Assembly: GCA_038324555.1 (NCBI GenBank)
Contig: JBBQIC010000002.1
Coordinates: 1 to 38,107, forward strand
Source of the DNA: Chloroflexia bacterium
GTDB lineage: Bacteria > Chloroflexota > Chloroflexia > QHBQ01 > JADMIH01
Reading direction: 5' to 3'
Length of the DNA: 38,107 nucleotides
The position numbers were made by a program, and so were the translations under genes. Positions 1 to 38,107 of this stretch are shown here, piece after piece. The notes below the pieces were generated by a model that did no database searches, had not been told where the DNA came from, and saw only the letters and a list, made by a program, of their open reading frames with translations. Numbering within the stretch: the first letter of the stretch is position 1; every line of letters starts with the position of its first letter.

Positions 1-604
1 ATCTGAAAAGCTGGCGGTCGTTGAGGTCCGACCAGGAGAGCAGTTGCGATCCGGTAGCCCGCGCCTCTTTCAGCGCCTTGACGACCTCCTCGCCCCGGCT
101 GGTGGAAAGCTCGTTGTACTGCGCCAGTCCTTCCTGGAAGCCGACGGGCAGGTTCTGGTCCGACAGTGCGCCCGCGATGATGTGGGTCATCTCGTGGCGG
201 AAAGTCTCGCGGGCAAGCCCAGGGGCTTCCAGGCGAAGGCGCTCGACGGCCACGCCTATCTCCTTGCGCTCCGGGATGGCGTGGGCCAGGATGCCTGGGT
301 GAATCTCCGCCATGGGGTTGGCCTGTGTGTACTCGGCTTCGGTCGCGTAGATGCGCATCGTCAGACCCTCCACAGGCTGCGCGCCCAGTAATTCGCTTAC
401 AGAGGTGTCTACATCGTCCACGAAACCGGCGTACCAGTTGGCAGCCTTCTCTTCGCCACCTGGGTAAGAGATCAGGAAGTAGCGCGTGGAGATATGCTGC
501 TCGGTCTGCGCTATAGCAATATCAGGCGCTAGCGCAGTGGTGAGGAGGAGAAAGAATAGAGAGAACCGCAGCCTGAGGCGGTTCCCGGAAGGGCCTTGGG
601 TCAT
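1..604 (-). CDS. secreted peptidase-MA-like zinc metalloprotease, partial (C-terminal part lies beyond the window start)
   Basis: Absent from the ORF track because it has no stop in the window. My translation of the minus strand from ATG at 604-602 gives MTQGPSGNRLRLRFSLFFLLLTTALAPDIAIAQ... (signal-like) and an HExxH motif (FRHEMTHIIAG) followed by GFQEGLAQY. The + strand ORFs 21..302 and 44..391 are Arg-rich antisense shadows. Confidence 0.6.
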   Translation of the reverse strand, partial: MTQGPSGNRLRLRFSLFFLLLTTALAPDIAIAQTEQHISTRYFLISYPGGEEKAANWYAGFVDDVDTSVSELLGAQPVEGLTMRIYATEAEYTQANPMAEIHPGILAHAIPERKEIGVAVERLRLEAPGLARETFRHEMTHIIAGALSDQNLPVGFQEGLAQYNELSTSRGEEVVKALKEARATGSQLLSWSDLNDRQLFR

Positions 605-962
605 TGTATCACGTACAGTCTAGGATGGACGATTGCCGCGTCGTTTAGCCTGGTAGACAACGTATTATACCATAAGTCAAGTTCTTACAATAATGGGAAA
701 AGCTACCGCGCTAACCCTGCACAAAGCCTGTTTTAATGGTATACTAAAAAGCAATAGCTTCCAGATATAGTAGCATAATTGCGGGTGCGGGTCGCTATCA
801 AGCCATCGCGGCTATGACCAGCATCAATCTTCGGTGCTGTGAATATATAAAATACCCGGCTATGCAATGCCGGCAACAAGGTTTTCCGTAGTGTGGGCGC
901 AAGGCGCCATCACCGCTCTCTTATAGCACCACCCCACCATGAACCAAGAGGAGCAAAAATAG

Positions 963-3900
963 ATGCCGGAACGCTTTGCAAAAACTGGTGTAGGTCAGAA
1001 ACATCCGTATAGATTAGGAAGAAGTCAGTTTCTATTACTGGCAATCATCGGGTTGACGGTTGCGTTGTCGTTAGCCTTGCTGGCGAGCGTCCAGTCTCAT
1101 AGAGCGCAGGCGGGCGCGACTACTAAGTTCGCACTTCCTCTCCCAGACACAGGCAGCAGGGGCAACCGCGAGTCGCTAACGGCGGTAAGCGGGGTCTATC
1201 GGGAAGGACGCTCAGACCCTCGCGCGCCCTTCGCCACCGATACGCCCACACCTACAGCCACTCCTGACCTGATTGACGTGGCGTTGGAACCGACCGTGAC
1301 TTCCCCAGGTAGTACGATAGTGCTCACCTATACCGTATCTGCGCAAAACGCCCTGACGGTGTCGCTGGGGGCGGGAGTGCGTATCAACGGCACCTTTCCC
1401 TTCACATCTGATCCTGCAAACGACCGTACGCTGGGCATAATCGCGGGAACAAGTGTGATCACACGCTCCTTCACTATGCCTAACAGTGGCGGTTCCTATG
1501 ACGTAGTCTGGGGGTTGTGGAGCGCGGGCTTTATTACCCAGTACGACTCTCAGTTGCGCCTCAACGCCCTGACCGTTACCGGACCCACGCCCACCAGTAC
1601 CAACACGAATACACCTACCGCTACGAGTACGAATACGGCGCCGCCCGGAAGCAGCACGCCCACCCCCACTGTCACCAATACCCCCACCAACACCCCCACC
1701 AGCACAAATACCAATACCCCTACAATGACGGGCACACCTACTCAGACAGCTACGCCAACCCAACCTGTACTTGTGGATGTATCGCTTGCACCGACCACAG
1801 CCTTCCGAGGCAGCACACTTGTGCTCAGTTACACGGTGTATAGCCCCAACTCTCAACAGGTAGCCCTGGGTGCAGACACGTCCCCTGACGGTACTAACAA
1901 CTTCACCTCTGACCCTGCTAATGACAGGCCATTAGTGAGTGTGGTCGCCGGTACTAATGTGATTACGCGCTCATTCAATCTGGGTGTGTTGCCAGGCAAC
2001 TCGCCTGCTGGCCCTTATACCGTGCGCTGGGGGTTATTTGCTGGCGGTTTTGGCACGCAATACGGTTTGCAAGTGCGTAACAGCGCCTTCACTATGCTCG
2101 ACATAACGGCTACGCCCACTATTACTTCAACGCCCACGAGAACCAACACGCCTGGTAGCACGACTCCTACCCCAACCAGTCCGCCAAGCAATACTCCTAC
2201 GATCACGCTATCTCCAACTATAACCAATACACCGCAGCCGGGAAGTTTCACGGCTACCCCCACCGTTACCCACACTCCGACCATTACGCCCACTCCGACC
2301 CAGCCTGTGCTGGTTGATGTTGCCCTCGCGCCGACCACAGCCTTCCGTGGCAGTACGCTCGTGTTGAGCTATACGGTATACAGTCCTAATTCTCAACAGG
2401 TAGCCCTGGGCGCGGATACGTCGCCTGATGGTACGGGGAACTTCACTTCTGATCCTGCTAATGACAGGCCATCAGTCAGCGTAGTTGCTGGGACGAACGT
2501 GATTACCCGCTCCTTCAATCTGGGTGTGTTGCCGGGTAACTCGCCGCCCGGCCCTTACACCGTGCGCTGGGGGTTATTTGCAAGCGGTTTTGGCACGCAA
2601 TACGGTTTGCAAGTGCGCAATAGCGCCTTTACTATGCTTGACATAACGGCTACACCCACTATTACTTCAACGCCCACGAGAACCAACACGCCTGGTAGCC
2701 CAACTATAACGTCCACGAACGCGCCTACCAATACCCCCACCAACACCGGGACGAACACGATTACGCCCACCACTACTAATACGACCACGCCGCCGACGAG
2801 CACGTTCACCCCAACCATCACCCGCACTCCCACTATCACTCCCACCCCAACTCAGCCCGTGCTGGTTGATGTTGGCCTTGCGCCAACTGTGGGTGATCCT
2901 GGCGGCTCGTTGGTGCTCTCGTATACGGTGTTTGCCCCAGCCGCGCAAACGGTATCGCTGGGCGCGGGTATTCGTATCAACGGCACCTTCAATTTCACAT
3001 CCGACCCCGCCAACGACCGTACGCTTGGCATAATCGCTGGTACGAGCGTGGTCACGCGCACCTTCGTGATACCTGCCAACAGCGGCGCAGGGTCGTATGA
3101 TGTAATTTGGGGTCTGTGGAGCGCGGGCTTCGTCACCCAGTACGATTCTCAGCTGCGTCTGAACATACTGACCGTCACCGGGCCTTCGCCCACACCAACC
3201 GTAACTGCTCCCCCAACTAACACGCCAACTGACGCGCCTACGAATACGCCGACAGCCACATCAGTCAATACTTTAACACCAACCAATACGCCCTCTAACA
3301 CCCCAACTTACACGCCTACCAATACATTCACATCGCTCCCTACCCATACTTCGACTAACACCGTAACAAGCACAGTCACTGATACCCCTGGAGGACCTAC
3401 GCGCACATCCACCAGGGTTTTCACGCGAACCCGCACTCCAACACGAACCAGTACTTCAACCATCACCTCTACTCCGACTTCGACGGACACCTTCACTAAT
3501 ACGCCGACGATTACACCCACCCCAACGATTACGGACACGCCCACGATTACGAATACTCCCACTAACACGCGCACGCCGACGCCCTTTGGCACGCCTCCGA
3601 CTTCGGTGTTCGTCGGGCACGTAACCTGGCAGGGACCGCCCGGCCAACCCAGCGCCGGACAGCAACTTCCCATTACTCTGACGCTGAAGTTGGGCACTAC
3701 CGAAGCTAATTACCCAAGCCAGAATACCGATGCGAGCGGTTTCTTCACGGTTCCGGTGGACGGCCTCGACAACGGCACGTACATGTGGCGCGTGAAAGGC
3801 CCTAAGTATATCTCTGTGTCGGGTCCGGTCACCCTGGCCGGAGACCCCAGCGTTAGTGTCGAGATGGGCATGATGAGGGTCGGAGACTGCAACGATGACA

Positions 3901-4082
3901 ACCGGATCAACAGCTCGGACTTCAACATTCTGAGACCGAGCTTCGGTAGGTCGTTGGGCGATCCGGGCTATGACGCCCGCGCCGACTTCACAGGGGATAA
4001 TAGGGTCAATTCCTCGGACTTCAATTTCTTGAGAGCGAACTTCAGCTACTCGGGATCGCCGCCCCTTGGCCCTTCTCATTAG
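963..4082 (+). CDS. large secreted or cell-surface modular protein: four Ig-like repeat domains, Thr/Pro linkers, C-terminal beta-sandwich module and dockerin-like repeats
   Basis: ORF track. N-terminal hydrophobic anchor or signal (FLLLAIIGLTVALSLALLA). Four ~110-aa repeats (LIDVALEPT...LTV and LVDVSLAPT...MLDI types) separated by T/P/S/N-rich linkers. C-terminal module VGHVTWQG...GTYMWRVKG is followed by two dockerin-type Ca-binding repeats (DCNDDNRINSSDFNIL and DFTGDNRVNSSDFNFL). Confidence 0.85.
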   Translation: MPERFAKTGVGQKHPYRLGRSQFLLLAIIGLTVALSLALLASVQSHRAQAGATTKFALPLPDTGSRGNRESLTAVSGVYREGRSDPRAPFATDTPTPTATPDLIDVALEPTVTSPGSTIVLTYTVSAQNALTVSLGAGVRINGTFPFTSDPANDRTLGIIAGTSVITRSFTMPNSGGSYDVVWGLWSAGFITQYDSQLRLNALTVTGPTPTSTNTNTPTATSTNTAPPGSSTPTPTVTNTPTNTPTSTNTNTPTMTGTPTQTATPTQPVLVDVSLAPTTAFRGSTLVLSYTVYSPNSQQVALGADTSPDGTNNFTSDPANDRPLVSVVAGTNVITRSFNLGVLPGNSPAGPYTVRWGLFAGGFGTQYGLQVRNSAFTMLDITATPTITSTPTRTNTPGSTTPTPTSPPSNTPTITLSPTITNTPQPGSFTATPTVTHTPTITPTPTQPVLVDVALAPTTAFRGSTLVLSYTVYSPNSQQVALGADTSPDGTGNFTSDPANDRPSVSVVAGTNVITRSFNLGVLPGNSPPGPYTVRWGLFASGFGTQYGLQVRNSAFTMLDITATPTITSTPTRTNTPGSPTITSTNAPTNTPTNTGTNTITPTTTNTTTPPTSTFTPTITRTPTITPTPTQPVLVDVGLAPTVGDPGGSLVLSYTVFAPAAQTVSLGAGIRINGTFNFTSDPANDRTLGIIAGTSVVTRTFVIPANSGAGSYDVIWGLWSAGFVTQYDSQLRLNILTVTGPSPTPTVTAPPTNTPTDAPTNTPTATSVNTLTPTNTPSNTPTYTPTNTFTSLPTHTSTNTVTSTVTDTPGGPTRTSTRVFTRTRTPTRTSTSTITSTPTSTDTFTNTPTITPTPTITDTPTITNTPTNTRTPTPFGTPPTSVFVGHVTWQGPPGQPSAGQQLPITLTLKLGTTEANYPSQNTDASGFFTVPVDGLDNGTYMWRVKGPKYISVSGPVTLAGDPSVSVEMGMMRVGDCNDDNRINSSDFNILRPSFGRSLGDPGYDARADFTGDNRVNSSDFNFLRANFSYSGSPPLGPSH

Positions 4083-4097
4083 TCAGAAATTAGAATA

Positions 4098-4146
4098 AAA
4101 AGGATAGACGAAAAGCCGGGAGAGGCTCGCGTCTGTCCTTTTTATT
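4098..4146 (+). terminator. intrinsic terminator-like hairpin after the 1039-aa gene
   Basis: Stem ggatagacg (4102-4110) pairs with cgtctgtcc (4130-4138) with one mismatch, followed by tttttatt. Confidence 0.55.
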
Positions 4147-4300
4147 GGTCGGACGCTTGTTGTTTCTGTAGTCCAATTTGGTAACATTAGATGAGGTATC
4201 ATTGAAAGATATGAAAGCAGTAAGTAAGGGGGGCATGGTATATGCGGTAGAGTTCGTATCGCCGCAGTTTGTCAACAGGGGAAAGGTTGGTGGAGAGGCT

Positions 4301-5632
4301 ATGGGAAAACCAACTGGAAACCATCTATCGCGTTATTTGAGGGCAATGAATCTCCGGGAGCGCAAGACGCGCATTAGCCTGGCGTTGGCGTTTGTGGGGT
4401 TGGCTCTAACGCTCGGTGGCCCGACGTATCTGTACCCTGCCCTGGGTTTGGGCGGAAATAATGGACAAAAGTCCGAAGTCAAGGCGGGAATGATGGCTAA
4501 CGTGGGGCAGTTGTCCTCAGTTGGCGGATCTGTAAATGTCGCGTTTACAAGGACAGCCCGCCCGCCCGCCCGGATACCAGACCCGGCGTCTCGTACCGCA
4601 CCCGCCGGGGCGCATCCCCGGTCTGGAGAGCAGCCGTTTGCCACTGCTACCCTGGTCCCGACGCCGACATGGAGCCCAACCCCGGCGGCTACCCTCGACC
4701 AACAGACGGTGGAGCTGATCAACCAGAGACGTGTGGGGATGGGCCTCGCGCCTCTGCAACTAGATTTACACCTTGCGGCGGCGGCCCGGCGTCAATCTAA
4801 CGATATAGGCCCGAACGGCTTGTGCCAGCACGAGGGTACGGACGGCACTTCTCCATGGGATCGTATTGACCAATCGGGGTATACAGGGTTCGGGAACGGT
4901 GAAGTCGTGGGGTGTGGGTATGATACACCGCAGTCGGTAGTTGACGCCTGGTGGAACAGCCCCGGCCACTATGCCATCCTGACGGCTTCGGATACGAACG
5001 ACATCGGGTGCGGGTGGTGGCTCACCGGAGACGGCTATGGTTGGCAGACGTGCGACACCGGCATATCGGACCGACCCACCGCCACTCGTACCGCTACCTT
5101 CACCCGCACCAGCACTCCGGGCAGGAGCACCAACACGCCCACGCCTGCGCCAATTTTGGTGGGGCATGTAGTGTGGCAGGGCAGGCCGCCCCAACCGGAT
5201 GCTTTGCAGCAAGGGCCAATCACGCTTACCCTCAAGTCGAGTGCGCGAGAGGTAAATTTTCCCGCCCGGAATACGGACTCCAGCGGCTTCTTCACCGTCT
5301 CTGTGGCTGGGCTGGCGAACGGCACTTATAACTGGCGCGCAAAAGGCCCTCTGTCCCTCGCTAACGCAGGGAGCGTCAGCCTTAGCGGGGCGCGAGTTAC
5401 GAACGTTGCGATGGGCCTGGAAAGGTCCGGAGATGCAAATGGCGACAATATGGTCAGCACTCTTGACCTGAATATAATGAAGATTACGTTAGGCAAAGGC
5501 ATAAGGGACCCAGGCTACGACAGCCGAGCGGATTTTAACGGTGATAATGTAATTGGTTCTTTGGATTACAGGCTGTTATGGATAAATATTGGCCTATCAG
5601 GTGCGCCGCCCGTGCTACCTGGCAACCCATAA
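4301..5632 (+). CDS. membrane-anchored or secreted CAP/SCP (PR-1-like) domain protein with C-terminal beta-sandwich module and dockerin-like repeats
   Basis: ORF track 4178..5632. I prefer ATG 4301, which has ggagagg just upstream and is followed by the TM anchor ISLALAFVGLALTLGG. The CAP/SCP pattern is INQRRVGMGLAPLQLDLHLAAAARRQS...WWNSPGHYAILTASDTNDIGCG. The C-terminus VGHVVWQGRPPQP...GTYNWRAKG plus DANGDNMVSTLDLNIM and DFNGDNVIGSLDY parallels the end of the preceding gene. Confidence 0.8.
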   Translation: MGKPTGNHLSRYLRAMNLRERKTRISLALAFVGLALTLGGPTYLYPALGLGGNNGQKSEVKAGMMANVGQLSSVGGSVNVAFTRTARPPARIPDPASRTAPAGAHPRSGEQPFATATLVPTPTWSPTPAATLDQQTVELINQRRVGMGLAPLQLDLHLAAAARRQSNDIGPNGLCQHEGTDGTSPWDRIDQSGYTGFGNGEVVGCGYDTPQSVVDAWWNSPGHYAILTASDTNDIGCGWWLTGDGYGWQTCDTGISDRPTATRTATFTRTSTPGRSTNTPTPAPILVGHVVWQGRPPQPDALQQGPITLTLKSSAREVNFPARNTDSSGFFTVSVAGLANGTYNWRAKGPLSLANAGSVSLSGARVTNVAMGLERSGDANGDNMVSTLDLNIMKITLGKGIRDPGYDSRADFNGDNVIGSLDYRLLWINIGLSGAPPVLPGNP

Positions 5633-5660
5633 CTCATAACCCCGCGAATCCTGCCAGGTG

Positions 5661-5688
5661 GTAGGGGCGCACGGCCGTGCGCCCCTAC
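5661..5688. repeat. 28-nt perfect palindrome GTAGGGGCGCACGGCCGTGCGCCCCTAC (copy 1), likely bidirectional terminator or REP-like element
   Basis: Perfect palindrome between convergent genes. An identical 28-mer occurs at 17923-17950. The stop codon of the minus-strand GT gene (5685-5687) lies inside it. Confidence 0.8.
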
Positions 5689-6875
5689 GGGTTGCCAGGG
5701 AGCGCAGGCGGACGTTCGATTGTGAGCCTCTCTAACAATGCCACCGGGTATTCCAGTCCCGGCAACTCCTCTATTTCCTTCTGTAGACGTTGCGCGGCTT
5801 GCCGGTAACGCGGCTCCTTCAACACCTCCCATGTGGCGTCTCGGATAGCGTGCGGTAGCCCCGTGTGCCCTTCCGGCTCTATGACGCGCGCCACTCCCAC
5901 CTCCATGCAACGCTGCGCGTTCTCCGGTTGGTCTGCGGCAACTGGAATTATAACCAAAGGAAGGCCAAGGCTTAGGGCGTCCATTATTGTGCCGGAGCCG
6001 CCATGACATAGCGCCAGGTCGCAGTAAGGAAGAAGCAGGTTCTGTGGAATATAGCGTTCGATATGTACATTGGCCGGTCTCTCGCCAAACTCTAGAGGGT
6101 CTCGGTTACGGCCAACAGTAAGTATCAGGTTGATTGGTTCATCTCGAAGGCCTTCGAGTATTGCCGTGAGAATATCGGTCCTTTGGTTGTCGAAAGTGCC
6201 AAGGGTAGCGTATACGGTAGGCTGCTTCTCCATCTCCCCAACCCATTGCGGCAACCCCTCTTCACCCGACTGGCTGAAACCTGTATATCGAAAGAAACGA
6301 GCGGTAAGTGGCACGGGGATCGAAGGGGACCAGAGGCTTGGTGGGCGTGCTGATAGCAATAGGTGTCGGTACAGCAGGTCAGCAGGCTTCTTTGAGGTTA
6401 GTCCGACTGACGCGCACAGACGTGTGAGTGGGGCATCCACCGCCTGCATAAAGAACGTCCATGCAGATGTTATTTGCAGGACAGAGTGAGGAATACCAGC
6501 GCGTTCTGCCGCTATACAACCTGCAAACTCGGTGTTCTCTCGCACCACGACATCAGGACGCCAGTCACGGATAATATTCAGCAGGTCCGGCAGGCTACGC
6601 TCGGCCCTTACACTGGCGAACACGTTCTGTAAAGTGAAATATGTTTGCTCCTGGCGGCTAAGTCCCGCCATTTGCTCCCTGCGCTGTTGTCGTTCTTCCG
6701 GGCTGTCGTTATATCCGGCGGGAAAACAGTGGAAGCCTTTGTCCTCTATGGTTGGACAGAAGCCCGGTGTTGAAGCGAATGCAACCTCATGGCCTGCCTG
6801 TTCCAACGCATGAGCAAGCGGAACAAGGGGGCGCCAATGACTGAAGGTTGGTTGGGTAGTAAACAGCGCCCTCAT
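5685..6875 (-). CDS. family-1 glycosyltransferase (UDP-glycosyltransferase/MGT type)
   Basis: ORF track, 396 aa. The C-terminal donor-binding signature HGGSGTIMDALSLGLPLVIIPVAADQPENA is typical of GT1/GT28-C enzymes. Confidence 0.85.
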   Translation of the reverse strand: MRALFTTQPTFSHWRPLVPLAHALEQAGHEVAFASTPGFCPTIEDKGFHCFPAGYNDSPEERQQRREQMAGLSRQEQTYFTLQNVFASVRAERSLPDLLNIIRDWRPDVVVRENTEFAGCIAAERAGIPHSVLQITSAWTFFMQAVDAPLTRLCASVGLTSKKPADLLYRHLLLSARPPSLWSPSIPVPLTARFFRYTGFSQSGEEGLPQWVGEMEKQPTVYATLGTFDNQRTDILTAILEGLRDEPINLILTVGRNRDPLEFGERPANVHIERYIPQNLLLPYCDLALCHGGSGTIMDALSLGLPLVIIPVAADQPENAQRCMEVGVARVIEPEGHTGLPHAIRDATWEVLKEPRYRQAAQRLQKEIEELPGLEYPVALLERLTIERPPALPGNP

Positions 6876-6886
6876 GATGTTTCCTC

Positions 6887-8842
6887 TTAGTGACCGTACC
6901 CGTGGACGAATGTGACATAGTCTGAAACATCAACCGATCGGTCGCTGTTGAAGTCACCCCTTGGGTTGTAGGCGGGATCGCCTACGACGTGACCATAGGC
7001 GGTTTTGAGAAAGTTGAAGTCGTATAGCGTGAATTGTGCGCCTGGGAGAGGCATGTAGCCGGTCCTGTAGTATGAGGTTATGCCCAGGCGGAGGTAACCG
7101 CCGTCGTCGTCGGGATAGCTAGCCATCATATTGTTGCCGTTGATGGGTGTTGGGTTGGTTATACCATCGTTGCTTAAATCGTAATAGTGGCTTTGCGAGC
7201 CTACTCCCGCCCCGAACATTATACCCATAACGCCCTGATTGGCCCATTCAAGCATATGGCTCCGCCCGCTAGTGGGATTCAGGAAATATTCGGGCCTGTT
7301 GTCCTGATAATGCCCGTTGGAGTTGCTCTCCGTCCGGTACAGACGATTGCCGTTGGGCACTTGCCACATCATAGCGCGCTTCTGCGTCAGCGCCACGATA
7401 CGGCCCAGCCATGCGCCCATTGTGTTAAAGGTCGGCTGCCTGACGTTGTTGTCGTCCCACCATCTGTTGCTCCCATAGGCGATCTGGTAGTAGGCGCTGT
7501 CGCGGTCGAGCGGTGAATAGAACAGCATGTCGAAGCCGGGGCCGAGGCTGTTGATGTAGTTGGCCTCTTTGGTAGCGTGGAGGCCCCAGTTATAGTTGGG
7601 GTCGTTCCTGAGCGAGATCACCACGTCGCCTTCCTCGGTGAAGGGCGACACGTCCAGGCCGAGCGCCACGTTGGGCGCGTACAGGTTCCGAATATGGGCA
7701 AGGGTCTGGTAGAAGCCCCGGAAGGTGTTGGGATAGCCCGCAGCTTCGGGGAAGCCGGACGACGCCACCGAGGATGGTTGGAGAGACGAGTCGTCGTTGG
7801 TGTTGCTCGCGTTAATCATCATCACGCCGTTCAGGTCGGGTTCGATGTCAATCAGCACGCGGCCCTGGTTGGCGCACTTCTGCATGAGGCGCTTCCAATC
7901 CAGGTAGTAGGCGTTCATGGCGGCGGGGTCTTGCAGGTTCGAGTATTCGTCGTAGTTGGGCGCGGATTGGAGTATCTGGTAGTAGATGAAGGCAGTGCTG
8001 ACGGAGATGGCGTTTGAGGCGGCGATATAGTTGGTCACGTATGCGCCATTCGCGCTCCATGTGTACCAGCCATCGCCCGTGTTCACTCCACCCGCCAGAT
8101 ACTGGTATCGCCACTCGATAGGTATACCGGCTGGTATATTCGATGTGGTAGCATTGAACAGGCCATAAGTGAAATGCTGGGGCAGGCCCGACGTCATAGG
8201 CGGCATCGGAGGCAAGGTGGGCGACGGCGTGAATGTGGGCGTGATAGTAGGAGTATTGGTGCGCGTGGGGGTGGCTGTTATATCGAGCATGTTGAAGGCG
8301 CTGGCACGGCGTTCCAGGCCGTATTGCGTGCTGAAATTGGCATCGAACAGACCCCACCGCACGGTGTAGGGACCTGCGGGCCAGCCAGGGGACAACACGC
8401 CCATGTTGAACACACGGGTAACTATATTCATTCCGGCAGCTATGCTGACCACTCTATCGTTGTTAGGGTCGTTGGTGAAAGTGCCCGTGCCGTCGGGGGT
8501 CATGTCCGCGCCCAACGCGACCTGTTGTGCGACCGGGCTGAACACGGTGTAACTGAGCACGATGGTGCTTGCTCTGAAGGCCGTGGTAGGCGCGAGAGCA
8601 ACGTCAATAAGCGTAGGTGTAGTGGGAGTGGGCGACGGCGTAACCGTGTTTGTGATGGTAGTTGCGACGTTTGGGTTGGCCTGGCGGTGGGTTGACGGCA
8701 GGCCTGGCGTAGTTATTCTAATGGATGGTTTGGCGTTTGCCGGTTGGGCCGCAGGTAATGACAAAGTTGTAAGCAGTAAAGCGATTACTGGCAGTGCAAT
8801 GACAAACGGGTGGCCCTTCTTTTCCTTCTCTTTAGGTGTCAT
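6887..8842 (-). CDS. secreted multidomain protein: Ig-like repeat domain, uncharacterised ~430-aa possibly carbohydrate-active domain, degenerate dockerin-like C-terminus
   Basis: ORF track 6887..8956. I prefer ATG at 8842, which has gaggag upstream and gives MTPKEKEKKGHPFVIALPVIALLLTTLSLPAAQPANA (signal peptide). The N-terminal domain LIDVALAPTTAFRASTIVLSYTVFSP...NMLDI is homologous to the B repeats of the 963..4082 protein. The C-terminus is DFNFLK...GDFNSDRSVDVSDYVTF. The function of the central domain is not recognised with confidence. Confidence 0.8.
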   Translation of the reverse strand: MTPKEKEKKGHPFVIALPVIALLLTTLSLPAAQPANAKPSIRITTPGLPSTHRQANPNVATTITNTVTPSPTPTTPTLIDVALAPTTAFRASTIVLSYTVFSPVAQQVALGADMTPDGTGTFTNDPNNDRVVSIAAGMNIVTRVFNMGVLSPGWPAGPYTVRWGLFDANFSTQYGLERRASAFNMLDITATPTRTNTPTITPTFTPSPTLPPMPPMTSGLPQHFTYGLFNATTSNIPAGIPIEWRYQYLAGGVNTGDGWYTWSANGAYVTNYIAASNAISVSTAFIYYQILQSAPNYDEYSNLQDPAAMNAYYLDWKRLMQKCANQGRVLIDIEPDLNGVMMINASNTNDDSSLQPSSVASSGFPEAAGYPNTFRGFYQTLAHIRNLYAPNVALGLDVSPFTEEGDVVISLRNDPNYNWGLHATKEANYINSLGPGFDMLFYSPLDRDSAYYQIAYGSNRWWDDNNVRQPTFNTMGAWLGRIVALTQKRAMMWQVPNGNRLYRTESNSNGHYQDNRPEYFLNPTSGRSHMLEWANQGVMGIMFGAGVGSQSHYYDLSNDGITNPTPINGNNMMASYPDDDGGYLRLGITSYYRTGYMPLPGAQFTLYDFNFLKTAYGHVVGDPAYNPRGDFNSDRSVDVSDYVTFVHGYGH

Positions 8843-9081
8843 CTGTGCTGTTGCTCCTCGTTTTTCCGTTGCGTGGAAGTGCGTCGGCGCCCACAAGGCA
8901 CAGCTATAACCAGCTCCTGGTATAAGAATGGCCCTCTTTCTTCGCTCATAGGGCAATACAAGGTGCTGTTCGTCTAAGAGTGTAACAGAGGATAAGGGCG
9001 ATTCGCAAGTATTTATGGACGTGTTGTAAGACTTCCAGTAGTCTTTTTCTATGAGTATTGGTTCATATAGCCCTGGTAACG

Positions 9082-9370
9082 CCGACGCCGTCAGGGTCTA
9101 TTCAAAGTCGCTGGTGTTGGGGTTGAGGAACCAACTAGTACAGCTTGGCTCAAATAAGTCCATAGTATGGAGCCGTGCTGCTGCCTACGAAACCGTTGGT
9201 TTATTTAGACCCTGCTGTACTAGACCTTGTCATTCTGAGCGAAGCGAAGAATCTCTAACCTCAGCACAGTGCCCGACGACCAGATTCTTCGCTTCGCTCA
9301 GAATGACAAGGTCTAGTTGGTTGGTCTTTCGCTTGCATTTCCGACTTTGAATAGACCCTGCCGACGCCGT
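9082..9370. mobile_element. MITE-like non-autonomous element: 269 bp with 19-bp perfect terminal inverted repeats, flanked by a 10-bp direct repeat
   Basis: The TIR cagggtctattcaaagtcg (9092-9110) is the exact reverse complement of cgactttgaatagaccctg (9342-9360). The direct repeat ccgacgccgt flanks it at 9082-9091 and 9361-9370. There is no credible ORF inside. Confidence 0.8.
9221..9315. repeat. GTCATTCTGAGCGAAGCGAAGAATC-family palindrome (34-bp perfect arms, 27-nt spacer) nested inside the MITE
   Basis: Arms at 9221-9254 and 9282-9315 are exact reverse complements. The same family recurs at 12576-12696 and 18480-18510. Confidence 0.85.
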
Positions 9371-9377
9371 AGAGCGT

Positions 9378-9407
9378 TTGACAAGCAGCCCAGTGCCATG
9401 GTATAAT
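9378..9407 (+). promoter_or_regulatory. sigma70-type promoter for tRNA-Gln
   Basis: TTGACA (9378-9383), 18-nt spacer, TATAAT (9402-9407). The tRNA begins at 9419. Confidence 0.6.
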
Positions 9408-9418
9408 TATCAACGCAT

Positions 9419-9490
9419 TGGGGTGTCGTCTAACGGTAGGACAGCTGATTCTGGATCAGTAAGTTGAGGTTCGAATCCTTGCACCCCAGC
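9419..9490 (+). tRNA. tRNA-Gln (anticodon CTG)
   Basis: Hand-folded cloverleaf. Acceptor TGGGGTG/CACCCCA, anticodon arm GCTGA-TTCTGGA-TCAGT, T arm TGAGG-TTCGAAT-CCTTG. No encoded CCA. Confidence 0.85.
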
Positions 9491-9511
9491 CCCACAATTT
9501 AGGCGTGAATA

Positions 9512-9550
9512 GGGCCTGGATACTTACTTAGTTATCCGGGCCTTTCGTTT
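9512..9550 (+). terminator. intrinsic terminator after tRNA-Gln
   Basis: Stem ggcctggata/tatccgggcc (one mismatch) followed by tttcgttt. Confidence 0.55.
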
Positions 9551-9806
9551 GGGTTGGAACCCAATTCTCATACCATTAGGCTATTGCCGAACTTGGCTTA
9601 GACGGTTATGATACTATACGGTATCCTTCGTACCGCCTCTACCCACACATTATAGGGTAATTTGCTCATGCAATAGCAAGGCTAGGCTCGGCTCGGCGGC
9701 AAATCGAAGCTCTCATCGTTGGTTGAAACGTTCATCTGATAGCGGCACTATATATATTCTGATTAGAAGACGTGTCGCAAGAATATTACAAGAGGGGAAT
9801 AAATAA

Positions 9807-10742
9807 GTGGCGAAATATCTTGTTACAGGCGCAGCGGGTTTTATCGGATCGAATATAGTCGGGGAATTAGTAAAGCGCGGGGAAGATGTACGCGCTTTTG
9901 ATAACCTGGCGACGGGCAGAATGTCTAATTTGCATAGCGTTATGCCAAGTATTCAGTTCATCAAGGGCGATATAACCGACCCAGGCGCGGTTGGCGAGGC
10001 TGTCATGGGGGTTGATTATGTTTTGCATCAGGCCGCACTGCCCTCGGTTCCACGCTCGGTGCAAGACCCTTTGAGGTCGCATGAAGCTAACGCTACGGGC
10101 ACACTGAATGTGCTACTTGCCGCCCGCGACGCAGGGGTCAAGCGCGTAGTCTACGCATCGTCATCCTCGGTCTACGGCAACAGCCCTACTCTCCCCAAGC
10201 ATGAAGCTATGCCCACCGATCCCCTCTCGCCCTACGCGGTCAACAAACTGGCGGGCGAGCAGTATTGCAAAGTTTTCACGCTGGTCTACGGCTTGCCCAC
10301 GGTAGCGTTACGTTACTTCAACGTCTTTGGGCCGAACCAGGACCCGACCTCACAGTACGCGGCGGTCATCCCTGCGTTTATTACGGCAATGCTCGCAGGC
10401 AAAAGCCCAACTATATACGGAGACGGCCTGCAATCCAGAGATTTTACTTTCATTAGCAATGTAGTGTCGGCAAATCTCTTGGCCTGCCAACGGGAAGAAG
10501 CCAATGGCTCTGCCATGAACATAGCCTGCGGCGACCGTATTTCGCTTCTTGACCTGGTTGCCCAGATAAATAAGCTGCTAGGCACTAACATCGAACCTGT
10601 CTTTGAGCCGCCACGACCCGGCGACGTGAAACATTCAATGGCGGACATCACACAGATTCAGGCTAAACTCGGCTACAAGACAATTGTCAACTTTGACGAA
10701 GGCTTGTCCCGCACTATAGAATACGTGATGCGTGATGCGTGA
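9807..10742 (+). CDS. NAD-dependent nucleotide-sugar epimerase/dehydratase (SDR family, UDP-hexose/UDP-GlcNAc 4-epimerase-like)
   Basis: ORF track with GTG start and RBS gagggg. Rossmann motif TGAAGFIGSN and catalytic YxxxK (SPYAVNKLAGEQY). Confidence 0.9.
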   Translation: MAKYLVTGAAGFIGSNIVGELVKRGEDVRAFDNLATGRMSNLHSVMPSIQFIKGDITDPGAVGEAVMGVDYVLHQAALPSVPRSVQDPLRSHEANATGTLNVLLAARDAGVKRVVYASSSSVYGNSPTLPKHEAMPTDPLSPYAVNKLAGEQYCKVFTLVYGLPTVALRYFNVFGPNQDPTSQYAAVIPAFITAMLAGKSPTIYGDGLQSRDFTFISNVVSANLLACQREEANGSAMNIACGDRISLLDLVAQINKLLGTNIEPVFEPPRPGDVKHSMADITQIQAKLGYKTIVNFDEGLSRTIEYVMRDA

Positions 10743-10790
10743 AACGTGATTATCGTAATTCACGTTTCACGCATCACGCATCACGCATCA
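10725..10790. repeat. hairpin built from tandem heptamers: (GTGATGC)2 GTGAAAC, loop, GTTTCAC (GCATCAC)2 GCATCA
   Basis: Read directly. The left arm overlaps the last codons and the TGA stop (10740-10742) of the epimerase gene. Confidence 0.85.
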
Positions 10791-10830
10791 GGAGGGGTCA
10801 CAAGGGTTGGAGTTTGAAGAATTCAGGATC

Positions 10831-11565
10831 ATGTACGAAGCCGAGAATACCCATTGGTGGTATCGGGGGCTGCGTGGGGTGATGTTTCAATTGCTGGGGT
10901 TGCGGAATCCACGTAATCGCTCCATAAAAATACTGGACGCGGGGTGCGGCACGGGCGGTACCCTGCAAGCGTTGATGAACCAGGGCTTCACCAACCTGGA
11001 GGGATTCGACATCAATCCGCCTGCCCTGCACTTTTGCAAGCAAAGAGGTCTGCGCAACGTTAAACTTGGCTCCATAACCGATATACCCTTTGAGAGTGAT
11101 AAGTTCGATGCAGTCATATCCAGCGACGTGATCTGCGATGCAGGCACCTCGAACGAAGCGACTGCCTTGCACGAGCTTTACCGTGTGCTGAAACCCGGTG
11201 GGCGGCTCTTTCTCAATCTTCCAGCGTTCAGTTTCTTGCGAAGCGAGCACGACCGGGCAACTGACGTAGCACGGCGCTACACAAAAGGCGAGATTTCCTG
11301 CAAACTTATGGAGGCGGGTTTCGCGGTCAGGCGCGTCACGTACTGGAATATGTTCCTCTTCCCAATAGTGTTGCTGGTACGTATCGTCCGCCGCGAAGGT
11401 GAGAATGACCTGAATAATCCCGCCCGCTCGGACATCCTCCTCCCGCCTAAGCCTGCCAACAGCCTGTTGACTTCCGTCCTTTGGCTGGAACGCCGTTTGT
11501 TGCGGCGGACCAACCTTCCATTCGGCTCGTCGGTTGCCGTGCTGGCAATCAAGCCCAGGAAGTAA
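10831..11565 (+). CDS. class I SAM-dependent methyltransferase
   Basis: ORF track 10807..11565 (TTG). I prefer ATG 10831, preceded by agga. Motif I ILDAGCGTGG and post-I/II LKPGGRLFLNLP. The N-terminus MYEAENTHWWYRG is typical of this family. Confidence 0.85.
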   Translation: MYEAENTHWWYRGLRGVMFQLLGLRNPRNRSIKILDAGCGTGGTLQALMNQGFTNLEGFDINPPALHFCKQRGLRNVKLGSITDIPFESDKFDAVISSDVICDAGTSNEATALHELYRVLKPGGRLFLNLPAFSFLRSEHDRATDVARRYTKGEISCKLMEAGFAVRRVTYWNMFLFPIVLLVRIVRREGENDLNNPARSDILLPPKPANSLLTSVLWLERRLLRRTNLPFGSSVAVLAIKPRK

Positions 11566-11697
11566 ACACACGCGCACGTTGCGTGATGTCAAGCACTTGA
11601 GTGTGCTGTATATCGTCTCCAAAGGGTGTGCTTGTTCTATCGGGCTGAGATAAAATAGTGGTATGAGTTGTAAACTGCTTCCAAGTGAGAACCGGGC

Positions 11698-12564
11698 ATG
11701 ATGGAGCGCAGGCTGTCGCGCCGCCAGTTTCTGAAAAAAACGTTTATGGTAGCCGCCGGGGCCACCCTCGCGGGCACAAGCGGCGTAAGCTATGCGCGCA
11801 ACGTCGAGCCTGGTTGGGTTGACGTAGAACCGGTCAAGTTGGCGCTGCCCCGGCTCTCTCCGGCGTTTGACGGCTATCGCCTCGCCCAGATAAGCGACCT
11901 CCACATGGGCGACTGGATGGACCGCGAGCATTTAGCAGAAATAGTGGAGATCACCAACAACCAGCACCCCGACCTCATCGCTATCACGGGCGACTTCGTA
12001 ACCAAGCGCGCCGATCTCTCCGCGCAAGACCTCACCGACGTTCTTAGCACGCTGCGCGCAAAAGATGGAGTGGTAGCAGTGCTCGGCAATCACGATCAGT
12101 ACGGCAACAGGCCAATAATTCAGAAGGTGTTGCACGATAGCGGCATTATCGAGCTAAGTAACGGCGTTCACACCCTCAAGCGCGGTAATGAGCGGTTCCA
12201 CATAGCAGGCGTGGACGATATCTGGCACGGCCTGAACAGGCTTGACCTCGTGCTTAGTAAGTTGCCCACGTCAGGCGCCGCCATGCTCCTGGCCCACGAA
12301 CCCGATTTTGCCGACACCAGCGCGTCCACCGGGCGCTTCGACCTCCAGATTTCCGGCCATTCACACGGCGGCCAGGTAATCGTGCCCTTCCTCGGCCCGC
12401 AGAGGTTGCCTCCCTACGGGCGCAAATATCCCCTCGGACTTTACAAAGTCGGCGATATGCTGCAATATACTAATCGCGGGGTTGGGATGGTCAAGCCCTA
12501 CGTGCGATTTAACTGTAGACCTGAGATCACGATGTTCACACTGGAAACATTAGAGGCTCTCTGA
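11698..12564 (+). CDS. Tat-signal metallophosphoesterase (YkuE-like)
   Basis: Twin-arginine leader SRRQFLKKTFMVAAGATLAG. Metallophosphoesterase motifs DLHMGD, GDFV, GNHD and GHSHGGQ. Confidence 0.9.
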   Translation: MMERRLSRRQFLKKTFMVAAGATLAGTSGVSYARNVEPGWVDVEPVKLALPRLSPAFDGYRLAQISDLHMGDWMDREHLAEIVEITNNQHPDLIAITGDFVTKRADLSAQDLTDVLSTLRAKDGVVAVLGNHDQYGNRPIIQKVLHDSGIIELSNGVHTLKRGNERFHIAGVDDIWHGLNRLDLVLSKLPTSGAAMLLAHEPDFADTSASTGRFDLQISGHSHGGQVIVPFLGPQRLPPYGRKYPLGLYKVGDMLQYTNRGVGMVKPYVRFNCRPEITMFTLETLEAL

Positions 12565-12575
12565 AAAGATGGTGA

Positions 12576-12696
12576 TGTGTCATTCTGAGCGGAGCGAAGA
12601 ATCACTCTCCCTGGCAAAGAGTCTAAGGAAAGCCCTGGTGATGACCCTGACCCCTATGACCCCGTAGTGATTCTTCGCTCCGCTCAGAATGACACA
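12576..12696. repeat. GTCATTCTGAGCGGAGCGAAGAATC-family palindrome (30-bp perfect arms, 61-nt spacer)
   Basis: Arms at 12576-12605 and 12667-12696 are exact reverse complements. It starts 12 nt after the metallophosphoesterase stop. Confidence 0.85.
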
Positions 12697-12756
12697 GGTT
12701 AGTTTTCAGACAGTTTCTTATAATGCAGTAGGTGTCAGCAGGGAGGACTCAATTGT

Positions 12757-13206
12757 ATGAAGCGGGTAACTGAGGGCATCCGGTGGACCCCACATCAAGA
12801 CCAATACACTAAGTTTAGTTCTCAATTCTCAGCTTCATACATGAGTAATGCTAAATGGCGCAAAGTCTTCACAGCTATTGCTGATGCCATCGCAAATTCC
12901 AGCTTGCGTGTTACAATTGCGGAATGGAAATGGTTAGATTCCGATAAAGTGCAGTTAACAAGGGTGCCACATCACAGTGACATTCTGTATCAACGCTTCG
13001 CTGATGGGGAGCTACAACCCGTTGAATACAAATGGATTGAGTGGATAAGGTTTCCACGCGTATACAAGCCACATAAGGGTATAGGTCTTACTGTGGACCA
13101 GGATATTGATGCCTTGTTTCATTTACTCACTTCTTGCGCGCAACTTCAACTCGAAATAGATAGTGAGCAGCTTACCCTGTTTGCGTATGGCCGAAAGATA
13201 AGCTAA
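12757..13206 (+). CDS. hypothetical protein (no recognised domain)
   Basis: ORF track, 149 aa. Clean ORF in a visibly AT-richer stretch. No motif I can name. Confidence 0.6.
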   Translation: MKRVTEGIRWTPHQDQYTKFSSQFSASYMSNAKWRKVFTAIADAIANSSLRVTIAEWKWLDSDKVQLTRVPHHSDILYQRFADGELQPVEYKWIEWIRFPRVYKPHKGIGLTVDQDIDALFHLLTSCAQLQLEIDSEQLTLFAYGRKIS

Positions 13207-13296
13207 GGGAGCGAGACTTAGAACTCACTTTAAAAGCTCGCCGACAGTATCTTACCTGATACGTGGTACACTTCTGGAAGATATAGAGGTCCACAA

Positions 13297-13734
13297 TTGC
13301 TTACTCCTCAAGATGAGGCGCCGCAGTCCCAACCCAACGATACAAAACGAGATAACCTTATCTTAGCGACCGAATCTCTTTTTACAGGCGGTGGCTTCGT
13401 GATAGGAGTATTTGCGTCTCTGGTGATGTTTAGGGTGGGAGAAAGGATTTTGGGAAATCCGCATCTGTCATTTATTGGCTGGACTGGCTGCTTGCAGATT
13501 ATTCCAATTGTATTAGGTTTTATTATATGCATCTCCGCGGGCATACTGCTTGGATGGTGGTTGTGGCTACGCTTATTTGCTAAACGTTTGGCCGTGACGA
13601 AGCAAGAAGCCTATTGGCTTATTACTGGCCCTTCTTTTCATGTACCGATATTAACACGCTTGGCCCTTCGCATGATGGATATAAGCAAAGCCGAAGAGAA
13701 GCAATTTCGCAACGCCCGAAAGAAGCGCCACTAA
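13297..13734 (+). CDS. hypothetical membrane protein
   Basis: ORF track, 145 aa, TTG start with agagg upstream. Hydrophobic segments FVIGVFASLVMF and IIPIVLGFIICISAGILLGWWLWL, with a basic C-terminal tail. Confidence 0.5.
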   Translation: MLTPQDEAPQSQPNDTKRDNLILATESLFTGGGFVIGVFASLVMFRVGERILGNPHLSFIGWTGCLQIIPIVLGFIICISAGILLGWWLWLRLFAKRLAVTKQEAYWLITGPSFHVPILTRLALRMMDISKAEEKQFRNARKKRH

Positions 13735-13799
13735 CCTCTTGCTTGCGCTCAGTTTTAGACCATCTCTCAGCATGAGTTAATTACAAAGGGGCTCATATT

Positions 13800-15236
13800 A
13801 TGTCTTCCAACAACCCAATCGCAAACCTGCTCCAACAACCCCCCACCGTCCTAAACGTAGGCGTGCGGCAATTCGCCGACACCTTACAACAAGTAGGCGC
13901 GCCCCATCTGCACGTTGACTGGCAGCCCCCCGCGCAGGGCGACCCGACCCTCGGCAGCATTCTCGCCGCCCTCTCCGACGACCACACTCCCGGCAGCATA
14001 GGCGCGCGCATTTTGGCAGCCAATGAAGAAGCCCTGCGCCGCTTCTTCGCCGCCGATCCCGTTTGGGTGGACATACTCCCCGCCCGCGAAATCTGGCCGG
14101 AGATGGACGACCGTTTACTCTACCACGCCGGGCCGCCTATCGCCTGGGAGCGAATGTGCGGCCCCATGCAAGGGGCAATCATCGGCTCCATCCTCCTAGA
14201 AGGTTGGGCGGAAGACGAAACGGGCGCTCGCAAGCTGGCCTCCGAGGGCGGCGTGCGTTTCGACCCCTGCCACCATCACGGCGCGGTCGGGCCGATGGCC
14301 GGGCTGGTCTCGCCCTCGATGCCTATGTTCGTAGTCCATAACACAGACGCGGGCAATTACGCCTATTCGTCGCTCAACGAGGGGATGGGCAAGGTGCTGC
14401 GCTACGGGGCGTTCGCGCCCGAAGTGCTCAAGCGGCTGCGCTGGATGTGCGATGTACTTGGCCCTACGCTCCAGGCTGGCATACGCGCTATAGGCGGCGG
14501 CATCCAGCTAAAGCCCCTCATGGCCCAGGCTCTGCAAATGGGCGACGAACTCCACAACCGCCACGTCGCCGCCACTTCCCTGCTCTTCAAGGCGCTGGCC
14601 CCCGCGCTGGTACGCGCCCTCGACGACCGAGAGCGGGTGGCGTCCGCGCTCGACCCGATTGCCGCCAACAACTACTTCTTCCTCAACCTGGCAATGGCCT
14701 CCTGTAAAGTGGCTTTAGACGCCGCTCATGGCATCCCAAATTGCACGGTAGTCACTGCTATGGCGCGCAATGGCGTAGATTTCGGCCTCCGTGTGAGTGG
14801 AACCGGCGACCAGTGGTTCACAGGCCCCGCCGCCATACCGGAAGGCGTCTATTTGCCCGGCTTTACCGAGGCAGACGCGGCTGGCGACATCGGCGACAGC
14901 GCCATCACCGAAACAGCGGGCCTGGGTGGCTTCGCTATGGGAGGTGCGCCAGCAGTCGTCAAGGTCGTGGGCGGCACTCCAGACGACGCCGTAGCCTACA
15001 CGCAGGCCATGTACGGCATCACCCTGGCCCGCAACCCGAACTGGACCCTTCCCCCGCTCTCTTTCGCGGGCACGCCCGCAGGGATAGACGTGCGTAAAGT
15101 TGTAGACTCCAATGTGCTGCCTATAATCAACACGGGCATCGCCCACAAGGAAGCGGGTATCGGGCAGGTAGGGGCGGGGTTGGTCCACCCACCTATGGCC
15201 TGCTTCACGGCGGCGTTACAAGCCCTCTCTGGGTAA
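13800..15236 (+). CDS. DUF1116-family protein (YlbE/AllG-like)
   Basis: ORF track, 478 aa. The segment DPCHHHGAVGPMAGLVSPSMPMFVV matches my recollection of the DUF1116 core. No fdrA-like partner gene is adjacent. Confidence 0.7.
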   Translation: MSSNNPIANLLQQPPTVLNVGVRQFADTLQQVGAPHLHVDWQPPAQGDPTLGSILAALSDDHTPGSIGARILAANEEALRRFFAADPVWVDILPAREIWPEMDDRLLYHAGPPIAWERMCGPMQGAIIGSILLEGWAEDETGARKLASEGGVRFDPCHHHGAVGPMAGLVSPSMPMFVVHNTDAGNYAYSSLNEGMGKVLRYGAFAPEVLKRLRWMCDVLGPTLQAGIRAIGGGIQLKPLMAQALQMGDELHNRHVAATSLLFKALAPALVRALDDRERVASALDPIAANNYFFLNLAMASCKVALDAAHGIPNCTVVTAMARNGVDFGLRVSGTGDQWFTGPAAIPEGVYLPGFTEADAAGDIGDSAITETAGLGGFAMGGAPAVVKVVGGTPDDAVAYTQAMYGITLARNPNWTLPPLSFAGTPAGIDVRKVVDSNVLPIINTGIAHKEAGIGQVGAGLVHPPMACFTAALQALSG

Positions 15237-15308
15237 GAGTTCAGAGGCCCCGTAGGGGCGAACACAAGGTTCGCCCCTACGGGGCCTCCCCAAGTCTGAA
15301 CTCTTACC
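15232..15308. repeat. 77-nt nested palindromic element (variant of the GTAGGGGCG...CGCCCCTAC family)
   Basis: Outer arms ggtaagagttcaga (15232-15245) and tctgaactcttacc (15295-15308). Inner arms ggccccgtaggggcgaac and gttcgcccctacggggcc. The TAA stop of the DUF1116 gene (15234-15236) lies in the outer arm. Confidence 0.8.
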
Positions 15309-15326
15309 TCTCTGAGGAGATAATAA

Positions 15327-15381
15327 AGTAACAGACAAAAACCCTCGACCATCATGTGATCGGGGGTTTTTGTCTGTTACT
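15327..15381 (-). terminator. intrinsic terminator for the VOC gene
   Basis: Stem aagtaacagacaaaaaccc pairs with gggtttttgtctgttactt. On the minus strand it is followed by tttatt. Confidence 0.6.
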
Positions 15382-15393
15382 TACGCAATAGAA

Positions 15394-15756
15394 CTATTTT
15401 TGCATAGTGGTGAATAGGGCCGCCTTATTGCCAGTCGGGTCGGTAAAGATGGCGAACCAGCCCATGTTCGGGATCTCGGTCTTGGGCATGATTGTCTTGC
15501 CTCCAAGGGATGCGACTTTGGTAAGGGTCTCATCTATATCGTCCGTGCCGAAGTAGACGAGCATGTCGCCTGCCTTTACGCCGTTCTCTCCAACCTGTAC
15601 AAACGCGCCGCCAGGCCCTGGGGAAGCCTCGAACTGCAAGTAATTGAAGTTCGGATCAAGTTCCAGCTTCCAATCAAAAAGCGATGAATAGAATTTGCCT
15701 GCCGCCTGAGGGTCATTTGCCGATATTTCCAGGTGAACGATAGGGTGGTTTGCCAT
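15394..15756 (-). CDS. VOC (glyoxalase/bleomycin-resistance) family protein
   Basis: ORF track, 120 aa. Typical VOC layout: IVHLEISANDPQAAGKFYSSLFDWKL ... MGWFAIFTDPTGNKAALF. Confidence 0.85.
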   Translation of the reverse strand: MANHPIVHLEISANDPQAAGKFYSSLFDWKLELDPNFNYLQFEASPGPGGAFVQVGENGVKAGDMLVYFGTDDIDETLTKVASLGGKTIMPKTEIPNMGWFAIFTDPTGNKAALFTTMQK

Positions 15757-15862
15757 TGGTGAATGCTCCTTTTATTAAATGAGATTAGTTGGGTTAGAGT
15801 ATAATGGGGGTCAGTACTCAGCAATTATTATAGCACAGACGTTCTGTTCTGCCAAGGGGCAA

Positions 15863-17902
15863 ATGACCGATTTTATGCACAATTTAATCCCTGTGGCAAG
15901 GGATAGCGGCTCGCCTGACATCGCGTGGCGGCCCACCCCCTTCTACGTTGAACGCAGCCGCTTGCGCCATTTCATGGACCGCCAGGGTATTAGCTCAGTA
16001 GCCGAGTTACTTGCGTGGTCTACAAACGATCCGCCCTGGTTCTGGGACGCGGTAGTCAAGGACCTGGAACTTGAATGGTTCAAGCCATATAATCAGGCGC
16101 TTGACATCTCGAATGGTATTGAGTGGGCGCGCTGGTTCGTAGACGCACAGTACAACTACGTCCATGACGCGGTTGACAAGCACGCCCTTCGGCTGCGCCC
16201 GCAAGCCACAGCCCTCGCCTGGGAAGGCGAAGATGGCGAGGTCCGCACGCTTACTTATTCCCAGCTTTACGCGCAGGTAAACCAGGCGGCGAATGCCCTC
16301 AAATCACTGGGCATAGTCAAGGGAGACCGTATAGGCGTATTCATGCCCATGATACCGGAGACAGCGATTGCCACGCTAGCCATCTCCAAGATCGGGGCCA
16401 TTTTCACGCCTATCTTCTCCGGCTATGGCGGCGCTGCGGTCGCTTCGAGGCTCAGAGACTGCGAAGCCCGACTCCTCATTACAGCAGATGGTTTCTATCG
16501 AGCAGGCAAACAAATAGCGATGAAACAAGTCGCCGACGAAGCCGCGTCAGGTAGTCCCAGCCTGGAACATATGCTGGTGGTTCGCCGCGTGGGGAATGAA
16601 GTACCCTGGACGAGCGGGCGCGACGTATGGTGGCACGAACTGGTCGAATCGCAGAGCCAGGAGTGCCCAACCGAGCACACGGACGCCGAAGACCCCTACA
16701 TGATAATCTACACGTCCGGCACTACGGGTCGCCCAAAAGGGGCGGTACACGTTCACACAGGCTTCCCCATCAAAGCCGCCCAGGAGCTAGCCCACTGCTT
16801 CGACCTGCACGCAGGAGATACGCTCTTCTGGATCAGCGACATCGGCTGGATGATGGGACCATGGGCTATCGCGGGCGCACTGATGCTGGGAGCGACCTGC
16901 TTCCTGTACGAAGGCGCTATCAACCATCCGCAGCCCGACCGCGTGTGGGCATTGGTCGAACGCCACCGCGTCACCCACCTCGGCATATCGCCCACCGCCG
17001 TGCGCTCGCTCATGGGGCAGGGAGGGACGATGGACGATGGACGATGGACGATGGACGATAGTAACCATCGTCCATCGTCCGACCAATGGGTGCGCGCCCA
17101 CGACCTGAGCAGCTTACTCTTCCTGGCGGGCGCGGGCGAACCCTGGAACCCCGGCCCATGGCGCTGGCTGTTTGACGTGATTGGAGAAGGCAGACTTCCG
17201 ATTATCAACTATTCGGGAGGCACGGAGGTATCGGGGGGTATCCTCAGTTGCAACCCTCTCCTACCTCTGAAGCCTTGCGCCTTCAGCGCCCCCGTGCCCG
17301 GCATGGCCGCTGACGTGATAGACGAAGAAGGCAAGCCGGTACGCGGCGCGGTGGGTGAACTAGCCATCAGGCAACCCTGGCCCGGCATGACGAAGGGCTT
17401 CTGGGGTGATCCAGAGCGCTACCTAGACACCTACTGGTCGCGCGTCCCTGGTCTGTGGGTGCATGGCGACTGGGCGCGGGTTGACGAAGACGGCTTCTGG
17501 TATATCCTGGGTCGCTCGGACGACACCATTAAGGTAGCGGGCAAGCGCGTAGGCCCTGCGGAAGTGGAGTCGGCGGCGGTCGCGCACCCTGGAGTAGCGG
17601 AAGCGGCGGCTATCGGCGTACCCGATGCGCTCAAAGGCGAGGCTCTGGTGGTGTTCGTGGCGCTGCGTTCCGGCTACGCGGAAAGCGAAAAGTTGCGAGC
17701 CGAAGTCGAGGCGACAATCATCGCCCATTTGGGAAAATCACTCAAACCGCAAGCGGTAAAGTTCGTAAGCGACCTGCCGCGCACCCGCAACGGCAAAATC
17801 CTCCGCCGCCTGGTGCGAAGCAGCTATCTCGGCGAGCTACCAGGCGACCTGTCGGCCCTGGAAAACCACACAGCCCTTGCGGCTATCGCTGAAGCAAGAT
17901 AA
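15863..17902 (+). CDS. AMP-forming acyl-CoA synthetase (acetate/acetoacetate-CoA ligase family) carrying an in-frame repeat insertion
   Basis: ORF track 15779..17902. I prefer ATG 15863, preceded by aagggg. AMP-binding signature IIYTSGTTGRPKG, the GEPWNP motif and the C-terminal PRTRNGKILRR. Confidence 0.9.
   Translation: MTDFMHNLIPVARDSGSPDIAWRPTPFYVERSRLRHFMDRQGISSVAELLAWSTNDPPWFWDAVVKDLELEWFKPYNQALDISNGIEWARWFVDAQYNYVHDAVDKHALRLRPQATALAWEGEDGEVRTLTYSQLYAQVNQAANALKSLGIVKGDRIGVFMPMIPETAIATLAISKIGAIFTPIFSGYGGAAVASRLRDCEARLLITADGFYRAGKQIAMKQVADEAASGSPSLEHMLVVRRVGNEVPWTSGRDVWWHELVESQSQECPTEHTDAEDPYMIIYTSGTTGRPKGAVHVHTGFPIKAAQELAHCFDLHAGDTLFWISDIGWMMGPWAIAGALMLGATCFLYEGAINHPQPDRVWALVERHRVTHLGISPTAVRSLMGQGGTMDDGRWTMDDSNHRPSSDQWVRAHDLSSLLFLAGAGEPWNPGPWRWLFDVIGEGRLPIINYSGGTEVSGGILSCNPLLPLKPCAFSAPVPGMAADVIDEEGKPVRGAVGELAIRQPWPGMTKGFWGDPERYLDTYWSRVPGLWVHGDWARVDEDGFWYILGRSDDTIKVAGKRVGPAEVESAAVAHPGVAEAAAIGVPDALKGEALVVFVALRSGYAESEKLRAEVEATIIAHLGKSLKPQAVKFVSDLPRTRNGKILRRLVRSSYLGELPGDLSALENHTALAAIAEAR
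17025..17080. repeat. heptamer hairpin (GGACGAT)5-agtaacc-(ATCGTCC)2 inside the acyl-CoA synthetase CDS
   Basis: Read directly. Translated in-frame as (T)MDDGRWTMDDSNHRPSS. Confidence 0.9.
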
Positions 17903-17905
17903 AGC

Positions 17906-17967
17906 AGGAAATAGGAACACCGGTAGGGGCGCACGGCCGTGCGCCCCTACCGGTGTTCCTATTTCCT
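17906..17967. repeat. 62-nt perfect palindrome containing copy 2 of GTAGGGGCGCACGGCCGTGCGCCCCTAC; likely bidirectional terminator
   Basis: The arm aggaaataggaacaccggtaggggcgcacgg and its exact reverse complement. It starts 4 nt after the synthetase stop and lies between convergent genes. Confidence 0.85.
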
Positions 17968-17971
17968 CACC

Positions 17972-18280
17972 CTACTCTCGCGTAGAAACCGTCGCGCGGG
18001 CCAAAGCTTTTGTGGCGTCCTTCCTGGTAGCCGTGAATATCGCGGCTACCATGGCTGCATGAAAGCCTGCGGCAGCCAGGTAGGCAGGTGTGTTAGGCGA
18101 GCCTATAGCAGAGAGCGTCTGGATAAATACGATGCCTATGGAACTCCACAGTATGACATAGCGTCCCAAGCGAAAATTGAGCCACATAAACGTGGCATAA
18201 GCTATACAGGCAGCTACCAGAACGAATGCTTCCGGCCAAGACGTAATAAACGAAGACATAAAGAAAACCAGCCCTTTCAT
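17972..18280 (-). CDS. small hypothetical membrane protein
   Basis: ORF track, 102 aa, with about three hydrophobic segments. No clear RBS, so the start is uncertain. Confidence 0.45.
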   Translation of the reverse strand: MKGLVFFMSSFITSWPEAFVLVAACIAYATFMWLNFRLGRYVILWSSIGIVFIQTLSAIGSPNTPAYLAAAGFHAAMVAAIFTATRKDATKALARATVSTRE

Positions 18281-18479
18281 ATAAGGATTTGCGTGGAACT
18301 ATTTGGTTCTACTAATCTTCGCCTATTCTGAGCGAATTGTCAATGGTTCATTTGGTAATGTCTCGAATGGTTATATCTTCCTATGTTCCGTTGTTCCGTA
18401 TTTCCTACGTATTTCCCATACGTAATTTGCGGTAGTATTGAGTTACGCAATCTCTTGGAGGATGAGGACCGAACCAGCT

Positions 18480-18510
18480 GTGTCATTCTGAACGGAGTGA
18501 AGAATGACAC
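18480..18510. repeat. solo or collapsed member of the GTCATTCTGA(G/A)CGGAG(C/T)GAAGAAT family
   Basis: The sequence gtgtcattctgaacggagtgaagaatgacac folds on itself (gtgtcattc/gaatgacac). It lies about 44 nt downstream of the nitroreductase stop. Confidence 0.7.
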
Positions 18511-18553
18511 TGGTTACCCTGACTCTTCCATTCAACAGGCTGCGTAGGATAAG

Positions 18554-19144
18554 TTACCAGCTTTCGCGGTGGACGTATTCGGCATCGGGTGTGCGGCCAC
18601 GCTTCAGCGAGGGCGAGGGTACGTCGGGCGCGCGGTGACCAACGGGGATGATGCCGACCGGGGTGACTTGAGCAGGGATGCCCAGGACGGCGCGGAGGGC
18701 ATTGAGGTCGTGGGCGCCTGTGAAGCCTGCGGAGAGGCCCTCGTTGACAATGGCGAGGAGCAGTACCATTACTGAGCATCCAGCGTCCATGTGCCAGTAA
18801 GGGACGGGCCACTCTATCTCGCTGCCGTCAGACTGTGTTTTATCGGGTTCGCTATAGCGGCGATGGTAGGCCTCTTCGCTGGTGCAGGCGACGATGAGGA
18901 CTGGCGCTACCGAAATCCATGGGTCGAAGCCGCGAGCGACGTACTCCCCTTCGTCGCAGAGATCAGAGATGGCCTTTTTGAGGTCTGGGCGGGTGACCAC
19001 GACGTAGGATTGGCCCTGTGTGAAACCGGCGCTAGGCGCGTGGCGGGCGAGGTCGAGTATGCGGTCTATGACTTCGGGTGGGACTGGCTCATTGGTGAAG
19101 TTGCGTACCATGCGACGCTTCAGCACTACTTCTGTGAACTCCAT
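18554..19144 (-). CDS. nitroreductase family protein
   Basis: ORF track, 196 aa. The N-terminus LKRRMVRNFTNEPVPPEVIDRILDLARHAPSAGFTQ is the classic nitroreductase opening. RBS is ggagg. Confidence 0.85.
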   Translation of the reverse strand: MEFTEVVLKRRMVRNFTNEPVPPEVIDRILDLARHAPSAGFTQGQSYVVVTRPDLKKAISDLCDEGEYVARGFDPWISVAPVLIVACTSEEAYHRRYSEPDKTQSDGSEIEWPVPYWHMDAGCSVMVLLLAIVNEGLSAGFTGAHDLNALRAVLGIPAQVTPVGIIPVGHRAPDVPSPSLKRGRTPDAEYVHRESW

Positions 19145-19159
19145 TATTTACCTCCTCGT

Positions 19160-20512
19160 TTATTGATTTATGACTTGAGTAATTGCGGTGGCTACCGCCA
19201 GCAGGTGTTCCTCGCCCCAGCGCCGACCGACGAGTTGCACCCCTATGGGAAGGCCGTCTGGGTCGTGGCCTACGGGGATGACAACTGCCGGGTGGCCGGT
19301 AAGGTTGAAGGGCGCGCAGTGGCCTATGATGCGCCAATAATTGACTTGCTCGCCGTCTACCTGCAAGGGAGCGCCTGTTTCGCAGTGGGGGAAGGCGGTG
19401 GTCATGGCGACGGGGCAGAGCAGCACGTCCCATTCAGTGAAAAAGCGTTCCCATTCATGGATGAAGGCGTCACGTCTCTGTAGAGCGGCGAAATAGTCAG
19501 CCAGGGTAGGCATTGGGTCTTCTGATGGTGGAATGGAGACCGCGCCGATGGCTTTTGACAATTGCACTCTCACTTTGGCTTGCTCCTCGAAACTAAGGTT
19601 AGGCAGTTGCTCTTCCACTTGCGCGCCCAGGCGGTCTAGCTCGGACGCGAGGCGGTCCAGGGCACTGCGGATGGGGCCACTCACGGGCACACCGGGGAAG
19701 GTGGGCGTCCAGGCGATGCGGAGGTCTTGCAAGCGGGGGATGGGCACACCTGACCATGCCAGCGGAGGCACATCGGGATCGTGACCATCGGGACCAGTGA
19801 TGATTTGGAAGGCCAGCGCGAGGTCGTCCAGGCTGCGGGCGAGGGGGCCAATGGACCACAGGATGCGGTTGGTTCGCACAGAGCCGGGCAGGTCCGGTAT
19901 GTGGCCGCGCATGGAGACGCGGTGCTCGGTGGGCTTGAGGCCGTAGACGCCGCAGAAGTGGGCGGGGATGCGTATGGAGCCTGCGAAGTCGCTGCCTATA
20001 TCGAGCGGCGTCATGTTTGCCGCCAACGCCGCGCACGCTCCGCCGCTCGAGCCTCCTGCCGTTTTTGAGGGGTCGTAGGGGTTGTTGGTGCGGCCAAAGA
20101 TGGGGTTGTTGGACTGGAGGTCCATCAGCAATTCTGCGACGTTGGTCTTGCCCATGATGATCGCGCCCGCACCCTTCAAGCGGGCTGCTACTGTGCCGTC
20201 TATGTCTGGTATATACTCGGACAGTGGAGGGTAGCCAGCAGTGGTGCGCATACCTGCGGTGGAGTGGCAGTCCTTCAGCGTGACGGGTACGCCGTGCAGA
20301 GGCCCCCATAGCTCGCCCCGCGCCAGGGCAGCGTCGGCCTCCTGCGCCCGCTTTCGTACGCCTTCTTCGTCAAGGGTAACGATGGCGTTGAGAGCGGGAT
20401 TGCGCGAGGCTATCTGCGCGAGGTGGGCGTCTACTACTTCGAGGGATGAGACGCTGTGCTCGCGGATGGCGGCGGAGAGTTGGGTTGCGGTGAGGGAGGT
20501 TAGGGTTTGCAC
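19160..20512 (-). CDS. amidase (amidase-signature family, GatA-like)
   Basis: ORF track, 450 aa. AS signature GGSSGGACAALAA and KDCHSTAGMRTTAG. Confidence 0.9.
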   Translation of the reverse strand: MQTLTSLTATQLSAAIREHSVSSLEVVDAHLAQIASRNPALNAIVTLDEEGVRKRAQEADAALARGELWGPLHGVPVTLKDCHSTAGMRTTAGYPPLSEYIPDIDGTVAARLKGAGAIIMGKTNVAELLMDLQSNNPIFGRTNNPYDPSKTAGGSSGGACAALAANMTPLDIGSDFAGSIRIPAHFCGVYGLKPTEHRVSMRGHIPDLPGSVRTNRILWSIGPLARSLDDLALAFQIITGPDGHDPDVPPLAWSGVPIPRLQDLRIAWTPTFPGVPVSGPIRSALDRLASELDRLGAQVEEQLPNLSFEEQAKVRVQLSKAIGAVSIPPSEDPMPTLADYFAALQRRDAFIHEWERFFTEWDVLLCPVAMTTAFPHCETGAPLQVDGEQVNYWRIIGHCAPFNLTGHPAVVIPVGHDPDGLPIGVQLVGRRWGEEHLLAVATAITQVINQ

Positions 20513-20514
20513 AT

Positions 20515-21066
20515 CTAATTCTCCCCGAATGTACGTTTGAGCGCCTGATATATTTCCCGTTGAGTAGAACGAGGGGTGCGCCGTATTCTTGCAATTATGT
20601 TAAGCGCGCTTTCACTTGGAGTTTGGATGTTCGATCTGCCTTGATTACACGCCGAGCAAACGGCACGCAAATTCTCTGGATCATCGGTGCCACTCTGGCT
20701 GATAGGGATAATATGATCAACGTGAAGACGTACTTTTCTATTGGGATTGAATGGATCTGGGTCGCCCGCACCCGCACCGCATAACTGACAAGTGAAACCA
20801 TTTCTCTCCAAAATGAGGGTTCGTAGCTGAGGAGAAATGCTCCTCCCTATTGCAGGGAACCTATCAAGGCTTTCAAGAATATACTCACCAGGCTTCAAAT
20901 CATGACGGTCAACGTGAGACTTTATTTGCAGGCCTTCTTCGTCACGCAACTCCCTTATACGTCGTGCATACTCACTGATGCCCCCTACCTCTCTGACCTG
21001 CTGGGTAGTTACGACTTTTCCTACGTTAGCCTCGAAAAAAGACCTAATGCGGTCACGGGCGCTCAT
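20515..21066 (-). CDS. HNH endonuclease, probable restriction partner of the adjacent C5-methyltransferase
   Basis: ORF track, 183 aa. HNH/zinc motif CQLCG...HVDHIIPISQSGTDDPENLRAVCSACN with a wHTH-like N-terminal region. Sits directly downstream of the MTase on the same strand. Confidence 0.8.
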   Translation of the reverse strand: MSARDRIRSFFEANVGKVVTTQQVREVGGISEYARRIRELRDEEGLQIKSHVDRHDLKPGEYILESLDRFPAIGRSISPQLRTLILERNGFTCQLCGAGAGDPDPFNPNRKVRLHVDHIIPISQSGTDDPENLRAVCSACNQGRSNIQTPSESALNIIARIRRTPRSTQREIYQALKRTFGEN

Positions 21067-21122
21067 ATTGCTGTTGCACTCTCTTTAGGCTTATTGCGCT
21101 TCTCTGTTTCTTTGAAAAGGCA

Positions 21123-22286
21123 TTAGGCAACTTGTTGGTTTTCCTTCATTAAAAGAAGTGAGTATACACAACTCGCAATGTGTGAGGCTAATAACGGCGG
21201 GACTGCATTTCCGATCTGTTTAGCGATTTCAATCTTACTACCGCAAAAATGGAATGAGTCCGGAAATGACTGAAGCCTAGCGGCCTCACGATGGGTGATT
21301 GGGCGATGTTGTAATGGATGTAAGTAGCGCCCTTTCTCCGGCTTGAAGAATTCCGTCCTAATAGTAAACGCGGGTCGATCCCACCACAGACGCCCAAATA
21401 GATCCGTTCCTCCGCTCTTCTTGCGAATCCAGCATGAGGGTGTTAGTTCGAGAGCGCGTCTCTGCAAGTCAAAGCGATTCATTCCTTCATCAGGCACAGC
21501 TTTATAACGCTCTAAGCTCATTTGGGTGGGCGACCGACCAAAATGCAAGTCCAACGGAGGCGGTTCCTTACGTATCTCGGTACCAACCGGAGCGGTAAGG
21601 TCCCCGATGGCATCTCGAACCGTACTCCAAGGTTGGAGACGGTGGGGATGTCCATCAGATGTGTCATATACGGTAATGGCTATGCCAAGCTTTGGATTAT
21701 GATGCGTAGCTGGTGGTGGGAATATAGAGGAGGGGTCTGCAAAGCGGCAGCCAATAATAAAAGCTCTCCATCTAATTTGAGGAACGCCAAAATCAGCCGC
21801 GCATAACTTTCCCCATGCCATTTTGAAACCAAGCGTTTTCGCTACTTGGATTATTTCCTTGTGCTCTGGCGAGCCTAGCAACTGAGGCACATTTTCCATT
21901 ATGAATAATTGAGCATCAGCCCGTTCAACCACTTCAAAAAATGGTCGCCACAACTGCTTCCTAGTATCAGTTTCTCGATTCTTATTTAGTAAGCTGAAGC
22001 CCTGGCAAGGTGGTCCCCCAACTACCACATCAGCACGGGGAATGGTGACCACTGGGTTGTTAAGAATGTCTACAATATCTCCATAGGTACAGTGCTCACC
22101 AAAATTGCTGTTATATGTGGCGACAGCATATTTGTTGAAATCGTTTGCCCAAACAGGTTCAAAATCATAACCGAATTCTCCTGTGAAGCCCAAAGTTAAT
22201 CCGCCTGCCCCGGAGAACAGGTCTATTAGGCGGAAACGATGATACCTATTGCGGTGTGGAGCTTCTAATTGAAGGGAATTGAGCAT
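21123..22286 (-). CDS. DNA (cytosine-5)-methyltransferase
   Basis: ORF track 21123..22421. I prefer ATG at 22286 (aagga upstream), which removes the overlap with the CoxL-like gene. Motif I DLFSGAGGLTLGF, motif IV GGPPCQGFS, motif VI MENV, motif X QIGNAVPPLLA. Confidence 0.9.
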   Translation of the reverse strand: MLNSLQLEAPHRNRYHRFRLIDLFSGAGGLTLGFTGEFGYDFEPVWANDFNKYAVATYNSNFGEHCTYGDIVDILNNPVVTIPRADVVVGGPPCQGFSLLNKNRETDTRKQLWRPFFEVVERADAQLFIMENVPQLLGSPEHKEIIQVAKTLGFKMAWGKLCAADFGVPQIRWRAFIIGCRFADPSSIFPPPATHHNPKLGIAITVYDTSDGHPHRLQPWSTVRDAIGDLTAPVGTEIRKEPPPLDLHFGRSPTQMSLERYKAVPDEGMNRFDLQRRALELTPSCWIRKKSGGTDLFGRLWWDRPAFTIRTEFFKPEKGRYLHPLQHRPITHREAARLQSFPDSFHFCGSKIEIAKQIGNAVPPLLASHIASCVYSLLLMKENQQVA

Positions 22287-22381
22287 TAGTAATCCTTGCT
22301 TGGGAGCACTTGGCGCATAGTTTTCTGTATAATACCACAATCGTAGCTCGGAGGAAGTGTTATTCTCCAAAGCCACTGGGG

Positions 22382-24778
22382 TTAGGGATTGATTGACCCA
22401 CTCCCCTCCACCAACTCCCACAACCTGCTCGGACTCAACGGTATCTCCGTTATCTCGAACCCCTCTATACCCAGCGCGTTTTCCAGCGCCTGGACGAACA
22501 ACGGCCCAACAGGTATCGCCCCGGCCTCGCCTGCGCCTTTGACGCCGATGGGGTTGAGGGGAGAGGGGGTCTCCTCGTGGCCTACTTCTACGCGCGGCAC
22601 GTCGGTGGAGGTAGGCAAGAGGTAGTCCATGAAGGAGGCGTTGAGTAGTTGGCCGCCCTCGTCGTAGATTAGCTGCTCGTAGAAGGCGTTGCCGATGCCC
22701 TGGGCCACGCCGCCATGCACCTGCCCTTCGAGGATTAGAGGGTTTATCACCCTGCCGCAGTCGTGGACCACCACGTACCGCAATATCTTCACCTTGTAAG
22801 TTTCGGTGTCAACTTCGACTATCATGGCGTGCGCACCTGCTGCGGTGGCTCCCATTGGCGGGCCGAAGTAGGCGGTGGCTTCCAGGCCGGGTTCGGTTCC
22901 GGGTTGGACGGCCCCACGCAGGGGATTGGCTTTGGCTGCCAGGTCTGCCAGGCTGACGCGGGCGTTGGGCGCGCCTCGCACCTGGGCGTAGCCACCCACT
23001 AGCTCGATGTCCTGCTCAGAGACCTCCATCGCGTCGGCGGCGAGCTTTAGCGCCTTCTCGCGCACCCTTATTGCCGCCTCGTGAACGGCGGAGCCTGCCA
23101 CCGTCGCGCCTCGGCTGGCGAACGTCCCTGTGCCCCAGTTGAATTGCCCTGTGTCGCCCGTGGAGACGAGTATTTCTTCTACACGCACGCCCAACACTTC
23201 GGCTGCTATCTGCGCGAAGGTGGTGTAGTGCCCCTGTCCTTGCGTGCCCACGCCCGTGACGACAGTGACCTTGCCGCTAGGCTCGATCTGTATGCGCGCG
23301 CCTTCGTAGGGGCCGATGCCGGTGCCTTCGACGTACATGACGAGGCCGATACCCACCCGCTTGCGCGGCGACGATGGACGATGGACGATGGACGATGTGT
23401 TTTCGCTTTTGGGACTATCGTCCATCGTCCATCGTCCATCGTCCTTATGAAAGTCGTCCCACCCTATCATCTTCTTGGCTTTGTCGAGGATTGGCTCGTA
23501 GTTGCCGCTGTCGTAGGTGAGGTGGGTGAAGTCCTGGAAGATAATCTGGTTGTTGTATGGGAACTGGTCGGGCGGGATGAGGTTGCGGCGGCGCAGTTCT
23601 AGTGGGTCTATGCCCAGTTCTTTGGCGGCAAAGTCGAGTAGGCGTTCAATGACGAATACGCCGTGCTGCCGTCCCGCGCCCCTGTAGGGGGTGACGATAA
23701 TCTTGCTGGTGAACACCGCCTTGAACTCGGTGTAGTAGTTGGGGATGACGTATGGGCCAAGCAGTGTGCATTGAGTATTGAGGGGCACGGTCAGGCCGTA
23801 GGGGTCGTATGCGCCGTTGTCGTGCAGGAAAACGTCGCTTACGCCAAGGATTTTGCCGTCTCGCGTCAGGGCTATCTCCGATTGGTGGATTTGGCCGCGC
23901 TCATGGGTCATGGCTGTGAAGTTTTCGAGGCGGTCTTCGATCCACTTGACGGGACGACCCAGGCGCATCGCCGCCCAGGGCACAAGCGTCTCCTCTGGAT
24001 AGAACATCATGATCTTCGGCCCGAAGCCTCCACCCACAAACGGCGCTATCACGCGCACCTGCCGCTCCGATAGGTCGAGCATGGCGGCAAGACCGTTGCG
24101 GATCGGGATGGGGGCCTGCGTTGAGTCCCACACGGTGAGGTGGTGGGCCAGGTGATCGAATTGCGCCACCACGCCCCGTGTCTCCATGGGCGCTGCTGTG
24201 CCCCGGTCGTAGAGGAGGCGGCGCGAAATCACCAGGTCGGCGTGGGCGCGGGCGGAGTCGTAATTGCCCTTGGTCTGGATGACGTGGGCGGCCATATTGG
24301 AGCCTACGTCTTCGTGTACCAGAGTGGCGCTCTCTTCCAGGGCGGCTTCGAGGTCCACTATAGCGGGAAGCGGCTCGTAATCAACCATGATGGCATCGGC
24401 GGCGTCCTCGGCCAGGTAGCGGTTCTCGGCGATGACCATGACTACAGGTTCGCCAACGTAGCGCACCTTGTCCTTGGCAAGCTGCCCGGCGGTGCGCTGG
24501 TTGAAGACGATATGCTGGGTGGGTGGAGGTGGAACAAGTAACGGCGATGGCTGCCAGTAGTCGCCCAGGTCCTTTGCGATATAGACCGCGATTACGCCCG
24601 GCATAGCTTTCGCGGCCTCAACGTCTATACCCAGTATCAGGGCATGGGCGTAGTCGCTGCGCTTGAAAGCTACGTGCGCCATATGGGGCAAATGAACATC
24701 ATCTACGAACTGAGCGCGGCCCATCAGCAATCGTGGGTCTTCGTTTCGCTTGACGCGAGCGCCGAACATTCCGGTCAT
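22382..24778 (-). CDS. molybdopterin-dependent hydroxylase large subunit (form-II CoxL-like, xanthine dehydrogenase family) carrying an in-frame repeat insertion
   Basis: ORF track, 798 aa. The N-terminus RVKRNEDPRLLMGRAQFVDD is typical. The active-site loop PYRGAGR is the form-II type, not the form-I AYRCSFR. Confidence 0.9.
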   Translation of the reverse strand: MTGMFGARVKRNEDPRLLMGRAQFVDDVHLPHMAHVAFKRSDYAHALILGIDVEAAKAMPGVIAVYIAKDLGDYWQPSPLLVPPPPTQHIVFNQRTAGQLAKDKVRYVGEPVVMVIAENRYLAEDAADAIMVDYEPLPAIVDLEAALEESATLVHEDVGSNMAAHVIQTKGNYDSARAHADLVISRRLLYDRGTAAPMETRGVVAQFDHLAHHLTVWDSTQAPIPIRNGLAAMLDLSERQVRVIAPFVGGGFGPKIMMFYPEETLVPWAAMRLGRPVKWIEDRLENFTAMTHERGQIHQSEIALTRDGKILGVSDVFLHDNGAYDPYGLTVPLNTQCTLLGPYVIPNYYTEFKAVFTSKIIVTPYRGAGRQHGVFVIERLLDFAAKELGIDPLELRRRNLIPPDQFPYNNQIIFQDFTHLTYDSGNYEPILDKAKKMIGWDDFHKDDGRWTMDDSPKSENTSSIVHRPSSPRKRVGIGLVMYVEGTGIGPYEGARIQIEPSGKVTVVTGVGTQGQGHYTTFAQIAAEVLGVRVEEILVSTGDTGQFNWGTGTFASRGATVAGSAVHEAAIRVREKALKLAADAMEVSEQDIELVGGYAQVRGAPNARVSLADLAAKANPLRGAVQPGTEPGLEATAYFGPPMGATAAGAHAMIVEVDTETYKVKILRYVVVHDCGRVINPLILEGQVHGGVAQGIGNAFYEQLIYDEGGQLLNASFMDYLLPTSTDVPRVEVGHEETPSPLNPIGVKGAGEAGAIPVGPLFVQALENALGIEGFEITEIPLSPSRLWELVEGSGSINP
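23370..23444. repeat. heptamer hairpin GACGAT(GGACGAT)3, 20-nt loop, (ATCGTCC)4 inside the CoxL-like CDS
   Basis: Read directly. Translated from the minus strand as DDGRWTMDDSPKSENTSSIVHRPSS. Confidence 0.9.
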
Positions 24779-24798
24779 GGTATGTCTCCCTTCGGGAA

Positions 24799-24862
24799 GG
24801 GTGAGGGAATAGGATTTAAGAACTACTCCCTCACCCTACTCCCTCACCCTACTCCCTCACCC
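24799..24862. repeat. 13-mer repeat element: one inverted copy (gggtgagggaata) plus three tandem direct copies of tactccctcaccc
   Basis: Read directly. Tandem copies are at 24824-24836, 24837-24849 and 24850-24862. It lies in the 90-nt spacer between the CoxS-like stop and the CoxL-like start. Confidence 0.85.
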
Positions 24863-24868
24863 TATTTC

Positions 24869-25372
24869 CTACAATACTCCCCCCACCTCCGTGCTCTCCT
24901 GCCCCCGCATCTTTTCTGAGGCCAGCTTCACCGCGTCAACGATGTTCTGGTATCCGGTGCATCGGCAAAGGTTGCCGGAGATGGCCTGGCGTATCTCTTC
25001 CTCTGTGGGGTCGAGGTTTTCTTTGAGGAAGGGCAGGATCGTCATCAGGAAGCCTGGGGTGCAGAAGCCGCATTGCAGACCGTGGGCTTCCCAGAATGCT
25101 TGTTGGAGCGGATGCAGGTTGGCGGGATCGTTGGACAGCCCCTCCACGGTCATGATTTCGTGCTCGTTGGCCTGGACCGCGAACGTCAGGCAGGAGCGCA
25201 CGGGCACACCGTCGAGCAGTATCGTACAAGCCCCGCACACGCCGTGCTCGCAGCCTACGTGCGTGCCCGTCAACTCTAGCTCGTGGCGCAGGAAGTCGCT
25301 GAGGAGCAGGCGAGGCTCCACGGTGCGGGTGTGGGTCTTGTTGTTGACGATTAGGGTGATTTCATGTTGCAT
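24869..25372 (-). CDS. (2Fe-2S)-binding small subunit of the molybdenum hydroxylase (CoxS-like)
   Basis: ORF track, 167 aa. Cys clusters CEHGVCGACTILLDG and CGFCTPG ... CRCTGY. Confidence 0.9.
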   Translation of the reverse strand: MQHEITLIVNNKTHTRTVEPRLLLSDFLRHELELTGTHVGCEHGVCGACTILLDGVPVRSCLTFAVQANEHEIMTVEGLSNDPANLHPLQQAFWEAHGLQCGFCTPGFLMTILPFLKENLDPTEEEIRQAISGNLCRCTGYQNIVDAVKLASEKMRGQESTEVGGVL

Positions 25373-25495
25373 AGAGTTTCTCCTCGCAGATGGACGAACC
25401 GCAAAGACGCAAAGAGCGCAAAGTTACGCAAAGAACAATCAAATGATCATACCTAGACTTGTCGCCTGTTGTACAGTCTATGTTGAGGCTCAGTC

Positions 25496-25900
25496 TTACT
25501 TCTTACCTCGACGAAACAGGCTTTTGAGTGCGCCGGTACATGAACTGCGTTGGCTGTAATCAAAGTTTACCAGTAATTTTTGGTCCGTAATTTCCGTATC
25601 TGCAATGAGGTGGTCGGCTATGTGCCTGGCGTACTCCGGCCACTCATCCTTACGCAGGTTGTAGGGACTCATAAAGTTGTGATCACGCGCATAAATCCAC
25701 TCATCGTAGAAGTTCCACGCGATACCAAGCTGATGGGAGGCTCGGGGCCACAGATAATCAATCTCTTCATAATCCTCTCCCAGGAGTTGCAGTTCGCCTT
25801 TCTCATGCAAATTGGCGTCTCTTCTCAGAACTTCGACCATTAGTTGCTTGCTGGCTTCAACTATATTGTCTTTGAGTTCCTGAATTCTTTCTTCACTCAC
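25496..25900 (-). CDS. hypothetical protein (acidic, no recognised domain)
   Basis: ORF track, 134 aa. Clean ORF, AT-richer than its neighbours. Confidence 0.6.
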   Translation of the reverse strand: MSEERIQELKDNIVEASKQLMVEVLRRDANLHEKGELQLLGEDYEEIDYLWPRASHQLGIAWNFYDEWIYARDHNFMSPYNLRKDEWPEYARHIADHLIADTEITDQKLLVNFDYSQRSSCTGALKSLFRRGKK

Positions 25901-25955
25901 TTATCAATCTCATCTTCTTAGTGAATTGGGGAAACTACGATTACGAACTCAAAAC

Positions 25956-27197
25956 TCACGACGCTTTTTCCGTTTTGGGTTGTATCCCCATCTGCGTGTT
26001 GCGGATGTCGGCGTTTAGAACAACTACCACCGCCAGGAAAACAAGCCACGCTGAGAAGGCCAGCACTGCCGGTCCGGCCCCGAACTGGCTGACCAGGAAG
26101 CCGCCAAGCAGCGCGCCTATGGGTTGGAAGCCATATATTATCAGGCGATAAGTGCTGTTTACCCGACCTTGCATCTGGTCGGGTATGAGTGGCAGGCGGT
26201 AGGCCAATTGGGTCACGGTGAACACTGGAGCCGTAATGTATGCCAGGGCGGTGATGGCTCCGAGCGCGATTATGTTGGGTGCGATAGCGTACAAGGGAAA
26301 CAGCAGCGCCATGAGCCACACGCAGCCTATAGTTATTTGCCTGTAGGCGAACCGCTTCTGCACCCGCCCTGCGAAGGTCGCGCCTATTATCGCCCCTATC
26401 GAGCCGATGCTGAATATGAAGCCTATCTCCGCTTTGCTCACGTTCATGCCAAGCGCCAGCCCGATAATAAATATCTCGGACGCAGTGAACACTACGTTGA
26501 CCGCGCCCGTAAGAAAAGCTACGAAACGGATGAGCGAGTGGCTCCAAAGCCAGGCCAACCCCTCCTTTATCTCGATGAGGAGGTGGCGGTTGGCGGCGGG
26601 GGCGCGTTCCTCCTGGAAGGGGGTCTTGATGAAGAAAAGTGAGAACACCGACAGCGCGTATGAAATCGAGTCTATCAGGAATGGCACGGTTCGTCCCAGG
26701 AACTGGTAAACAATGGTGCCCAGCCCCGGCCCTGCGAACTCGGCTATGGCGGTGGTAGCTTGGTTCTGCGCTCCCGCGTCGGGCAGTTGCTCCTTGGACA
26801 CTACCCTGGGCAGGGCGGCCACCTGCGCTACGTTGAAGAAGACCGAGAGTGTGCCTTCGATGAGGGCTACCAGATACAGTTGCCAGATGCTAGGACCGCC
26901 CAGGGCCATCGAGAGCGGCACAGTGGCGAAGGCCAGGCTCCGGAGCGTGTCGCACCACATCATCACGCGCTTGCGGTCCCACCTGTCTATCAGCGCGCCC
27001 GCCGGGAGGCTGAACAACACCAGGGGAAGCCTGTAGCAGGCGACCAGTATGCCTGCTGGCAGCAGAGACCCCGTGATGTCGTACGCCAGCAGGGGAAAGA
27101 TTATCTCCGAGAATCTGCTCCCCAGCACGGACACCACCTGCCCGCTCCACAGGAGCATGTAGTCGCGGTTGTGCCAGAGTGAAGGTTTGTTGTTCAT
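25956..27197 (-). CDS. MFS transporter (DHA3/EntS-like)
   Basis: ORF track, 413 aa, about 12 hydrophobic segments. The N-terminus NRDYMLLWSGQVVSVLGSRFSEIIFPLLAY and the motif LPAGALIDRWDRKR are typical. Confidence 0.85.
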   Translation of the reverse strand: MNNKPSLWHNRDYMLLWSGQVVSVLGSRFSEIIFPLLAYDITGSLLPAGILVACYRLPLVLFSLPAGALIDRWDRKRVMMWCDTLRSLAFATVPLSMALGGPSIWQLYLVALIEGTLSVFFNVAQVAALPRVVSKEQLPDAGAQNQATTAIAEFAGPGLGTIVYQFLGRTVPFLIDSISYALSVFSLFFIKTPFQEERAPAANRHLLIEIKEGLAWLWSHSLIRFVAFLTGAVNVVFTASEIFIIGLALGMNVSKAEIGFIFSIGSIGAIIGATFAGRVQKRFAYRQITIGCVWLMALLFPLYAIAPNIIALGAITALAYITAPVFTVTQLAYRLPLIPDQMQGRVNSTYRLIIYGFQPIGALLGGFLVSQFGAGPAVLAFSAWLVFLAVVVVLNADIRNTQMGIQPKTEKAS

Positions 27198-27288
27198 TAC
27201 AGTATATACAGTATACCTTGTGTAATTGACAATGGATAATAGACGATGAGCAGCCTGTGGATTAGTCCATGTAACGCTCCTAATAATG

Positions 27289-29406
27289 TTACTTTTCGGG
27301 TTGTGTACTGTTGATAATAGGTGGTAGATCGAAATGAAAGACCCACGGTCCTGACGAACTCGATGCCATACCCCCGAAGGCGCTTATCCATGTGTCCACG
27401 GTCAAAGTCCAATCACCTTGCTTATCTATGAGCGAAGTTTGAGGATAGCGATATGAGCAACGCCCATTGCTCGGCCAGCTTTCCACAACTCCTGATAAAT
27501 CGGTTAGTGTACTCGTCCAGGTACCTATTTGCAACTTCCCAAGTAGCTGACTACACCTTAAGATATGAGTATCTGATTCCGGGTACCGCCAAATAATACG
27601 AGTTTCTGAGGTGGTCACGATCACCCGTTCAATTGTCATTATCCATCCTGACGCATCAACGGTCTGATTTACCTCGGCTACGCGGCGGGTAAGGTCTACC
27701 GGCATCGAAAAGTCGAAAGTGAACGGCCCTGGCATGGGCGTCGCAGGCTTTGCTGAGTGGGTCGGCAAAGCGAATGGGCTTGGCAGCGTGGCAGGCTCCG
27801 ATGCACCAGAAGGCAAATTGAAAGAAGGCGAATTGTACACATTCAGGTCAACAACCAAGTGCAACTTCACTTCAGGTGACAGTGCCTTTAGCGGGTTGGC
27901 ATCAAATGTCGCTTCTATAGCGCCGGAGGGCGGATTGCCTGATGCAACCTGAGGATAACCAACATCAATCAAGGGCAACTCTCGTCCACCCGTAGCCGAC
28001 AATCGAGGCCCCGTAACAGTATAGTCATCGTTGCGCTGTGCGCCGAAGCTATGCAAAGACTCTCCACGCGGGCTGTTCACAATATAGTACAGGGTAATGC
28101 GATTAGTGTCCGCAGCTATTGGATAGAGGGCAACCGTATAGCCGCTTATCGTTTGGTGCAAAGGAATAAGACTCGTCGGAAAGATTGGGCGAAATGGAGG
28201 TACCAACGTTGAGGTAGGTGTTGGGCTGGGCGGTAGAGATGCTAGTGGAGGAGGGCTGCCGACAGGGTTGGGCTTTCCCGCAGGGAAAGCGCCTCCTTGC
28301 ATAAACAGTGGATAAGGCCCCGCATCAGATTGCGACCGAGTAGGTAAGGGTATAGGCGTGGGTATTCCTGGCGTTGGTGTCGGTTGAGGTGGCGCGCCCA
28401 ACGGTGGAACCGTAAAATGGAATACCGGGCCTGGCTGTGGAGGATAATATGCATTACCCCAGGAGGGATACCACGTAGATATGGTCCATTCGCCTTGCTC
28501 ATCAATAAGAGCGGCATCTATGAGACCCTCCCAATCTACTTGCCTGCCCGATTCGGATGAGGGCGTTGATGACACTGCCCCAACTTCCAATCTTGAAGAG
28601 CACCCGCATCCGGCCACACTCTTGTTTGAGTCGGCGCGTCGCCAAAATATACGGGCCTCTCTGCGTGCAACGACCACCTTGTCAATGGTGATCGTTCCAC
28701 CATACGTAGCAGCTATTTGGTGTACTTCTGCAATGCGACGTGCAAGGTCGACTGGCAACAAGAAATTGAACATGAAAGGCCCTCTAATCCCTAGCGCCTT
28801 GTAATCGTTAGGCTCCTTGGGCACTGCGACATCAAGGGCCAGATGCAGATCGAGGGTTTCAGGCAAAACGGATAGTGCGGCGCTATCAAAAACAAGTACG
28901 GAGCCACCAAGACTTTCATCGAGTTCTTTTGAAGGGTAAAGCATGGGAAACGTTCTTCCTTGTGCGTCGCTGAGGCGTGGTTGGGGAACTTCACGCAGAT
29001 TGCCCATAATGTCCGACAAGGGGAATGGGGGTACTGCACGAACGTCATTCTGTGAGTTCTCTACCGTATAAGTAAGTACGATCCGGTTGGCGTCGGCATA
29101 TACGGGGTACAATGTAACTGTATACCCATTCACTGTCTGGCTGAGAGGCTTTGCCGGAGCAGATGTAGAATAGTTGCGAGGGTTTAGGATTGCGCTTGTA
29201 GAAGCATTTCGCTGCCTGCCTATTGCGTTGGCATTAGACACAACGTTGTTACCGATTGTTTTGGACGTGCGGGCACTTTGCTCTTTGCCCGATATTGGCG
29301 CGGGATTGGGAGAGTTCATCGGCCAGGTCTGCGCAAATACTCCCATCCCTGTTAATACTAGTAGCGCGAGAACTCTATGAATAACCCTAAGTCTCTTATT
29401 ATTCAT
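27289..29406 (-). CDS. secreted protein made of two tandem ~270-aa modules (DUF4179/DUF5643-like; assignment tentative)
   Basis: ORF track 27289..29487. I prefer ATG at 29406 (aggagag upstream), giving MNNKRLRVIHRVLALLVLTGMGVFA (signal). Internal duplication: TVNGYTVTLYPVYADANRIVLTYTV...GPFMFNFLLPVDLARRIAEV versus TISGYTVALYPIAADTNRITLYYIV...GPFTFDFSMPVDLTRRVAEV. Confidence 0.75.
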   Translation of the reverse strand: MNNKRLRVIHRVLALLVLTGMGVFAQTWPMNSPNPAPISGKEQSARTSKTIGNNVVSNANAIGRQRNASTSAILNPRNYSTSAPAKPLSQTVNGYTVTLYPVYADANRIVLTYTVENSQNDVRAVPPFPLSDIMGNLREVPQPRLSDAQGRTFPMLYPSKELDESLGGSVLVFDSAALSVLPETLDLHLALDVAVPKEPNDYKALGIRGPFMFNFLLPVDLARRIAEVHQIAATYGGTITIDKVVVARREARIFWRRADSNKSVAGCGCSSRLEVGAVSSTPSSESGRQVDWEGLIDAALIDEQGEWTISTWYPSWGNAYYPPQPGPVFHFTVPPLGAPPQPTPTPGIPTPIPLPTRSQSDAGPYPLFMQGGAFPAGKPNPVGSPPPLASLPPSPTPTSTLVPPFRPIFPTSLIPLHQTISGYTVALYPIAADTNRITLYYIVNSPRGESLHSFGAQRNDDYTVTGPRLSATGGRELPLIDVGYPQVASGNPPSGAIEATFDANPLKALSPEVKLHLVVDLNVYNSPSFNLPSGASEPATLPSPFALPTHSAKPATPMPGPFTFDFSMPVDLTRRVAEVNQTVDASGWIMTIERVIVTTSETRIIWRYPESDTHILRCSQLLGKLQIGTWTSTLTDLSGVVESWPSNGRCSYRYPQTSLIDKQGDWTLTVDTWISAFGGMASSSSGPWVFHFDLPPIINSTQPEK

Positions 29407-29413
29407 CACTCTC

Positions 29414-29629
29414 CTACTTGCATTGCGCACCTGATTGAGCAACTTGATATTCGATGCTGCTTGGTTCGGTGACACGCCTGGACGCATCCAGGATTTCTAA
29501 CCCCACCAAATTCCCGGCGCCATCGTAGTCTAGAATCACACCGGGCTTATCTTCGTCGCTTTCAGCAACGAGTGTATCATTGAAGATTACCGTCAACGTG
29601 TCGGTATCGGGCTTGTAAATAATCTTCAT
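29414..29629 (-). CDS. DUF2283 (YuzE-like) small protein
   Basis: ORF track, 71 aa. The pattern MKIIYKPDTDTLTVIF...GVILDYDGAGNLVGLEILDAS matches the DUF2283 consensus as I remember it. Confidence 0.7.
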   Translation of the reverse strand: MKIIYKPDTDTLTVIFNDTLVAESDEDKPGVILDYDGAGNLVGLEILDASRRVTEPSSIEYQVAQSGAQCK

Positions 29630-29636
29630 TGCATTT

Positions 29637-30506
29637 CTAATGTGCCTTCTCTACCGCTCGCGCCAACGTCCTGCGCGCCAACACCTTCACCAAATGCCTG
29701 CGATAAGCAGCTGTCGCGTGTATATCGGATGGCGGGTCAATCTCACTATCAATGGCTTCTGAGGCAGCGCGGATAACATCCTCGGTGGGCTGCGTGCCGC
29801 GTAATACGTCGCTGGCAGCAAGAACTTGGACAGGGCCGTCGCCGATAGAGAAGAAGACCAGCTTGCTTTCAGCAACCGTACCATCGGGCGCGAGCGTGAC
29901 GACCGCCGCCGCGCCTGCGAGGGCGTAATCACCGTGGCGGCGGGCTACCTCCTCGAAGGCCGTGCCGGTTCGCTCAGGTATGGGCGGGATGATTACTTCC
30001 GCCAGTATCTCCTCCGGCTCAAGCGCGGTAGTGAATATGCCCAGGAAGAACTCGGAGGCGGGGATGAGGCGCTGGCCCTGGCTGCTTTGCGCCTGCATCT
30101 GCGCGTCCAGCGCCAGCATTAGCGAGGGCAGTTCCGCCGCAGGATCGGCGTGGGCCAGGGAGCCGCCTATTGTGCCTCGATTGCGAATCTGAGGGTGGGC
30201 TATGTCGGGCATCGCCTCGGTGATAAGGGGAGCGCGGCTCGCGACGAGCGTGCTGCGCTCTACTGTGCGGTGTCGGGTCATAGCGCGTATACGCAGCCCG
30301 CCCTCTCCATCGGCATGGACGCCGAACAGGTCGGGAATACCGTTCAAGTCTACCAGTATAGAAGGCTGGGCAAGTCGAAAGTTCATGCTGGGCACAAGGC
30401 TCTGTCCGCCTGCCAGCAGCTTAGCCTCGTCCCCGTACTCGGCAAGCAAGCTTAGAGCTTCGTCCCGTGTCACCGGAGCGTAATATTCAAAAAGAGACGG
30501 TTTCAT
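29637..30506 (-). CDS. FAD-binding medium subunit of the molybdenum hydroxylase (CoxM-like)
   Basis: ORF track, 289 aa. Motifs LLAGGQSLVPSMNFR and RNRGTIGGSLAHADPAAELP are typical of the FAD_binding_5/CO_deh_flav_C family. Confidence 0.9.
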   Translation of the reverse strand: MKPSLFEYYAPVTRDEALSLLAEYGDEAKLLAGGQSLVPSMNFRLAQPSILVDLNGIPDLFGVHADGEGGLRIRAMTRHRTVERSTLVASRAPLITEAMPDIAHPQIRNRGTIGGSLAHADPAAELPSLMLALDAQMQAQSSQGQRLIPASEFFLGIFTTALEPEEILAEVIIPPIPERTGTAFEEVARRHGDYALAGAAAVVTLAPDGTVAESKLVFFSIGDGPVQVLAASDVLRGTQPTEDVIRAASEAIDSEIDPPSDIHATAAYRRHLVKVLARRTLARAVEKAH

Positions 30507-30523
30507 ACATAATCCAAATTAAG

Positions 30524-30686
30524 AGAAACCGCGAAGACGCAAAAACGCTAAGTTTACCTTAAGAATATTGCACCGCAGAGGCGCAGAGAACGCAGAGGAC
30601 CAATAATAAAGGTCCTCTGCGTTCTCTGCGCCTCTGCGGTGAATAAACATAGCAATTCTTTGCGTCTTTGCGTCTTCGCGGTTTCT
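30524..30686. repeat. nested double hairpin: 20-bp perfect outer stem enclosing a 31-bp perfect inner stem
   Basis: Outer arms agaaaccgcgaagacgcaaa (30524-30543) and tttgcgtcttcgcggtttct (30667-30686). Inner arms at 30571-30601 and 30611-30641 have a CGCAGAG core repeated three times per arm, with loop aataataaa. Confidence 0.9.
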
Positions 30687-31510
30687 TAACGTTCTTCTAC
30701 GAACGCCACTATCCGAGCAAAGGCCGCTTCACCACCCTTGAAGCGGAAGGGGAAGCAACCCAACCATACGCGCTGGTTGAGTACTTCGTCTACCTGGCCG
30801 CCGACGTTTTCGGCGTGGAATACGCCCCTGGGGAAGAGGAGGGTGTGCGTGCATTGATAGTCTTCCATCCATGGGAAGGCTTCGTCCATGCTCATGCCTA
30901 TCTTGGCCTCTACCTCCGGGATGAGGTCGGGGCGGGCTACGCGGACTTTGGTGTTGAAGGGGTGATCTGTGGAGATAGCGTCAATCGCCATCCAGCGAAT
31001 GCCCCTGTCCAGCACCCAATCGCAGAAGGCGCGCTGCGGGCCAGGGTGACGCAAGAAACAGCGCGGCAGGTCGGGCTTTTCGTCGTTATGGACTTTGTAC
31101 CAATCCTCGTTGTAGTAGTGGTGGTAGCCGGTGTGGATCACCAGGATGTCGCCGCGCTCGATCTTGATGCCGGTCTTTTTCTCCCACATCTCGAAGTGCT
31201 CAGGGCCATAGATGTCGTAGTCGCCGATGCCGAATTGCGAGAGGTCTACTATGCAGGCGGGGCCAAAGAGGGTGTCAATGGGGATGCCCGAAATGTCCGG
31301 CCCTGGATCATAGAAGTGGTAGGGCGAGTCGAGGTGGGTGGCGATATGGTTGGTGCTGGATATGTGCTGGGCGTTCACGCCCTCGAAGGCGATCTTCTTG
31401 ACCCATTTGATGGTTGGCCCTTCGTAGAAAGCGAAAGGCGGCGAGTCCATGCTGAAGTTCTGCGAGAGGTCCAGCACTTTCACCTTGCTCAGGTCATACG
31501 GTACGTACAT
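30686..31510 (-). CDS. cyclase-family protein (kynurenine formamidase-like metal hydrolase)
   Basis: ORF track, 274 aa. The motif NHIATHLDSPYHF corresponds to the HxGTHxDxPxH signature of the 'putative cyclase' family. Confidence 0.85.
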   Translation of the reverse strand: MYVPYDLSKVKVLDLSQNFSMDSPPFAFYEGPTIKWVKKIAFEGVNAQHISSTNHIATHLDSPYHFYDPGPDISGIPIDTLFGPACIVDLSQFGIGDYDIYGPEHFEMWEKKTGIKIERGDILVIHTGYHHYYNEDWYKVHNDEKPDLPRCFLRHPGPQRAFCDWVLDRGIRWMAIDAISTDHPFNTKVRVARPDLIPEVEAKIGMSMDEAFPWMEDYQCTHTLLFPRGVFHAENVGGQVDEVLNQRVWLGCFPFRFKGGEAAFARIVAFVEER

Positions 31511-31592
31511 TGTTACACCCTCCGTTCAGGTAAATGAAGAATAGGCTGACATAAATAGACGCAGCCGGGAAACGTTGAGTTATTATACTAGA

Positions 31593-31613
31593 GAAACGTG
31601 AAACGTGAAACGT
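31593..31613. repeat. (GAAACGT)3 tandem heptamers, with one extra copy at 31569-31575
   Basis: Read directly. The heptamer is the same one (GTGAAAC register) used in the 10725-10790 hairpin. Confidence 0.8.
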
Positions 31614-31694
31614 AAAAGGAAGTATTGCCTTTCTGTAGCCCTGGGTGCTATACTGAGGTCGGTATTCGTGCGCCGTATAATGTCTGTGGTCAAC

Positions 31695-31723
31695 TTGACG
31701 GCTTATACCTTTTTCGCTAGAAT
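31695..31723 (+). promoter_or_regulatory. candidate sigma70-type promoter upstream of tRNA-Phe
   Basis: TTGACG (31695-31700), 17-nt spacer, TAGAAT (31718-31723). It lies about 135 nt upstream of the tRNA, so the assignment is uncertain. Confidence 0.35.
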
Positions 31724-31857
31724 AGAGCGACTACACCCAATCGTAACACCTCGAACTTTCAGGTCAAAGAGAGCATATGATTGGATTTGATCTATTTGAG
31801 TTGGGGCATAGGGGCCGCACGAATGCCCCGAAAATGAACACAAACAGGTAGCAATAC

Positions 31858-31933
31858 GCCGAGGTAGCTCAGTTGGTAGAGCATGCGACTGAAAATCGCA
31901 GGGTCATCAGTTCAAGTCTGATCCTCGGCACCA
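31858..31933 (+). tRNA. tRNA-Phe (anticodon GAA), CCA encoded
   Basis: Hand-folded. Acceptor GCCGAGG/CCTCGGC, D arm GCTC-AGTTGGTA-GAGC, anticodon arm TGCGA-CTGAAAA-TCGCA, T arm ATCAG-TTCAAGT-CTGAT, then ACCA. Confidence 0.9.
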
Positions 31934-31987
31934 AAATTAGGCACAAAAATAGCTCAGATGTTCCGTATTCCGAGCTATTTTATCATT

Positions 31988-32036
31988 ATGTAGCCAAATA
32001 TGTAGCCAAACTTATGCTATGGCTACATTGGCTACA
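31988..32036. promoter_or_regulatory. array of four TGTAGCCAA-type sites (two direct, two inverted): candidate recombinase or repressor binding sites
   Basis: Sites are atgtagccaa (31988-31997), atatgtagccaa (31998-32009), tggctaca (32020-32027) and ttggctaca (32028-32036). Confidence 0.4.
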
Positions 32037-32220
32037 GTATATTTATCGCCTTTATCACCAGTGGTTTGCGATGGGACAGGCCACACGCGGCCACGCATAT
32101 GCAACTTGTTGGTGTTAGCAATTTCTAACCCACACTGTTCACGGGGATTGACGGATGTGGTATTATTAGGTATGGACATGGAGCTACAACCTCCTTGTTC
32201 TAAGGCGGTCCGGTGATAGA

Positions 32221-32294
32221 AACACCGAGCCGGATTCGAACCGACGATAGTCGCTTTGCAAGGGGACCGCGTTGGACCACTTCGCCACCTGTGC
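32221..32294 (-). tRNA. tRNA-Cys(GCA)-like sequence with a defective anticodon stem; possible pseudogene or recombination remnant
   Basis: Canonical 74-nt length on the minus strand. Good T arm (GTCGG-TTCGAAT-CCGGC), a D arm typical of tRNA-Cys (GCGA-AGTGGTCCA-ACGC) and loop TTGCAAA. The anticodon stem pairs at only 2 of 5 positions, and the acceptor stem has 4 Watson-Crick pairs, 2 GU pairs and 1 mismatch. Confidence 0.4.
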
Positions 32295-32360
32295 CTGGAT
32301 GGAAGATAGGGTAGCCTCAGTTTCCAGCGAAAGCTACCCTATTAATTATCAATAACAAAG

Positions 32361-32843
32361 TTAGGGCTTCCCCTCCGAGTTCGGTCCATCGCCCTGACCT
32401 TGCTGTATTACGTTGAACATTGGACTAGGAACCACACGAAACGTTGTACGGCCCTTTTCTGCAAGTTCATGCGTTTTCTCATCTGGCAATAGAACCTTAA
32501 CAACGTAAGTGCCAAGATTTTCAAACTGCATGGGTGTCGGCACGACTAGTTGAACACGTTGTGATTGACCGGGTGCTGTACCAGGAGGTCTACCCATTTC
32601 AAAGCCGCCTTCTACTTTCACAAGCTGCTTGCCGTCCTGGTCATCTATATATAGTTCAACCTTATGGGGTTCGTTGGTCTCGGTCCAAGCGACCTCAATA
32701 CCAACAGCGATTGCAATCATTTGTGCGGCAGGAAGAGTATTGACAAGGACTGAATCCCAACCACCCCCCAAAAGGTAGAGTTTGCCCCCTACGATTTGGG
32801 CCGCATCTGCCAAAATTAACCAATCGAGTTTCACTATTGACAA
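32361..32843 (-). CDS. hypothetical protein (possibly DUF6941-like)
   Basis: ORF track, 160 aa. Clean ORF followed by hairpin atagggtagc/gctaccctat (32306-32342). The domain guess rests only on the N-terminal pattern LILADAAQIVGGKLYLLGGGWD. Confidence 0.6.
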   Translation of the reverse strand: MSIVKLDWLILADAAQIVGGKLYLLGGGWDSVLVNTLPAAQMIAIAVGIEVAWTETNEPHKVELYIDDQDGKQLVKVEGGFEMGRPPGTAPGQSQRVQLVVPTPMQFENLGTYVVKVLLPDEKTHELAEKGRTTFRVVPSPMFNVIQQGQGDGPNSEGKP

Positions 32844-32964
32844 CCTCCGATTTGTGTAGTATAATAATTAGACTTATGTAGTTTACTAAGTCAACGGCTG
32901 TAGCCCCAATTGTAGTTGAAACTGTAGTGCAAGACTATACGTATTGTAATATATTGCTTTAATT

Positions 32965-33264
32965 TTGTCAAGACCACGAGTTAGATTTACGTATGACGAC
33001 GCCAACGAAGCTAAATTTGCTTCGCATGGTTTGACTGCCGACCAAGTTGACGATGTATTAGATGGGCAGTTTACAATTATGTCGAACAGGAAAAATCGAA
33101 CAGGCACGCATTTAGTAATCGGGCGCGACAGCAGTGGCATATGTCTGACCATTCCGATTGTACCAACACAAGAGCCGGGGTTATGGCGACCAATCACGGC
33201 TTGGCGCTGTAAAAGCTCAGAGCAAGCAAAACTCAGCAAAGCAAAGAAGGGAGTAACAGTGTGA
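32965..33264 (+). CDS. brnT: BrnT-like (DUF497) type II toxin
   Basis: ORF track, 99 aa, TTG start. FTYDDANEAKFASHGLT resembles the DUF497 opening F-W-D-x-x-K-x-x-x-N-x-x-K-H-G, and the C-terminal WRPITAWRCKSSEQAKL resembles the (I)ISARKAT...E tail. It shares a 4-nt overlap (GTGA) with the next ORF. Confidence 0.6.
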   Translation: MSRPRVRFTYDDANEAKFASHGLTADQVDDVLDGQFTIMSNRKNRTGTHLVIGRDSSGICLTIPIVPTQEPGLWRPITAWRCKSSEQAKLSKAKKGVTV

Positions 33265-33650
33265 ACGACAAAGACATCGAAAACTTAGAGAACCCTGAAA
33301 ACTGGGATTGGGAGAATGCAGAAACGGTATCTGGTACAAAGAATCGCCGCACAATTGTATCAGTGGCATTCCCACGTAGCGATTTCAAGAAAGTAGCCGA
33401 ATGCGCGCGGCAGATCGGGATGAGTGTATCCGCCTTTGTTCGCCATTCAGCAGTGGATACAGCGGAGAAGGTTTCAAGCGCGAACAATAAAGCCAAACTG
33501 ATTTCCTCAGAACCTGGCACTTATGCCTTGCCAGGCAATGTAGGACTAACAACGTGGCGAATGTCAAACGCGAAAGAAAGTAATAAGCCGCTAGAACCTT
33601 TCACCACAGACGCTAAGCAACCTCGTGCAATAGAGTTAATCAGTAATTAA
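33261..33650 (+). CDS. brnA: BrnA-like antitoxin (RHH/CopG-type C-terminal domain)
   Basis: ORF track, 129 aa, GTG start overlapping the toxin stop. The segment RRTIVSVAFPRSDFKKVAECARQIGMSVSAFVRHSAVD fits a ribbon-helix-helix antitoxin. Confidence 0.55.
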   Translation: MNDKDIENLENPENWDWENAETVSGTKNRRTIVSVAFPRSDFKKVAECARQIGMSVSAFVRHSAVDTAEKVSSANNKAKLISSEPGTYALPGNVGLTTWRMSNAKESNKPLEPFTTDAKQPRAIELISN

Positions 33651-33655
33651 TCGTC

Positions 33656-33708
33656 AAGTGCAATAAGTAAAGACTGGCGTATTACGCCAGTCTTTACTTA
33701 TTGCACTT
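33656..33708. terminator. bidirectional terminator hairpin between brnA and the integrase gene
   Basis: A roughly 25-bp perfect stem, agtgcaataagtaaagactggcgta/tacgccagtctttacttattgcact, followed by ttttcggg. Confidence 0.7.
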
Positions 33709-33733
33709 TTCGGGCAAAATGGGCAAAGCCCCC

Positions 33734-34927
33734 CTAACCCCTATCCCTATAGCCTTCGCTCCACAGCAAAGCGCCCATCTTGTCGGCGGCTTCTTGCTCT
33801 TGGCGGGGTAGCACATGTGCATATATATCGGCGGTAGTGGCAATCTTTGAGTGGCCCAAAATCTGGCTCACTACTTTCAATGTGATGCCTTGAGCCAGCA
33901 TCAGAACGGCGGCACTATGCCGGGTGTCGTGGAATCTAATCTTAGGTAGTCCCGCCTTCTCCAACAACCCTACAAGTTGGCGATTGAGATTGCGCGGCTC
34001 TATGCCTGTGCCGACTTCACTGGTAAATACCAAGTCCCATTCGTTACCCTTCCATGCCGTGCCCGCTTTCAGGCGTTCCTCAAGCTGGCGCTTCCTATGG
34101 GTGCGTAGGGCGTTCATCAGGGGCTTGGGTAGGCGGATGGTACGATTGCTTTCCTCAGTCTTTGTGTCCAGACGTTGCAGAGTAGAGCCCTTGCCGATGC
34201 GGAGTAATGACCCGCATACGTGGATGGTAGACTTCTCAAAATCCACATCACACCAACGCAACCCTAATGCTTCGCCACGCCGGAGGCCAAGCGCAAGGGC
34301 AACGCTATATAGCCCCTCTAGTCTATGACCCTTGAGTACCGTCAAGAATGCCCTGGCCTGTTCCTCATTCAAATAGGAGCCTTTGAACTTTGGCTTGGAG
34401 GATGCCGTTTCCTTTTGCCTCACAATCTTCGCCGGGTTACGATAGACCAGGCCATCCTCTACGGCCATCTCCAACGCCCTGCGTAAGACGGCGCGTGCTA
34501 GTTTGGCAGTGGTAGGCGATAAACCCGCTTCGACTTCGGCGGCTTGGAACTCGCGTAGGTGCTGTGGAGTGAGCTTCGTAAGTTGAATGCGCCCCAAGCG
34601 CGGGGTCAGGTGACAGCGTACCGATACTTCGTATTGAATATAGGTTGCTGGGCGCACTTCATTCTTTACAGTCTGTAGCCACGAGTTGAGAAACTGGCTT
34701 ATGGTTAGGCGCTCATTACTAGAAATGGGTTTGCCGACCTGCTGATCGGCAAGCACAGTTTTCAACTTCTCGCTTACTTCCTTGCGGGTCTTGCCATAGA
34801 AGACCTTGCGCTTGCGCTTGCCGTCCGGCCCATAGCCCAGATTGACGCTCCCTACCCACTTTCCATCAGATGCGCGCTGATAAATACCACCTTCGTTGTG
34901 CCCTCGCCTCGTGTCTTTGCTTGCCAT
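33734..34927 (-). CDS. tyrosine-type site-specific integrase (phage integrase family)
   Basis: ORF track, 397 aa. The catalytic region has LGLRRGEALGLRW (Arg I) and HDTRHSAAVLMLAQG...LGHSKIATTADIYAHV (H-x-x-R ... Y). The N-terminus is an arm-binding-like GGIYQRASDGKWVGSV. Confidence 0.9.
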   Translation of the reverse strand: MASKDTRRGHNEGGIYQRASDGKWVGSVNLGYGPDGKRKRKVFYGKTRKEVSEKLKTVLADQQVGKPISSNERLTISQFLNSWLQTVKNEVRPATYIQYEVSVRCHLTPRLGRIQLTKLTPQHLREFQAAEVEAGLSPTTAKLARAVLRRALEMAVEDGLVYRNPAKIVRQKETASSKPKFKGSYLNEEQARAFLTVLKGHRLEGLYSVALALGLRRGEALGLRWCDVDFEKSTIHVCGSLLRIGKGSTLQRLDTKTEESNRTIRLPKPLMNALRTHRKRQLEERLKAGTAWKGNEWDLVFTSEVGTGIEPRNLNRQLVGLLEKAGLPKIRFHDTRHSAAVLMLAQGITLKVVSQILGHSKIATTADIYAHVLPRQEQEAADKMGALLWSEGYRDRG

Positions 34928-35008
34928 AGTTGCTTCTCCTAACTGTTCCTCCGACTAAACCTCTGAGCGTATGTACTGTACTGTGCTGTATCTTTGCTCT
35001 TGGCCTGC

Positions 35009-35419
35009 TTAGGCCGCTTGAAGCCAATGCACAAAACCTTGCTCTTGTAGGTTGCGCGCCCACATGTTGGCGAATGAGGTTTGCTCCGCCTGCTCTCGCA
35101 TATCAAAGCGTGTAATCTCCCCATCCTCTACCCATGAGGCTTGATGATAAATCCCTACTGCCATTTGGATGCTTACCGGAACCCAACCATTGTCAACTCC
35201 ATAGCCAGTGAAGAAGACCATATCAGGGTCGGGCACTAAGTCGCCGTTTTGCTCGTAATAATGGGCTACACTTGCCAAGTTCTGAGCGATAACCTCGATG
35301 CACAAGGGCATAAAAGGCGGGTTATCAATCCTGACGTGCGCGCCAACTTTGTCCAGGTCTATCCCGCTCTGTTGCGCGATCTTGGTGATAGCGCGGGCCA
35401 TTTGCTTAGTAGTCTTCAT
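35009..35419 (-). CDS. hypothetical protein, DUF6908-like (mobile-element associated; tentative)
   Basis: ORF track, 136 aa. SVAHYYEQNGDLVPDPDMVFF and FANMWARNLQEQGF resemble a family I recall from conjugative or integrative elements. Confidence 0.6.
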   Translation of the reverse strand: MKTTKQMARAITKIAQQSGIDLDKVGAHVRIDNPPFMPLCIEVIAQNLASVAHYYEQNGDLVPDPDMVFFTGYGVDNGWVPVSIQMAVGIYHQASWVEDGEITRFDMREQAEQTSFANMWARNLQEQGFVHWLQAA

Positions 35420-35447
35420 TTCCTGAGTCTCCTTCTGCCTTACGGAT

Positions 35448-35726
35448 TTATGGTACTAGGTCATCGTACTTTAGAAGCCAGCGCCCGGCCTCTATGTCGT
35501 TGTGAGCGCCTACGCTTTCAAAGATGCGGATGACTTCATCCGGGTCACTCTCTTTGGCGTAGACGGCCATGTACTCGCGTGTGTATTGCCACGCCTCGCG
35601 GCCAGCCTTGCGCCCGTACTTGGTCTTATCGCCTACGTAGGTGGTCAATCCTACTAAATCGAGCATTTGACTAAGCCGCATAATAATAGACCTCACTTCC
35701 GATGTGTTCATGTCCGATGTGTTCAT
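35448..35726 (-). CDS. hypothetical small protein
   Basis: ORF track, 92 aa. Strong RBS (ggagg 5 nt before ATG 35726). Overlaps the 3' end of the HNH gene by 56 nt. Confidence 0.55.
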   Translation of the reverse strand: MNTSDMNTSEVRSIIMRLSQMLDLVGLTTYVGDKTKYGRKAGREAWQYTREYMAVYAKESDPDEVIRIFESVGAHNDIEAGRWLLKYDDLVP

Positions 35727-36117
35727 ATAACCTCCAAGTCTTGTGTACTGCTCTGTGACATTTTACACATAGAGTGCGAAGGTTGGATAGTTCGTTCGTG
35801 CCGCCTTTGTAAAGTGGTTGGATATGATGGACTTCGAGCCTGCAATTCTGAGTGCCGCAGTCCTTGCAAATGTGGCTGTCTCGCCAAAGAGCCTTCTCAC
35901 GGACCATACTCCAATCCCTACCCCTAGCGGCCCGTCTGCACTTGTCCGAGCAAAAAGCGTGTACGTGGCTCTTAGGTGTGAAGTGGTTATTGCACTTTGG
36001 GTTGACACACTTTTGCATTGTCCCGGTCCCCTTTGCTCTTGTTAGTGCCTGTGAGCATGAGGGCTGCTTACACTCAAACTTAGCTCTCTCATCTGGGTTC
36101 CCCGCTAGGCTTATCAC
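35671..36117 (-). CDS. HNH endonuclease with N-terminal zinc-ribbon
   Basis: ORF track, 148 aa, GTG start (alternative ATG at 36018). Motifs CKDCG...LEVHHIQPLYKGGTNELSNLRTLCVKCHRAVH and CVNPKCNNHF...CSDKC. Confidence 0.8.
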   Translation of the reverse strand: MISLAGNPDERAKFECKQPSCSQALTRAKGTGTMQKCVNPKCNNHFTPKSHVHAFCSDKCRRAARGRDWSMVREKALWRDSHICKDCGTQNCRLEVHHIQPLYKGGTNELSNLRTLCVKCHRAVHKTWRLYEHIGHEHIGSEVYYYAA

Positions 36118-36186
36118 TCACACTTGGCTCTCATTCGTCCGGGTTCCCCTCAATCTTGCAGCCCTCATATTCACTTGTCTATAATC

Positions 36187-36215
36187 ATTATAACATATGT
36201 TATATAACTTGTCAA
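36187..36215 (-). promoter_or_regulatory. consensus sigma70 promoter reading leftward (HNH to integrase operon)
   Basis: On the minus strand: TTGACA (36215-36210), 17-nt spacer, TATAAT (36192-36187). Confidence 0.65.
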
Positions 36216-36257
36216 GAGATTTCTAAGATATTGTAAGAAATTCGATATAACATTATA

Positions 36258-36286
36258 TTGACAAGGTATATAACAAGAGGTATAAT
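36258..36286 (+). promoter_or_regulatory. consensus sigma70 promoter reading rightward (74-aa ORF, possibly leaderless)
   Basis: TTGACA (36258-36263), 17-nt spacer, TATAAT (36281-36286). ATG 36293 lies only 6 nt after the -10 element. Confidence 0.65.
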
Positions 36287-36292
36287 GAGGGC

Positions 36293-36517
36293 ATGAGCAG
36301 CAAGCCGCCAAATAGAATACCGGGTCTATCAATTTACCTGGGGCCAGAGCCTGAGCGGTCCCGCCGTGTTGCTGCGCTAAAGCAACTGTCGGGGAACCTA
36401 CACGTTACAACGTCGGAGATGTTTAGGATGCTGGCAGACGGAGAACTGTCCCTAATGGTTGCACCGAATGGTCGGAGCGGCCAGCAGAGCGCCCTAGAAG
36501 TCCAAGAGAACACATAG
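36293..36517 (+). CDS. small hypothetical protein (candidate element regulator)
   Basis: ORF track, 74 aa. It sits immediately downstream of the consensus promoter. No recognised motif. Confidence 0.45.
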   Translation: MSSKPPNRIPGLSIYLGPEPERSRRVAALKQLSGNLHVTTSEMFRMLADGELSLMVAPNGRSGQQSALEVQENT

Positions 36518-36769
36518 CCCGCGCCAATCGGCAACTCAGCTGACCATCCAGTCCCTTTTAGGTGTCCGTTGTGTCCGGTTGTACCTCTTTTTTAGGTGTT
36601 GCTTTTGTTGCATTGATGTGTACCCAACTTTTCTCTCGTATTGACACAATCCCCGCCTTTTTCTATACTCTAAGCTACCTTCCGGTACGCTGGCGTCTCC
36701 CTCAGTCACGCGCCATGCACGCGCCGGACGTTCGCATACTTCCGATACATCCCGAAAAGGATAACGCCC

Positions 36770-37987
36770 ATGCCCCGTACCAGAAGCAATACGCAGGCCG
36801 GACGGCACAAGCCGATTGAGCAATACGAGCACGCCGACAAACAGCGCGCCAACAATCCGCCCGTTGGCCTGGTCACGCCTGACACCGACCCCGACATAGG
36901 CAAGCAGACCTATGCCTATGACCCCCACCTTGACCCCCAATTGGTGTGGGCGAGCAAAGCGGAGCATACGTCCTTCGAGGTTGATACCGTCTCTCTCCAT
37001 GTACACGAGCGCATAGACCCGCGTACCATCGTTGAGGCCGTTCGCAAGCGTGTCGCCGTTGGTGGGGGCATAGCCGAGGAGTTAGCAGCCTACGTCCAAG
37101 CGTCGCTGTTTGAGACCCCTACGGAGAACCCGCCTCTGCGCGAGGCTATCGAGTTCTACAAGCACAAGCACGGGTGGAGCAACCGCCTGATTGCGGGCGA
37201 CTCGCTCCTGGTGATGAACTCGCTGCTTGAAAAAGAGGGCATGGGCGGGCAGGTGCAGATGGTGTACATTGACCCGCCTTATGGTATCAAGTACGGCTCC
37301 AACTTTCAGCCGTTCATTAACAATCGTGATGTCAAGGACGGCAAAGATGATGATTTGACACAGGAGCCGGAAACGATAAAAGCGTTTCGGGATACTTGGG
37401 AACTTGGTCTACACTCGTATCTAACATATTTGCGCGATAGGCTCCTTCTTACCAAAGAGCTATTGACGGAAAGTGGTTCGTGCTTCGTACAGATTTCGGA
37501 CGAAAACTTACATTTGGTGCGAAACCTAATGGATGAGGTATTCGGAGTTGAGAACTTCGTAGTACTACTTGCGATTCAAAAAACTGGGAGTCGAAGTGGT
37601 TCGTTCGTGCAACGTAATTGCGATTACCTTGTGTGGTATGTAAAAAACCGTCAATTGGCTGAAAGGAAGTTTAGAAAATTGTTCCTACAGCGTCGGCTCC
37701 GTAGTGCGGGTGGCACGGGTTATACGATGGTTGAACTTCCAGACGGGACGGACCGAGAGTTGACCGAAGCCGAAATAGCGGATTTACGTCTGTTGCCACT
37801 TGGCAGTAAGATATGGCGAGCATATCCTCTAACTTCTGACGGTTATAGAACGACAACGACAGTAGATTTCGAGTTCAACGGAAAGAAATATCACCCTGGA
37901 AATAACAGGCATTGGGGGGTCACTATTGAAGAACTCAATGTTGTGGCCCAAAAGAAAAGGATAATAAAACGTAACTACTCAGCCTAA
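36770..37987 (+). CDS. N6-adenine/N4-cytosine DNA methyltransferase, type III Mod-like, probably 3'-truncated
   Basis: ORF track, 405 aa, RBS aaagga. Catalytic motif IV VYIDPPYGIKYGSNF. The N-terminus YAYDPHLDPQLVWASK is typical of Mod-type enzymes. No FxGxG AdoMet-binding motif follows before the stop. Confidence 0.75.
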   Translation: MPRTRSNTQAGRHKPIEQYEHADKQRANNPPVGLVTPDTDPDIGKQTYAYDPHLDPQLVWASKAEHTSFEVDTVSLHVHERIDPRTIVEAVRKRVAVGGGIAEELAAYVQASLFETPTENPPLREAIEFYKHKHGWSNRLIAGDSLLVMNSLLEKEGMGGQVQMVYIDPPYGIKYGSNFQPFINNRDVKDGKDDDLTQEPETIKAFRDTWELGLHSYLTYLRDRLLLTKELLTESGSCFVQISDENLHLVRNLMDEVFGVENFVVLLAIQKTGSRSGSFVQRNCDYLVWYVKNRQLAERKFRKLFLQRRLRSAGGTGYTMVELPDGTDRELTEAEIADLRLLPLGSKIWRAYPLTSDGYRTTTTVDFEFNGKKYHPGNNRHWGVTIEELNVVAQKKRIIKRNYSA

Positions 37988-38026
37988 GGGCAAGACTGCG
38001 GCACGATTAATGTAGATAGAGGGAAT

Positions 38027-38107
38027 ATGTCAAGCATAGTGGGTCCGCCAAGCACAACTGAAGAGATCGAAGCTATCTACGCCGCTGGGCCTGATGCCGT
38101 AGTCGCC
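38027..38107 (+). CDS. 5' end of a possible IS66-family transposase gene (partial, runs off the window)
   Basis: My translation is MSSIVGPPSTTEEIEAIYAAGPDAVVA. The (E/A)IY(E/A)AGPEAVV pattern matches my recollection of IS66-family TnpC N-termini. Only 27 codons are visible. Confidence 0.35.
   Translation, partial: MSSIVGPPSTTEEIEAIYAAGPDAVVA

What the first reader, a model, noticed from the sequence alone, without database searches (positions are those of the whole stretch)
17025..17080. Hairpin of tandem heptamers inserted IN-FRAME in the acyl-CoA synthetase gene and translated as DDGRWTMDDSNHRPSS
(GGACGAT)5-agtaacc-(ATCGTCC)2 lies between the conserved ISPTAVRSLM segment and the HDLSSL...GAGEPWNP motif. 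In characterised acetyl-CoA synthetases, as I recall E. coli Acs, that connector is only about 7 residues. Here it is about 25, so roughly 57 nt appear to be extra and the frame is preserved. GGACGAT repeats are stop-free in all three frames (G-R-W-T-M-D-D), and so is ATCGTCC (I-V-H-R-P-S-S). The loop contains TAG and TAA in the other frames (gATAGTAAcc), so only the observed frame is open. This resembles the in-frame palindromic elements of Rickettsia (RPEs). Its heptamer construction resembles cyanobacterial STRR repeats, but here the repeats form a hairpin inside an essential-type enzyme.
Basis: partly seen in the sequence, partly recalled or inferred. Interest (0 to 1): 0.75.

Follow-up and report, generated by a model that had tools for sequence, protein, structure and literature searches.

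The report
Translated heptamer-repeat hairpins inside enzyme genes
A 57-base palindrome built from tandem 7-base repeats sits in frame inside an intact acetyl-CoA-synthetase gene of an uncultured Chloroflexia bacterium, with a sister copy in a CO-dehydrogenase-type gene 6 kb away; it belongs to a widespread, barely described family of repeat hairpins that bacteria tolerate as extra loops in working proteins.

Summary
(GGACGAT)5-agtaa-CC(ATCGTCC)2 at 17025-17080 lies inside an intact acetyl-CoA-synthetase-family gene. Twenty orthologues and two solved Acs structures lack exactly these 19 codons (57 nt, 17024-17080). A second copy of the same hairpin (23370-23444) is in frame inside the CoxL-type gene. 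That gene is under strong purifying selection (dN/dS 0.05). The same CoxL loop carries GGACGAT, GGACGAC or GGACGAA palindromes in other orthologues, and both arms always match. Scans found (GGACGAT)n arrays in at least 110 genome loci, mostly Chloroflexota. There they also lie in frame inside EPSP synthase, ValRS, RecJ and a helicase. When two arrays are paired, the order is always GGACGAT arm first (32:0). Longer copies share a conserved mosaic interior. Period 7 dominates tandem repeats in these genomes. I found no target duplication and no transposase. Control heptamers show GGACGAT is not unique. Best reading: a selfish or neutral heptamer-palindrome element, tolerated because it is stop-free, a multiple of three and in a variable loop. 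It works like Rickettsia RPEs and is built like STRR/heptamer repeats. How it spreads is unknown. One reader detail is wrong: five of six frames are open, not one. This is a new variant of a known kind.

The parts
15863..17902 (+). Host gene: acetyl-CoA-synthetase-family enzyme (ACAS_N + AMP-binding + AMP-binding_C), 679 aa, intact
   Evidence: Best PDB match is 8rpk acetate-CoA ligase, E = 1e-150.
17024..17080 (+). The 57-nt insertion (19 codons, GTMDDGRWTMDDSNHRPSS). Its boundary is ambiguous by 1 nt (G).
   Evidence: Absent from 20 orthologues and from solved Acs structures. It is identical in a second assembly, L001.
17025..17059 (+). 5' arm: (GGACGAT)5
17060..17064 (+). Spacer AGTAA. It holds TAG/TAA in one of the alternative frames.
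17065..17080 (+). 3' arm: CC(ATCGTCC)2. It pairs with any of four registers of the 5' arm (16 bp).
   Evidence: (I21-I24).
22382..24778 (-). Second host gene: CoxL / xanthine-dehydrogenase-family molybdopterin subunit, 798 aa
   Evidence: dN/dS is 0.05 against the sister genome.
23370..23444 (.). Second copy of the same hairpin: (GGACGAT)~4, a 20-nt spacer, (ATCGTCC)4, with a 27-bp perfect stem. In gene sense it is read as DDGRWTMDDSPKSENTSSIVHRPSS.
   Evidence: -60.7 kcal/mol, z = -10. The site is empty in P0124, P0126, P0130 and more distant orthologues.
10721..10790 (.). Related hairpin built of another heptamer (CGTGATG/TCACGCA arms, 29 nt, 10-nt loop). It lies between the epimerase and methyltransferase genes. 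The epimerase stop codon lies in the 5' arm.
30524..30686 (.). Nested hairpins of 8-mers: an inner one at 30571-30641 (CGCAGAGG/CCTCTGCG, 31-bp perfect stem) and outer arms of CGCAAAGA-type units. They lie between the cyclase and coxM genes.
25400..25434 (.). Unpaired array of (CGCAAAGA)4 upstream of coxS. The same unit occurs in the interior of the mosaic elements in other Chloroflexia.
31593..31617 (.). Unpaired array (GAAACGT)3.6
   Evidence: The same unit is among the commonest heptamers in related loci.

Best explanation
The 57 nt are a copy of a short palindromic repeat element whose arms are tandem heptamers: a 5' arm (GGACGAT)n and a 3' arm (ATCGTCC)m. The element entered an intact acetyl-CoA-synthetase-family gene.

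It persists for three reasons. Its length is a multiple of three. The unit has no stop codon in any frame. It landed in a short, variable connector, between the helix ending ...RSLMGQG and the D-x-W-V...HDLSSL segment, which corresponds to D369/K370 of S. enterica Acs. The ribosome therefore reads it as a 19-residue, probably disordered, loop.

The element belongs to a large family of hairpins made of tandem 7- or 8-mers, and of 150-230-nt mosaic elements, that populate Chloroflexota and some other genomes. Most copies are intergenic. Copies are seen inside genes only where the protein tolerates them, which is survivorship. The short genic copies look like centre-deleted derivatives of the mosaic elements.

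Shown here: the insertion, the hairpin, the family, the fixed arm order, purifying selection on the CoxL host gene, and the absence of a target duplication.

Inferred: that the insert is translated, that it is neutral or selfish, and the route of spread. The route is not a DDE-type cut-and-paste. It may use single-stranded hairpin (HUH-type) transposition or repair-templated copying.
For: Insertion. 20 of 20 orthologues and the PDB Acs sequences lack exactly 19 aa. The DNA junctions are clean.

Not an artefact. The identical element is present in an independent assembly, GCA_038239605.1.

Family. A second in-frame copy lies in CoxL 6 kb away.

Arm order. An inverted partner lies downstream of the GGACGAT array in 32 cases and upstream in 0. 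Allowing one mismatch the counts are 44 and 1.

Mosaic interior. A conserved interior aligns across 8 loci from 4 MAGs. Both window copies begin their spacer with AGT, as the mosaic copies L004 and L037 do.

Period 7. Period 7 dominates perfect tandem repeats: 218 arrays against 2-9 for periods 5, 6, 8 and 9.

Tolerance in real genes. In-frame arrays occur in EPSP synthase, ValRS, RecJ, a DEAD/DSHCT helicase, a MalT-type regulator and others. The EPSP synthase insert is a 15-aa gap against PDB 5xwb.

Host genes functional. CoxL has dN/dS 0.05 with the insert retained. The ACS motifs are all conserved.

Loop. The inserts are the low-confidence coil segments of the AF2 models: ACS residues 387-404 and CoxL residues 446-470.

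Recurrent colonisation of one permissive loop. CoxL orthologues carry arrays of GGACGAT, GGACGAC, GGACGAA and unrelated units such as AAATCCA at the same site. Distant orthologues are empty there.
Against: No mobilising enzyme and no target-site duplication were found, so mobility is inferred only from the copy distribution.

Spacers differ between copies. Descent from one master element is therefore not proven.

The CoxL element changed less than its flanks between sister genomes: 1 difference in 75 nt against 5 in the next 36 nt. In addition, its arms stay complementary while the unit differs among orthologues. Both facts could mean selection on the hairpin itself rather than neutrality.

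Both AF2 models are poor overall (pLDDT 66 and 53). No transcript or peptide data exist.
Confidence: 0.68

Rival explanations
1. The hairpin itself is under selection inside the ORF. It would act as an RNA- or DNA-level signal, for example an mRNA processing or stability site, a translational pause or a protein-binding site. The peptide would be a by-product.
For: In CoxL orthologues the unit differs (GGACGAT, GGACGAC, GGACGAA) but both arms always change together. The element shows 1 difference in 75 nt against 5 in the adjacent 36 nt between sister genomes whose dS is 0.28. Stems are very stable, -36 to -72 kcal/mol. There is a general strand rule. The 5' arm is G- or purine-rich in GGACGAT hairpins (32:0). 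In other heptamer hairpins G>C holds 18:3. In all perfect hairpins the 5' arm is purine-rich 136:38. This points to a constraint acting on a single strand.
Against: Presence is patchy. The ACS insert exists only in two near-identical alleles, and 20 orthologues do without it. The CoxL arms are decayed in L192 and L195, and the site is empty in a nested clade. Concerted evolution by slippage or arm-to-arm conversion would also keep the arms matched and the repeats uniform without any selection.
Confidence: 0.15
2. The element arose in place. Replication slippage amplified a local heptamer, and a strand or template switch then copied the array in inverted orientation. No insertion from elsewhere was involved.
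For: Period-7 slippage-type arrays are generic in these genomes and even in viral contigs for arbitrary units. Control units gave 10, 6 and 0 loci against 14 for GGACGAT. The native CoxL sequence has one GGACGAC (the W-D-D codons) 9 nt upstream of the array. The two arms have unequal copy numbers (5 and 2).
Against: The orthologous ACS site (GGnGAnCAnTGG) contains no GGACGAT seed, and the whole 57 nt is new. The same unit occurs in two genes of one window and repeatedly in related MAGs with a shared mosaic interior. The strict arm order is not predicted by symmetric template switching.
Confidence: 0.1
3. It is a phase-variation (contingency) switch. Gain or loss of one 7-nt unit would shift the frame and reversibly switch ACS or CoxL off.
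For: A unit length that is not a multiple of 3 gives frameshifts on slippage. Heptamer SSRs drive phase variation in Haemophilus (literature surfaced).
Against: Copy numbers are identical in the sister genome for both elements: 5+2 for ACS and 4+4 for CoxL. This holds despite dS of 0.28 in CoxL, and only a point substitution is seen. Both alleles are in frame.
Confidence: 0.04
4. It is an assembly artefact, or the gene is a pseudogene.
For: Repeats and palindromes can be mis-assembled. The source looks like a metagenome-type assembly.
Against: The same sequence is present in two independent assemblies. The ORF is intact with all family motifs. Comparable in-frame inserts are seen in dozens of genes in many assemblies, including long-read MAG contigs. 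CoxL is under purifying selection.
Confidence: 0.03

Closest known systems
Rickettsia palindromic elements (RPEs)
   Same: Both are dispersed palindromic repeats found in frame inside otherwise intact protein-coding genes. Both add an extra peptide segment at tolerated sites, and neither has a known transposase. The reviews surfaced (PMC10969869, PMC3184786) treat RPEs and in-frame MITEs as a known phenomenon.
   Different: From my memory of the RPE literature, RPEs are about 100-150 bp with family consensus sequences and are restricted to Rickettsia. Here the elements are 57-75 nt. Their arms are perfect tandem heptamers with variable copy number and variable spacers, and the host is Chloroflexia.
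STRR sequences of heterocystous cyanobacteria and heptamer 'long simple sequence repeats' (Mrazek 2007)
   Same: Both are tandemly amplified heptanucleotides, dispersed in many copies, with period 7 specifically over-represented. PMC4692102 and PMC4679880 summarise that literature. Intragenic heptamer arrays are reported in Nostoc and Xanthomonas. STRRs were reported inside the RNase P RNA gene; I have the title only, from the reference list.
   Different: The units differ (CCCCAGT and others against GGACGAT) and so does the phylum. The described STRR/LSSR arrays are direct arrays. A palindromic pairing of two arrays with a fixed arm order, translated inside enzymes, was not found in the searchable literature.
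MITEs inserted in frame (Coxiella QMITEs, Neisseria Correia elements)
   Same: Both are small non-autonomous inverted-repeat elements that can sit inside ORFs and add peptide segments (PMC5896051 and PMC10969869).
   Different: MITEs have defined terminal inverted repeats, target-site duplications and a parent IS. Here there is no duplication longer than 1 nt, and no IS or transposase was seen.
REP/BIME and REPIN elements
   Same: Both are families of short hairpin-forming repeats, combined with other short motifs into mosaic units. They are mostly intergenic and lie between co-oriented genes. The window hairpins at 10721-10790 and 30524-30686 fit that picture.
   Different: REPs are single imperfect palindromes of 20-40 nt, extragenic by definition, and linked to RAYT genes (PMC3116915). 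Here the arms are tandem 7- or 8-mers and copies occur inside genes. A RAYT link is untested.
TAACTGA direct repeats of Beggiatoaceae, Cyanobacteria and Bacteroidetes (PMC4679880)
   Same: Both are heptamer arrays shared across distant phyla. Both often lie just upstream of start codons, and a few lie inside ORFs at the protein periphery. Here many (GGACGAT)n arrays also abut ORF starts.
   Different: TAACTGA has stop codons in the forward frames and is almost never palindromically paired (one inverted case). GGACGAT is stop-free and about 40% of its arrays are paired.

Membership tests
Rickettsia palindromic elements (RPE) | Palindromic, predicted to fold as a hairpin | tested here: met
   16-bp and 27-bp perfect stems, z = -5.3 and -10.
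Rickettsia palindromic elements (RPE) | Inserted in frame in ORFs that remain intact | tested here: met
   ACS and CoxL alignments. CoxL dN/dS is 0.05.
Rickettsia palindromic elements (RPE) | About 100-150-bp element matching an RPE family consensus, in Rickettsia (definition from memory) | tested here: not met
   The elements are 57 and 75 nt, with arms that are pure heptamer arrays, and the host is Chloroflexia. No RPE consensus was on hand for a direct sequence comparison.
STRR / heptamer LSSR | Tandemly amplified heptanucleotide, longer than chance | tested here: met
   TRF gives 5.0 copies at 100%. Shuffles expect 0.25 against 11 observed.
STRR / heptamer LSSR | Many dispersed copies per genome | tested here: inconclusive
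   There are two copies of this unit plus four arrays of other units in 38 kb. Related MAGs have 5-8 loci each among the 110 returned. The source genome itself is not available.
STRR (sensu Mazel 1990) | Heterocystous cyanobacteria; units CCCCAGT, TTGGTCA, CAACAGT (from memory) | tested here: not met
   The unit is GGACGAT. The orthologues are from Chloroflexia.
MITE | Terminal inverted repeats | tested here: met
   The arms are inverted copies, but they are arrays of variable length.
MITE | Target-site duplication flanking the element | tested here: not met
   ACS junction: GGA|G...CC|GAC against the empty sites GGnGAn, so at most 1 nt is shared. There are no consistent duplications at 8 mosaic copies.
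MITE | Parent IS or transposase with the same ends | not testable with these tools
   No transposase domain was found among the 20 window ORFs scanned against Pfam; the only recombinase is a phage-type integrase at 33734-34927. The rest of the genome is unavailable.
REP / REPIN | Extragenic single imperfect palindrome of 20-40 nt; RAYT gene in the genome | tested here: not met
   The element is intragenic and its arms are tandem arrays. RAYT presence could not be tested.
Phase-variable contingency SSR | Repeat number varies between close strains, switching the frame | tested here: not met
   Copy numbers are identical in the window and in GCA_038239605.1 for both elements.
Intein / intron (removed insert) | Splicing motifs, with removal from protein or RNA | not testable with these tools
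   A 19-aa insert is far too short for an intein. There is no Rfam match in the window apart from tRNAs. Removal would need transcript or peptide data.

The most novel reading that the evidence does not exclude
Tandem-heptamer palindromes would be a distinct, undescribed class of self-propagating element or repair product. They have a strict single-strand polarity: the G- or purine-rich arm is always 5'. They colonise permissive loops of housekeeping proteins across several phyla. Their two arms are kept complementary by an active process while the unit drifts (GGACGAT, GGACGAC, GGACGAA). That process could be arm-to-arm conversion or selection on an RNA or DNA hairpin. If so, a dedicated mechanism, either hairpin-specific HUH-type mobilisation or 3'-end repeat addition at breaks, remains to be discovered.
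Probability: 0.2. Interest if true: 0.85.

Novelty: new variant of a known kind. Interest (0 to 1): 0.6.

Why it matters
In-frame palindromic repeats in proteins are textbook only for Rickettsia. Heptamer repeats have been noted statistically since 2007 but hardly studied; PMC4692102 states that no detailed literature exists.

This finding links the two. Free-living soil Chloroflexota, and also Acidobacteriota and Bacteroidota, carry hairpins made of tandem heptamers. These hairpins are read through as loops in core enzymes: Acs, CoxL, AroA, ValRS and RecJ.

That has three consequences:
- It affects gene calling and protein-family alignments. Many 'hypothetical proteins' are just translated arrays.
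- It offers natural loop-insertion tolerance maps for these enzymes.
- It poses a clear mechanistic question: what creates the fixed arm polarity and keeps the arms matched.

Tried and rejected
1. GGACGAT as a special, enzyme-templated (telomerase-like) unit. Three composition-matched, stop-free control heptamers gave 10, 6 and 0 loci in viral contigs against 14 for GGACGAT, and GGACGAA gave 3. The unit is common but not unique, so its cross-phylum presence needs no special template.

2. dN/dS on ACS as a test of function after the insertion. It is uninformative. The window and L001 are identical from nt 476 to 2003 of the gene, which points to recent recombination or transfer.

3. Peptide census with a synthetic DDGRWTM/SSIVHRP query. 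It returned only short 'hypothetical' ORFs over arrays, not the large host proteins.

4. Metagenome scan for CoxL relatives. It brought mostly 65-70%-identity orthologues, useful only to show that the empty site is ancestral.

5. AF2 models. Both are of low overall confidence, so only the local 'insert is a low-confidence coil' statement is used. I could not compute solvent exposure.

6. Rfam. Only tRNAs matched in the window.

7. Literature. No bacterial paper contains the repeat. Elhai 2008 and Vioque 1997 are not held, so statements about them rest on titles and memory.

8. Target-site motif or duplication. None was seen at 17 left flanks.

9. Phase variation. Rejected because copy number is stable.
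Full report
**1. The observation**

Positions 17025-17059 are five perfect GGACGAT units. They are followed by agtaacc and two ATCGTCC units that end at 17080. TRF reports 5.0 copies at 100%. The double unit occurs 11 times in the window against 0.25 expected from dinucleotide shuffles.

In register, the 3' arm CCATCGTCCATCGTCC (17065-17080) can pair with four registers of the 5' arm, giving a 16-bp stem. The RNA fold is -36.3 kcal/mol, z = -5.3.

The element lies in ORF 15779..17902. Its real start is probably 15863, the start used by the 99%-identical database protein P0001.

One detail of the finding is wrong. TAG and TAA in the spacer are adjacent codons of one frame. Five of the six frames run open through the element, not only the used one.

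**2. It is an insertion**

The alignment used 20 orthologues of 65-79% identity, all from Chloroflexia or Chloroflexota MAGs. Every one goes ...SLMG(Q/A)G-(D/E)xWV... and lacks exactly GTMDDGRWTMDDSNHRPSS. Solved acetyl-CoA synthetases (8rpk, S. enterica 2p2b) show the same 19-residue gap, between D369 and K370 of the Salmonella enzyme.

Orthologue DNA (L231-L233) gives the empty site ATGGG.CAGGG.GA.CA.TGGGT. The 57 nt (17024-17080) are therefore wholly new sequence. The junction is ambiguous by a single G, there is no target-site duplication, and there is no local GGACGAT seed.

All core motifs of the enzyme family are conserved. In the otherwise mediocre AF2 model the insert is the low-confidence segment 387-404, between helices 377-385 and 406-411.

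**3. It is not an artefact, but the ACS allele is young**

An independent assembly (GCA_038239605.1, locus L001) carries the identical element. However, the two ACS genes are identical from nt 476 to 2003. Neighbouring genes are only about 90% identical, and CoxL has dS = 0.28. That stretch was therefore recently exchanged, and it gives no independent evidence of long retention.

**4. A second copy in the same window**

At 23370-23444 the same unit forms a 27-bp perfect hairpin with a 20-nt spacer (-60.7 kcal/mol, z = -10). It lies inside the 798-aa CoxL / xanthine-dehydrogenase-family gene on the minus strand. There it is read as DDGRWTMDDSPKSENTSSIVHRPSS.

The sister genome has the same element with one substitution. 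The gene as a whole has dN = 0.014 and dS = 0.28, so omega is 0.05. A gene carrying the insert is thus under strong purifying selection.

**5. The CoxL loop is colonised again and again**

Between the conserved MIGWD(D/E)F and GIGLVMYVEG segments, orthologues fall into two groups. Some have a short native connector (P0124, P0126, P0130, P0150, P0167, P0187, and distant metagenome relatives). Others carry inserts of 15-40 residues.

At DNA level the inserts are again palindromes of heptamer arrays, but the unit differs:
- GGACGAT/ATCGTCC in the window, L197 and L192.
- GGACGAC/GTCGTCC in L193, with a (TCACGCA)4 array nested in its spacer.
- GGACGAA/TTCGTCC in L194 and L195.

Still other orthologues carry peptides of unrelated units, for example KSKIQNP from AAATCCA. 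The arms are decayed in L192 and L195.

On a rough NJ tree, empty-site sequences form the outgroup plus one nested clade. This fits repeated gain, loss and turnover at a permissive loop. The window and L194 share the same right junction (..CGTC|GCCGC.CAAGCGG). An old insertion whose two arms evolved in concert is therefore also possible.

**6. The family outside the window**

I estimate the chance expectation for a 21-mer in 596 Gb at about 0.3. About 60% of the loci are Chloroflexota, often several per MAG. The rest are Acidobacteriota, Bacteroidota, Planctomycetota, Lentisphaerota/Verrucomicrobiota, Armatimonadota and a few others.

In these 818 kb, perfect tandem repeats of at least 3 copies number 218 for period 7. 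Of these, 89 are of units other than GGACGAT. Periods 5, 6, 8 and 9 give 2, 3, 9 and 3. Recurrent units (GACGATA, CTCAGTC, GAAACGT, CGTGATG, AATTACG) include those of the window's other arrays and hairpins at 10721-10790, 25400-25434, 30524-30686 and 31593-31617.

**7. Fixed arm order**

Of 129 GGACGAT arrays, 32 have an exact 14-nt inverted partner within 200 nt downstream and none has one upstream. With one mismatch the counts are 44 and 1; with two mismatches, 56 and 3.

The rule is general. In hairpins of other heptamers the 5' arm has G>C in 18 cases against 3. Among all perfect hairpins in the loci the 5' arm is purine-rich in 136 against 38. The few paired control arrays in viral contigs follow the same order.

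A palindrome reads the same on both strands. Such a polarity therefore points to a constraint or mechanism acting on single strands (RNA or ssDNA), or to common descent of the copies. I could not decide between these.

**8. Mosaic elements**

In four Chloroflexia MAGs, eight copies have 110-140-nt spacers that align well. The shared order is:
(GGACGAT)n - (TA)GGAGACGAAAACG - about four CAAAGACG/CCAAGACG octamers - ATTAGGATTGTT - about 20 variable nt - CTA(CTCAGTC)n - ATCACTCC - (ATCGTCC)m.

Short spacers often keep the beginning of this interior, such as AGGAGA... or AGACGAT. Both window copies start with AGT, as L004 and L037 do. I therefore read the short genic hairpins as centre-deleted derivatives. 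This is inference. No flanking duplications were seen at these copies either.

**9. Translated copies in other real genes**

Stop-free frames longer than 400 aa span arrays or hairpins well inside Pfam-confirmed genes:
- a DEAD/DSHCT helicase (L080)
- a MalT/LuxR regulator (L096)
- a histidine kinase (L086)
- EPSP synthase (L071)
- an AAA16-TPR cyclase protein (L107)
- an FGE-sulfatase protein (L075)
- RecJ (L077)
- valyl-tRNA synthetase (L046)
- a MiaB-like radical-SAM enzyme (L111)

For EPSP synthase the repeat-encoded GRQTTDHRPSSIVHR is a 15-residue gap against PDB 5xwb. Many other arrays abut ORF starts or ends. One example in the window is the 10721-10790 hairpin, whose 5' arm supplies the last codons and the stop codon of the epimerase gene.

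**10. What it most likely is**

It is a member of a family of tandem-heptamer palindromes that behave as selfish or neutral DNA. Genic copies are visible only where three conditions hold: a length of 3n, no stop codons, and a variable loop.

Translation of the insert is the parsimonious inference. If the segment were removed from the RNA, frame preservation and stop-freeness would not be needed, yet they hold in every genic case seen.

How copies reach new sites is unknown. There is no duplication. No transposase domain was found in the window ORFs scanned (the only recombinase is a phage-type integrase at 33734-34927), and there is no Rfam family beyond tRNAs.

**11. Rival readings**

- Selection on the hairpin itself. 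This is suggested by the matching arms across unit variants, the low divergence of the element (1 in 75 nt against 5 in the next 36 nt) and the strand polarity. The patchy distribution and decayed copies argue against a necessary function.
- In-situ slippage plus template switching. This is unlikely for ACS, where no seed exists.
- Phase variation. This is contradicted by identical copy numbers in the sister genome.
- Artefact or pseudogene. This is excluded for practical purposes.
- A unit-specific templating enzyme. This idea lost support when control heptamers proved about as frequent in viral contigs.

**12. Comparison with what is known**

It works like Rickettsia RPEs and in-frame MITEs (reviews). 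It is built like cyanobacterial STRRs and the heptamer LSSRs noted by Mrazek and colleagues. It is organised in mosaics reminiscent of BIMEs.

It fails defining features of each family: the RPE length, consensus and host; the STRR units and host; the MITE target duplication; and the REP extragenic single palindrome.

Searches of the held literature found no description of palindromic heptamer arrays in Chloroflexota, nor of this repeat in bacteria. PMC4692102 explicitly says that heptamer repeats lack detailed study.

I therefore rate it a new variant of a known kind, with moderate to high interest.

Noticed in passing
window 9219-9317 and 12576-12696: Two long perfect palindromes (36- and 31-nt arms) share the core GTCATTCTGAGCG(A/G)AGCGAAGAATC. 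A similar arm occurs in L039 3002-3082. This is a separate dispersed palindrome family.
   Followed up: no
window 17906-17967; also 5641-5708 and 15244-15288: A 62-nt perfect palindrome with no loop starts 4 nt after the ACS stop codon. It shares the core GTAGGGGCG(C/A)AC with two other window palindromes and with hairpins in L018, L028, L052, L105 and L111. It is probably a terminator-like repeat family.
   Followed up: no
window 16338-17865 (ACS gene nt 476-2003) compared with L001: This stretch is 100% identical between the window and GCA_038239605.1. Flanking genes are about 90% identical and CoxL has dS of 0.28. This suggests recent homologous exchange of the insert-bearing ACS allele.
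   Followed up: partly
window 24823-24881; L001 9462-9529: Tandem 13-mers (CTACTCCCTCACC, 3.2 copies) lie between coxL and coxS. The complementary unit forms a 30-nt-arm hairpin in the sister genome, in an ~650-nt longer spacer than the window has between the AllG-like and glyoxalase genes.
   Followed up: no
window 20515-22421: HNH endonuclease and C5 cytosine methylase genes lie directly downstream of coxL. The methylase ORF overlaps the coxL 3' end by 40 nt. The cox genes themselves are scattered: coxM at 29637-30506, coxS at 24869-25372 and coxL at 22382-24778, with MFS and DUF4179 genes in between.
   Followed up: no
window 31858-37987: Two tRNA genes (31858-31930 +, 32221-32294 -) are followed by a phage-type integrase (33734-34927) and an N6/N4 DNA methylase (36770-37987), in a lower-GC stretch (0.48-0.52). 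This may be an integrated element.
   Followed up: no
window 10721-10806: The epimerase ORF (9807-10742) ends inside the 5' arm of a heptamer hairpin, so its C-terminus YVMRDA and its stop codon are repeat-encoded. An AGGAGG Shine-Dalgarno sequence for the next gene follows the 3' arm immediately.
   Followed up: partly
L193 (CoxL of GCA_035274425.1), insert region: A (TCACGCA)4 array, the same unit as window 10767-10790, is nested in the spacer of a (GGACGAC)4/(GTCGTCC)4 palindrome. It is translated in frame as SHASRITHHA inside CoxL.
   Followed up: partly
loci L002-L111 (818 kb): 78% of all perfect hairpins (arms of 12 nt or more, loops of 3-60 nt) have a purine-rich 5' arm, and G>C holds 124 to 42. 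This is a general strand asymmetry of palindromes in these genomes.
   Followed up: partly
protein database hits P0241-P0360: Dozens of annotated 35-110-aa 'hypothetical proteins' from Chloroflexia, Haliscomenobacteraceae, Chitinophagales, Pyrinomonadaceae and others are simply translations of GGACGAT/ATCGTCC arrays. Some are tagged PF12779.
   Followed up: no

Follow-up and report, generated by a model that had tools for sequence, protein, structure and literature searches.

How can a hairpin made of tandem heptamers stand inside the reading frame of a large enzyme, and where does it come from? The question is raised by a CoxL-like gene of a Chloroflexia bacterium (contig JBBQIC010000002.1, assembly GCA_038324555.1), located in a stretch of 38,107 nt that was analysed as a whole and is called here the window. 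As argued below, this hairpin probably belongs to a non-autonomous, dispersed family of repeats of Chloroflexota, a copy of which entered a tolerant linker or replaced an array already present there.

The hairpin, its reading frame and its host protein

The hairpin occupies 75 nt, at window positions 23370-23444, and consists of GACGAT(GGACGAT)3, a 20-nt loop and (ATCGTCC)4, a structure proposed in an initial annotation and confirmed here base by base, frame included (Table 1). Its two arms of 27 nt are 100% complementary, and TRF assigns to both of them a period of 7, 4.0 copies and 100% matches. The predicted fold reaches -62.7 kcal/mol as RNA (z = -7.6) and -38.7 kcal/mol as DNA (z = -9.4). 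When up to one mismatch is allowed, the 14-mer GGACGATGGACGAT is found 11 times in the window, all 11 at the CoxL locus and at a synthetase locus that carries a sister hairpin, compared to 0.00 in shuffled sequences. Besides, both hairpins are present with identical arm numbers in the independent assembly GCA_038239605.1 (loci L111 and L119), and are thus no assembly artefact.

Table 1. Window positions of the two hairpins, their parts and their host genes.
Feature	Start	End	Strand	Description
Synthetase gene	15779	17902	+	acyl/acetyl-CoA synthetase-like; Pfam ACAS_N, AMP-binding, AMP-binding_C
Sister hairpin	17024	17080	+	G(GGACGAT)5-AGTAACC-(ATCGTCC)2; 57 nt; clean in-frame insertion
CoxL-like gene	22382	24778	-	molybdopterin subunit, xanthine-dehydrogenase-family enzyme; 798 aa; intact
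Insert peptide	23363	23443	-	codons 446-472, DDGRWTMDDSPKSENTSSIVHRPSSPR; about 10 residues (EEGARLRAAG) there in orthologues
3' arm (coding strand)	23370	23396	-	(ATCGTCC)3ATCGTC, 27 nt, perfectly complementary to the 5' arm; forward strand GACGAT(GGACGAT)3
Loop	23397	23416	-	20 nt, AGTCCCAAAAGCGAAAACAC, encoding S-P-K-S-E-N-T; forward strand gtgttttcgcttttgggact
5' arm (coding strand)	23417	23444	-	(GGACGAT)4, first G being the last base of codon K445; forward strand (ATCGTCC)4

On the minus strand, the open reading frame crosses the hairpin with no stop codon and reads MIGWDDFHK DDGRWTMDDSPKSENTSSIVHRPSS PRKRVGIGLVMYVEGTG. Repeats of GGACGAT encode GRWTMDD and those of ATCGTCC encode IVHRPSS, neither strand containing a stop codon. 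As 7 and 3 have no common divisor, successive units of an array pass through each of the three frames. It is for this reason that either strand yields the same type of peptide (WTMDDS...HRPSS), as had been pointed out, and that the hairpin is tolerated, the frame being kept open in any phase. Stop-freeness in all six frames was also considered as a special adaptation, but it is shared by 50% of all heptamers (57% when weighted by composition) and is therefore a precondition rather than a signature. Where just one strand of a heptamer is open, the orientation found was the open one. If the insert is translated, its tryptic peptides would include WTMDDSPK and SENTSSIVHRPSSPR.

The designation of the host protein as CoxL-like is correct. 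It is supported by the Pfam domains Ald_Xan_dh_C, MoCoBD_1 (154-400) and MoCoBD_2 (472-728), and by the match of the AlphaFold model to the CoxL and Qor structures, with TM-scores of 0.82-0.85. In CoxL proper, the large subunit of form I aerobic CO dehydrogenase, the active-site loop is AYXCSFR; this loop is absent here and P364-Y-R-G-A-G-R370, of the form II/XDH type, is found instead. All invariant residues of the catalytic family align. The insert, residues 446-472, is modelled as coil with a pLDDT below 50, and it lies where nicotinate dehydrogenase (3hrd) has a natural break between two separate chains, which match residues 16-399 and 474-785 of the query.

The sister hairpin in the synthetase gene had been described at 17025-17080 with 5/2 arm copies and a 7-nt loop, and is exactly so. 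Its peptide, GTMDDGRWTMDDSNHRPSS, is placed between GQG and DQW of the protein, and is restricted to the window and its 99% relative, 118 of the 120 orthologues being without it. The native sequence is intact on both sides, with no local proto-repeat, and no target-site duplication longer than 1 nt was detected (GGA|insert|GAC, with a junction ambiguity of at most 1 nt). This exact addition of 57 nt bears out the proposal that the two copies are independent insertions.

Replacement and turnover at the linker

The CoxL copy stands in place of a native linker of 10 residues, EEGARLRAAG, between the two Mo-cofactor domains. The initial annotation spoke of an interruption of the gene, which holds in that the insert is in frame and the flanks continue, but not in that the native linker has been replaced. 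Since this linker is gone, the CoxL site has no clean empty counterpart, and the empty-site comparison that had been called for can be made at the synthetase site, empty in 118 orthologues, but not here. Orthologues lacking an array carry EEGARLRAAG and not the insert peptide, which leaves the insertion reading unrefuted.

Among 120 CoxL-like orthologues, the linker is the only internal indel site. Most of these proteins have no insert, while heptamer arrays of several different kinds are found at the linker in about 21 of them: GGACGAT, GGACGAC, GGACGAA, GGAACCA, AAGTCCA with GAATTCA, and GAAATCA with CTCAAAA. In a bootstrapped neighbour-joining tree, none of 300 bootstraps groups the array-bearing orthologues as a monophyletic clade, and well-supported sister groups, Q+P0001+P0002 (94%) and P0007+P0011 (100%), contain differing heptamers. 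In P0011, (TCACGCA)4 is nested within a GGACGAC hairpin, and in P0003, of 81% protein identity, the right arm is perfect over 27 nt and the other arm has decayed. Some arrays are non-palindromic and fold weakly (P0002, -10.9 kcal/mol; P0007, -23.5 kcal/mol).

A single ancient insertion in the CoxL clade was considered as sole explanation and rejected, because deletion cannot restore the native linker and because of the lack of monophyly in all 300 bootstraps. Given that native-loop orthologues are interspersed among the array-bearing ones, the tree and alignment establish that the same loop has been colonised recurrently in related lineages, with turnover; independent colonisation occurred more than once, probably four times or more. 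The linker is a permissive site, and its repeated colonisation offers a natural record of the gain and loss of linker sequence.

The GGACGAT family beyond the window

The hairpin belongs to a widespread set of repeats. The trimer (GGACGAT)3 occurs at more than 110 genomic loci, often several per genome, mostly in MAGs of Chloroflexia, Roseiflexaceae, Anaerolineae and Caldilineaceae, and the 110 genome loci examined all come from genomes other than that of the window. A total of 131 arrays of head-to-tail 7-nt units was counted in 113 loci. The polarity of the arms is almost uniform: of 124 arrays, 37 are partnered as GGACGAT...ATCGTCC and 1 in reverse, all 22 exact pairs follow the former arrangement, and only 4 reverse pairs were encountered across the whole JGI metagenome collection; on viral contigs, the pairs (1 versus 0) are too few to be used. 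GGACGAT arrays are also found in Acidobacteriota, Bacteroidota and Planctomycetota, so that descent from a single family is not certain.

Several copies have more than loops between their arms. In 11 copies from at least six MAGs, with unrelated flanks, the arms enclose a composite core of about 110 nt, TAGGAGACGRAA-(ACGCMAAG)n-...-(CTCAGTC)n-TCATCACTCC, of which the simple hairpin appears, from this comparison, to be a minimal form, the GGACGAT arrays constituting the inverted ends. The CoxL loop and the left end of the composite element in other Chloroflexia MAGs have CGAAAAC in common, at a similar distance from the arm, and the heptamers TCACGCA, GAAACGT and CTCAGTC recur across different MAGs. 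The loops otherwise vary widely between copies, which are thus not simple replicas of one master sequence, and the edges of the arrays are made of degenerate units. The loop start AGT, noticed in the initial annotation, is present in both window copies, but elsewhere no more than 3 of 129 arrays are followed by it; loops mostly open with the continuation of a degenerate unit, and AGT was accordingly rejected as a family signature.

Likewise, that two of two hairpins lie inside coding sequences is true of the window, but elsewhere long through-reading frames exist for only some one in six to eight arrays. Those in frame include at least eight Pfam-confirmed host genes in other Chloroflexota genomes; the hosts comprise ValRS, EPSP synthase, RecJ, a Ski2-like helicase, a MalT-type regulator, a MiaB-like enzyme and others, and the arrays lie mostly between Pfam domains, as in ValRS, MiaB-like and FGE-sulfatase-type proteins. 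In several of these in-gene copies, one arm has decayed. The interpretation that insertions were filtered for open frames is, in view of these in-frame arrays in real genes, largely supported.

No common flanks were seen at the copies elsewhere, no transposase adjoins the copies examined, no mobilising enzyme was identified among them, and neither the hairpin nor the composite element matched a family in Rfam. JGI metagenomes, scanned with an exact 23-mer for variants of the CoxL junction, gave 0 matches. Protein searches are of limited value: a synthetic query of 51 aa (GRWTMDD/SSIVHRPSS) retrieved nothing but 64 short ORFs (34-89 aa), most of which are intergenic arrays wrongly annotated as genes, and phmmer with a 31-aa query against 1.8 billion representatives gave 1 match, both queries being uninformative for long proteins. 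The repeats thus have consequences for annotation, in the form of spurious small 'hypothetical proteins' and of odd low-complexity inserts in enzymes of Chloroflexota MAGs. In the literature search, neither the sequence of the repeat nor that of the peptide turned up in a paper on bacteria, and no description of heptamer hairpins in Chloroflexi/Chloroflexota was found.

Origin of the hairpin

In the family plan, two inverted GGACGAT arrays flank a variable centre, and a copy would have entered, or taken the place of an earlier array in, the DNA for the linker between the Mo-cofactor-binding domains. Transcription and translation would then turn the hairpin into a disordered loop of some 27 residues, which presumably contributes nothing to the enzyme, and the copy would survive because both strands of the heptamer are free of stop codons, the net length of the insert preserves the frame and the linker tolerates any sequence. 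Spread may resemble that of a transposable element with inverted ends, yet one that leaves no target duplication, while nesting and turnover would proceed by insertion into existing hairpins or arrays and the arrays would be kept up by slippage.

A bolder version, which we hold to be possible but rather doubtful, is that these are undescribed, very small mobile elements with heptamer-array ends, which insert without target duplication and preferentially into hairpins or arrays, and would consequently nest and replace one another. If so, a protein linker, once seeded, would be a long-lived landing pad, and the elements would regularly vary the length and sequence of linkers in housekeeping proteins. 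In a more radical variant, a double-strand break might receive heptamers at both of its 3' ends by templated addition and acquire its inverted arrays in this way, which would explain the uniform GGACGAT...ATCGTCC polarity together with the unconserved centres.

An origin on the spot is unlikely, despite several features that it would account for. It supposes that a proto-repeat in the linker grew by replication slippage, after which a fold-back template switch produced an inverted copy of the array that overwrote the native linker, and that mutational bias, rather than transposition, makes the same heptamers reappear in different genomes. Heptanucleotide arrays are, according to PMC4679880 (citing Mrazek 2007), the commonest long simple repeats in bacteria, and Chloroflexus stands at the top of a survey of bacterial satellites (PMC6749651). 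The degenerate edge units, as in microsatellites, the loops unconserved between copies, the replacement of native CoxL residues and not merely their interruption, and the resemblance of the native linker DNA GGCGAAGGGGCACG to GACGAAGG all point the same way. However, the synthetase copy is an exact addition between intact flanks where no proto-repeat exists, one heptamer with one arm polarity is found at over 100 unrelated loci, different MAGs share TCACGCA, GAAACGT and CTCAGTC, and slippage cannot make a core that is conserved between many arms.

A slightly less probable explanation still is retention for function, be it through a very stable mRNA hairpin that pauses ribosomes between the halves coding for the two domains or controls mRNA stability, a useful acidic/basic Ser-rich linker, or a heptamer-binding protein. 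The sole close relative compared has 96-98% nucleotide identity and differs at 21% of the 4-fold sites of the CoxL-like gene. Codon differences in this gene, 131 synonymous against 17 non-synonymous relative to this 96% relative, establish at the level of sequence comparison that it is intact and under purifying selection. Within the CoxL element, 1 of 75 positions is changed, where about 5 would be expected from the gene mean and about 16 from the 4-fold rate, and 0 synonymous changes are seen versus about 4 expected from the count of degenerate sites; this low divergence could reflect constraint on the element itself, not neutrality. Nevertheless, the conserved stretch also spans 88 nt of upstream coding sequence and the window strain and its relative are mosaic, so that recombination can explain it. 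The stability of the hairpin and the perfect right arm of P0003, retained at its level of protein identity, would equally suit a function, but the other arm of P0003 and those of several in-gene copies elsewhere have decayed, most orthologues lack any insert, and the heptamers of sister lineages are unrelated and in part non-palindromic. As for the interdomain placement, in the CoxL-like protein as in the other hosts, it is also predicted by a filter for tolerated sites.

The same relative bears on slippage after insertion, which had been proposed for the differing arms: it is inferred rather than seen, the arm copy numbers being the same in the relative at this 4-fold divergence. No indels were found over 4131 nt and 2471 nt, no copy-number difference of the kind that defines phase-variable (contingency) repeats was observed, and this one close relative showed no filled-versus-empty polymorphism, both elements being unchanged.

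Finally, the reading as an artefact of assembly or as a pseudogene is practically negligible: palindromes can result from misassembly, and the genome in question was probably derived from a metagenome, but arm number and loop are identical to the base in two independent assemblies, the ORF is intact with its invariant residues and fold match, and synonymous changes far exceed non-synonymous ones.

Comparison with known repeat systems

Taken as a copy of a dispersed family, the hairpin most readily invites comparison with the Rickettsia palindromic elements (RPEs; Ogata et al. 2000), which are in-frame palindromic repeats in unrelated housekeeping genes (PMC10969869, PMC3733652). Both are short dispersed palindromes in frame in many unrelated genes, two of them in the window here; both have no dedicated transposase known; RPEs are translated as an extra peptide at positions compatible with the fold, as would be the case here; and RPEs end in CGTC (PMC3733652), a motif contained in each ATCGTCC unit. 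They differ in that RPEs are about 100-150 bp long with a conserved non-repetitive consensus and a conserved peptide, whereas the present elements have 57-75 nt, a variable number of 7-nt tandem units and unconserved loops, and belong to Chloroflexota and not to an intracellular alpha-proteobacterium. We know of no RPE case in which one loop was colonised again and again, with turnover. Selfish palindromic DNA within protein-coding genes, exemplified first by the reduced genome of Rickettsia, would here have a second and independent case, in free-living bacteria with large genomes.

Cyanobacterial STRRs are built of units such as CCCCAGT, TTGGTCA and CAACAGT. Small dispersed repeats nested in these heptamers were reportedly described by Elhai et al. 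in 2008. STRRs are dispersed tandem heptanucleotide arrays of filamentous bacteria (PMC5861425), with a heptamer set common to genera and small elements nested within the arrays, all of which recalls the present repeats. The unit (GGACGAT) and the host (Chloroflexia) are different, and STRRs are described as mainly intergenic. What sets the present repeats apart is the pairing of inverted arrays into perfect hairpins and their position in frame in protein linkers. The GGACGAT family is a starting point for identifying the machinery behind the making and spread of heptamer arrays, which is sought for the STRRs as well.

Another heptamer, TAACTGA, forms direct repeats in Beggiatoaceae, Cyanobacteria and Bacteroidetes (PMC4679880). 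Here too, one heptamer makes tandem arrays in phylogenetically scattered, often filamentous bacteria, and its coding potential decides where arrays are tolerated. TAACTGA contains stop codons, sits just upstream of start codons and is almost never inverted (1 of 170 sets indirect), in contrast to GGACGAT, which has no stop codon in either strand and is usually arranged as a hairpin.

In addition, REPs/REPINs and MITEs are dispersed, hairpin-forming inverted repeats, REPs being occasionally intragenic (PMC3733652). With arms of 27 nt, more than 110 loci and 11 composite copies, the present family has the terminal inverted repeats and the many dispersed copies of MITEs, but not their target-site duplication, and among the copies examined no RAYT or IS linked to them was identified. 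The CGTC families of REPs have stems of 8-9 bp, loops of 4-5 nt and one terminal tetranucleotide tag (PMC3733652), while the arms here comprise 14-60 nt of tandem heptamers separated by 7-146 nt, and CGTC, instead of being a single terminal tag, recurs in every unit. The window also contains GTAG-type REPs, as well as nested octamer hairpins at 30530-30690.

Hairpin structure and reading frame

The hairpin in the CoxL-like gene (hereafter the CoxL copy) reads GACGAT(GGACGAT)3 - gtgttttcgcttttgggact - (ATCGTCC)4, with perfectly complementary arms of 27 nt, each of period 7 with 4.0 copies and 100% matches in Tandem Repeats Finder, and a spacer of 20 nt. Allowing at most one mismatch, the window has 11 occurrences of the double unit GGACGATGGACGAT, in 11 of 11 cases at this copy or at the sister copy in the acyl/acetyl-CoA synthetase-like gene (17025-17080), and 0 times in shuffled sequence. 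The predicted folds reach -62.7 kcal/mol (z = -7.6) for the RNA of the transcript strand and -38.7 kcal/mol (z = -9.4) for the DNA. The ORF remains open across the element (...WDDFHK-DDGRWTMDDSPKSENTSSIVHRPSS-PRKRVGIG...), and the independent assembly GCA_038239605.1 carries it with identical arm numbers and loop, a single substitution (W450G) lying within it and a second change (P471S) just beyond. The structure and the in-frame position proposed in the initial annotation are thereby both confirmed.

Features of the window and of the CoxL-like protein
Feature	Position	Remark
CoxL-like gene, minus strand	22382-24778	798 aa
a/b-hammerhead domain (Pfam)	residues 20-138	CoxL-like protein
Mo-cofactor-binding domain, first (Pfam)	residues 154-400	CoxL-like protein
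Mo-cofactor-binding domain, second (Pfam)	residues 472-728	CoxL-like protein
CoxL copy	23370-23444	
Sister copy	17024-17080	
CoxS-like gene	24869-25372	neighbour of CoxL-like gene
CoxM-like gene	29637-30506	neighbour of CoxL-like gene
Amidase gene		neighbour of CoxL-like gene
C-5 cytosine DNA methylase	21123-22421	40-nt overlap with CoxL 3' end
HNH endonuclease	20515-21066	
13-nt-unit hairpin	24795-24881	CTACTCCCTCACC x3.2 facing GGGTGAGGGAATAGG; directly upstream of CoxL-like start codon
(CGTGATG)n / (TCACGCA)n hairpin	10721-10790	between convergent genes
Epimerase ORF	9807-10742	stop codon 10740-10742
Nested octamer hairpins	30530-30690	between CoxM-like gene and ORF 30668-31537; outer arms GAAGACGCAAA.../...TTTGCGTCTTC; inner arms 31 nt, perfect complement, units CGCAGAGG/CCTCTGCG
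(CGCAAAGA)4 array	25392-25434	preceded by GGACGAA; related to the nested octamers
GAAACGT array	31593-31617	just upstream of tRNA-Phe
GTAG-type REP-like palindromes	5641-5708, 15244-15288, 17906-17967	intergenic; GGTAGGGGCGCACGG / CCGTGCGCCCCTACC and variant
Perfect inverted repeats, 31-36 nt	9219-9317, 12576-12696	common core GTCATTCTGAGCGRAGCGAAGAATC
tRNA-Gln	9418-9492	
tRNA-Phe	31858-31933	
tRNA-like sequence (-)	32219-32295	odd, 4-base anticodon (ARAGORN)
Tyrosine integrase	33734-34927	
N6/N4 DNA methylase	36770-37987	
Secreted-type proteins	963-4082, 4178-5632	C-terminal dockerin domains
Repeats within 963-4082	1662-1725, 2262-2300, 3213-3562	long, Pro/Thr/Asn-rich, 12- and 18-nt period

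Host protein and interdomain loop

M. smegmatis CoxL (8uem) and quinoline oxidoreductase (1t3q) are the solved structures nearest in sequence to the CoxL-like protein, whose AlphaFold model matches them with TM-scores of 0.82-0.85. Its active-site loop, PYRGAGR, is of the form II/XDH type, as distinct from the AYXCSFR of true CO dehydrogenases; "CoxL-like" is the correct name. The peptide encoded by the CoxL copy is located between the two Mo-cofactor-binding domains, where residues 446-472 of the model form a coil flanked by helix 440-445 and strand 473-485, with pLDDT below 50 at 450-470. The large subunit of nicotinate dehydrogenase (3hrd) consists of two polypeptides, aligned to query residues 16-399 and 474-785, so that the enzyme family tolerates even a chain break at this point. 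Besides, among 120 orthologues from Chloroflexota MAGs (68-98% identity), this loop is the only site of internal insertions of at least six residues, the remaining length differences being terminal.

The usual loop is EEGARLRAAG or a variant of it, some ten residues long and followed by KRVGIG. A non-native loop occurs in about 21 of the 120 orthologues and is nearly always heptamer-encoded, the loop DNA having been examined for eight of them. Since the native ten residues are missing in the window, the CoxL copy is a replacement of the linker: it does lie within the gene, as first described, without being the simple interruption then proposed. In agreement with the initial view of the peptide as a product of the repeat, it was not found conserved in repeat-free orthologues, most orthologues having the EEGARLRAAG-type loop instead. 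As for the colonised loops, that of orthologue P0003 keeps the right arm seen in the window, (ATCGTCC)3ATCGTC, with a decayed left arm; hairpins of other units occur in P0011 (GGACGAC/GTCGTCC, with (TCACGCA)4 nested within), P0028 (GGACGAA/TTCGTCC) and P0039 (GGTTCCT/AGGAACC); P0007 has the non-complementary (AAGTCCA)4 and (GAATTCA)3 with one GGACGAT in between, and P0002, the sister to the window sequence, combines (GAAATCA)n with (CTCAAAA)n.

In a neighbour-joining tree computed with the loop excluded, array-bearing sequences were monophyletic in 0 of 300 bootstraps, the native-loop orthologues P0004, P0025, P0027 and P0036 being interspersed among them, and heptamers differed within well-supported groups (window protein+P0001+P0002, 94%; P0007+P0011, 100%; P0039/41/31/32, 100%). 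As a lost native linker cannot be regenerated, the loop was colonised more than once, probably at least four times, and its content then turned over.

A dispersed repeat family

At the least, (GGACGAT)3 is present at more than 110 loci in species-representative genomes. Among the matches listed, which do not include the window's own genome, most belong to Chloroflexia, Roseiflexaceae, Anaerolineae and Caldilineaceae MAGs, often with several per genome, and some to Acidobacteriota, Bacteroidota, Planctomycetota and others. Across 124 arrays, an inverted partner within 220 nt is arranged as GGACGAT...ATCGTCC in 37 and oppositely in one; the 22 exact arm pairs all (22/22) follow the former arrangement, and the JGI metagenome collection yielded only four pairs of the opposite arrangement whose arms are at most 30 nt apart. 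In the family, arms are separated by 11 to 146 nt. Long versions have the conserved core TAGGAGACGRAA-(ACGCMAAG)3-4-RTTAGGATTGTT-...-(CTCAGTC)n-TCATCACTCC, eleven copies of which, from at least six MAGs, lie in either orientation within unrelated flanks; these versions are a dispersed, composite element with GGACGAT arrays as its inverted ends. Short hairpins (e.g. locus L098, loop GGTAGGAGATGCT) keep the edge of this core, and CGAAAAC is common to the CoxL loop AGTCCCAAAAGCGAAAACAC and the core edge, with similar spacing from the arm, a tie that is suggestive only; in view of both, the simple hairpins look like minimal forms derived from the composite element. Array edges are degenerate, the window heptamers TCACGCA and GAAACGT are also present in other MAGs, and Rfam holds no match to the element.

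The sister copy is exactly 57 nt long and lies between a GGA (Gly) and a GAC (Asp) codon in the window and its 99% relative only, the 118 other orthologues being unbroken (GQG-D(H/Q)W); with a junction ambiguity of at most 1 nt, there is no target-site duplication. Further synthetase-like orthologues have heptamer-type peptides at other sites (e.g. EGRRTKDERSIPSSFVLR, NPKSKV). In the family, 35 of the 124 arrays lie inside ORFs that continue for 60 codons or more in both directions, with Pfam-assigned hosts including ValRS (between the catalytic and anticodon-binding domains), EPSP synthase, RecJ, a Ski2-like helicase, a MalT-type regulator, a MiaB-like enzyme (between the UPF0004 and radical-SAM domains), a PMT-family glycosyltransferase and an FGE-sulfatase-domain protein. 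Every in-frame copy encodes a peptide of the DDGRWTMDD...SSIVHRPSS type, often with one arm decayed; this uniformity arises because 7 is coprime with 3, so that an array is read in all three frames, and GGACGAT is stop-free on either strand. As 50% of heptamers are stop-free on both strands, this property is a precondition and not an adaptation. Heptamers open on one strand only (GAATTCA, GAAATCA, CTCAAAA, TCACGCA) have the open orientation when in genes. Many public "hypothetical proteins" of 34-89 aa (P0241-P0304) are composed of GRWTMDD/SSIVHRPSS repeats; they probably stem from heptamer arrays in intergenic DNA that were mistaken for genes.

Origin and maintenance of the hairpin

The reading that we favour, and hold to be reasonably likely, is that the CoxL copy is a member of this dispersed heptamer-array hairpin family, residing in a linker that would accept any stop-free, in-frame sequence, where it would persist and be translated as a disordered loop. 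Nesting (in P0011, in composite elements and in the octamer hairpins of the window), together with turnover between sister lineages, suggests that a hairpin or array already in place draws in further insertions, in which case a colonised loop would become a lasting hot spot. Regarding hallmarks of mobility, no target duplication was found and no transposase was seen linked to the copies.

The slippage invoked in the initial annotation was not observed, as the window and its relative align without gaps over 4131 nt and 2471 nt, stretches that include the two in-gene hairpins as well as two intergenic arrays; within genes, a single-unit change is a frameshift and would be purged. A purely local origin through slippage and template switching is unlikely, being hard to reconcile with the clean 57-nt insertion of the sister copy, the arm polarity common to the family and the conserved composite core.

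Slightly less probable still is retention for a function, for instance the pausing of translation between domains, with which the interdomain placement and the low divergence would be in keeping: the CoxL copy has 1 change in 75 nt, where the gene's mean rate would predict about 5 and the 4-fold-site rate of 0.213 about 16, a shortfall that may come from array homogenisation or from constraint on the element. The quiet stretch also takes in 88 nt of upstream coding sequence, and the strains are mosaic, the window and locus L111 of the related assembly (compared over 22402-26532) showing 3 differences over the 1754 nt that lie upstream of the gene (24779-26532) versus 164 in 2388 nt within it, with a boundary some 230 nt into the gene; such a pattern is suggestive of recent homologous recombination between the two strains, an adequate alternative explanation of the low divergence. 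Moreover, the absence of the element from most orthologues, the non-palindromic replacements and the decayed arms all argue against a retained function. Finally, the same element in an independent assembly makes the CoxL copy a real feature, and an artefact or a pseudogene is hardly credible; judged from its codon differences with the 96% relative (131 synonymous, 17 non-synonymous), the gene is under purifying selection.

Comparison with known repeats

The Rickettsia palindromic elements are palindromic repeats that lie in frame within many unrelated genes (PMC10969869, PMC3733652), and the Chloroflexota element works alike; however, it lacks their unique consensus of 100-150 bp and therefore falls outside that family. 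Cyanobacterial STRR/SDR repeats are similar in their tandem heptamers, nesting and filamentous host (PMC5861425), and TAACTGA arrays (PMC4679880) resemble the GGACGAT arrays, but both differ from the GGACGAT family in sequence, phylum, paired inverted arrays and residence within genes. The element fails the target-site-duplication test of MITEs and departs from REPs, as these are described, in stem, loop and tag. A limited literature search found no description of the GGACGAT family or of recurrent linker colonisation.

Other repeats and features of the window

The C-5 cytosine DNA methylase and HNH endonuclease genes, between the CoxL-like gene and the amidase, look like a mobile insertion, since different genes occupy that place in the orthologous loci L114-L117. 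The 13-mer hairpin is found elsewhere in locus L119 of the close relative (9455-9530), beside a glyoxalase gene, at a place that other repeats occupy in the window. The epimerase ORF reaches with its 3' end into the (CGTGATG)n/(TCACGCA)n hairpin, which provides its final codons (V-M-R-D-A) and TGA stop. Arrays of (GAAACGT)3.4 occur in several Chloroflexia MAGs (L002, L036, also L003, L030, L099), the first two loci having two such arrays about 290 nt apart, as if flanking a small unit. The GTAG-type palindromes form a repeat family distinct from the heptamer hairpins, and GTAG REPs have been reported for Chloroflexi (PMC3733652). One GTCATTCTGAGCGRAGCGAAGAATC-core repeat lies about 100 nt upstream of tRNA-Gln and the other in a spacer of about 1.25 kb, which in L119 is only about 0.3 kb long and of different sequence. 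From tRNA-Phe, the tRNA-like sequence, the integrase and the N6/N4 methylase follow one another, and the region (31858-37987) may be an element integrated at this tRNA.
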